Made by a program: the position numbers and the translations under genes
In this document: one piece after another, positions 1 to 32,000 of the stretch
How positions within the stretch are numbered: position 1 is the stretch's first letter
Layout: each line of letters starts with the position of its first letter
Notes under the pieces: generated by a model
What the model saw: the letters and a program-made list of their open reading frames with translations, nothing else
Database searches by the model: none
Told to the model about the DNA's origin: nothing
DNA from: Candidatus Saccharimonadota bacterium
GTDB taxonomy: Archaea; Nanobdellota; Nanobdellia; Pacearchaeales; GW2011-AR1
NCBI GenBank assembly: GCA_049511795.1
Contig: JBEKXS010000001.1
Location: forward strand, 210,001 to 242,000
DNA: 32,000 nt
Direction: 5' to 3'

Positions 1-567
1 ATAAAGGTCAAGTTCTCCAAGATTTGTATTTGTTTTTTTAGCAAGTTTGGACAAAATCTGCTCAATTTCAAGATATTTTTTTGGTGTTATTGTTTTCGGT
101 TTCTCTATCATCTTGTTTTTCACTAAAAAATCAACAATATGGAAATCTACTATTGCATAATTATTGAAACCAATGTTTCTTAAGAAATGACTTGCTTCTT
201 TCATGCCAAGCCCTTTTATGTTTTTTACAAGTTCTTCTCTTATATTTGAATCATTTATATTTAGTTTCTTGAAATTTTCTCTTGCCTGAAAAATATATTT
301 TGACCGGACTGTATGAAACCTGTAAACTTCTTTCAATTTTTTCTGGATTTCTGCCTCATTTCCTGTAAAAAGCGTATCTCCAAGATAATTTATTGTTTTT
401 ATCCCAAGTTCTGCGCTTGTGCCTGCTGTAAGTATGCAAAAAGCAAGTTCTCTGAAAAGGGAGTTGAAATCTCTCGGAATTGCTGAGAACTCATACATTC
501 TTTTATTGACTTCTTTGCCTACATTGCTTTTTCTAAGCTGAGAAATTAAGTATGTTGTATTCTGCAT
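1..567 (-). CDS. ogg: N-glycosylase/DNA lyase, Ogg2-type 8-oxoguanine DNA glycosylase (C-terminus runs off the window)
   Basis: Absent from the ORF track because there is no stop codon in the window. My minus-strand translation from the ATG at 565-567 gives MQNTTYLISQLRKSNVGKEVNKRMYEFSAIPRDFNSLFRELAFCILTAGTSAE...NIKGLGMKEASHFLRNIGFNNYAIVDFHIVDFL..., open to position 1. It carries a helix-hairpin-helix/GPD-type motif like archaeal Ogg enzymes. Confidence 0.6.
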   Translation of the reverse strand, partial: MQNTTYLISQLRKSNVGKEVNKRMYEFSAIPRDFNSLFRELAFCILTAGTSAELGIKTINYLGDTLFTGNEAEIQKKLKEVYRFHTVRSKYIFQARENFKKLNINDSNIREELVKNIKGLGMKEASHFLRNIGFNNYAIVDFHIVDFLVKNKMIEKPKTITPKKYLEIEQILSKLAKKTNTNLGELDLY

Positions 568-568
568 T

Positions 569-1180
569 TTATTTTATCTTTTTTATTTTTTTAATAAGAG
601 CATCTTTCTGTTTTCTGCTTGTGTGTGTTTTCCCAAAGCGAACAAGAGTTGAATTAACATGCCTCCAGTGTTTTTGTGGAAACAGGTTTTTTAAGTCTTG
701 CTCTATTTTTTCAGGCTTTTTGTTTTTCGTCCAGCCGACTTTCTGAGAGATGTATGAAACATGAGTGTCAACACCGATTGAATCCTGGCCTATTTCAGAC
801 AAAAATACATTTGCTGTCTTCCTTCCAACACCTGGAAGTTCAATAAGCTTTTCAAAATCATGTGGAACTTGGCTTTTATGATAAGAAACAAGCGCTTTAG
901 CGCAGTTTATTATATTTTTTGATTTATTTCTGTAAAAATTTACTGGCTTGATTATTTTCTGGACACTTTGAATAGGAGCTTTTGCCAAACTGTTTGGATT
1001 TGGATATTTTTTGAACAATTTTTCGGCTACAGGAATTGTTACTTCATCCCTTGTCCTTGCTGACATAATTGTAGAAATGAGGATTTCATAATCACTCTTC
1101 CACGATTCTGCAGCAAGGCGTATTTCTCCGCCTTTTTTCCTGAAAGCATGAAGTTGTTTTAATGCTGTTTTCTGGTCCAT
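569..1180 (-). CDS. nth: Endonuclease III-like HhH-GPD DNA glycosylase, lacking the C-terminal 4-Cys Fe-S loop
   Basis: The motif LPGVGRKTANVFLSE...GVDTHVSYI matches the EndoIII HhH motif with catalytic Lys and Asp. The track start at 1186 is a TTG; the first ATG is at 1180 (MDQKTALK...). The whole protein contains only one Cys. Confidence 0.8.
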   Translation of the reverse strand: MDQKTALKQLHAFRKKGGEIRLAAESWKSDYEILISTIMSARTRDEVTIPVAEKLFKKYPNPNSLAKAPIQSVQKIIKPVNFYRNKSKNIINCAKALVSYHKSQVPHDFEKLIELPGVGRKTANVFLSEIGQDSIGVDTHVSYISQKVGWTKNKKPEKIEQDLKNLFPQKHWRHVNSTLVRFGKTHTSRKQKDALIKKIKKIK

Positions 1181-1219
1181 TTTCAATAGAATTTTAAATG
1201 GCTTGAATTTTTATAGTTT

Positions 1220-2098
1220 ATGAGTGTTAATAAAATTAAAATTGACCTTGAAAAAATAAAGGAAAAGAAGACAACAAAAGAACTGCTTGAATTCGGCATA
1301 ATAAATGTTGACAAGCCATCTGGACCAACAAGCTTTGATGTTTCTGAATTTGTCATGAAAGCACTTGGATTGAGAAAGACAAGTCATTTTGGAACACTTG
1401 ATCCAAAAGTTACAGGTGTTCTTCCTGTTGCATTGAACAGGGCATGCAAACTAACTGGTTTTTTCTTAGGAGAAGACAAAGAATATGTCGGCATTATGAG
1501 AATACATAAAGATATTTCTTTAGAAGAGTTAAAAAAAGCAATTAAAGAAAAGTTTTTGGGAAAAATAACCCAGCTTCCTCCTGTAAAATCAAGAGTGGCA
1601 CGTGTTTTCCGTGAAAGAGAAATAAAGAAATTCGAAATTTTGGAAAAAGACGGACAAAATTATCTTTTTCACGTTGAATGCCAAGGAGGAACATACATAA
1701 GAAAACTCGTCGATGATTTGGGAAAAGAACTTGGAGTAGGGGCGCATATGCTTGAGCTGAGAAGAATGAGAGCAGGAATTTTCAAGGAAGAAAAAAGCTA
1801 CACTCTTTACGAAATTGAAGAAGCTGCAAAAGACGAGAAAAAATTAAGGGAAATGATAATTCCTGGAGAAATTGTAAGCGAGCTGTATCCTGTTGTTCAG
1901 ATAAAAAAAGATGAAATGGAAAAAATACTTAGGGGACAACCGATTTATCAAGAAAATTTAACTGAAAAAAGCAATTTTAATAAAGGAACTAAAATAAGTG
2001 TATTTTGTGGAGACAAGTTCATTGGAGTTTATGTGATAACATTAGAAGGAAGGGTATTTGCAAAGCCTGAATTTGTTTTGCAACCAATAGGAAAATGA
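1220..2098 (+). CDS. cbf5: H/ACA RNP pseudouridine synthase Cbf5 (TruB family, with PUA domain)
   Basis: GIINVDKPSGPTSFDV...HFGTLDPKVTGVLPV is the TruB/Cbf5 catalytic Asp motif. The C-terminal part is PUA-like (YPVVQIKKDEMEKILRGQPI). Confidence 0.9.
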   Translation: MSVNKIKIDLEKIKEKKTTKELLEFGIINVDKPSGPTSFDVSEFVMKALGLRKTSHFGTLDPKVTGVLPVALNRACKLTGFFLGEDKEYVGIMRIHKDISLEELKKAIKEKFLGKITQLPPVKSRVARVFREREIKKFEILEKDGQNYLFHVECQGGTYIRKLVDDLGKELGVGAHMLELRRMRAGIFKEEKSYTLYEIEEAAKDEKKLREMIIPGEIVSELYPVVQIKKDEMEKILRGQPIYQENLTEKSNFNKGTKISVFCGDKFIGVYVITLEGRVFAKPEFVLQPIGK

Positions 2099-2676
2099 GA
2101 ACATTTGTATACTTTTCATCAAGCGCAAGGACGTCTGGAAACTTTGATGTGAAAAATTTGATGGATGCTGGCAGGCTTGACATTGCAATGCATGTAATAA
2201 TAAATGCATTTTTCCTTTCCCACAAGCTAAGGGATGATGTTGTTCTGCATCTTATTTTTTATGGGATGCCTGACCCACCAAAGCACATTGAAATCCATGT
2301 AACAGAGGAAACAAGCCTCAGCAAGAAAGACACTGCAACATTGATAAAAAAAATACTTTACAAATACAAGCCAGGGCAAAAGATAGAGGCATTGCCTGGC
2401 TGTTTTGTTGAAAAAAAAAGCTTTTTGCAGGTGATAGATAGTTTGATTAAGGAAGGGAAGAAAATTTTTGTTCTTGACAAAGCAGGAGAAAACATCAGAA
2501 AGGCAGACCTTACAGAAGAAAGCGTTTTTATAATTGGGGACCAGGACGGTCTTCCAAAAAAAGAATTAAAAAGGCTGAAAAAAATCGCAAAGACAATATC
2601 CATAGGCCCGAATGTCTATTTCGCCAGTCAGGTAGTCAGCGTGATAAATAACGAAATGGATATGAGAGGTATTTAG
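2095..2676 (+). CDS. trmY: tRNA (pseudouridine54-N1)-methyltransferase TrmY (SPOUT, DUF358 type)
   Basis: The N-terminus FVYFSSSARTSGNF...DAGRLDIAMHVIINAFFLSHKLRDDVVLHLIF resembles Mj1640-type TrmY. An ATGA overlap with the cbf5 stop suggests translational coupling. Confidence 0.7.
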   Translation: MRTFVYFSSSARTSGNFDVKNLMDAGRLDIAMHVIINAFFLSHKLRDDVVLHLIFYGMPDPPKHIEIHVTEETSLSKKDTATLIKKILYKYKPGQKIEALPGCFVEKKSFLQVIDSLIKEGKKIFVLDKAGENIRKADLTEESVFIIGDQDGLPKKELKRLKKIAKTISIGPNVYFASQVVSVINNEMDMRGI

Positions 2677-3031
2677 AATCAGCTTAAGACCTATGAATAT
2701 TTTTTGCGTCTAGAATCTATAAGATACTCTATTTCTTCTATCCTCACCCCCATCCTGTACAACAGGAATATTTCTTCCTGAATATCTTCAGGTACATCTG
2801 CGAGAACAATTTTGTTTTTCATTATCACTTCTTTGATTATTGCCCCATAAGGGGGCACGAGTATGACTCCCTTCCGCTTTTGGAGAAAGGGAGGTGAAAA
2901 GAGAGGTTGAATTTCTTAATACACTCAAGAAATCGCCTTATAAATCAATTGTGAAGAGTTTGTAGAGAAACAGTTTATAGTGAGACTTTTCATAAGCTTT
3001 TTAAACGAAGTCCCTTTTTAAAGGGCATAAG

Positions 3032-3784
3032 ATGGTAAAAATAGCGCTCACTCCTGACTGGTTTTTAGGCAAAGATTTGATAATTGATATTTTCAGCTTT
3101 GTAGTTCTTGCATTATTTACTTTTTTTGCTTACAAGTACTACAAGATGAGCAAAAATAAGGGAACAGCAAACCTCGGAAAAGGATTTGGCTTTATTGCTC
3201 TTGCAGAACTTGCAGACATCGCTACAAAACTTGTTCTTTTCTATCATGTTGGTCCAAGCAGGGCAATCGGGGAAGCGCTTATAACAAATAATATAATAAG
3301 TTCTGTTGATATTTTTTATTATGCCGGATTTTTCTTTTTCAGGTTCTTCATGCTTCTGGGACTTTACTTCATATACAGGCTCCCAAAAAACCAGAAAAGA
3401 TCTCTTGAGGATTACATATTAATGTTCTATTTCATATTAATATCTGCATTTATTGGTCAGGAATTTTTCTACATTTTCCACATAACAGCATTCTTGCTTC
3501 TTGTGCTGATAATAGAAAGTTACATAAAAATATACAAGGAAAATAAATTCCTTAACACAAAGATTCTCATAATAGGATTTAGCATACTGGCCCTTAGCCA
3601 GATGTTGTTTATATTCTCCAATATTGCCTTATTTTATGCAATTGCAGACGTAGTAGAATTAATAAGCTATATTATATTCTTAGGTCTAATTATACGTATA
3701 TGGAAACATGGAAAGGAAAAGAAGTCGAATGGAAATAATATCAGACATGCTGGCAATAGTGCAAGAAAAAGGCGGAAGCATTAA
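3032..3784 (+). CDS. Polytopic integral membrane protein, unknown function
   Basis: 250-aa ORF with about 6-7 hydrophobic helices and a Lys/Arg-rich C-terminal tail. I recognise no family. Confidence 0.55.
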
Positions 3785-3980
3785 ACCAACACACCTGATG
3801 TACAAGGCTAATCTTTCTCACAGCCAAATGAAGCTTTATCTAGAAGAGCTTATGGGCAAGAATCTTGTCAAGAAAGAGGAATCGAAGGCTGGCATGAGAA
3901 TAGCAATAACAAAACCGGGCAGAGATTTCTTGTTTAAGTACAACCAGATGCGCGAATTTGAAAAGACTTTTGGCTTGTAA
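3708..3980 (+). CDS. Small winged-helix DNA-binding protein (archaeal wHTH regulator-like)
   Basis: [54 protein letters not shown] is the typical N-terminus of small archaeal winged-helix proteins. It overlaps the upstream gene by 77 nt in another frame. Confidence 0.6.
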
Positions 3981-4029
3981 ATAATTCTATCAGATAAAAC
4001 TTAATAAATCCTTTTTGTCTGGTTTTTAT

Positions 4030-4305
4030 ATGAAAAAATCAGTGCGTGTTTACATTGATGGAACTGTTCAAGGCATTTTTTACAGGGCTTTTGTGAAAGA
4101 AAATGCTGAGAAGGAAAATGTAAAGGGTTTTGTAAGAAATCTTGAAGATGGCAGAGTTGAAGTTTTCCTGGAAGGAGATATTGAAAATGTTGACAAGATG
4201 GTGGAGCTATGCAAAACAGGACCAAAGCATTCTGACATAAAGAAAGTTGAGGTAAAGCCTGAGAAATTCCAAGATTTTAAAACATTTAAAATACTTCATA
4301 TCTAA
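4030..4305 (+). CDS. acyP: Acylphosphatase
   Basis: VRVYIDGTVQGIFYRAFVKENAEKENVKGFVRNLEDGRVEV matches the acylphosphatase signatures (V.G.VQGV.FR and G.V.N...G.V). The likely ATG is at 4030; the track start at 4015 adds 5 residues. Confidence 0.85.
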   Translation: MKKSVRVYIDGTVQGIFYRAFVKENAEKENVKGFVRNLEDGRVEVFLEGDIENVDKMVELCKTGPKHSDIKKVEVKPEKFQDFKTFKILHI

Positions 4306-4314
4306 TTATATAAT

Positions 4315-5769
4315 ATGGGAAGAGAAGAAGAGATAATAAAAGAGCGTGAAAGAAAAATAAAAGAGCTCAAGGAAAAAGGAATTAATCCATATGCCCACAA
4401 ATTCGACAAAAAGAATCTTGTGAAAGAATGCCTTGATGCGAAAATGGGAGAAAAAGTTCAGACAGCAGGAAGAGTTATGACAAAAAGGGAAATAGGAAAA
4501 ATAACTTTCTCTGACTTGATGGATTTCACAGGAAGAATCCAGATTGTTTTCCAGGACAAGGAAACGCCTGACAAGGATTTTGATTTCTTTACAAAATTTG
4601 TTGATGTTGGAGATATAATCGGTGTTGAAGGAAAAATTGTTAAGACAAAAACAGGACAGCATTCAATTCTTGTAAAAAAAATGGATTTGCTTACAAAATC
4701 AATTCTACCATTACCAGATAAATGGCATGGATTGCAGGACAAAGAAGAAAGATACAGGAAAAGATATCTTGATTTAATTATGAATCCGGAAATAAGGAAA
4801 GTTTTCGAAGTAAGAAGAAAGATTTTTGATTATGTAAGAGAATTCATGAAATCAAAGGATTTTGTCGAAGTTGAAACTCCAATATTGCAGCCGATTTACG
4901 GAGGAACAAATGCAAGACCTTTTGGCTCAAAGCTTCATGCTCTTAACATGGAAATTTTCCTGAGAATTTCTAATGAGCTTTACCTAAAAAGACTTGTTGT
5001 CGGTGGTTATGAGCGCGTGTTTGAATTTTCTCCTGATTTCAGGAATGAAGGAATAGACAAATACCATAACCCAGAGTTCACGCAGGTTGAAACAATGTTT
5101 GCTTATGCTGATTACAATGACAACATGAAGTTTGCAGAAGAAATGGTTTCTTACATTGTCAAGAAAATTCATGGAAAAACAAAAATAAAAGTCCATGAGT
5201 ATGATATAGATTTCAAGGCACCATGGAAAAAGCTCAGTTTCCTAGATGCAATAAAATTGGAAACCAAGATTGATTTCTCAAAAATAAAAAATATTGGTGA
5301 TGCAAAAAAAACAGCCGAGAAAATAGATGTTGACTGCAAAAAATGCGAAACGATTGGAGAAGTTATGATTCATGTCTTTGAGGAAAAAGTCCAGGCGAAA
5401 ATAATCCAGCCAACACTTGTTTATGATTATCCTGTGGAAGCTGCAGGACTTGCAAAACATAATGAGAAAAAACCAGGGTTCGTAGATTCATTTGAGATAA
5501 TTGTCAACGGAATGGAACTTGGTCTTTCATACTGCGAGCAAAATGACCCTCATGTTTTGGAAAATTACTGGAAATTTGCAGAAGCTAAGTTTAAGCATGG
5601 TGATTTGGAAGCGCAGCCAACAGACCCTGATTTTATCAACGCTCTGAAAGTTGGGATGCCTCCTACTTCTGGATTAGGCATGGGCATTGACAGGCTTGCG
5701 ATACTCTTGACAAACTCGCCATCAATTCGAGATGTTATTCTTTTCCCATTCATGAAACCAGAAAAATGA
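4315..5769 (+). CDS. lysS: Lysyl-tRNA synthetase, class II
   Basis: An N-terminal OB anticodon-binding domain is followed by class II motifs (RYLDLIMNPE, FRNEGIDKYHNPEFTQVE, GLGMGIDRLAILLT). Confidence 0.95.
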   Translation: MGREEEIIKERERKIKELKEKGINPYAHKFDKKNLVKECLDAKMGEKVQTAGRVMTKREIGKITFSDLMDFTGRIQIVFQDKETPDKDFDFFTKFVDVGDIIGVEGKIVKTKTGQHSILVKKMDLLTKSILPLPDKWHGLQDKEERYRKRYLDLIMNPEIRKVFEVRRKIFDYVREFMKSKDFVEVETPILQPIYGGTNARPFGSKLHALNMEIFLRISNELYLKRLVVGGYERVFEFSPDFRNEGIDKYHNPEFTQVETMFAYADYNDNMKFAEEMVSYIVKKIHGKTKIKVHEYDIDFKAPWKKLSFLDAIKLETKIDFSKIKNIGDAKKTAEKIDVDCKKCETIGEVMIHVFEEKVQAKIIQPTLVYDYPVEAAGLAKHNEKKPGFVDSFEIIVNGMELGLSYCEQNDPHVLENYWKFAEAKFKHGDLEAQPTDPDFINALKVGMPPTSGLGMGIDRLAILLTNSPSIRDVILFPFMKPEK

Positions 5770-6386
5770 AAAGCGATGAAGGAAAAATTAAAGTAAGAAT
5801 GGAAAAACTGCCAATTACAAGAGAACAGGCATGGAAACTTATTTTGAAACACAATACTCACAATCCTGATTTAGTTCATTATCTTGAATCAGAGGCTGTA
5901 ATGCGGGAATTGGCATTGCATCTTGGAGAGGATGTTGAGTACTGGGCAATGCTTGGTCTTTTGCATGATGTTGACTGGGGTATTACAAAAGAAGATGTGA
6001 AAACACATCTTTCAAAAATGCCTGAAATCCTAAGGAAAGAAGGATTTACAGAAGATTTTATTGAAACGATTTTGAGCCATGGTTACGGCTTTGAAGAATT
6101 GCCTGCTTTGGCAAGCAAGACAAGGACAGAAAAAATACAATATGCTCTTGCTGCTTCAGAAACAATAACTGGCCTTGTTCATGCATATGCATTAATGAGA
6201 GGAAAGAATATTTCTGATATGGAGCCTGCCGGACTTAAGAAAAAGTTCAAGGACAAAACTTTTGCAGCAAAGGTTTCAAGAGAAGTCATAAAAGAAATAG
6301 AATTGTGTGGTGTTTCACTTGATGAATTTTTCAAGATTGCAATAGAAGGAATAAAGAAAATAAAAAATGAGGTTGGTCTTGTATAA
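5766..6386 (+). CDS. HD-domain metal-dependent phosphohydrolase
   Basis: ESEAVMRELA...LGLLHDVDW carries the H...HD motif. ATGA overlap with the lysS stop. Confidence 0.7.
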   Translation: MKSDEGKIKVRMEKLPITREQAWKLILKHNTHNPDLVHYLESEAVMRELALHLGEDVEYWAMLGLLHDVDWGITKEDVKTHLSKMPEILRKEGFTEDFIETILSHGYGFEELPALASKTRTEKIQYALAASETITGLVHAYALMRGKNISDMEPAGLKKKFKDKTFAAKVSREVIKEIELCGVSLDEFFKIAIEGIKKIKNEVGLV

Positions 6387-6392
6387 AATAAA

Positions 6393-6578
6393 ATGGGATT
6401 AATAATTAAATCAAATATAAGAAAATCTGTCAAAGATTTAGACAAGGAAAATGCAATAACTGCTGTTGCAGATGAAGTTGGTGCTGCTCTGGAAAGAAAA
6501 AATGAGGAAATTTTGAGCGACGCAATAAAAAGAGCAAAGGCAAACGGAAGAAAAACATTGCAGGCGCGAGATATTTAG
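6393..6578 (+). CDS. Small histone-fold-like protein (DUF1931-type)
   Basis: 61 aa. The C-terminal AIKRAKANGRKTLQARDI resembles the conserved end of the DUF1931/histone-like family. Confidence 0.5.
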   Translation: MGLIIKSNIRKSVKDLDKENAITAVADEVGAALERKNEEILSDAIKRAKANGRKTLQARDI

Positions 6579-6612
6579 TTATATTTTTATAGTTCTGCTA
6601 TTTTTATGAATA

Positions 6613-7032
6613 ATGAAGAAAAAGAGCGAGAATTCTTTAAGAGGAAAGAAAAGTCGTGCTTCTGGAGCAAGATTTGAAGTAAAAGTTAGGCAAGAGCTTG
6701 AGGCAATGGGCTGGATTGTAAGCAAATGGATGAATACTATTGACTATGAAAAAAACAAAATTGTTCCTGCAAAAAGAAAATTCAATCCTTTCCTGAAAAT
6801 TCTTGGGCTAGGAACAGGATTTCCTGACTTTATATGCTTCAGGAGAAATCCAAATCAAAGTTATGAAATAATAGGAGTTGAAGTCAAGTCAAACGGGTAT
6901 CTTGATTCAATTGAAAGAGGAATGTGTGAATGGTTAATTGAGAATAAGATATTCAGCAAGATAAAGATAGCAAAAAAAGGAAAAAAGCCGGGCGAAGTTG
7001 AGTATACTGATTTTCAGGAAAAATATGGATAA
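6613..7032 (+). CDS. PD-(D/E)xK nuclease, Holliday junction resolvase Hjc-like
   Basis: SGARFEVKVRQELEAMGW...GFPDFICF...IIGVEVKS fits the Hjc pattern G.. FE ... PD ... E.K. Confidence 0.45.
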   Translation: MKKKSENSLRGKKSRASGARFEVKVRQELEAMGWIVSKWMNTIDYEKNKIVPAKRKFNPFLKILGLGTGFPDFICFRRNPNQSYEIIGVEVKSNGYLDSIERGMCEWLIENKIFSKIKIAKKGKKPGEVEYTDFQEKYG

Positions 7033-7121
7033 TATTTTGTGTTTAATTTATTTAATAACCCGTAAGCTATAAAAACCACTGAAAGTTCTGGAATTTCAGA
7101 TAAAACAATTGTAAAAAGAAA

Positions 7122-7622
7122 ATGAGTACAAGTGAAGGAATAAAGGCAATGATGATTCTTGATATAATAGGTAAGCCTGCACAGCATCTTGTTGACACCC
7201 TTGAAAAAATGATAGAAGAAATGAAGACAGAAAAAGGAGTCAAAGTTGTTTCAAAAAACATAAGGGAGCCAGTTACAATAAAGGATAACAAGGAATTTTT
7301 CACAACTTTCGCTGAAGTGGAACTAGAGGTTGAGGATATAATGACTCTTAGTGGTATGATGTTCAAATATATGCCTGCACATATTGAGGTTATTTCGCCT
7401 GAAAAAATAAATCTTGCAAATACAGGCTGGAGCGACATTCTCAGCGAGCTTGTCAGAAGGCTTCATTCTTATGATGAAATGACAAGAATTGTGCAAATGG
7501 AAAATGCTAGGCTTGTTGCAGAGTTGCAGAAAGCAAGAACCGGAATTTCTGTAAAAGAAATTTCTGAAAATCCAGAAGAAAAGAAAAATACTGGGAAAAA
7601 ATCTTCTAAAAAGAAAAAATAA
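7122..7622 (+). CDS. Hypothetical cytoplasmic protein with C-terminal coiled coil and Lys-rich tail
   Basis: 166-aa ORF with ordinary coding composition and its own upstream TATA-like element. No family recognised. Confidence 0.5.
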   Translation: MSTSEGIKAMMILDIIGKPAQHLVDTLEKMIEEMKTEKGVKVVSKNIREPVTIKDNKEFFTTFAEVELEVEDIMTLSGMMFKYMPAHIEVISPEKINLANTGWSDILSELVRRLHSYDEMTRIVQMENARLVAELQKARTGISVKEISENPEEKKNTGKKSSKKKK

Positions 7623-8966
7623 TTAGAAAGGCTTCTTTGGCTGAACTTTTTTGTATCTCTTTTTATAGAAAATATAAATTACAAGCAAGGCAACAACAAG
7701 CAAAATCCAGCCAATCCAACCGAAAGATGTTTGTGTTGGTTCCTGACAAATTCCAGAATTAAGGCAGCATGTACCATAATCATTTGTATTGGCAGTTTGC
7801 CCACTGCATGTCTGGTTTGAATTACATACTGTTCCATTAAGCTGTGCACATGTTGTAACAATTGTTGAATTATTTCCTGAAGAAGGATTAAAATTGTTTA
7901 TGAAGTTTAAGTTTAAATCAAAGGATGTAGAAAAATTATCATTGTATGCAGTAACTGTTCCGTTTACTGTTGCTTCGCTGCTGCCCGAAGCTATGTCAAT
8001 TTCTATCTGCTGGTTTGTTCCCGGATTTAATAAACTCACACTGTTTGGATTCAAAATAATATATGGCTCAAGAGAAGAAGACATATTGAATGAAATATCA
8101 CTAATTGTTTCATTTCCTGTATTCGTCAAGTACAAAATTCTTGACATGTTTGAATTTGTCGCTAAAGAAACAGCTACTGAATTTGGCTGAAATGCAATTT
8201 CTGAGGAAGCCGTGCCTTCTGTTCCTGAACCAGTTCCTCCTTGCTGCTGATTTTGGTTTGTATTAAGATAAACAGGCATATCGTATGTTGAATTCAGCGA
8301 AGAAAATTCCAAGTAAACCAAACCACTTTGCGAGAACTGACTTATCTGGAAAGGAATGTTTACGGTTTGTCCTGGATTTAATGTAATTGTGCTTGGATTC
8401 ATTATTGATGATGAATTTCCTGAACTACTGGAACCGAAAAATGAAGAAAAGAAACCAGAGCTACCCGAGTTTGTTGAATTTCCTTGCAATCCATAGGTTA
8501 CTGTTATTTTTTGGTCAATCAAGTTCTGCAGCTGCACTGAAAAATCTGTTTGTGTGTTAATTGCTCCTGGATTTGTTGAGAAAGCGAAAGTATCATTTGT
8601 AATTAAGAAATTCTGTGAAAAGGGAGTATTAATTTGCTGTGTTCCCTGCATATAATTAACTCCTGATATATTCATTGTGTAATTATCTGGAATTTTCCCA
8701 AATAAACTTGCATAAATGTAATAATCATCTCCTATCTTAACAACGCCTTCTGATGCCATCTGTGTTGGTAAATGGCCTTGCCTATAAAATGCAACATTAT
8801 TTGTTGTTATCTGGTTTATGAATGTTCCAGAGATAACTGCAAGAAGAGTTTCTCCTTGTGAAAAGTTTTGGTTCATTGAAATCTGCACTGCTGAAATTGA
8901 AGGGAAAAAAAGCAAGAGAGAAAATACTAATAGAAAAGAAAGTTTTAAGGATTGATTCATATTCAT
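7623..8966 (-). CDS. Secreted N/S/T-rich surface protein with Ig-like (CARDB/NEW3-like) region, one Cys-rich stalk module and a C-terminal TM plus basic tail
   Basis: Signal peptide MNMNQSLKLSFLLVFSLLLFFPSISA|VQ. It has many N-x-S/T sequons. The C-terminus reads CAQLNGTVCNSNQTCSGQTANTNDYGTCCLNSGICQEPTQTSFGWIGWILLVVALLVIYIFYKKRYKKVQPKKPF. Confidence 0.75.
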   Translation of the reverse strand: MNMNQSLKLSFLLVFSLLLFFPSISAVQISMNQNFSQGETLLAVISGTFINQITTNNVAFYRQGHLPTQMASEGVVKIGDDYYIYASLFGKIPDNYTMNISGVNYMQGTQQINTPFSQNFLITNDTFAFSTNPGAINTQTDFSVQLQNLIDQKITVTYGLQGNSTNSGSSGFFSSFFGSSSSGNSSSIMNPSTITLNPGQTVNIPFQISQFSQSGLVYLEFSSLNSTYDMPVYLNTNQNQQQGGTGSGTEGTASSEIAFQPNSVAVSLATNSNMSRILYLTNTGNETISDISFNMSSSLEPYIILNPNSVSLLNPGTNQQIEIDIASGSSEATVNGTVTAYNDNFSTSFDLNLNFINNFNPSSGNNSTIVTTCAQLNGTVCNSNQTCSGQTANTNDYGTCCLNSGICQEPTQTSFGWIGWILLVVALLVIYIFYKKRYKKVQPKKPF

Positions 8967-9007
8967 TAAAGAAAAAACAGGTTAATAAATTTTAATATGC
9001 TGAAGAA

Positions 9008-10825
9008 TTACTTGCCCATCTCTTTAAGTTTTCTCAAAACTTCATCAAGTTCTCCCTGAGATTTCGATGGTCTTCTTACAGGCTGAGGTGATGGTCTTTG
9101 TTGTGGAATCATAATTCTTCTTTCAGGCATTCTCTGCATTGGCCTTTGAGGATAATAAGGAGGACCTCTTGGAGGTTGGCCGGGTCTTGCTGCTGATTTT
9201 CCGCCTTCCTTGAATATAATTGCTCTTAGTTTTTTTCTGAAAATTATTCCTAATGCTATAAGAATAATAAGGATTACCAAAATCCAAATCCATAATGAGC
9301 TTCCTCCACTGCTGCTATTTCCAGTTGTTGAAATAACACAGCAAATATCTCCTGAATTGCTGCACTGATAATTGGTTGTTGATTGTTCTCCTGTTGCACA
9401 GCCTCCTGCTCTGCAAATTCCGTTGTTTGATACACAATCTGTTGAAGGCTGAGAGTTTGTTGTTATACATGTTGCACCAACACAGCAAAAACTAGAGGAT
9501 GTTGTGTCTGCTGAATCTTGAATTGCTCCCCCGACACCACATGTCTGCCCTGAAGAACAAAGATTTCCTCCTAATTCAGCGCATGTTTGCTGTGGTGGTT
9601 TTACTGTACAACATACAGATGAAGAAGAGCATTGATAATTTGGTTGTGTATTTGCTGATGAACATGCTGCAGGCAATGTGCATGAATAACCAGCTGTTGT
9701 ACAATCAGGCAAACCAGGACCACCGCCACTTGAAAATTGTCTTGGCCATGATGATGCAAGAACAAATGCAGTGTCTCTTATATTTCCTGAATTCCAGCAA
9801 CCTGCAGGATCCTGAGTTCCAAGAAGCCATGACTGCGCATTTGTTTTTTCCTGAGGGTTTTGATTTGCCAAAGGATAAAGTGCCAAAGCTGTATCATAAT
9901 ATCTATCTCCTGATTGCTGCCAGTATTCGCTGCTTTGCTGCAATGAAAGGAGGGAAGTTTCATATTGTGATTTTGCAGTCAATGCATAGAGAAATGCGTC
10001 TGGCAAATATTGTTGGTTTTCATCAGCCATAACTATCAAATAAGGAAGATAAGCTGAAACATCCTGTCCTGCTGCATTTAATCCAAGTGCTGCCCAAAGA
10101 GTTCCTTCATAATCGCATGTTGTTCCTGTTGAAAAACAGAGCGATTTTACATTTTCAGTTGTTGTCCCACCTGATGCTGCAGAATTTGTTGTATCTGTGA
10201 CATAAATTGTTGATGATGTTGATTTCTGGAAAAGTGTTGTTGTCAAAAAATCTTTGCTGCATGAAATCTGGAAATCTTCGTTGTAACAAGAAGGAGAAAC
10301 TTGAAGCAAATAACCATTCTGTGAAAGAGCTAAACAATTTCCTGCTCCGCTACTTAAAACTTTATTTTGGTCTATGTTAACTGTGTAAGATGGGCTCCCG
10401 CCAGGATATTTTATTGTACAACTTGTTGCATTTCTACTATCAATTTCAAGATACCATACAAGTTGCGTTGGTGTTTGATTTTTTGTGTAAAGCCAATTCT
10501 GTGCACCTGATATATCCCCACCAGAATTGTGCAATGCAAGCAAAACTTGTGATGTTGTCTTGATTGAGCATCCAGATGCAGGCCAGCAGTCTCCTGAACC
10601 AACTGATTTTGCATCGGAAGTAATATCTGACTGGCATTGTCCTATTGCAAGAAGTGAAAATGCCTTTTCTTCATCTGTCAAAGTTGAGCAACTGTTATTA
10701 ATTTTGTTTGAAAGGCACTGATATGCCTTGTCAACTCCTGTAATATTTGATGAACTATCTGCCGCAACAAAAGTCAGACCTAGAAATAATAGTATAAAGA
10801 AAATATATAGGCCTCTTTTTTTCAT
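9008..10825 (-). CDS. Type I membrane surface protein: prenyltransferase/terpene-cyclase-like alpha/alpha-toroid repeats, three Cys-rich modules, TM helix and Pro-rich cytoplasmic tail
   Basis: Signal peptide MKKRGLYIFFILLFLGLTFVAA|DS. Toroid-type repeats include QVLLALHNSGGD..AQNWL, GTLWAALGLNAAG and AQSWLLGTQDPAGCWNSGNIRDTAFVL. Cys modules span aa 375-497, the TM helix aa 511-529, and a 76-aa tail follows. Confidence 0.75.
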   Translation of the reverse strand: MKKRGLYIFFILLFLGLTFVAADSSSNITGVDKAYQCLSNKINNSCSTLTDEEKAFSLLAIGQCQSDITSDAKSVGSGDCWPASGCSIKTTSQVLLALHNSGGDISGAQNWLYTKNQTPTQLVWYLEIDSRNATSCTIKYPGGSPSYTVNIDQNKVLSSGAGNCLALSQNGYLLQVSPSCYNEDFQISCSKDFLTTTLFQKSTSSTIYVTDTTNSAASGGTTTENVKSLCFSTGTTCDYEGTLWAALGLNAAGQDVSAYLPYLIVMADENQQYLPDAFLYALTAKSQYETSLLSLQQSSEYWQQSGDRYYDTALALYPLANQNPQEKTNAQSWLLGTQDPAGCWNSGNIRDTAFVLASSWPRQFSSGGGPGLPDCTTAGYSCTLPAACSSANTQPNYQCSSSSVCCTVKPPQQTCAELGGNLCSSGQTCGVGGAIQDSADTTSSSFCCVGATCITTNSQPSTDCVSNNGICRAGGCATGEQSTTNYQCSNSGDICCVISTTGNSSSGGSSLWIWILVILIILIALGIIFRKKLRAIIFKEGGKSAARPGQPPRGPPYYPQRPMQRMPERRIMIPQQRPSPQPVRRPSKSQGELDEVLRKLKEMGK

Positions 10826-10836
10826 TATATATAGAG

Positions 10837-12216
10837 TTATAGTTTATTTTTAAAATTATCTTTAGTGTAACGTTTTTTTCCGTCTTTACTTGTTCTTTCA
10901 TTAACACGTTTTTCCTCGTGTTCTTCCCTCAAACTTTTTCTTATCATAAAGCTTGAAGGATTTTTGTATCTCAGTTCTTCTTCTGTTGGAACAATTCCAA
11001 TTCCTTTGTAATAATCCTTGTCATAATTTGGAGGAGGAATTGATTTTCCCCTGAAGCTTGCAATCATTTGGGAAACAATGTAGCCTTCTTTAAGAGGCGT
11101 TTCATTTTTTTTGTTCCAGTCATGAAGAATTTTTTCAATGTCTTTCCTGTCCATGCCAACTGAACGGAAAAAATTTGTTATTATGAACAATGCACGCTTT
11201 CTTCCGTCGCCTTTCATTCCTTCCAGAATTTTCTTAATGCTTGGCGGATAATTTTTTTCAGAGATTGTTTTAAGCGAAATCGAAGAAAAACTTTTTCCTT
11301 CATAGTTTTTTTGCTCTTCCTGTTCTGGGTTTTGCGTCTTGTTCCAATCAAGAGCTTCACGTAGCAATTCTGAAGCTTCACCTTCTTTTGCATCTGGCAT
11401 GAAATTTCTTATATCAATTTTGAATGGGTCTGCATCTTTTGGCTGGAACTTTTGTATTATATCTGTTTCAGGCTTAAGCACGACGCTGGCAAGCGCTGTT
11501 TTTTCATGAAGAGAATATGGCATTCTGAATAAATGACGGGGTGAAACAAGAATCAAGTCAGGAACAACTTCTGTTGAAGCTGAAAAATCTTTCACATATT
11601 TGTTTGGTTTTGTAAGCTGTGTTATTTTTTCTGTAAGCTCTTTTTTTGTGAGATCCATTACATATTTTGTTATAATTCTTGGCCATTCGGGAAACATATC
11701 AGAAGTTTTTATTCCATGAATTTCTTTTGGAAAAGCTTTCCATGGAACAATGATGTGAAATCCTTTGCTGCCAGAAAATTTTATTCCGACGTTTTTAACG
11801 CCATGAAATTTTAGAACTTTGAAAATTAGCTCTGCCATAATCTTGCTGTAATCAAGATATTTTGAATCAATATCGAGCAAAAGGTCCCAGCCTGTTCTCA
11901 GCTCGTTTAATTGTTTGGAGGTCATTCCTGTTGAAATTTTTAATGGGTCTGCCCAAATTTCCTCTGAACAATGGAAAGAAGTCGCTCCATTTTTCACCAT
12001 TTCAAAAATATCTCCGGGATACTGAAAGGTGTCTGGCCTTTTTCCAAAGCTTTCCATCATATAGCTAGGCGCTACTTCTCTGTTGGCTGAAAAGGAGAAA
12101 ATGGCTTTTTGAATGTCTTTTCTTGAGTAATAAAGATGGGTTATTTTCCTTATTCTTTCCTCTTTAATGCTGGAAGAATCTGGTTTATTGTCTGGTTTGA
12201 CACTGGAATTTTCCAT
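10837..12216 (-). CDS. priS: Archaeo-eukaryotic DNA primase: PriS catalytic domain fused to a PriL-C-terminal-like helical domain
   Basis: AEP motifs are DLLLDIDSK (DxD), SGSKGFHIIVPW (SGxRGxH) and RHLFRMPYSLHEKT. The C-terminal PPSIKKILEGMKGDGRKRALFIITNFFRSVGMDRKDIEKIL resembles the PriL CTD motif PPC...L......R..L..FL...G. Confidence 0.85.
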   Translation of the reverse strand: MENSSVKPDNKPDSSSIKEERIRKITHLYYSRKDIQKAIFSFSANREVAPSYMMESFGKRPDTFQYPGDIFEMVKNGATSFHCSEEIWADPLKISTGMTSKQLNELRTGWDLLLDIDSKYLDYSKIMAELIFKVLKFHGVKNVGIKFSGSKGFHIIVPWKAFPKEIHGIKTSDMFPEWPRIITKYVMDLTKKELTEKITQLTKPNKYVKDFSASTEVVPDLILVSPRHLFRMPYSLHEKTALASVVLKPETDIIQKFQPKDADPFKIDIRNFMPDAKEGEASELLREALDWNKTQNPEQEEQKNYEGKSFSSISLKTISEKNYPPSIKKILEGMKGDGRKRALFIITNFFRSVGMDRKDIEKILHDWNKKNETPLKEGYIVSQMIASFRGKSIPPPNYDKDYYKGIGIVPTEEELRYKNPSSFMIRKSLREEHEEKRVNERTSKDGKKRYTKDNFKNKL

Positions 12217-12302
12217 TATTTTTTCAAACAGAACAATATTTATATAATTACTCTATACTTCATAATAACAATACTTAAAAGTAGAGTATTGCTTTTTAAA
12301 AA

Positions 12303-13028
12303 ATGCTAGTAAAACTTGAAAACCCGCTTCTTTTGTCAAGAGTTGTTGAGGTAATATCTGAAATAGTGACAGAAGTAAGGATAAAAATCAACGAAACAGG
12401 CATGAGCATAACTGCGATGGATCCTGCAAACGTGTCAATGGTTCATTTCATTTTGCCAAAAAGCTCTTTTTCCAAATTTGAAACAGGAACAGAAGTTTTG
12501 GGCATAAATCTTGAGAACCTAAAAAGAATACTTAAAAGATCAGGACCTGGAAGCTCGCTCATAATGGAAAAGCAGGACAATTACCTTAACATAATTATTC
12601 AGGACAAAATAAAAAGAACTTTCAACTTGAGTCTTATTGAAATTGAAAGCGAAGAGAAAGAAATGCCAAATCTTGAGTTCAGCTCTGTTGTTGAGCTACA
12701 TTCTTCTGACTTGATTGATTCAATTGAAGACTGCGCTGTTGTCGCAGATGCATGCTCATTTGTTGTCAAGGAGGGCAAGTTTATTATTGAAGCTCGCGGA
12801 TTAAATAGTGCGATGTCTGAATTTTCCGGCGATGAGGCAAAAATTTCCGCGGAAAACTGTAAGTCAAGATACAGCTTGGAATATTTGCAGAAATTCGTAA
12901 AGGGATCAAGGCTTTCTGATAAAACAGTTCTTCGTTTTGCAGATGACCACCCATTAAGAATGGATGTAAAAAATGATTTTCTGGAACTGTCGTTTCTTCT
13001 CGCGCCTCGTGTTGAAACCGAGGATTGA
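12303..13028 (+). CDS. pcn: DNA polymerase sliding clamp PCNA
   Basis: 241 aa, with the typical archaeal PCNA N-terminus and C-terminal ...LELSFLLAPRVE. Confidence 0.95.
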   Translation: MLVKLENPLLLSRVVEVISEIVTEVRIKINETGMSITAMDPANVSMVHFILPKSSFSKFETGTEVLGINLENLKRILKRSGPGSSLIMEKQDNYLNIIIQDKIKRTFNLSLIEIESEEKEMPNLEFSSVVELHSSDLIDSIEDCAVVADACSFVVKEGKFIIEARGLNSAMSEFSGDEAKISAENCKSRYSLEYLQKFVKGSRLSDKTVLRFADDHPLRMDVKNDFLELSFLLAPRVETED

Positions 13029-13035
13029 AACAAGA

Positions 13036-13045
13036 TTTATAAATA
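13036..13045 (+). promoter_or_regulatory. TATA box (tttataaata) for the 13065-20510 operon; spacing implies a leaderless or near-leaderless mRNA
   Basis: The 10-mer tttataaata is centred about 25 nt upstream of the ATG at 13065. The identical 10-mer occurs upstream of the S-layer gene and of sepF. Confidence 0.55.
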
Positions 13046-13064
13046 AAATTTCCGTGTATAAAAC

Positions 13065-13847
13065 ATGGAAAAGAGGGGTCAGGTGACTTTATTTATTATC
13101 ATTGCAATTGTAATAATCTTGGCAGCTGTTCTTGTTTATTTTTTTATTCCAAAGGCCTCAACGCAAACAGCTTTTGATGTAAAAAATCCTCAGGGTTTTA
13201 TCCAATCATGCCTTCAAAAAACAATTGAAGACAAAATAACAACTCTTTCCCTTCAGGGAGGAAGTTTGGATCCGGAATTTTATTTTACATACAATGGAAA
13301 CAATGTCCAGTATCTTTGCTACACAAATGAATACTATAAAACATGTGTTGTTCAGCCACCAATTCTCACGCAGCAGTATGTTGAATCAGAAATAAAAAAT
13401 TCTATTACAAGTGATGTTAGTTCCTGTTTTGACAACCTGCAGCAGAATTACAAAAATGACGGTTACACTGTAAACCTTGACACAGGAACAACAGTTGTTG
13501 AAATTCTTCCAAATAAAGTTGTAACAGACTTTCAAAATTATACTTTGACTGTTACAAAAGGGTCAACATCTACATATAATTCATTTAGTGTTGTTCTGAA
13601 CAATAATCTTTATGAATTAATGGGTATAGCTAATAATATTGTTGAATGGGAAGCAACATATGGTGACGTTTCAACATCAACATACATGACATATTATGAG
13701 GATTTGAAAGTTGAAAAAATGCTACAGAATGACGGAACAAAAATTTACATTTTGACAGACAGAAATACAGGAGATAAATTTGAGTTTGCTTCAAGAAGCG
13801 TTGTATATCCTCCTGGATACAGTTCAGGGGCATTGCCTACAGCTTAA
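13065..13847 (+). CDS. Class III signal peptide (prepilin-like) protein, 260 aa
   Basis: The N-terminus MEKRG|QVTLFIIIAIVIILAAVLVYFFI has a short basic head, then [KR]G|Q, then about 20 hydrophobic residues. Confidence 0.7.
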   Translation: MEKRGQVTLFIIIAIVIILAAVLVYFFIPKASTQTAFDVKNPQGFIQSCLQKTIEDKITTLSLQGGSLDPEFYFTYNGNNVQYLCYTNEYYKTCVVQPPILTQQYVESEIKNSITSDVSSCFDNLQQNYKNDGYTVNLDTGTTVVEILPNKVVTDFQNYTLTVTKGSTSTYNSFSVVLNNNLYELMGIANNIVEWEATYGDVSTSTYMTYYEDLKVEKMLQNDGTKIYILTDRNTGDKFEFASRSVVYPPGYSSGALPTA

Positions 13848-13850
13848 AAA

Positions 13851-15551
13851 ATGATAAAAGAGGACAATTTCAAGGAAAAAGCAGAAAATTATACTTTTAG
13901 TAAGAAAACATTAGTTGCTTTATTCCTGATTGCAGGTTTTTTAGTTTTAACAATTTTATTTTTTACAAATAAAGTTTCTGCAGATACGCCGACAAATTCA
14001 TATTGCTGTGAAAAAACAACAAGCAATCAATGGTGCCAGAATGTAAATGACCCTTTTTTATGTGCAACAGGTAATGGATTAAGTTCTCCTGCCCCAACTT
14101 CCTGTCAGTCAACAAGCTATTGTGAATTAGGAACATGTGTTAATGGTCAGGAGGGAACATGCTTGCCTAATGTGCCTGGGCAAGTTTGCCAAAATAGTGG
14201 GGGTACATGGATTAATGGTCAACCTGCAAATATTCCTCAATGCCAGCTTGGATGCTGTCTTATTGCAGATCAGGCAGCTTTTGTCACACAAACAAGATGT
14301 AGCTTTCTTTCAGCTCAAGCAGGAGTAAATTCAACATTCAGGACAGATATAACAGATGAACAAACATGTATTGCAAGCGCAAATCCTCAGGTAGATGGTG
14401 CATGTGTTTTGGATACTGGCTTTTCAAGAACATGCAGGAGATTAACAAGAGGGGAATGCCAGCAATTGCAATCATCAAGTAATGGAAATACGACTGTTGA
14501 ATTTCATGAAGGACTTTTATGCTCTGCAACAAGTCTTGCAACAAATTGCGGACAAACAAAAAATACAGAATGTGTTCCTGGCAAAGACCAAGTTTATTTT
14601 GTTGATTCCTGCGGAAACATGGCAAATGTTTATGACGAATCAAGAATAAATGATCCATCATACTGGACAAATATTCAAGATCCTTCTACAAGTTGCAACT
14701 TTGGTTCAAGCAATGCAAATTCTGCAACCTGCGGAAATTGTGATTATATTTCAGGAAGCGTTTGCAAAGCATTTCAAAGAGGAAGTCAACAAACACAAAC
14801 TGCTCCCAAAAATGGAAATTTTGTATGTGCTGATTTAAGCTGCCATTTCAATGGACAAACTTATGAGCAAGGGGCAAGCTGGTGTATTAGTAATACTGCA
14901 CAGAGGAACCAAAATCTTCCTGGAAGCGAAGATGCTGTGCAGAAATGTTTTGATGGAGAAGTCACAACTGAATTATGCGACCCATTTAGAAATCAAATTT
15001 GTCTTCAAACTACAAGCAATGGAAATTTCCCTGTTGCAAATTGTGTTGTTAATAGATGGCAGGATTGTACAACTATAGATAATCAGCAGGATTGCTTGGA
15101 TACGAATCAAAGAGATTGTCAGTGGGTAAATATAACAAGCACAACAGATAGTAATGGGAATGCATTAACATTAAGCAGCAATGGAAGTATTCTTGTTCCC
15201 GGAGAAGGTAAAGCAGCTGCATGTGTTCCAAAATATTCTCCAGGATTTGAATTTTATAATTCAACAGATTCCAGCACTGTCAATCCGGAAGCAATATGTG
15301 CACAGGCAAACCAAAATTGTGTTGTCAAATTTACAAAAAAACTTTTAAGTGATACATGGAAATGTGCAGGAAACTGCCAGTGTATTGGTTTGAAGCAGGA
15401 TGATACAATTCCTGGTGGTGTTCAGGGTGTTTCACAATGGGTCAGCCAGAGGATGGGAATGTGTGTTTCCCTTGGAGATTGTGGTAATCTTACAAATTAT
15501 ATTGGAAAACCAGGATACCCAACAACAGCAGTAACAATATCAAAAGCTTAA
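13851..15551 (+). CDS. Secreted cysteine-rich protein (more than 40 Cys in 566 aa)
   Basis: N-terminal hydrophobic segment KKTLVALFLIAGFLVLTILFFTNKVSA|DTP. Cys residues are spread along the whole length, with almost no predicted cytoplasmic character. Confidence 0.75.
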   Translation: MIKEDNFKEKAENYTFSKKTLVALFLIAGFLVLTILFFTNKVSADTPTNSYCCEKTTSNQWCQNVNDPFLCATGNGLSSPAPTSCQSTSYCELGTCVNGQEGTCLPNVPGQVCQNSGGTWINGQPANIPQCQLGCCLIADQAAFVTQTRCSFLSAQAGVNSTFRTDITDEQTCIASANPQVDGACVLDTGFSRTCRRLTRGECQQLQSSSNGNTTVEFHEGLLCSATSLATNCGQTKNTECVPGKDQVYFVDSCGNMANVYDESRINDPSYWTNIQDPSTSCNFGSSNANSATCGNCDYISGSVCKAFQRGSQQTQTAPKNGNFVCADLSCHFNGQTYEQGASWCISNTAQRNQNLPGSEDAVQKCFDGEVTTELCDPFRNQICLQTTSNGNFPVANCVVNRWQDCTTIDNQQDCLDTNQRDCQWVNITSTTDSNGNALTLSSNGSILVPGEGKAAACVPKYSPGFEFYNSTDSSTVNPEAICAQANQNCVVKFTKKLLSDTWKCAGNCQCIGLKQDDTIPGGVQGVSQWVSQRMGMCVSLGDCGNLTNYIGKPGYPTTAVTISKA

Positions 15552-15558
15552 GAATAAA

Positions 15559-17976
15559 ATGTTAATAAATAGAAGCAGAAAAAAAAGAACAAGTGAAAAA
15601 TCAGTTGCATTGTTTGAAATAATCACAATTGTTCTCAGCACGATTGCATTCATTTATCTTGTTGCAATGACAATACCTAGTGTATCTGCTAGTTGTACAA
15701 ATACTGTGACTAGCGGATGTATAAGCCTCCCCGCACCTTACACCGGAAGCGGACCCGATCCTGTAACAATAGACTCAGATGGATCTGCAAATAGTTTTTG
15801 TAATAAACTTGGTATAACATCAGCTTCATTAGAAGACCAGGTATGTCAGATTTGTAGTGGTAATCATTATATAAATGTGCCCCCGTCTACATGCGGTCCA
15901 GTACAATCTGCACCACCAACACCTTCTGGAACTCCTATTGGAACTACTATCGGAAATGGTGCTTTAGGTGCTTTGACAAACAAGGGACTTGATTGGACAT
16001 TTCGTCACACTGGACTAACTGGAACAACAACTCCCACTCCTACGCCAACCCCCACTCCTTCACCAACTCCTACACCAACACCAAATCCTACGGAAGCTGC
16101 AACAGGATTAAAAGGATTTTTTGTAAATCCTATTTCTTTTCTTACAAAGAAAGGCCCAATAGTAGGTGGACAACAAACATATTACACTTTAAGCATTTCA
16201 CAAATAGTCACAACAGCGGCTGTTGCTACAGGACTTTATTATGTCACTCAATGGGGTTTACAACAAGCTGGATTAAATAAAGAAACAGCGCATGCAGCAG
16301 GATTAGGTGTTAGTCTTGGTTATTTTGCTGGGCATATTGCAAGCAAGCTTGGGATAAAAATTTTAGGATTTGGATCTCTGGGAATAGGAATTGCTGTAGG
16401 AGTTCTTGTTTTCATTCTTACATTTAAAAGTACTAAAACACAAAAATATCAATTCAACTGCTATGTATGGCAAGCACCTACTGGTGGACAAAATTGTGCA
16501 CAATGCAACCAAGGAGATATTCCATGCACAGAATACACATGCAAAAGCCTTGGGCAAGGATGTGTTCTTGTAAATCAAGGAACAAATCAGGAATTATGTG
16601 TTTGGAACAACAGCAAAGATGTTGCACCTCCTATAATGACTCCCTGGACAGATGTCTTGACAAATGGATACAAATATATTCCTGATAATCAACAAGCTCC
16701 AAATGATAATGGAGTAAGAATTGTTCCAATAAATAACAATAGCGGATGTGTTAACTCTAGCAGCGGGGTAACTTTGGGATTAACTTTAGACAAACCAGGA
16801 ATATGCAAATGGGATGTGCAAAGCCTTTCTAGTTTTGATGCTATGCAATTTTATTTCAATTCAAGCCCTACTGCAAAATACAATCACAGCCAATATTTCC
16901 CTATTCCTGACCCAAATGCACTTGCTTCAGAAAATGTAACTCTTGAAAATGGAAATAATTATGCATTTTACACAAGATGCCAAAGCACAAACGGATATTC
17001 TAGTGTTGGGAATTTTGTTTTCAAATTCTGTGTAAATCCAAGTCCTGACACAACAGCTCCTGCAATTGTTGAAACTAGTATTATCAATGGAAGTTCTATA
17101 GCATTCAATCAAAATAATACTGGCTTAATGACAGTTTATGTGCAGGATTCAAACACAGTAAACTGCAAATGGAGCAAAACAGACCAGGATTACAGCACAA
17201 TGGAAAACAACATGAACTGCCCTACAAGCATTTTCAACGCAAATTCGAAAAATGTTTATGCATGCACTACAACTCTGACTGGATTGCTAAATTCACAGAA
17301 CAATAACTTTTATTTCAGATGTCAGGATAATTCTCCTCAGCAAAATGTAAATTCCCAGTCTTATGTATATGTTTTGAAGGGAACGCAGACACCTCTTATC
17401 ATAACTTCAATAGGACCAAATGGAACAATAATGAATGCAACAAGTGTTATAAAATCAACATTGACAGCAACAACTTTCGGGGGCTCTGACAATGGAAATT
17501 CACAATGTTCTTTCAGCCCTACAAACAGCAGTTACGTTACATTCTTCAGCGACGCTGCAAACACAACAAACTACCAGCATTCACAGGATCTTTACCTTGT
17601 TCCTGGAAATTACCAGTATTACATACAATGCAGAGATTTGGGAGGAAACACAGCTACAAACATGACAAGCTTCACTGTCCAATCAGATACAACGCCTCCA
17701 ATTGTTGTGAGAGCATATAACCAAAACAACAATCTGAATATTATAACTGATGAAAATTCAACATGTGTTTACAACACTGATAGTAATATTGGCTGTACTT
17801 ACAATTTTGCAGATGGACAATCAATGCAAAATGTTCAGGGTAATATGAACCAAGTGCCATGGGATACAACAAAGACATTCTACATAAAATGCATAGATAG
17901 CTTTGGAAACCAGCCAGACACTGACGCATGTAGCATAATTGCAAGCCCTTACACTATCAGCAATAGCAGTCAATAA
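15559..17976 (+). CDS. Large membrane/surface protein: prepilin-like N-terminus, Cys-containing domain, (T/S)P linker, internal hydrophobic hairpin, and four tandem Ig-like Cys-containing repeats
   Basis: N-terminus ...KKRTSEKS|VALFEIITIVLSTIAFIYLV, with Glu at +5. Linker TPTPTPTPTPSPTPTPTPNPT. Hydrophobic block AAGLGVSLGYFAGHIASKLGIKILGFGSLGIGIAVGVLVFILTF. Repeat units are bounded by DVAPPI / DTTAPAIV / TPLII / DTTPPIVV. Confidence 0.75.
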   Translation: MLINRSRKKRTSEKSVALFEIITIVLSTIAFIYLVAMTIPSVSASCTNTVTSGCISLPAPYTGSGPDPVTIDSDGSANSFCNKLGITSASLEDQVCQICSGNHYINVPPSTCGPVQSAPPTPSGTPIGTTIGNGALGALTNKGLDWTFRHTGLTGTTTPTPTPTPTPSPTPTPTPNPTEAATGLKGFFVNPISFLTKKGPIVGGQQTYYTLSISQIVTTAAVATGLYYVTQWGLQQAGLNKETAHAAGLGVSLGYFAGHIASKLGIKILGFGSLGIGIAVGVLVFILTFKSTKTQKYQFNCYVWQAPTGGQNCAQCNQGDIPCTEYTCKSLGQGCVLVNQGTNQELCVWNNSKDVAPPIMTPWTDVLTNGYKYIPDNQQAPNDNGVRIVPINNNSGCVNSSSGVTLGLTLDKPGICKWDVQSLSSFDAMQFYFNSSPTAKYNHSQYFPIPDPNALASENVTLENGNNYAFYTRCQSTNGYSSVGNFVFKFCVNPSPDTTAPAIVETSIINGSSIAFNQNNTGLMTVYVQDSNTVNCKWSKTDQDYSTMENNMNCPTSIFNANSKNVYACTTTLTGLLNSQNNNFYFRCQDNSPQQNVNSQSYVYVLKGTQTPLIITSIGPNGTIMNATSVIKSTLTATTFGGSDNGNSQCSFSPTNSSYVTFFSDAANTTNYQHSQDLYLVPGNYQYYIQCRDLGGNTATNMTSFTVQSDTTPPIVVRAYNQNNNLNIITDENSTCVYNTDSNIGCTYNFADGQSMQNVQGNMNQVPWDTTKTFYIKCIDSFGNQPDTDACSIIASPYTISNSSQ
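16030..16092 (+). repeat. Coding low-complexity (Thr/Ser-Pro)n linker
   Basis: act ccc act cct acg cca acc ccc ... encodes TPTPTPTPTPSPTPTPTPNPT in frame within the 15559-17976 ORF. Confidence 0.9.
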
Positions 17977-18008
17977 AAATTTATAAGTTCTAGTTTTCTT
18001 GTTTAAGA

Positions 18009-18533
18009 ATGAAGAATAAAAGAGGCATGCAGAGAAAGGGGCAAACAGAACTTTCATTTAGCATGATTTTTTCAATAATTCTTATCATCTTTTTTCTGGT
18101 TGCCGCATTTTATGCGATAAAAACATTCCTTGGATTTAGAGACACTGCGACAGCTGGAAAATTCTACAGTGATTTGCAGTCAGACATTGACAATATCTGG
18201 GGAAACAGCGCATTCAGCTCTGGCCAGCATGATTACATTGTTCCTGGAGGAATAAATCTGGTTTGTTTTGTTGATTTTTCTTCGCCTGCAACAGGACCTA
18301 ATTCGGGCATTTATACAAAGTTAAAATTTGGAACATACAATGACAGTGATAATCTTGTTGTCTATCCTTTACAGAATAATAATTTTGATTCGAAAACAAT
18401 AAATCACATAGACTTGTCTGGGATAACTTCCGGAGAGAATCCATATTGCATTCAGACAAGCAATGGAAAAGTTTCTATGATATTGAAAAAAGATTACAGT
18501 CAATCTCTGATAACAGTAGCAAGAGTGGGCTGA
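18009..18533 (+). CDS. Class III signal peptide (prepilin-like) protein, 174 aa
   Basis: MKNKRGMQRKG|QTELSFSMIFSIILIIFFLVAAFYAI. Confidence 0.7.
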   Translation: MKNKRGMQRKGQTELSFSMIFSIILIIFFLVAAFYAIKTFLGFRDTATAGKFYSDLQSDIDNIWGNSAFSSGQHDYIVPGGINLVCFVDFSSPATGPNSGIYTKLKFGTYNDSDNLVVYPLQNNNFDSKTINHIDLSGITSGENPYCIQTSNGKVSMILKKDYSQSLITVARVG

Positions 18534-18540
18534 TTTTAAA

Positions 18541-19482
18541 ATGTTAAACAGAAAACAAAAAAGAGGGTTTCTGCAGATTCCTTTTTCATGGCTTTTCGCG
18601 ATAATAGTCGGTGCGATAATAATCTTCTTTGCAATATATGCTGCTGTAAAATTAATAGGAACAGAAACAACTGTCTCAACAGCGCAAACAGGCAGCCAGA
18701 TAAGTGTTCTTTTGAATCCTCTTGAAACAAGCTTTGGGCAGGAACAGGTTACAACATTGTCAATACCTGTTGAAAGTCTTCTCAGCAACAATTGTGACAA
18801 TGCAGGAAATTTCGGAAGCCAACAGATTGTTGTTTCACAGATGTCTGGAGGGAAATGGACAGATACAAACATCGCGCCAACATCACATAATAAATATATT
18901 TTTTCAAATGATAGTGTTGAAGGGAAAAATTTCTATCTTTTTTCAAAGCCTCTTGAACTACCTTTCAAGGTCAGCGACTTGATTTATCTGACTTCTGCAA
19001 ATGACAATTACTGTTTTGTTTCTGCACCACAACCAGTTCAGGCTGAGCTTTCCAATTTAAAGCAGGGGAATGTTTTCACAGCAAACTGCCCTTCAAACAG
19101 CATCAATGTTTGTTTCTCTCAGGCATCAAAATGCGACATTGTTGTTAACCAAAATCAACTTTCTGTAACGAAAGACGGGCAAACAATGTATTATGAAACA
19201 GATGCATTGATGTATGGGGCAATTTTTTCAAGCCCTGATGTTTACGAATGCCAAGTCCAAAGATTAATGGAGAGGGTTAATAAGCTTTCAATGATTTATA
19301 GCGACAAGGAAAATATTATTTCTGTAAAAGGATGCCCTGTCGATACTAGTTTAAGCGCTGACCTTTTGAATATTGGGCAGGCTGCAACTTCTGTAAAAAC
19401 TTCTGCTGATTTGATAAATATTGCTTCTGCATCAGACAATGCAGACGGAGAAAACAACATGACCTCATGCCGTTTATGGTAA
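18541..19482 (+). CDS. Class III signal peptide (prepilin-like) protein, 313 aa
   Basis: MLNRKQKRG|FLQIPFSWLFAIIVGAIIIFFAIYAAV. Confidence 0.65.
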   Translation: MLNRKQKRGFLQIPFSWLFAIIVGAIIIFFAIYAAVKLIGTETTVSTAQTGSQISVLLNPLETSFGQEQVTTLSIPVESLLSNNCDNAGNFGSQQIVVSQMSGGKWTDTNIAPTSHNKYIFSNDSVEGKNFYLFSKPLELPFKVSDLIYLTSANDNYCFVSAPQPVQAELSNLKQGNVFTANCPSNSINVCFSQASKCDIVVNQNQLSVTKDGQTMYYETDALMYGAIFSSPDVYECQVQRLMERVNKLSMIYSDKENIISVKGCPVDTSLSADLLNIGQAATSVKTSADLINIASASDNADGENNMTSCRLW

Positions 19483-19483
19483 A

Positions 19484-20020
19484 ATGAAAACAAAAACATC
19501 AAAAAACAAGAGAGCGCAGATGAAGATACAGCAAATGGCTTTCATGCTGATAGCTGTGACTTTGTTCTTCGTGATTGCAGGATTATTCATACTTGTGATA
19601 AATTTCTCAGGAGTCAAGCAATCTGCAAAGCTTATTGACGAGGAAAATGCCTTAACCCTTGTCTCAAAAATTGCTGACTCTCCTGAATTTTCTTGTGGAA
19701 ATGCTTTTGACCAGCCATTGACTAGCTGCATTGATACAGACAAAGTAATGGCTTTGGAGAATCATATTCAGGATTACAGGAATTTCTGGGGAATTTCTGG
19801 CTTGCAGATAGCATGGGTTTATCCAAATAATTCAACATTAGCAAACACCTCCTGCACAACAGGAAACTATCCTGCATGCGGTAAAATAACTTTAATTCCT
19901 ACATCAAACGGGACAGGTGTTCCAAACTTTGTCAATTTGTGCAGAAGAGAAATAGACAATAATTCAATACCTTACAATCAATGTGATTTAGGGAAGGTGA
20001 TAGTTGTTTACAATGGTTGA
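19484..20020 (+). CDS. Class III signal peptide (prepilin-like) protein, 178 aa
   Basis: MKTKTSKNKRA|QMKIQQMAFMLIAVTLFFVIAGLFILV. Only 1 nt separates it from the preceding stop. Confidence 0.65.
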   Translation: MKTKTSKNKRAQMKIQQMAFMLIAVTLFFVIAGLFILVINFSGVKQSAKLIDEENALTLVSKIADSPEFSCGNAFDQPLTSCIDTDKVMALENHIQDYRNFWGISGLQIAWVYPNNSTLANTSCTTGNYPACGKITLIPTSNGTGVPNFVNLCRREIDNNSIPYNQCDLGKVIVVYNG

Positions 20021-20027
20021 AATTAAA

Positions 20028-20510
20028 ATGCTAAATAAGCAGAAAAATGGTCAGGAAGAAATGGTTGGTTTTGCAGTAATTGTTATACTGGTTTCATTAA
20101 TCCTGGTTTTTTTCCTTGTTTTCTCGCTGAATACAAAGCCACAAACAAACAGTTACGAGGTTTCAAGTTTCATGCAGTCAGCACTTCATTATACAACAGC
20201 ATGCCAAATCAATGGAAATTATGTGTCTGTAAACGACCTTATTAGCTCATGTGTACAGAATGAAACCTGCTCAAATCAGCAGAATTCATGCGACATACTA
20301 AATCAAACACTTAGTGGAATAATGGATAAAAGCTGGCCTTCTGGCCAGAATTTCCCTGTAAAAGGATACAACTTAACAGTTATCTCTAATTTTGGCAATG
20401 TCTTGTCAATACAGAAAGGGAACATAACAGCAACTTACAAAGGAGCGCCGCCTGAGCTGCTTCCTACTTCAATAGCAAAAATAACTGTTTATGTGACTAT
20501 TTATTACTAG
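20028..20510 (+). CDS. Class III signal peptide (prepilin-like) protein, 160 aa
   Basis: The track start at 20004 is a TTG. The ATG at 20028 gives MLNKQKNG|QEEMVGFAVIVILVSLILVFFLVF, 7 nt after the upstream stop. Confidence 0.65.
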   Translation: MLNKQKNGQEEMVGFAVIVILVSLILVFFLVFSLNTKPQTNSYEVSSFMQSALHYTTACQINGNYVSVNDLISSCVQNETCSNQQNSCDILNQTLSGIMDKSWPSGQNFPVKGYNLTVISNFGNVLSIQKGNITATYKGAPPELLPTSIAKITVYVTIYY

Positions 20511-20512
20511 AA

Positions 20513-20866
20513 CTAAATCTTAAGGTTTATTGTCAAAGTATCTATCAAAAGCTCTGGCTTGTGCCTTATTCTGTTCTTTGTCTTTTCCTCTATCAGTTCT
20601 ATGAAACCAAAGCGCTCAAGAAGCTTTATGTCCTCATTGACTGTCTTGAAATCACGGCCAAGCTTCTTTGCAAGCTCATAAATAGATCCTGGTTTCTCTG
20701 TCTTTAAAACATGAAGAAGTCTTGCCCTTTCATTGCTTAATAAATGCCTTAAAGCAGCAAGTCCTTCAAAGTCAAAGTCCTGCTTAAGGAAAAGGCCTTT
20801 TTTCAGTATAGAGAATGCGCCGCTTGAATCAGTTATTGTTACTTCCCTTGTTTTTGAGCTTGCCAT
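20513..20866 (-). CDS. Winged-helix (ArsR/MarR-like) transcriptional regulator
   Basis: LLSNERARLLHVLKTEKPGSIYELAKKLGRDFKTVNEDIKLLERFGFIEL is an HTH plus wing. It is convergent with the pilin-like operon (2 nt between stops) and divergent from the S-layer gene. Confidence 0.55.
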   Translation of the reverse strand: MASSKTREVTITDSSGAFSILKKGLFLKQDFDFEGLAALRHLLSNERARLLHVLKTEKPGSIYELAKKLGRDFKTVNEDIKLLERFGFIELIEEKTKNRIRHKPELLIDTLTINLKI

Positions 20867-21053
20867 TTTGCCTGTTTTTTATGGTTATTTTTCATTACTT
20901 AGTGTTTATTTGGTTGTTTTCCAGTTATCTGGGTTTTTTATGTATATATTACTTAAAATACCATATATGTTAATAAATGTTTCTTTTCAAGGGTTTTACA
21001 GAATCCATGTAGAAACCTATATTCTGTATTAATATCATAGTGACACCATAATC

Positions 21054-21063
21054 TTTATAAATA
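21054..21063 (+). promoter_or_regulatory. TATA box (tttataaata) upstream of the S-layer gene
   Basis: Same 10-mer as at 13036. It lies about 235 nt upstream of the ATG at 21296, implying a long 5-prime leader. Confidence 0.45.
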
Positions 21064-21295
21064 AAACCTTGAAAAATAAGGGTTTCTGGGAAAAGGCCAC
21101 AAAACAGCATAGCAACCTTTTTAAAGAAAAACTGGCTTTAGCTTATACACCGACAACGCCTACGGGCGTTCTCATAGGGATTAGTAAATATCATATTCAA
21201 CAACACGGTGGCTTACCCTATAGCTATCGAGTTGGCGAAAGTTGTCCTTGGCAACTCTTAATAGAGTTGAAAGGAGGTTGAAAAGAGAGAAAAAA

Positions 21296-23956
21296 ATGAG
21301 ATTAAATTTTAAGAGAATTTCTGCTTTAGTGGCAAGCGCTTTAATGCTTGGCACAACTGCCGGAATTGCATCTGCTGCAAATTACCCAGCTCCTTTCGTA
21401 ACAAACGGAACTGCTAATGTAGCTGTTGTTTATGGTTCTGGAGCAGCGCTATCAGATAGTACTGCTGCAGGAAGTATAGCAACAAGTCTTAGCAGTTTTG
21501 TAAGTGGAGGGGATAATGTTTCAGTATCTGGAGAAGCTGTGCCTTTGGATAGAGGTACTGCATCAAAGATATGGTTAAACACATCTTTGACAAATGCACA
21601 ATCTGTTTTCACTGCATCAGACCTACCAAACACACTTGCAACATCCACATTTAGTGGAAGTACAAGTACTACAGTAACTCCTCAGATAACAATGATGTCT
21701 GCAGTAACTGCTGGAGGAGACAATACAAATACTGTTGAATTCTCTAAACAACCAACAGCTTCTGTTGACCCTCTTATAGGAGTAAGTATAGGAGCCACTG
21801 CTTCAAATGCTCTTTACAATGCAACTGTAGTTTTTGGTACTGCTGAAGCTTTTAATACAACAGCTTCTCAGGGACCTGCATTACATTTGTTTGGTAGAGA
21901 TTATGTAGTAAGTTCTGCTACAACAGGTGGTGCTTCAGGACAATTGGTATTATTCCAATCTGCTCAGACATTGACATTAAGTCAAGGTGGAACATCTGGT
22001 AGCTCAACAGCTACGGCTACAGTCAATGGCGTAAGTCACACAGTACAACTTATTAATGCAGGAACTACATCTGCTACAATATCTGTTGATGGAACAACTC
22101 AATCAGTTACTGTAGGTAGTTCTGTAACAATTAATGGAGTAAGTATTGCTGTAACAAGTGTTCAATCATCAACGGCAGGAGGAAATACAGCTACTGTTCT
22201 TGTAGGAGCTAATCAGCTTACATTTAAGAATGGTCAGTCGGTAACTTCCGGTTCAAACAACCAAGTAATCCTTGGTACAACTGCTTATTTTGGAGGAACA
22301 CCTGATGCATTGACAAGTTTGACTGTTTCTGTATATGCACCTGATACTAGCCATGACTGGATAGGAAAAGGCAATACTTTTGTCGACCCTGTATTCGGAA
22401 GTTTTGCAATAACAAACTCTGGATTAAATGTAGAAACAACAAGTACTTCAAGGGATACTATAAAAGTTATAACAGCTGGAGCAACTACTCTAGACTTATC
22501 TATGAAGGATAAGAATGGAAATGCTGCAACCTTTGATTTTGCAACTAATAAGAGTGTATGGAACTTGTCAACACAAAATGGATATTCAATTTATCCATAT
22601 GAAATGGCAAACCTTTCCATAAATTCCTATACCTTAACAGGAACAGGAAACAACAATCAATATGTAGGACACTTACTTCAATTGCAAAGTGTTTACAATG
22701 ATACAAGCACTTACACAAATGATAAGGCAACATTCTATGACCAGATAACTGGACAAACACTTACAACAACAACGCCAACATCTGAAGGAACAACTTCCCT
22801 TATAATTGACGGAAGAACATATGGTGTTACATATTGGGGGGCTGCAGGAAGTTCAACTAGCGCAGGAGCTGCAATAAAGTTCCCAAGTAGTGATTCACCT
22901 TTAACAACAACATATGTATTGTATCCAACAATCCTTGCAAATGGTGGAGAGTCAGTCATGTTATATAAAAATATGACTCTAAACTTAGGAACATTTAATG
23001 GAACAGCTGGAGGTACACCAAGTGTATCTAGCTTTTATCTTCCAAATGGAAATGGGCTAACACAAGTTACTGTAAGTGAAACAACAACTGGTGGTATGAA
23101 CACTACATGGTTGATAAACGGAAATGCAGTAAGTACAAATGCAACAGATGGTTCAAACTTCACTACTGTAACTGTAGGTAAATTGGTATGGAACTTCACT
23201 TCTAGTGGAGTTAATAATGTAACAAGAATATATCTTGATTACCCAACTACCGGAGCACAAAGTGGTGGAGCTACAATAAATGAACCAGCAGTAGTCGTAT
23301 TTGATGGAAAAGATACAAGCAATAATTACAATGCAGTGATTATTGATACAACACAGAGTCCTATTGGAACAAGTACTAGTGGTGTTGGAGTGAACGGTAT
23401 TTACTATACCTCAACATCAGGTTACGGTAATGCAACTACTGGTGTACAATTTTACAGCAATTCAAACTTAGCTTCATGGGTGGATGGTTATGGAACCCTT
23501 GTAACAAAGGATTCTACAAATTCAGGCCAGCCAATTGCAACTTTGTTATATCCTCCACAACAGGTATATGAACAGTTGTATCTTGGCGCATCCAGTGCTA
23601 CAGTTGCTGGTGGAAACCTAGGAAATGTCCTTGTAACAGACTCACAAGTAAGTACGGTCAGTTCAAAGAACTTGGTCGTCGTCGGTGGAAGCTGTATTAA
23701 TTCAGCTGCTGCCGCACTCGTCGGTGGAGCTTACTGCGGATCTGCATGGACTGCTGCAACAGGCATCGGTTCAGGACAGTTCTTGATAAAGGGTTACACA
23801 AGTGGAATAGCTGGAAACAGCTTTGCACTTTTAGTAGCAGGTTATGAAGCAGCAGATACAACAAATGCTGCAAATTACTTGACACACTACACTGTTGATA
23901 CAAGCAAGGCATACAGCGGTACTTCTGGTACAACTGCAAACTTGATTGTTTCGTAA
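21296..23956 (+). CDS. S-layer protein (Methanococcales-type S_layer_N / S_layer_C-like termini)
   Basis: GGAGGT at 21273-21278. The in-frame ATG at 21296 gives MRLNFKRISALVASALMLGTTAGIASA|ANYPAPFV. The C-terminus SKNLVVVGGSCINSAAAALVGG...LLVAGYEAADTTNAANYL is typical of archaeal S-layer C-domains. The protein is T/S/G/N-rich with at least a dozen N-x-S/T sequons. Confidence 0.8.
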   Translation: MRLNFKRISALVASALMLGTTAGIASAANYPAPFVTNGTANVAVVYGSGAALSDSTAAGSIATSLSSFVSGGDNVSVSGEAVPLDRGTASKIWLNTSLTNAQSVFTASDLPNTLATSTFSGSTSTTVTPQITMMSAVTAGGDNTNTVEFSKQPTASVDPLIGVSIGATASNALYNATVVFGTAEAFNTTASQGPALHLFGRDYVVSSATTGGASGQLVLFQSAQTLTLSQGGTSGSSTATATVNGVSHTVQLINAGTTSATISVDGTTQSVTVGSSVTINGVSIAVTSVQSSTAGGNTATVLVGANQLTFKNGQSVTSGSNNQVILGTTAYFGGTPDALTSLTVSVYAPDTSHDWIGKGNTFVDPVFGSFAITNSGLNVETTSTSRDTIKVITAGATTLDLSMKDKNGNAATFDFATNKSVWNLSTQNGYSIYPYEMANLSINSYTLTGTGNNNQYVGHLLQLQSVYNDTSTYTNDKATFYDQITGQTLTTTTPTSEGTTSLIIDGRTYGVTYWGAAGSSTSAGAAIKFPSSDSPLTTTYVLYPTILANGGESVMLYKNMTLNLGTFNGTAGGTPSVSSFYLPNGNGLTQVTVSETTTGGMNTTWLINGNAVSTNATDGSNFTTVTVGKLVWNFTSSGVNNVTRIYLDYPTTGAQSGGATINEPAVVVFDGKDTSNNYNAVIIDTTQSPIGTSTSGVGVNGIYYTSTSGYGNATTGVQFYSNSNLASWVDGYGTLVTKDSTNSGQPIATLLYPPQQVYEQLYLGASSATVAGGNLGNVLVTDSQVSTVSSKNLVVVGGSCINSAAAALVGGAYCGSAWTAATGIGSGQFLIKGYTSGIAGNSFALLVAGYEAADTTNAANYLTHYTVDTSKAYSGTSGTTANLIVS

Positions 23957-23978
23957 AGAACAAACCAAAAACAAAAAA

Positions 23979-24012
23979 TTTTATTTTTTTTATTTTTCTT
24001 TTTCTTTTTTTT
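23979..24012 (+). terminator. Oligo-T archaeal terminator after the S-layer gene
   Basis: ttttattttttttatttttctttttctttttttt begins about 20 nt after the stop codon. Confidence 0.55.
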
Positions 24013-24112
24013 AACTTCTGGCTGGAGCCGGATTTAAAATTGGAAGAAAAATTTTAACAATAATTAACCTTTTAAATGGCATTTTACATTTTATGATATA
24101 AAAGATACAAAA

Positions 24113-24718
24113 ATGAGAAGAATAGTTTCAAGAGAAGACGAAGCAAAGAAGAAAAAAAGAAACCAGGTAATACTTGCTATTGTGCTTGGAGCTGTTATGG
24201 TACTTGGTGTTTTTGGGATTGCATTTCAAAATAGTATATTTGGAGGCAATAACAATGTTGGTGGGAATTATGTTAATCAAACAACTTACAATGGTTATAC
24301 TTTTACAAACCAAAATGGTCTTTGGTATATAGGAAATTTTTCTTTCACTTATCTTCCAAGTGAAGTTAATTATTCAACAATTGGAGTAAAATCTGCAGCA
24401 AGCTCTTATCAGCAAAATCCTTTGTACATTTATTCAGAAGATTCTGGAGCACAGGCAGAGATAACAACAAATCTTGGAACACTTGCCGAGAGAGTTCAGC
24501 AAGCATGTCCTTCTCCAACAACAGGAGTAATAGCAAATAATTGCGATGCTAGTCTTCCTGTAAAAACATGCAGCGATAACTTTATAATAATCCAGCAAAG
24601 TAATAATAATGAAAGCATAACACAGTCAAATGGCTGTGTTATTATCCAAGGTCAGCAGCAGGATTTGACAAAGCTTGCTGATGCATTTTTATACAAAACA
24701 TTGGGAGTAAAAAATTAA
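24113..24718 (+). CDS. N-terminally membrane-anchored extracellular protein (paralogue 1)
   Basis: ...KKKKRNQVILAIVLGAVMVLGVFGIAF is followed by a Cys-containing N/S/T/Q-rich ectodomain. Confidence 0.65.
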   Translation: MRRIVSREDEAKKKKRNQVILAIVLGAVMVLGVFGIAFQNSIFGGNNNVGGNYVNQTTYNGYTFTNQNGLWYIGNFSFTYLPSEVNYSTIGVKSAASSYQQNPLYIYSEDSGAQAEITTNLGTLAERVQQACPSPTTGVIANNCDASLPVKTCSDNFIIIQQSNNNESITQSNGCVIIQGQQQDLTKLADAFLYKTLGVKN

Positions 24719-24719
24719 T

Positions 24720-25370
24720 ATGGCAAGTCATGAAGATAGGATTAAAAAAGAAAATAAAACTCTGAGAAATATTATTATTGGAATTGCTATCTTATGCATT
24801 TTAATAATTTTATTTGTTTTTATGTCAAATCGGACTCAATCATCTTCTTTCACTTACAAAGGAGTTAAATTTGAAACTGTAAAGTTCTGTGATTCAGGGC
24901 CACCGTGCCTGATTTTGTACAATACTTCTCTTCCTGTAAGGTCAAATGGAACAGATTATCTTGTTTCCAGTGTTGCTCAAAGCACAAACAATTACATTTT
25001 TTATCTTAGAAATGACCCAAGAACACTTAATGTGGGCTTCAACGGAACTCCTGTATACAACAGCAATGTTGTTCTCAAATATGATGCGCCTTTTGTCTGC
25101 AATGATAGTGCTTTGGCAGGAGCAAATTTTAACTTATTATACCAAACACTTGGTGCAAATGTGATAAACGACCAAAATGCAACATGCGACCCTTATAACA
25201 GATACACTTACATTGATTTTTTGCCTGGAAATGAGACAAAAATAGAACAAGTTGGGCCTGCCTGCTATAATATTTACATTAAAGGTTGTGAAGTTTTGAA
25301 AGGGACAGAGAAATACATGATTGAGACTTTTGTACAGGTAAATGATGAATTATACAATCAAAGCTATTAG
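24720..25370 (+). CDS. N-terminally membrane-anchored extracellular protein (paralogue 2)
   Basis: ...NKTLRNIIIGIAILCILIILFVFMS. It shares TY(N/K)G..F just after the TM helix and LY(K/Q)TLG(V/A) later with the upstream ORF. Only 1 nt separates it from the upstream stop. Confidence 0.65.
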   Translation: MASHEDRIKKENKTLRNIIIGIAILCILIILFVFMSNRTQSSSFTYKGVKFETVKFCDSGPPCLILYNTSLPVRSNGTDYLVSSVAQSTNNYIFYLRNDPRTLNVGFNGTPVYNSNVVLKYDAPFVCNDSALAGANFNLLYQTLGANVINDQNATCDPYNRYTYIDFLPGNETKIEQVGPACYNIYIKGCEVLKGTEKYMIETFVQVNDELYNQSY

Positions 25371-25373
25371 TGA

Positions 25374-26000
25374 TTATTTTTTGTAACTCTTCTTTCTGCT
25401 TTTATTTATGTAATAAGCCAAGAAAATTATAAATGCAAGAATAAGTATAACTGCTGTCACAATCTTAAGGAAAGAAGGAACAGCACTTCCAAAGAAATAT
25501 CCAACAATTATCAAAAATGCAGTATAAACTCCTGCGCCAATTGCAGTGTATGAAATGAATTTGAATATGTTCATCTTTGAAAATCCAGCAGGAAGGGAAA
25601 TAAGATGCCTGATGACTGGAAGAAGTCTGCTTGTAAATATTGTTATACCTCCGTAATTTTTGAAATAATTTTCTGTCATTTCAAGATGGCTTTTGTTTAT
25701 GAAAATGAAAGAGCCATATTTATCGACGAGAAAATCAAAAGTTTTTCTCCCTAGAAAAAAAGCTATTGCATAGCAAAGTAAAGAACCAACAATGCTTCCT
25801 AAAACTCCTGCAGTAAACACAAGAAAAAAATTCATCTGACCCTGGGCAACCAGAGCTCCTGCAGGAATAAGTATAAGCTCGCTTGGAAGAGGGATTATAG
25901 AGCTTTCAATCGCCATTCCAATAAAAATTCCAAGATAACCTAAGCTGTTTACAAAAATGAGAATAGCATTTACAAGCTGAGAAATAAAATTAAGGACCAT
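25374..26000 (-). CDS. dedA: DedA family membrane protein
   Basis: ESSIIPLPSELILIPAGAL is the DedA/SNARE-associated signature, with about 5 TM helices. Confidence 0.8.
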   Translation of the reverse strand: MVLNFISQLVNAILIFVNSLGYLGIFIGMAIESSIIPLPSELILIPAGALVAQGQMNFFLVFTAGVLGSIVGSLLCYAIAFFLGRKTFDFLVDKYGSFIFINKSHLEMTENYFKNYGGITIFTSRLLPVIRHLISLPAGFSKMNIFKFISYTAIGAGVYTAFLIIVGYFFGSAVPSFLKIVTAVILILAFIIFLAYYINKSRKKSYKK

Positions 26001-26549
26001 TTATCTGTTCCTTCTTTTTCTTGTTTTTGTTTTTTTGTAAAGAAAAATAATATCTGAGTAAAATGGTATTTCTTTTATATTAAATGCCTTGACTTCTGCA
26101 AACCAGACTGCAACAACAAAAATAGTGCTTATTGCATACCAGAAAATGACATGTGTTATCGGAAAAAGTGTTGATTCAGAAAATGCCATTACAGAAAGAA
26201 TAATTATTCTCAAAATGTTTAAAACAAGGAAACTTCCAAATGCCCATAGCAACATTTTTATTCTTTTTCCAAAACTAATTTCCCTTGTTGAAACATTCAA
26301 AATAAAAAGAAGATAATAAGCAGAACCTGCTATGCATGCAGGTATTAACTCTATTGGAAATGTATTGTTCAAAATAATTATATGCCCGCTTGCAAGAATA
26401 GTATCATAAAAAATTCCAAGAATCCAGTAAACAGGATAAACTGTCAAAGGTGTAAAAATAGTGTAAAACAACCAAAGAGTGGGAATTGCAACAGCAATAA
26501 GAATCAAATAACGCAAAACTAAATCAAAAATGCCGTTTTTTTCAGCCAT
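26001..26549 (-). CDS. Minimal exosortase/archaeosortase-family protein (pacearchaeosortase-like)
   Basis: Polytopic, 182 aa from the ATG at 26549 (the track start at 26558 is a TTG). It has ordered Cys (IPACIAGSAYY), Arg (LVLNILRIIIL) and His (PITHVIFWY) in membrane-proximal positions, like the Cys/Arg/His signature of the family. Confidence 0.55.
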   Translation of the reverse strand: MAEKNGIFDLVLRYLILIAVAIPTLWLFYTIFTPLTVYPVYWILGIFYDTILASGHIIILNNTFPIELIPACIAGSAYYLLFILNVSTREISFGKRIKMLLWAFGSFLVLNILRIIILSVMAFSESTLFPITHVIFWYAISTIFVVAVWFAEVKAFNIKEIPFYSDIIFLYKKTKTRKRRNR

Positions 26550-26597
26550 GATTGACAAAGTGGAAACCTATTTAAATAATTTAACATTATCAATTAA

Positions 26598-27191
26598 ATG
26601 AATGAGACAAAGAAAAGAGATGCTGTTTTCATATGGATTCTGATTGCAGCGGCAATATTCTTGAGTTTTTATTTTGACGGAAAAATTGTGCAGTTTATTT
26701 CAACTTTAAGAACGCCTGATTTAAGCACTTTTTTCATTGCAATAACATCAACTCTTGCAATTGTAATTGTTTTTGTTTTGATTAATGCGTTCTTTCTGCA
26801 AAAGGAAAAAAGAAAATGGCTGATACCTTTATGGCTTTCTGCAGCAGTTGCTTATGTTATAGCATTTATCCTGAAAATAATAATACAAAGACAAAGACCA
26901 TTTGAACTTGGAATTGTAAGCATAGCAAATGGAGTAAAAGAAACATTTGCTTCTTGGGACTTTTCCTTCCCTTCTTCTCATGCCATTCTTGTTTTTGCTG
27001 TTTTGCCATTTATAACAAAAGAATATCCTAAGCTCAAGTATGTCTGGATTGTCTTTGCATGCCTAGTAGCTTTCTCAAGAGTTTATCTTGGTGTTCATTT
27101 CTTAAGTGATGTTATTTCAGGCGCTGTAATAGGTTATCTTGTAGGATTTTTCACGCTGAAATGGTGGGAAGAAAAATTCAAGATTGTTTAA
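26598..27191 (+). CDS. PAP2-family lipid phosphatase
   Basis: KIIIQRQRP ... FPSSH ... SRVYLGVHFLSDV are the three PAP2 motifs. Confidence 0.85.
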   Translation: MNETKKRDAVFIWILIAAAIFLSFYFDGKIVQFISTLRTPDLSTFFIAITSTLAIVIVFVLINAFFLQKEKRKWLIPLWLSAAVAYVIAFILKIIIQRQRPFELGIVSIANGVKETFASWDFSFPSSHAILVFAVLPFITKEYPKLKYVWIVFACLVAFSRVYLGVHFLSDVISGAVIGYLVGFFTLKWWEEKFKIV

Positions 27192-27228
27192 TAATAGGTA
27201 GTAATTAAAAGAAAACTAAAAAAGAAAT

Positions 27229-28947
27229 TTACTTTCTTCTTCCTGACCTGACAGCAACAATTATTATTACTATTACAAGGATTAATATTAATATACCAAG
27301 TGCCCAAACCAATGCATTGCCTGAGTTTATTCCAAGGAATCCGCTTGAGCCTTGAATGTTTACAGATACTGGTTGGCTAATTTTTTGTGTTCCTGCTGTC
27401 AAGTCAAGTGAATAGCTCTCTGTTCCAGATGCATCGCTGTTGACATTTAATGTTGTTATAACATCAAGAGATTGTCCTGGAGCAAGTGTTATTGTTCCCT
27501 GGTTCACAGAGGCTGAAGATGCCCATGTTTCATAGCCTGAAGCCTGAACAGTATATGTTCTTTGTGCTGTTCCTGCATTAGTTATTGTTGTTTTAACCTG
27601 CATAGGTTTTCCTGCTTGTCCGCCTGAAACAATGCTTGCGGCAACAGAAATTTGTGACTGCAATGAACATCCACCCTGAACTGTAAAAGGTATCAAGTAT
27701 TCTGAAGAATGGTCTGTATTATCTGAGAATATATTTCCATTCTCATCAAGAACATCAATCTTCATTGAGTATGGACCTTCATTAATTGCTCCTGGCACTG
27801 TGAATGAAAATGAGAATTTCTTGCTAGTAAGATCACCACTTATATCTCCAACAGCAACATTCTGACTCAATTGCAAAGAGTTGTCTGAACCGACTATATC
27901 CATTGATACAGAGCTCTGATCACTATGTCCTGTATTCCAAAGTGTTCCAGTAACTTGAACATTCTGACCGCATTGTACAGTACTTGGTATATTAAGGCTT
28001 GTCAAGGCAACAAAGTCACTTGTATCTATTGATGCTTTTTTTGTTCTAAAAGCACAAACATTATTTGAATTAGAATCTTGTCCATATGCTATCGTAACAA
28101 AATAATAGTGTTCCCCTGTTGATAATGAAGAGAAATCTGCATCTATATTATTGTCAATTGAAAATGTTTGGTATAATTGCTTTGTCTTTCCGCCAGATAT
28201 ATCAACACTTTTAAGATTTGATGGAGTAATCACCCATTGCTGATTATTTGCATCCCAAATACCCCAGTCAACCTGAACTCCACTAAGATCATTGCTTGAA
28301 TTCTTGCTTTTCATATCAACTTCAGTATTAATATTTTCAAAAGGCACCCAATGGCTATCATCACCAACAGTTGTATTTGAATTTGGAAGAGGAAGTCCAT
28401 TATTTACGAAATCAATTGCATTTACTGACATCTGGCTTTGACTGAATGAATTACAGTTAATTCCATTTTGTAAATCACCGCTTGTATCTTTTGCAAGATT
28501 GATTGTTAAAGTTATTGTAAGTGGAACTGAAATCTGATTACCTTGGTATTGACCAGTTATGTTGAATGTGCCTGTGTATGTACCTGTCTGTTGATCAGTT
28601 GGTATTGGGAAGCTTAATGAAATAGGAATACTTGTCTTTCCTGAAAGCAATGTAGATATTGAGTTACCATTTAAAGAGGGTGTTGAAGAGAAAGTGTTTC
28701 CAGATGTTGAAGTAAAGGTTGCCTGATTGTTAAAATTAATTGATGTAAAATCGCCTGAGCCGCTTTCATTAAGTTGAAAAGATACTGTAAGTGAACTTGC
28801 TGACCCAGTTATAGCTGCATTAGTATTATCAATTGGTTGTGTTGGGATTGTTATATTAACAAAATTTACAGAAGCACTGGTCAAACCCATAACTAATACT
28901 AATGATAAAACGCTCAATGCAAACAAACTAAATGTTTTTGAGTTCAT
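27229..28947 (-). CDS. Secreted Ig-like/CARDB-like repeat surface protein with a C-terminal sorting-type tail
   Basis: Signal peptide MNSKTFSLFALSVLSLVLVMGLTSA|SV. Its extreme C-terminus is ...NIQGSSGFLGINSGNALVWALGILILILVIVIIIVAVRSGRRK. Confidence 0.75.
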   Translation of the reverse strand: MNSKTFSLFALSVLSLVLVMGLTSASVNFVNITIPTQPIDNTNAAITGSASSLTVSFQLNESGSGDFTSINFNNQATFTSTSGNTFSSTPSLNGNSISTLLSGKTSIPISLSFPIPTDQQTGTYTGTFNITGQYQGNQISVPLTITLTINLAKDTSGDLQNGINCNSFSQSQMSVNAIDFVNNGLPLPNSNTTVGDDSHWVPFENINTEVDMKSKNSSNDLSGVQVDWGIWDANNQQWVITPSNLKSVDISGGKTKQLYQTFSIDNNIDADFSSLSTGEHYYFVTIAYGQDSNSNNVCAFRTKKASIDTSDFVALTSLNIPSTVQCGQNVQVTGTLWNTGHSDQSSVSMDIVGSDNSLQLSQNVAVGDISGDLTSKKFSFSFTVPGAINEGPYSMKIDVLDENGNIFSDNTDHSSEYLIPFTVQGGCSLQSQISVAASIVSGGQAGKPMQVKTTITNAGTAQRTYTVQASGYETWASSASVNQGTITLAPGQSLDVITTLNVNSDASGTESYSLDLTAGTQKISQPVSVNIQGSSGFLGINSGNALVWALGILILILVIVIIIVAVRSGRRK

Positions 28948-29080
28948 TTTTCTGTAATCATTCTGCAGTTACTATGGTTTATAAAGATTTATGTTTTAGA
29001 AAATATAATTTTTTTCGTGTATTTTTGGAAAAACTGAAAGAATTTATATAGTTTAATATTTTATTTTATTAACGGTAAAA

Positions 29081-29464
29081 ATGGCAATAAGATCGCAAGA
29101 GAATTCTATTGGTGCTTGGGCTTTTCTTATAGGCATTATTTTAACAATACTTGTCGGAATCTTTTCAAGAGAGTCAACAAACTCCATTATTTTGGTCGGA
29201 ATAATGATTTTCGGGATTATTGTGGGAGCATTTGTTACTGAAAAAAATTCAAGCACTTTTTTGCTGGCCTGTGTTGCAACTGTTCTTGCAAGCTTTGCAG
29301 GAATTCAGGGATTTGCAGCCAATATTTCCTTAAGAGGTGCTGTATTAAGTGGGATTGGAGTTGGAGCAATACTTGTTTCAATACTTAATGCATTGCTATT
29401 CTTTCTTGTTCCTGCAACAATAATTGCATCATTAAAGCTTCTTTTCTCAATATCAAAGGTTTAG
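29081..29464 (+). CDS. Small 4-TM membrane protein, unknown function
   Basis: 127 aa with four hydrophobic helices. A TATA-like atttatata lies about 35 nt upstream. Confidence 0.55.
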   Translation: MAIRSQENSIGAWAFLIGIILTILVGIFSRESTNSIILVGIMIFGIIVGAFVTEKNSSTFLLACVATVLASFAGIQGFAANISLRGAVLSGIGVGAILVSILNALLFFLVPATIIASLKLLFSISKV

Positions 29465-29557
29465 AATTGTATATATTAATAGGACGAAAATGATTGAACT
29501 AAAATTGCAAACTTGCAGTTATTACTTGTCCTAATAAAAGTATTTCTATTTAGAAAT

Positions 29558-29965
29558 TTAATCCCAGCGGCTGCCTATGTTTTCCCTGTCTTCTTTTGGC
29601 TTAGGCATTGCTTCCTTGTGTATCTTTGCGAAAGAAGGAGTTACTATAATAACATTCTCTCCAAAGCCAGCGATATTGCCTTCCATTGCATCTGTTGTCT
29701 TTTTTATCTTTGCAACAGCTCTCTTAAGCTCTATAGGATCTCTTTGTCTTAGGGTTTTTATGTCTATGACCGCAATCGTGTACCCTTCTCTAAGAGAATT
29801 AAGTATAGGATTAACCTCTTCATAGTCTTTAAGTAAAAAAAGCTTTACAAAAACCTTCTGGTCCATTTCCTCTTTACCGCCCAAGTCTATCTCAACATAG
29901 TCCTCGCCTGAGGATTCATTACCAAGAGATTTTGAAAACGCTCTTTTTATCTTGTCGAAAACCAT
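29558..29965 (-). CDS. sepF: Cell division protein SepF (archaeal FtsZ membrane anchor)
   Basis: An N-terminal amphipathic MVFDKIKRAFSK is followed by the DUF552 core VKLFLLKDYEEVNPILNSLREGYTIAVIDIKTL...AKIKKTTDAMEGNIAGFGENVIIVTP. Confidence 0.8.
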   Translation of the reverse strand: MVFDKIKRAFSKSLGNESSGEDYVEIDLGGKEEMDQKVFVKLFLLKDYEEVNPILNSLREGYTIAVIDIKTLRQRDPIELKRAVAKIKKTTDAMEGNIAGFGENVIIVTPSFAKIHKEAMPKPKEDRENIGSRWD

Positions 29966-29984
29966 ATTAAAATTAAATTGTAGA

Positions 29985-29994
29985 TATTTATAAA
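29985..29994 (-). promoter_or_regulatory. TATA box (tttataaata on the minus strand) for sepF; leaderless spacing
   Basis: The reverse complement of tatttataaa at 29985-29994 is centred 25 nt upstream of the sepF ATG (29965). Confidence 0.5.
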
Positions 29995-30030
29995 GATTTC
30001 GTAATTATTTTGCATACATTTTTATCGTCG

Positions 30031-30348
30031 TCACTTTGTAATCTGCCGTTGGAGTTCGTTGATTTTCTCGGAAAAAGCTGCTTCCTGGCGCTCAAAACTC
30101 TTGATTTTGATATCAATTATCTTCTCTTTTCTTGAAAGTTCTTCTTTCATCTCTTTTTTATCTGTCTTTATCATCATCTGGCCGATTATTTTATAGACTT
30201 CATCGCCTGATTTTTCAAGTTCTTTCAGTGCAGCCTGTGTTTCCCTGAGCTCTATCTGAAAAGCCTGCTTCTGAAGAAAGAGATTTTGCATGTTTTGCTC
30301 TGCAATCTGGAGCTCTTCAATATTTCTTTCCCTGTCCTTGTCAGTCAT
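30031..30348 (-). CDS. pfdB: Prefoldin beta subunit
   Basis: 105-aa coiled-coil/beta-hairpin/coiled-coil pattern (QNLFLQKQAFQIELRETQAALKELEK...VYKIIGQMMIK...). It sits in the conserved L37Ae-RpoP-prefoldin context. Confidence 0.8.
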   Translation of the reverse strand: MTDKDRERNIEELQIAEQNMQNLFLQKQAFQIELRETQAALKELEKSGDEVYKIIGQMMIKTDKKEMKEELSRKEKIIDIKIKSFERQEAAFSEKINELQRQITK

Positions 30349-30349
30349 T

Positions 30350-30487
30350 TTAAACAGCCTTCACTCTTTTAACTCGAGTTCTTGGCTTGTAAAAAATCTT
30401 GCTTCCGCAATTAGGGCAAACAAACCTTTTTTCAAGATTTGTGTTCTGAATTTTTTTCCCGCACTTGAAACACTTGTAGATTGGCAT
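30350..30487 (-). CDS. rpoP: DNA-directed RNA polymerase subunit P (Rpo12)
   Basis: Below the ORF-track size cutoff. My translation is MPIYKCFKCGKKIQNTNLEKRFVCPNCGSKIFYKPRTRVKRVKAV (45 aa), a CxxC...CxxC zinc ribbon like MJ RpoP. Confidence 0.8.
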   Translation of the reverse strand: MPIYKCFKCGKKIQNTNLEKRFVCPNCGSKIFYKPRTRVKRVKAV

Positions 30488-30499
30488 TTTATTTTTTAT

Positions 30500-30718
30500 T
30501 TATTCAAGATAGTAAGTATCTGATGCAAATTTTTTTCCGCATTTCTTGCATTTCCAAATTCCTTTTGAAAGCCTTTTGACACCCGGCTTTCCGCAATATG
30601 GGCATTTTTGCTTTTTTCTCTGTTTATTTTCTATCGCAACAGTTGAAGCTCTAACTCTTTTTCCATATTTTGCTCCGAATCTTCCTGCTGATCTAGTTTT
30701 TTTTAATTTTGATGGCAT
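30500..30718 (-). CDS. rpl37ae: 50S ribosomal protein L37Ae (eL43)
   Basis: MPSKLKKTRSAGRFGAKYGKRVR...CPYCGKPGVKRLSKGIWKCKKCGKKFA. The track ORF start at 30769 runs into the tRNA, so the internal ATG at 30718 was chosen. Confidence 0.9.
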   Translation of the reverse strand: MPSKLKKTRSAGRFGAKYGKRVRASTVAIENKQRKKQKCPYCGKPGVKRLSKGIWKCKKCGKKFASDTYYLE

Positions 30719-30729
30719 TTTTATTGAAA

Positions 30730-30802
30730 TGGGGATGCCCGGATTTGAACCGGGGTCGCAAGGTCCCAAACCTTGAAGGCTACCAGGCTACCCCACATCC
30801 CC
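30730..30802 (-). tRNA. tRNA-Pro (anticodon UGG), no encoded CCA
   Basis: Minus-strand sequence: GGGGATG TG GGGT AGCCTGGTA GCCT T CAAGG TTTGGGA CCTTG CGAC CCCGG TTCAAAT CCGGG CATCCCC A. It folds into a 7-bp acceptor stem, 5-bp anticodon stem and 5-bp T stem with a TTCAAAT loop. The anticodon loop is UU-UGG-GA. Confidence 0.9.
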
Positions 30803-30841
30803 TTGATAAAAAGGGTAGAGGGATATTTATAAACTATTTCC

Positions 30842-31585
30842 TTACTTCTTTTTCTTTGCCTCTTCAGCCTTTTTTTCAGGTTTCTTTTCTTCCACCTTTG
30901 CAGCTTCAGCTGGCTTTGCTTCTCCTTCTTTTCCTGGAGCGATGGCTGCAGCTGCACCTTCAGTAGTTGTTGTTCCTGCAGCAGCGGCTGCAGCTGCTTC
31001 TGCAGCAGCCTTAGCAGCTTCTTCCTGTAACCTAATCTTTTCTTGTTCTGCCTGAACTTTAGCGAAATATTCTTGAATATTTTTCTTTTTCTCTTCTGAC
31101 ATCTTTGTCCTTTCTTCTGAAATTTCCTTGTCATACTTTCCAGCTTCAATATCCCTTATTACTTCAACTGGATTCTTGTTTTCAACGAGAACTCCAAGAG
31201 TTATGCATGTTCCCAAAACACTTTTTATTGCGTTTTTTAAATTTCTGCTCAACATATTTGGCAGTTTTGTTTTTGAGACAGAGATTATCTGTTCTATAGA
31301 AGCATTTGCAACTTTTGTCTTTTTTTGTAAGCCAGAACCTTTCTCAATTCCAAGCTCTTTTTTTAGCAATTCTGAAACAGGTGGTGAAAAAACTTTTATT
31401 TCGATATTTTTCGTTGAAACATCAATTTCAATTTCAACAGGAACTTTCATTCCTTTGAAATTCTCTGTTGCCTGATTTACTTTCTGAATAACCTGTTGAA
31501 TATTTATTCCGGCTGGCCCAAGCTTCTGGCTAAGTGCAGGACCTGGTTGCATGCTTCCGCCATCGACCAACATTTTAACTTGCAT
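30842..31585 (-). CDS. rpl11: 50S ribosomal protein L11 (uL11) with a roughly 90-aa Ala/Glu/Lys-rich C-terminal extension
   Basis: VDGGSMQPGPALSQKLGPAGINIQ... is the canonical uL11 sequence, running to about ...IRDIEAGKYD (aa ~152). A further 95 residues follow, ending ...AAKAAAEAAAAAAAGTTTTEGAAAAIAPGKEGEAKPAEAAKVEEKKPEKKAEEAKKKK. Confidence 0.9.
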   Translation of the reverse strand: MQVKMLVDGGSMQPGPALSQKLGPAGINIQQVIQKVNQATENFKGMKVPVEIEIDVSTKNIEIKVFSPPVSELLKKELGIEKGSGLQKKTKVANASIEQIISVSKTKLPNMLSRNLKNAIKSVLGTCITLGVLVENKNPVEVIRDIEAGKYDKEISEERTKMSEEKKKNIQEYFAKVQAEQEKIRLQEEAAKAAAEAAAAAAAGTTTTEGAAAAIAPGKEGEAKPAEAAKVEEKKPEKKAEEAKKKK

Positions 31586-32000
31586 TTTCTTCTTCTCCTT
31601 CGATTTCTTCTCTTCTTACTACGCGAACATTATCAATTTTGATTGTTACAGGCAAAGGAACAACTGCTCCAAGTAAACTGACAACTACTTCTTCCTTCTG
31701 CTTGTCAATTCTTAAAACTTTTGCTTTTTCACCCTTAAGTGTTGAACCGATTATTTCAACAATGTCGCCTTCTTTTATATCTATGTTTTCAACAGAAGGC
31801 TCCACCATATTTTTTATTTCTTCATAGGTTATTGTTTTTCCTATGATTCCCTTTACATAAGGAAGATTAAATACAGCTTCTTCAGCGCTTTCCCTGTCTT
31901 CTGCTTCCAAAAGAACATAGCCACGAAGGCCATGAGGCCTTAGGACAGCATATGCATTAAGATTCTTTTTCTCAATTCTATCTGCTATCATGTCGACTGC
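31575..32000 (-). CDS. spt5: Transcription elongation factor Spt5 (NusG), N-terminus outside the window
   Basis: NGN domain ...LRGYVLLEAEDRESAEEAV..LPYVKGI and KOW motif GDIVEIIGSTLKGEKAKVLRIDKQKEEVVV. The frame stays open to the window edge (AVD precedes the M at 31991), and about 15 N-terminal residues of a normal NGN domain are missing. It overlaps the L11 start by 11 nt. Confidence 0.85.
   Translation of the reverse strand, partial: AVDMIADRIEKKNLNAYAVLRPHGLRGYVLLEAEDRESAEEAVFNLPYVKGIIGKTITYEEIKNMVEPSVENIDIKEGDIVEIIGSTLKGEKAKVLRIDKQKEEVVVSLLGAVVPLPVTIKIDNVRVVRREEIEGEEENAS

What the first reader, a model, noticed from the sequence alone, without database searches (positions are those of the whole stretch)
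13036..20510. Seven-gene operon of prepilin-like proteins with a Cys-rich secreted protein and a giant membrane protein, and no pilus motor in sight
Seen in sequence:
- Seven same-strand ORFs are separated by only 1-32 nt behind a single TATA box.
- Six of the seven begin with a short basic head followed by [K/R/N]-[G/A/S] | [Q/F/V] and about 20 hydrophobic residues: KRG|QVTLFIII, EKS|VALFEIIT (Glu at +5), RKG|QTELSFSMIF, KRG|FLQIPFSW, KRA|QMKIQQMAF and KNG|QEEMVGFAV.
- This is the architecture of class III (type IV prepilin/archaellin) signal peptides.

Why it is unusual:
- The proteins are much larger (160-805 aa) than structural major pilins.
- One partner is a >40-Cys secreted protein.
- The window contains no PilB/FlaI-type ATPase, PilC/FlaJ platform or PibD/FlaK peptidase.

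Inference: this looks like a dedicated pilin-primed surface complex, either a minor-pilin/tip-adhesin-like assembly or a pseudopilus. In a putative episymbiotic small-genome archaeon it could mediate host-cell contact. I do not recognise the globular domains of any of the seven proteins.
Basis: partly seen in the sequence, partly recalled or inferred. Interest (0 to 1): 0.85.

Follow-up and report, generated by a model that had tools for sequence, protein, structure and literature searches.

The report
Conserved pilin-like surface operon in Pacearchaeota
A block of seven unannotated genes, kept in the same order in at least 80 species of the tiny Pacearchaeota archaea, encodes five proteins with prepilin-type N-termini, a 43-cysteine secreted protein and a large membrane protein, and probably builds a cell-surface complex that has never been described.

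Summary
The seven ORFs are real. All are "hypothetical" in NCBI and have no significant Pfam, NCBIfam or PDB match.

- **Organism:** a Candidatus Pacearchaeota (DPANN) chromosome.
- **Prepilin-like proteins:** five of the seven (g1, g4, g5, g6, g7) carry a conserved prepilin-type N-terminus. Across 37-118 relatives, position -1 is only G, A or S. Positions -2/-3 are K/R, and +1 is almost always Q. The next ~22 residues are more conserved than the ectodomains.
- **g3 and g2:** g3 is ambiguous and has internal membrane helices. g2 has an ordinary Sec signal.
- **Synteny:** gene order is conserved in 80 species. The block is really two units, g1-g2-g3 and g4-g7, each behind a TATA-like motif.
- **Paralogue:** in 24 of 53 species, g2 and g3 are fused into one protein next to a g1 paralogue. 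The three therefore most likely act together.
- **Missing machinery:** no pilus ATPase, platform or prepilin peptidase lies within 52 kb here or within ±10 kb in 80 species. The rest of the genome could not be read.
- **Structure:** AlphaFold models of g1 and g5 are confident but match no solved fold.

Verdict: a new variant of type IV pilin-like surface systems. The N-terminal signal is well supported; cleavage, assembly and function are inferred. Interest is moderate.

The parts
13036..13043 (+). TATA-like motif TTTATAAA, 29 nt upstream of the g1 start codon
   Evidence: Read directly from the sequence. This is a consensus match only, with no transcript data.
13065..13847 (+). g1: 260-aa prepilin-like protein (MEKRG|QVTLFIII...) with an alpha/beta ectodomain holding 4 invariant Cys
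   Evidence: ORF. It has 1298 homologues at E<=1e-3 and 4147 representatives of 50% clusters. Position -1 is G92/A15/S10 and +1 is Q in 117 of 118. The AF2 model has pLDDT 88.1 with no PDB fold match. A g1 paralogue travels with the fused g2-g3 protein.
13851..15551 (+). g2: 566-aa secreted protein with 43 Cys and an ordinary Sec-type signal peptide (...NKVSA|D)
   Evidence: The signal h-region is poorly conserved (0.19, against 0.42 for the rest). No Pfam, NCBIfam or PDB match. Residues 80-553 align with residues 116-571 of a fused 1505-aa paralogue (E 4e-52).
15559..17976 (+). g3: 805-aa membrane protein. Order of parts: N-terminal helix, variable region with a Pro/Thr linker, a hydrophobic Gly-rich block (about residues 205-292, 2-4 helices), then a conserved Cys-rich and Ig-like C-terminal ectodomain.
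   Evidence: Some homologues carry Pfam PF19077, recalled as the Ig-like family Big_13. Residues 210-804 align with residues 770-1414 of the fused paralogue (E 2e-39). The N-terminus shows only a weak class III pattern, with +5 Q32/E14.
17980..17987 (+). Second TATA-like motif TTTATAAG, 29 nt upstream of g4; probable start of a second transcription unit
   Evidence: Sequence. The g3|g4 junction is the long, often-interrupted one in other species (median gap 171 nt; 16 of 42 loci hold inserted ORFs).
18009..18533 (+). g4: 174-aa prepilin-like protein (RKG|QTELSFSMIFSIILII...) with 2 invariant Cys
   Evidence: Position -1 is G27/A14/S2 and +1 is Q in 37 of 43. Positions +4 to +16 are nearly invariant. 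The N-terminal profile matches g5 at 95.7% probability. No PDB or family match.
18541..19482 (+). g5: 313-aa prepilin-like protein (KRG|FLQIPFSWLFAIIVG...) with 8 conserved Cys
   Evidence: Position -1 is G34/A7. It has 813 homologues. The AF2 model has pLDDT 86.8 and shows helix 15-58, then a beta sheet, then a helical bundle; residues 41-70 are low-confidence. No PDB fold match.
19484..20020 (+). g6: 178-aa prepilin-like protein (KRA|QMKIQQMAFMLIAVTLFF...) with 6 invariant Cys
   Evidence: Position -1 is A25/G9/S4 and +1 is Q in 38 of 38. The residues upstream of the internal Met are conserved, so the longer start is the real one. No PDB match.
20004..20510 (+). g7: 165-168-aa prepilin-like protein (KNG|QEEMVGFAVIVILV...) with 4 invariant Cys. 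The start is TTG at 20004 or ATG at 20013.
   Evidence: Position -1 is A18/G16/S3, and Q-E-E at +1 to +3 is invariant in 37 of 37. The N-terminal profile matches g1 at 86.5% probability. No PDB match.
20513..20866 (-). Conserved convergent neighbour: a winged-helix regulator (Pfam HVO_A0114 family). It lies between g7 and the S-layer gene; its role in the system is unknown.
   Evidence: Pfam PF25212, E 1.3e-18. It follows g7 in 35-36 loci.

Best explanation
**What it is.** The region holds two adjacent, co-oriented gene sets that are part of the conserved core chromosome of Pacearchaeales. It sits between the primase and PCNA genes and the S-layer gene.

- **Set 1 (g1-g2-g3):** a prepilin-like protein (g1), a Sec-secreted 43-Cys protein (g2), and a polytopic membrane protein with a large Ig-like ectodomain (g3).
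- **Set 2 (g4-g7):** four prepilin-like proteins, three small (165-178 aa) and one of 313 aa (g5), comparable to a minor-pilin set.

**Proposed mechanism.**
1. g1 and g4-g7 are inserted into the membrane.
2. A class III (prepilin) signal peptidase, encoded elsewhere, cuts them after the G/A/S that follows the K/R residues.
3. Their near-invariant hydrophobic N-terminal helices pack together into a short pilus-like stem or priming complex.
4. g1 couples this stem to the g2-g3 ectodomain complex, which stays anchored in the membrane through g3.
5. The whole forms a disulfide-stabilised surface structure used for cell-cell or surface contact, or for envelope architecture.
6. If it is a true filament, its motor (and perhaps the major pilin) is encoded elsewhere, as in other archaea.

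**Shown:** the motif and its conservation, the synteny, the g2-g3 fusion and the co-duplication with g1, and the extracytoplasmic character (even numbers of invariant Cys).

**Inferred:** cleavage, helix bundling, the g1-g2-g3 contact, and the function.
For: - **ORFs and spacing:**
- **Class III pattern across orthologues:** position -1 is only G/A/S in g1 (92/15/10), g4 (27/14/2), g5 (34/7), g6 (9/25/4) and g7 (16/18/3). Positions -2/-3 are K/R. Position +1 is Q in 117/118, 37/43, 38/38 and 37/37 (g1, g4, g6, g7).
- **Conservation of the N-terminal segment:** the hydrophobic segment is more conserved than the ectodomain (0.52-0.77 against 0.34-0.52). The Sec signal of g2 (0.19) and the internal helices of g3 (0.18) are not.
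- **Profile-profile similarity:** the five families resemble each other only in the N-terminal 30-50 residues, as pilins do.
- **Synteny:** found in 80 species-level genomes. In 32 of 40 loci that reach far enough, g4-g7 all follow in order.
- **Fusion and co-duplication:** the g2-g3 fusion with its own g1 paralogue occurs in 24 of 53 loci.
- **Extracytoplasmic location:** each ectodomain has an even number of invariant Cys.
- **Precedent for the motif:** the short signal ending in Gly with +1 Gln is the pattern of EppA-processed pilins of M. maripaludis, whose pilin genes lie in at least four loci apart from the ATPase (PMC3875500).
- **Precedent in the lineage:** type IV filament system 1 is reported in DPANN (bioRxiv 10.64898/2026.04.22.720090). 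Nanoarchaeota and Woesearchaeota carry FlaI/J/K (PMC8407392, PMC6142677).
- **A further candidate pilin:** a class III-like 185-aa protein lies 7.4 kb outside the window in the same genome.
Against: - No ATPase, platform or prepilin peptidase lies within about 52 kb here. None lies within ±10 kb of the operon in 80 species, where no T2SSE Walker A motif was found (the only GxGD match lies inside a fused g3-family protein).
- One groundwater study states that type IV pilus components are missing from DPANN genomes (bioRxiv 10.1101/2020.05.14.094862).
- No class III, pilin-N or archaellin N-terminal model appears among the Pfam and NCBIfam hits, even at E up to 10, on the window proteins or their orthologues.
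- AF2 models of g1 and g5 join the membrane helix to the head through a low-confidence linker. Foldseek finds no pilin fold.
- g3 cannot leave the membrane.
- The ectodomains are as conserved as the primase. That fits a housekeeping machine better than a host-specific adhesin.
- C-terminal membrane anchors of neighbouring surface proteins are also well conserved (0.44-0.58), so conservation of a helix is not unique to pilins.
Confidence: 0.55

Rival explanations
1. The N-termini are uncleaved signal anchors. The seven proteins form a membrane-embedded envelope complex (for example S-layer anchoring, envelope biogenesis or division) that has nothing to do with type IV filaments. On this reading, the K/R-G/A/S-Q motif is a juxtamembrane contact site.
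For: - No peptidase or motor is seen anywhere in reach.
- One study reports type IV pilus parts as missing in DPANN (bioRxiv 10.1101/2020.05.14.094862).
- No pilin N-terminal model hits.
- The membrane helix is separated from the head by a disordered linker in the g1 model.
- Conservation is high, and the block sits among core genes next to the S-layer gene, a pacearchaeosortase and its PACE-CTERM substrate.
- g3 is polytopic.
Against: - A strict G/A/S at one position, preceded by K/R and followed by Q and a near-invariant hydrophobic stretch, recurs in five non-homologous ectodomain families. This is the signature of prepilin peptidase substrates and is hard to explain otherwise.
- Sec signals and g3's internal helices in the same operon are poorly conserved.
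Confidence: 0.2
2. A bindosome-like arrangement. The class III signals serve only to process and anchor functional ectodomains at the cell surface, as with the Sulfolobus sugar-binding proteins and BasABC. No extended filament is made, and g2-g3 forms the working (binding or enzymatic) head.
For: - The ectodomains are large, non-pilin and strongly conserved.
- There is no classic pilin head and no fold match.
- No major-pilin-sized gene lies in the operon.
- g3 stays in the membrane.
Against: - No substrate-binding, transporter or enzyme family is detectable in any of the seven proteins.
- No ABC transporter lies nearby.
- The bindosome itself needs an ATPase and a platform protein (BasEF; from established knowledge of that system), which are also unseen here.
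Confidence: 0.15
3. g1 is a membrane-anchored MltG/YceG-like glycan-cleaving enzyme, and the operon attacks or remodels a cell wall (its own or a host's).
For: - Nine of 17 g1 orthologues give weak NCBIfam hits to TIGR00247 (MltG) over the C-terminal half, with best E 2.1e-4.
- JGI names one orthologue YceG.
Against: - The scores are 14-20 bits against a cut-off of 103.
- Pfam YceG does not hit.
- The g1 profile finds no MltG among PDB sequences.
- Foldseek finds no lysozyme-like fold.
- The matched region is mostly beta strand in the model.
Confidence: 0.03

Closest known systems
Archaeal type IV pilin-like proteins of the Epd system (Methanococcus maripaludis EpdA-C and MMP1283, processed by EppA; type IV filament 'system 1')
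   Same: - A short basic signal ends in a small residue.
- Gln at +1 is followed by about 20 hydrophobic residues.
- Several pilin-like genes of different sizes lie in a row.
- The pilin loci are apart from the ATPase and platform genes (PMC3875500; bioRxiv 10.64898/2026.04.22.720090).
   Different: - There is no +5 Glu, except Q/E in g3 and E at +2/+3 in g7.
- No DUF361/Class_IIIsignal model appears among the Pfam hits.
- The ectodomains are unrelated orphans.
- No peptidase gene lies in the cluster, whereas the Epd cluster carries its own.
Bacterial minor-pilin plus PilY1 operons (fimU-pilVWXY1E) and the type II secretion pseudopilins GspH-K (comparison from general knowledge)
   Same: - Four or five small pilin-like genes lie in a row with a large non-pilin surface protein.
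- They are encoded apart from the motor.
- They are thought to prime assembly and carry an adhesin.
   Different: - There is no sequence or fold homology.
- The large partner here (g3) is a polytopic membrane protein, and g2 is a Cys-rich secreted protein.
- This is an archaeal envelope with an S-layer and no outer membrane.
Sulfolobus bindosome (BasABC plus sugar-binding proteins with class III signals; comparison from general knowledge)
   Same: Class III signals sit on large non-pilin ectodomains together with small pilin-like helpers. The result is a surface complex rather than a long filament.
   Different: - No binding-protein or transporter families are found here.
- No BasEF-like ATPase or platform lies nearby.
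- There is no homology.
Archaellum stator proteins FlaF/FlaG (comparison from general knowledge)
   Same: These proteins have a pilin-like N-terminal helix but stay at the membrane and contact the S-layer instead of entering the filament. The operon here sits next to the S-layer gene.
   Different: - No FlaF/FlaG family match.
- No archaellum genes are nearby.
- There are five such proteins here instead of two.

Membership tests
Proteins with class III (prepilin-type) signal peptides | Short basic N-region ending in K/R, followed by a small residue (G/A/S) at -1 | tested here: met
   Column counts over 37-118 orthologues. Position -1 is only G/A/S in g1, g4, g5, g6 and g7, and -2/-3 are mostly K/R. 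g3 is looser (A/S/G/T/L). g2 does not have the feature.
Proteins with class III (prepilin-type) signal peptides | About 20 uncharged hydrophobic residues directly after the cleavage site, conserved between paralogous families | tested here: met
   Hydrophobic segments are seen. Their mean column identity is 0.52-0.77, higher than that of the ectodomains. The N-terminal profiles resemble each other (g4-g5 95.7%, g1-g7 86.5% probability).
Proteins with class III (prepilin-type) signal peptides | Recognised by curated N-terminal models (recalled from memory as Pfam Class_IIIsignal/DUF361 and Pilin_N, and the NCBIfam archaellin N-terminal model) | tested here: not met
   No such model appears among the hits at E up to 1-10 for the window proteins or for 17-31 orthologues of g1, g4, g6 and g7. 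The models are short, and HMMER's filters drop weak hits, so this is a weak negative.
Proteins with class III (prepilin-type) signal peptides | Cleavage by an A24-family prepilin peptidase encoded in the same genome | not testable with these tools
   Only about 52 kb of this genome and ±10 kb in 80 other species could be read, and none holds a peptidase. The rest of the genome is out of reach.
Type IV filament (pilus) subunits | Long N-terminal helix whose C-terminal half is packed into a beta-sheet head (the pilin fold) | tested here: inconclusive
   The g5 model has one helix at 15-58 followed by a sheet, but residues 41-70 have pLDDT of only 55-63. The g1 model has helix 4-27, a disordered stretch at 28-41, then a separate alpha/beta domain.
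Type IV filament (pilus) subunits | Structural similarity to solved pilins or pseudopilins | tested here: not met
   Foldseek against the PDB gives a best E of 6.6e-3 (TM 0.12) for g1 and 0.29 for g5, with no pilin among the hits. Profile searches of g1, g4, g6 and g7 against PDB sequences find nothing.
Type IV filament (pilus) subunits | Genomic or genetic link to an assembly ATPase and a platform protein | tested here: not met
   There is no link in cis, either in this genome or in 80 species. A link in trans could not be tested.
EppA-type (DUF361) pilins of the Epd system | Gln at +1 and Glu at +5 (PMC3875500) | tested here: inconclusive
   Gln at +1 is met in g1, g4, g6 and g7 (g5 has Y/F/A). 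Glu at +5 is not met: g1 has F, g4 and g5 have S, g6 has Q, g7 has V, and only g3 has Q/E.
MltG/YceG endolytic transglycosylases (considered for g1) | Score above the family cut-off and a lysozyme-like fold | tested here: not met
   Scores are 14-20 bits against a cut-off of 103. There is no Pfam YceG hit, no reciprocal PDB hit and no fold match.

The most novel reading that the evidence does not exclude
Pacearchaeales really lack a type IV filament motor. This operon would then be a self-contained, motor-independent pilin-based organelle. The five processed pilin-like proteins would bundle on the membrane-helix block of g3, which would act as their platform, and display the disulfide-rich g2-g3 head through the S-layer. 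That would make it a core envelope structure of these episymbionts, used to dock onto or bridge to host cells. It would be a new way of using prepilin-like proteins.
Probability: 0.15. Interest if true: 0.85.

Novelty: new variant of a known kind. Interest (0 to 1): 0.55.

Why it matters
Pacearchaeota are among the most abundant uncultivated DPANN archaea in groundwater and lakes. How their cells are built, and how they touch other cells, is unknown.

This operon gives seven concrete, order-wide conserved candidates for a surface machine. The g1 family alone has over 4000 representatives of 50% clusters in public data. All seven are currently annotated as hypothetical.

The operon also bears on a disagreement in the literature over whether these lineages have type IV filament systems at all. 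If the peptidase and motor are present elsewhere, the block adds a new set of minor-pilin-like and accessory families to archaeal type IV filament systems. If they are absent, pilin-like proteins are being used in an undescribed way.

Tried and rejected
**Family and structure searches that found nothing**
- Pfam and NCBIfam scans of all seven proteins gave no significant hit.
- Scans of 17-31 orthologues of g1, g4, g6 and g7 gave no significant hit either. Only weak hits appeared:
  - MltG for g1, rejected (see the rival explanations).
  - DUF7287 and DUF7248 for g4, and DUF7289 for g7. No paper explains these families.
- Sequence and profile searches against the PDB for g1, g2, g3, g4, g6 and g7 found nothing.
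- Foldseek of the g1 and g5 models found nothing.

**Attempts to find the machinery**
- Extending the window by 10 kb on each side showed only housekeeping genes. One look-up failed because the edge ORF is called differently in the records.
- A motif scan for the T2SSE Walker A box and the A24 GxGD motif in all ORFs of the 80 related loci found no T2SSE match. The one GxGD match lies inside a fused g3-family protein.
- A metagenome scan with the 185-aa pilin-like protein found outside the window returned no relative.
- Literature searches for Pacearchaeota pili or pilins found nothing specific.

**Other**
- The g3 homologue search was crippled by its low-complexity Pro/Thr linker and scored only 35 proteins.
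- A mobile-element origin is rejected. Composition is uniform, and the block sits in conserved core synteny between primase/PCNA and the S-layer gene.
- RNA features are rejected. The only Rfam/ARAGORN hit is a tRNA-Pro at 30730-30802.

Full report
**1. What is in the sequence**

The window is a piece of a Candidatus Pacearchaeota (DPANN) chromosome. The identical g1 protein is NCBI MGA2130276.1, [quoted passage not shown]. g2-g7 are ABSG05_01520-01545, all named hypothetical.

Their gaps are 3, 7, 32, 7 and 1 nt, and g6/g7 overlap by 17 nt. g2 has 43 cysteines.

The surrounding genes are as follows.
- Upstream lie a fused PriS-PriL primase and PCNA.
- Downstream lie a convergent winged-helix regulator and an S-layer gene.
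- Further on lie a pacearchaeosortase and its PACE-CTERM putative S-layer substrate.

None of the seven proteins has a significant Pfam or NCBIfam match.

**2. Is the prepilin-like pattern real?**

I fetched 80 loci from 80 species-level genomes using a g1 alignment. I then clustered their ORFs with those of the window and counted residues column by column.

| Family | -1 residue counts | +1 residue |
|---|---|---|
| g1 | G92 / A15 / S10 | Q 117 of 118 |
| g4 | G27 / A14 / S2 | Q 37 of 43 |
| g5 | G34 / A7 | Y / F / A |
| g6 | A25 / G9 / S4 | Q 38 of 38 |
| g7 | A18 / G16 / S3 | Q 37 of 37 |

- In these five families the residue before the hydrophobic stretch is never anything but G, A or S. 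The two residues before it are mostly K or R.
- The following 22 residues are more conserved than the ectodomains: mean pairwise column identity is 0.52-0.77 against 0.34-0.52. The Sec signal of g2 (0.19) and the internal helices of g3 (0.18) are the least conserved parts of their proteins.
- Profile-profile comparison shows that the families resemble each other only in the first 30-50 residues (g4-g5 95.7%, g1-g7 86.5% probability). This is the pattern seen among pilins.
- A short signal ending in Gly with Gln at +1 is what EppA-processed pilins of Methanococcus maripaludis look like. Those pilins also have Glu at +5, which is missing here (PMC3875500).
- g3 is a weaker case. Its -1 residue is A/S/G/T/L and its +5 residue is Q32/E14. 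Its N-terminal helix (0.36) is less conserved than its C-terminal domain (0.44).
- g2 has a plain Sec signal.

The count is therefore five clear, one doubtful and one not, rather than six of seven.

**3. Anatomy of the block**

The seven genes keep their order in every species where the contig reaches far enough.
- Of 40 loci with at least 7 kb after g2, 32 hold g4, g5, g6 and g7 in order.
- Seven more hold part of the set.
- One holds none.

The block is two units, not one.
- The same TTTATAA motif lies 29 nt upstream of both g1 and g4.
- Across species the g3|g4 gap is long (median 171 nt, against 1-9 nt elsewhere) and is often interrupted. g4-g7 are almost never separated (3 of 37 loci).
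- The inserted genes are MNT/HEPN and PIN toxin-antitoxin pairs and small lipoprotein-like genes. They are not pilus parts.

A paralogous module links g1, g2 and g3.
- It lies between PCNA and g1 in 24 of 53 loci.
- It consists of a g1 paralogue (28% identity, still K-R-S|Q-V-T-I-F) and a 1000-1500-aa protein.
- The N-terminal half of that protein aligns with g2 (E 4e-52). Its C-terminal half aligns with g3 from the hydrophobic block onward (E 2e-39).
- This fusion, and its co-duplication with g1, argue that g1, g2 and g3 work as one complex.

The layout of g3 is as follows.
- An N-terminal helix.
- A variable region with a Pro/Thr linker.
- A poorly conserved Gly-rich hydrophobic block of 2-4 helices.
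- A conserved Cys-rich C-terminal ectodomain. Some homologues carry Pfam PF19077 in this part, which I recall as an Ig-like family (Big_13).

g3 therefore stays in the membrane. Every ectodomain has an even number of invariant cysteines, which fits disulfide-bonded extracellular domains.

**4. Structure**

- The AlphaFold2 model of g1 (85-sequence alignment) has pLDDT 88.1 and pTM 0.76. It shows a membrane helix at 4-27, a disordered stretch at 28-41, and a compact alpha/beta domain.
- The model of g5 (92 sequences) has pLDDT 86.8 and pTM 0.80. It shows one helix at 15-58, then a beta sheet and a helical bundle, but residues 41-70 are of low confidence.
- Foldseek against the PDB finds nothing for either (best E 6.6e-3 and 0.29).
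- Sequence or profile searches of g1, g2, g3, g4, g6 and g7 against PDB chains also find nothing.

The heads are therefore orphan folds as far as these libraries go, and membership of the pilin fold is not shown.

**5. The missing machinery**

- No ATPase, platform or A24 peptidase is in the window.
- None is in the 10 kb beyond each end, which holds ribosomal proteins, FtsZ, SepF, RuBisCO and tRNA synthetases.
- None is in the ±10 kb flanks of 80 species.
- The tools did not let me read the rest of the genome, so the key test (peptidase present or not) remains open.

The literature is divided.
- One groundwater study says type IV pilus components are missing in DPANN (bioRxiv 10.1101/2020.05.14.094862).
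- Others report FlaI/J/K or type IV pilus systems in Nanoarchaeota, Woesearchaeota and other DPANN (PMC8407392, PMC6142677, PMC8561730).
- A 2026 census places type IV filament system 1 in DPANN (bioRxiv 10.64898/2026.04.22.720090).
- Nothing I could find deals with Pacearchaeota pilins.

Separation of pilin genes from the motor is normal in archaea (PMC3875500). The same genome also encodes at least one more class III-like protein of typical pilin size, 7.4 kb outside the window (L009:2019-2576, KKG|SMEMSVGTMVTIVLL...).

**6. Most likely mechanism and rivals**

- **Best reading (0.55).** Five prepilin-like proteins are cut by a class III signal peptidase and bundle through their N-terminal helices into a short stem or priming complex. 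g1 ties this to a membrane-anchored, disulfide-rich g2-g3 head. The function is surface or cell-cell contact, or envelope architecture. I put the class III signal itself at about 0.8, the g1-g2-g3 complex at about 0.7, and the adhesion or host-contact role at about 0.35.
- **Rival 1 (0.2):** uncleaved signal anchors in an envelope complex unrelated to pili.
- **Rival 2 (0.15):** a bindosome-like display system without a filament.
- **Rival 3 (0.03):** an MltG-like enzyme role for g1, suggested by weak NCBIfam hits. The reciprocal and structural checks do not support it.

The strong conservation of the ectodomains, about equal to that of the primase, speaks for a housekeeping machine rather than a fast-evolving host-specific adhesin.

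**7. Comparison with known systems, and novelty**

- The system works most like an archaeal Epd-type minor-pilin set, or a bacterial minor-pilin/PilY1 operon. It also has features of the Sulfolobus bindosome and of FlaF/FlaG.
- It shares no detectable homology with any of these beyond the N-terminal signal.
- Several defining features of pilus subunits were tested and not met: curated models, fold match, and a link to a motor in cis.
- I therefore file it as a new variant of a known kind (prepilin-like surface systems), not as a member of a named family.
- The family is large. g1 has 1298 homologues in 90% clusters and 4147 representatives of 50% clusters at E<=1e-3. g5 has 813 homologues.
- Interest is moderate (0.55). 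The block is a clean, order-wide, wholly unannotated surface operon in an abundant uncultivated lineage, but pilin operons without a nearby motor are not in themselves surprising.

Noticed in passing
window 26001-26558 (-) and 27229-28947 (-): These are a pacearchaeosortase (NCBIfam NF033505, 209 bits, cut-off 80) and a PACE-CTERM putative S-layer protein (NF033506, 278.6 bits, cut-off 110). Together they form a protein-sorting pair close to the operon.
   Followed up: partly
window 7623-8966 (-) and 9008-10825 (-): Two secreted, Cys-rich proteins (447 and 605 aa) carry a C-terminal membrane anchor and a basic tail. They are conserved upstream of the primase in 26-46 of the related loci and have no family match. 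They may be sortase substrates.
   Followed up: partly
window 10837-12216 (-): A single 459-aa protein has both small-subunit and large-subunit primase domains. It is a fused PriS-PriL primase.
   Followed up: no
L009:2019-2576 (+), about 7.4 kb beyond the window start: A 185-aa protein (ABSG05_01370) has a class III-like N-terminus (KKG|SMEMSVGTMVTIVLL...) and what looks from its sequence like a beta-rich C-terminal part. It is a candidate stand-alone pilin. It has no family match, and a metagenome scan found no close relative.
   Followed up: partly
related loci, e.g. L045 14938-15571, L063 10768-11420, L031 15474-16432, L062 15318-15683: Nucleotidyltransferase/HEPN and PIN toxin-antitoxin pairs are inserted between g1|g2, g2|g3 and g3|g4 in many species. 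They are almost never inserted inside g4-g7.
   Followed up: partly
related loci L021 8335-8847, L029 9285-9947, L050 9377-9946, L052 12653-13138, L069 12275-12703 and 14227-14856, L081 9388-10164: Small proteins with a lipobox-like Cys and a shared motif C-(I/M)-T-P-(Q/E)-G-R-Q-F are inserted after g2 or after the fused paralogue. Their role is unknown.
   Followed up: no
window 6613-7032 (+): A conserved 139-aa basic protein carries the motifs GARFE..VR, GFPDF and E.K, which look like an archaeal Hjc-type nuclease. There is no Pfam or NCBIfam hit.
   Followed up: no
window 24113-24718 (+) and 24720-25370 (+): Two adjacent signal-anchor proteins lie downstream of the S-layer gene. Their N-termini are K-rich and end in R-N before the hydrophobic stretch (KKKKRN|QVILAIVLG...). 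This is pilin-like except for Asn at -1. Only one other orthologue was in reach.
   Followed up: partly
L007 6275-8676 (just beyond the window end) and L009 3951-5252: An IS240-family transposase sits next to an N6/N4 methyltransferase-Mrr fusion, between the FtsZ and ribosomal protein genes. A RuBisCO large-subunit gene lies upstream of the window.
   Followed up: no
g1 orthologues (P0022, P0042, P0013 and others), residues about 135-246: There are recurrent but very weak NCBIfam hits to MltG/YceG (TIGR00247, best E 2.1e-4, 14-20 bits against a cut-off of 103). Pfam, PDB profile search and Foldseek do not confirm them.
   Followed up: yes

Follow-up and report, generated by a model that had tools for sequence, protein, structure and literature searches.

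The locus described here, which lies on the 32,000-nucleotide stretch of DNA that was analyzed (the window), very probably represents a dedicated pacearchaeosortase system of a DPANN (Pacearchaeota-type) archaeon, consisting of one enzyme and one substrate. Judged by profile scores, the locus is a member of a known, computationally defined system, and both of its proteins can be named by the NCBI annotation pipeline. The sequence features listed in the initial annotation were confirmed, and the interpretation that had been attached to them is partly supported. The following elements make up the locus and its surroundings:

21296-23956 (+): S-layer protein of the S_layer_C / Methanococcales type (PF05124, E 1.6e-9; TIGR01564, 26.7 bits)
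24113-24718 and 24720-25370 (+): two signal-anchored extracellular proteins whose genes are conserved beside the sortase block
25374-26000 (-): DedA/VTT-family membrane protein (Pfam VTT_dom, 68.8 bits)
26001-26549 (-): pacearchaeosortase, 182 aa from ATG (NF033505 match)
26550-26597: AT-rich divergent spacer of 48 nt between sortase and PAP2, containing TTTAAATA, a TATA-box-like element
26598-27191 (+): PAP2-superfamily lipid phosphatase, polyprenyl-diphosphatase-like (Pfam PAP2, 84.4 bits)
27229-28947 (-): PACE-CTERM protein, presumptive dedicated substrate, 572 aa (NF033506 match)
27232-27342 (-): C-terminal sorting tail GFLGINSGNALVWALGILILILVIVIIIVAVRSGRRK of this protein, which diverges from the family consensus

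The ATG that yields the 182-aa sortase is the start used by its homologues, and an alternative TTG at 26558 extends the reading frame to 185 aa (26001-26558, minus strand). The membership among exosortases and archaeosortases that had been suspected for this protein could be specified using NCBIfam, as it matches the model NF033505, "pacearchaeosortase", with a score of 209.3 bits (cutoff 80) and an alignment that spans positions 2-166 of the 167 in the profile. Weaker NCBIfam matches are obtained for XrtH, ArtE and the exo_archaeo core signature; the latter (TIGR04178) scores 21.4 bits at a cutoff of 23 (E 2e-4) and spans sortase residues 74-153, C, R and H included, while the more specific NF033505 passes. 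The three residues that had been singled out in IPACIAGS, LNILRII and ITHVIFWY are all present, and the putative catalytic positions are Cys72, Arg114 and His133 in the 182-aa numbering (C75, R117 and H136 in the 185-aa numbering). In exosortases and archaeosortases, Cys, Arg and His are suspected to act as the triad (Haft and co-workers). Their invariance, for which a test had been suggested, holds or nearly holds among distinct sortase homologues, in which C is retained in 193, R in 194 and H in 194 of 194 sequences, and a smaller alignment of 30 sequences again showed all three to be invariant or nearly so. More than 1000 homologues exist, several of which carry the NCBI name pacearchaeosortase. 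With about 60% of the size of ArtA, as first estimated (Haloferax volcanii artA comprises 912 bp; PMC7157517), the protein has an ordinary length, given that the models for ArtE, XrtH and pacearchaeosortase are 153, 158 and 167 positions long. The AF2 model of the sortase (mean pLDDT 80) consists of helices and a single small beta-sheet. Searching PDB sequences with the sortase family profile returned no match, and a Foldseek comparison of the AF2 model with the PDB returned nothing below E = 3. The term "pacearchaeosortase" was not found in the literature searched, where "Archaeosortase" together with "Pacearchaeota" led to one general S-layer review only.

The gene next to the PAP2 phosphatase had been proposed to encode the substrate, a surface protein with a tripartite C-terminal signal, and this proposal is corroborated for the presumptive target by the model NF033506 ("PACE-CTERM-PROT, putative S-layer protein"; 278.6 bits, cutoff 110). 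Positions 234-626 of the 627 in this model align with residues 190-570 of 572, the tail included, and the target's 190 N-terminal residues show no match to the first 233 model positions. The architecture comprises a Sec-type signal peptide, Ig-like/fn3-like repeats, for which Pfam yields weak Ig-like/fn3-like matches only, and the C-terminal sorting tail, with the protein ending in ...GSSGFLGINSGNALVWALGILILILVIVIIIVAVRSGRRK. The recognition motif cannot be called undefined, as had been done, since a curated model already covers the substrate family with its tail. At 209 and 279 bits, and with the gene pair kept across 80 loci, the features of sortase and target are far beyond chance.

An alignment of 73 tails of the target family was used to derive an explicit consensus, GFxG-ITG-x(6-9)-NWYLWGIGALN-helix-RVARK. 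The signature runs in the order G-[IL]-T-G, N-W-Y-L-W-G-[IL]-G-x-L-N, helix and R-x-x-R-K; G-[IL]-T-G lies about 10 residues ahead of the helix, and the helix start bears W-G-[IL]-G-x-L-N. These elements, and no PGF-like tripeptide, are conserved, and the earlier reading of SGF as a replacement for PGF is not upheld. Conserved positions include W (67/73), G (66/73), N (61/73) and the T (56/73) and G (66/73) of T-G; outside of them, target homologues are only 25-40% identical. In the window, the tail reads N-A-L-V-W-A-L-G-I-L at the site of the consensus N-W-Y-L-W-G-[IL]-G-x-L-N; it keeps W, G, the helix and R-x-x-R-K and is devoid of the ITG dipeptide TG and of the LN asparagine, both of which rank among the best conserved elements of the family. 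This variant is common to a clade formed by the window and three related loci (L001, L002 and L006). R89 and E90, which would be placed in a cytoplasmic loop, are the only sortase positions that stand out in this clade of four sequences, too few to interpret. A tail HMM scored 44 bits on the isolated 50-residue tail of the window and 37.5 bits (E 2.3e-10) on the full target reading frame, and within about 1 Mb of related DNA it matches target homologues only. A search with the tail alignment in a database of 5.8 billion proteins gave only 16 matches, all of them fragments of 46-76 aa, which are uninformative either way.

Relatives of the sortase are encoded in 318 species-level genomes, of which 80 listed loci were compared. 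Archaeal labels are found for 78 of these, mostly Pace-, Woese- or Nanoarchaeota, and two (L015, L077) bear bacterial bin labels. The adjacency of the two genes is nearly universal: of the 62 related DPANN loci whose flank is long enough, 60 carry the target gene upstream of the sortase in the same orientation, as does the window, where the distance is 1.3 kb. In 64/80 loci, the S-layer protein gene is located at a distance of 1.6-3.9 kb from the sortase, and the remark that its product has no sorting tail holds, as neither a C-terminal helix nor an anchor is present. Additionally, tblastn detected the genes at 24113-24718 and 24720-25370 in 70/80 and 74/80 loci at a fixed relative position; neither protein has a family in Pfam or NCBIfam. 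Synteny covers the whole 12-kb region, including SepF, prefoldin, L37ae and L11, and because it reaches ribosomal genes, adjacency by itself says little about coupling.

This consideration applies to the two genes of presumed lipid-handling proteins that flank the sortase. The DedA protein passes the Pfam threshold for VTT_dom (33.9), and the PAP2 domain passes its gathering score (27.2). The best NCBIfam matches are full-length and remain below the equivalog cutoffs, with DedA resembling the UptA-type undecaprenyl-phosphate transporter (137 bits, cutoff 250) and PAP2 resembling undecaprenyl-diphosphatases. By this best-hit similarity, the two look like a pair of polyprenyl-phosphate flippase and polyprenyl-diphosphate phosphatase. 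The archaeal carrier lipid would be a dolichol-type polyprenol, in contrast with the UptA/undecaprenyl system. The arrangement of both genes was described accurately at the outset: the TAA stop of the sortase is directly followed by the ATG of DedA with no intergenic base, and PAP2 diverges from the sortase across the AT-rich spacer, whose TTTAAATA element may point to a promoter function. Among the loci with flank, DedA is present in 39/75, and where it occurs, it is separated from the sortase by -7 to +29 nt in 39/41. The same slot holds a PF06695 protein instead in 22/75 loci; this family is part of the DedA superfamily (bioRxiv 10.1101/2020.12.18.423352), and the two are never found together in the slot. 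PAP2, located between target and sortase on the opposite strand, occupies its slot in 41/75 loci. When both flanks are available (67 loci), DedA and PAP2 occur together in 18, DedA only in 18, PAP2 only in 20 and neither in 11. DedA (or PF06695) and PAP2 are frequent but dispensable neighbors of the sortase.

It can be hypothesized that sortase and lipid enzymes form one module, in which DedA as a scramblase/flippase and PAP2 as a phosphatase supply or recycle the lipid for substrate attachment. The tight junction with DedA is in line with this idea, as is the alternation of DedA and PF06695 in one slot, which hints mildly at a connection with lipids. On a neighbor-joining tree of the sortase, loci with DedA, with PF06695 and with an empty slot are also intermixed, yet such a tree, built from a protein of 180 aa, is noisy. 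A precedent is given by the artA-pssA-pssD synteny of Methanosarcina, which led to the proof that ArtA processing needs lipid-synthesis enzymes (PMC7157517). Nevertheless, a DedA-superfamily gene is missing from the slot in 14/75 loci, PAP2 is absent from 34/75 and, as noted above, some loci contain neither DedA nor PAP2. With the entire region being syntenic from SepF to L11, the linkage may be simply inherited, and a UptA-like flippase with an undecaprenyl-diphosphatase would form a self-sufficient pair for carrier-lipid recycling that does not need a sortase. The module is rather unlikely, and the term "lipid-enzyme module" of the initial annotation is not sustained by neighbors that are each found in about half of the loci within synteny running through SepF, prefoldin and ribosomal genes. 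The role of DedA (or PF06695) and PAP2 may be a general one in envelope biogenesis and not a part of the sortase reaction. N-glycosylation was also considered as a reason for the presence of DedA and PAP2, and a link was not found, as the target contains 5 NxS/T sequons vs about 12 expected from its composition, i.e. no enrichment.

A more far-reaching extension, which is speculative and distinctly improbable, combines these elements. Here, in DPANN archaea that would scavenge their lipids, the sortase and a DedA-superfamily flippase/scramblase, often with PAP2, would present or recycle a lipid acceptor in the outer leaflet, with DedA and PF06695 being interchangeable. Once anchored to lipid, the PACE-CTERM protein would serve as a tether for the S_layer_C lattice protein, which has no anchor of its own and is encoded 3 kb away; the resulting two-component envelope would resemble SlaA/SlaB.

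The tail could alternatively represent a plain type I membrane anchor next to a sortase homologue that is inactive or has another role, as might be read from the missing TG and LN elements in the window. This is very unlikely: an anchor of this kind would not keep position-specific W, G, N and T-G in proteins that are otherwise so dissimilar, the catalytic-type residues are invariant, and the genes of sortase and target are nearly always adjacent. That the sortase also processes other proteins with a helix and basic tail is extremely improbable, since the protein at 7623-8966 (-), the only other secreted protein of the window that ends in a single helix and basic tail and one with W and G at the helix start, reaches 2.5 bits with the tail HMM (on hydrophobic residues only) vs 44 bits for the target, is present in only 1/80 sortase loci without being syntenic, and no protein outside the target family is significant in the window and the 80 loci. 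The end described for this protein (TSFGWIGW, a helix and KKRYKKVQPKKPF) is present as stated, it has no motif in common with the target tail profile, and judged by the two scores it resembles a common membrane anchor; it was rejected as a substrate. In a second rejected candidate, 9008-10825, the helix precedes about 80 aa of cytoplasmic tail, and only this helix was matched (E = 1.3). The statement that there is one substrate only refers to about 1 Mb of DNA centered on the sortase.

In the dedicated one-enzyme one-substrate system, the 572-aa protein would be retained in the membrane, after export via the Sec pathway, through the C-terminal helix and the basic residues behind it. Recognition of the signature at the outer end of the target helix would fall to the 182-aa sortase, as an intramembrane cysteine protease whose Cys72/Arg114/His133 triad would be positioned at the outer membrane face according to the positive-inside rule. 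The sortase would then cut off the helix, and by analogy with Haloferax ArtA, the target may be left attached to a membrane lipid. The two elements missing from the window tail and an exo_archaeo score just short of the cutoff speak against this reading, as does the fact that Pacearchaeota are not known to synthesize their own lipids, which bears on any lipid acceptor. For H. volcanii, ArtA-dependent cleavage and lipidation of substrates have been reported (PMC7157517), and dedicated systems with adjacent enzyme and target genes have been described (Haft and co-workers).

Among described systems, the NF033505 and NF033506 pair is the closest in kind, sharing with the window the passed curated cutoffs, gene adjacency, DPANN taxonomy and Cys/Arg/His residues; the window differs by its divergent tail and a target N-terminus that lies outside the model match. 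ArtA of H. volcanii belongs to the same superfamily, as indicated by the weak exo_archaeo signature and ArtE matches, and its PGF-CTERM substrates follow the same tripartite logic of signature, helix and basic residues, with cleavage and a lipid anchor being a likely outcome in the window too. In contrast, PGF is found neither in the window tail nor in the 73-tail consensus, and the ArtA model is absent among the NCBIfam matches of the sortase at E <= 1, where ArtE is the only Art-type model (18.6 bits, cutoff 95). ArtA also processes many dispersed substrates, compared to one adjacent substrate here, the S-layer protein of the window is not a substrate by tail criteria, and the neighbors are PssA and PssD for ArtA vs DedA and PAP2 in the window. 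ArtE (TIGR04124) and exosortase H (TIGR04177) are similarly small (153-158 positions) and show similarity at E 1e-3 to 1e-5; since the sortase reaches 18.6 and 25.7 bits with these models, far under the cutoffs of 95 and 86, it belongs to neither family.

Few envelope-biogenesis features are specific to Pacearchaeota-type DPANN archaea, and this system is among them. The analysis adds the explicit tail consensus and the observation that, within the sampled DNA, a single protein family carries this signature. DedA or PF06695 after the sortase and PAP2 before it provide a lead on the lipid machinery that might serve an archaeosortase in hosts considered unable to make lipids. This lead parallels the artA-pssA-pssD synteny that preceded the Haloferax result (PMC7157517).

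On sequence grounds, the locus belongs to the pacearchaeosortase/PACE-CTERM-PROT pair. Four genes read in the window are concerned:

25374-26000, minus strand: DedA-family gene
26001-26558, minus strand: sortase, a small polytopic membrane protein of 185 aa when begun at a TTG
26598-27191, plus strand: PAP2 gene
27229-28947, minus strand: target, a secreted protein of 572 aa

In alignments, homologues of the sortase start at the ATG corresponding to 26549, giving a protein of 182 aa, whose numbering is used here. The DedA ATG directly follows the TAA stop of the sortase, and the divergent sortase and PAP2 genes are separated by a 48-nt AT-rich spacer with TTTAAATA. The peptides IPACIAGS, LNILRII and ITHVIFWY, as well as the two C-terminal tails quoted in the initial annotation, were found as described there. 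The window has a G+C content of 33-39% and carries archaeal housekeeping genes, namely L11, L37ae and prefoldin (recognized by eye) and SepF (Pfam).

The suggestion that the gene is archaeosortase-like received a clear answer from NCBIfam, where the sortase matches NF033505 'pacearchaeosortase' with 209.3 bits (cutoff 80), the alignment spanning positions 2-166 of the 167-position profile. Weak, sub-threshold matches were obtained with the exosortase H and ArtE models and with the exosortase/archaeosortase signature TIGR04178 (21.4, cutoff 23), and Pfam holds no model for this protein. ArtE and XrtH are comparably small, with models of 153 and 158 positions. A protein database search returned more than 1000 homologues, several of them named pacearchaeosortase by NCBI, and when one genome was scanned for each species, relatives turned up in 318 genomes. 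Among 80 listed sortase loci from related genomes, 78 are labelled as archaeal, for the most part as Pacearchaeota, Woesearchaeota or Nanoarchaeota; the other two (L015 and L077) derive from bins labelled bacterial. The word 'pacearchaeosortase' was not found in the literature searched, and so far the family amounts to no more than curated HMMs and names used in annotation. This kind of system is therefore already known, defined computationally, and the present copy is a further example.

The suspected triad of the exosortase/archaeosortase superfamily consists of Cys, Arg and His (Haft and co-workers). The corresponding residues pointed out initially proved nearly invariant: Cys72 is present in 193 of 194 distinct family members, Arg114 and His133 in all 194, and an alignment of 30 sequences gave the same conservation. 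Arg96, Asn111, Trp137 and Tyr138 are equally conserved. The AlphaFold model (mean pLDDT 80.4, pTM 0.71) consists of helices and a single small three-stranded sheet (residues 53-70), and neither sequence nor fold searches retrieved a solved structure resembling it. Given the strongly basic character of loop 91-101 and of the C-terminus, the positive-inside rule would put Cys and His on the outer face of the membrane, together with the upper part of the helix that bears Arg.

The target matches NF033506 'PACE-CTERM-PROT, putative S-layer protein' with 278.6 bits (NCBIfam, cutoff 110), and as the match reaches position 626 of the 627 in the profile, the tail belongs to the curated model; Pfam gave only weak Ig-like/fn3-like matches. 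Target homologues were taken from the 80 loci and 73 C-termini were aligned. Overall identity among these proteins is only 25-40%, yet the tail is strongly conserved and forms a tripartite sorting signal that has a signature of its own. A last beta-strand, Q-P-V-S-V-x-I-E, and a short linker are followed by G-F-x-G-[IL]-T-G (T in 56/73, G in 66/73), 6-9 variable residues and a W-rich element, N-W-Y-L-W-G-[IL]-G-x-L-N (W in 67/73, G in 66/73, N in 61/73), after which come about 14 hydrophobic residues and a terminal R-[VIL]-x-R-K. No element of this consensus corresponds to PGF, and the idea that SGF takes its place is not supported. The window tail, GFLGI-NSGNALVWALGIL...RSGRRK, departs from the consensus in having neither the TG nor the LN element. 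The same divergent variant occurs at the related loci L001, L002 and L006, whose sortases cluster with the window sortase on a neighbour-joining tree. The only sortase positions specific to this four-member clade, whose tails end in RSGRRK or RVG[RK], are R89 and E90 (codons at about 26280-26285, minus strand), presumably in a cytoplasmic loop; the rest of the family carries P and K/G/N at these positions. Because the PGF motif and a match to the ArtA model are both lacking, the locus is not an ArtA system, although it would be expected to work like ArtA/PGF-CTERM.

An HMM of the tail was run unfiltered on about 1 Mb of DNA, namely on every ORF of 50 aa or more from the window and the 80 loci, and matched target homologues, two truncated target fragments and nothing else. 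The 7623-8966 product, initially proposed as a second substrate, is the only other secreted protein in the window ending in a helix and a basic tail, but it was rejected: hydrophobic residues alone give its tail 2.5 bits, against 44 bits for the target, and the gene is not syntenic with the sortase. The 9008-10825 protein has a long cytoplasmic extension past its helix, and a tail-profile search of a large protein database was uninformative, returning short fragments only. Because the tail HMM selects target homologues alone and scores the 7623-8966 tail so low, a dedicated one-to-one sortase/target system, a category described by Haft, is favoured within the sampled, sortase-centred DNA. The explicit tail consensus, the confinement of the signal to one protein family in this DNA, the rejected second substrate and the pattern of DedA, PF06695 and PAP2 are new here.

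Synteny across the 80 loci is rigid, with the order L11, L37ae, prefoldin beta, SepF, 4-TM protein, target, PAP2, sortase, DedA or PF06695, two signal-anchored proteins, S_layer_C protein, HTH regulator and pilin-like genes, and only PAP2 and DedA/PF06695 vary. Of the 62 loci with sufficient flanking sequence, 60 have the target gene upstream of the sortase gene and in the same orientation.

Occupancy of the variable positions
DedA and PAP2: 18/67 loci with both flanks
DedA only: 18/67
PAP2 only: 20/67
Neither: 11/67
Downstream slot DedA: 39/75 loci with downstream flank
Downstream slot PF06695: 22/75
Downstream slot empty: 14/75

In 39 of the 41 loci with DedA, its distance to the sortase is -7 to +29 nt. 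DedA-less loci often carry a 159-aa protein on the opposite strand instead (PF06695, E 1.3e-31), for example the 'small multidrug export' gene directly after the sortase at 1678-2157 (-) of related locus L011, whose position it also takes in 22 further loci. PF06695 belongs to the DedA superfamily (Okawa et al., bioRxiv 10.1101/2020.12.18.423352). The two never co-occur in the loci examined, and the DedA, PF06695 and empty states are interspersed on the sortase neighbour-joining tree; the repeated occupation of one slot by two branches of a superfamily is the most interesting new detail. It speaks for a functional module of sortase, DedA-superfamily and PAP2 lipid genes, as does the artA-pssA-pssD synteny of Methanosarcina, which led to the demonstration that ArtA processing needs lipid-synthesis enzymes (PMC7157517). 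Such a module is nevertheless unlikely. Against an obligatory partnership, the slot is empty in a fifth of loci, PAP2 is absent from nearly half, and the synteny also takes in genes plainly unrelated to sorting. Moreover, the best NCBIfam matches, both below cutoff, are UptA-type polyprenyl-phosphate flippases for DedA and undecaprenyl-diphosphatases for PAP2, a likeness that would make them a self-contained carrier-lipid recycling pair. N-glycosylation of the target as the reason for the pair was dismissed, its sequons being depleted rather than enriched. The locus is ordinary for annotation, and the lipid-gene lead is open to test.

As stated initially, the 886-aa S_layer_C/Methanococcales-type protein at 21296-23956 (+) has no C-terminal anchor; it is conserved as a sortase neighbour in 64 of 80 loci. 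With a target that NCBI names 'putative S-layer protein', the organism thus has a lattice-type S-layer protein and a nearby sortase-tagged protein, and a two-component envelope in which the latter tethers the anchorless lattice is possible.

Two signal-anchored extracellular proteins of no known family (24113-24718 and 24720-25370, both plus strand) recur next to the sortase and DedA genes at 70 and 74 of the 80 loci, which makes them steadier neighbours than DedA or PAP2; the second contains 9 NxS/T sequons versus about 3 expected. Between target and SepF, 29081-29464 (+) encodes a 127-aa protein of no family with four predicted membrane helices, kept in 51 of 80 loci. A tRNA-Pro(TGG) gene at 30730-30802 (-) runs into the 5' end of the L37ae ORF as called mechanically (30500-30769, TTG start), whose true start probably lies further downstream. 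Finally, a run of seven genes without a Pfam family (13065-20510, plus strand, and 9008-10825, minus strand) may form a pilus-like or surface-appendage cluster; several have prepilin-like N-termini by eye (KRGQ/VTLF, KGQ/TELSF, RGF/LQIPF), three large secreted products are extremely Cys-rich (43, 27 and 30 Cys), and for the genes at 18541, 19484 and 20004, synteny with the sortase/S-layer block holds in 34-45 of the 80 loci.
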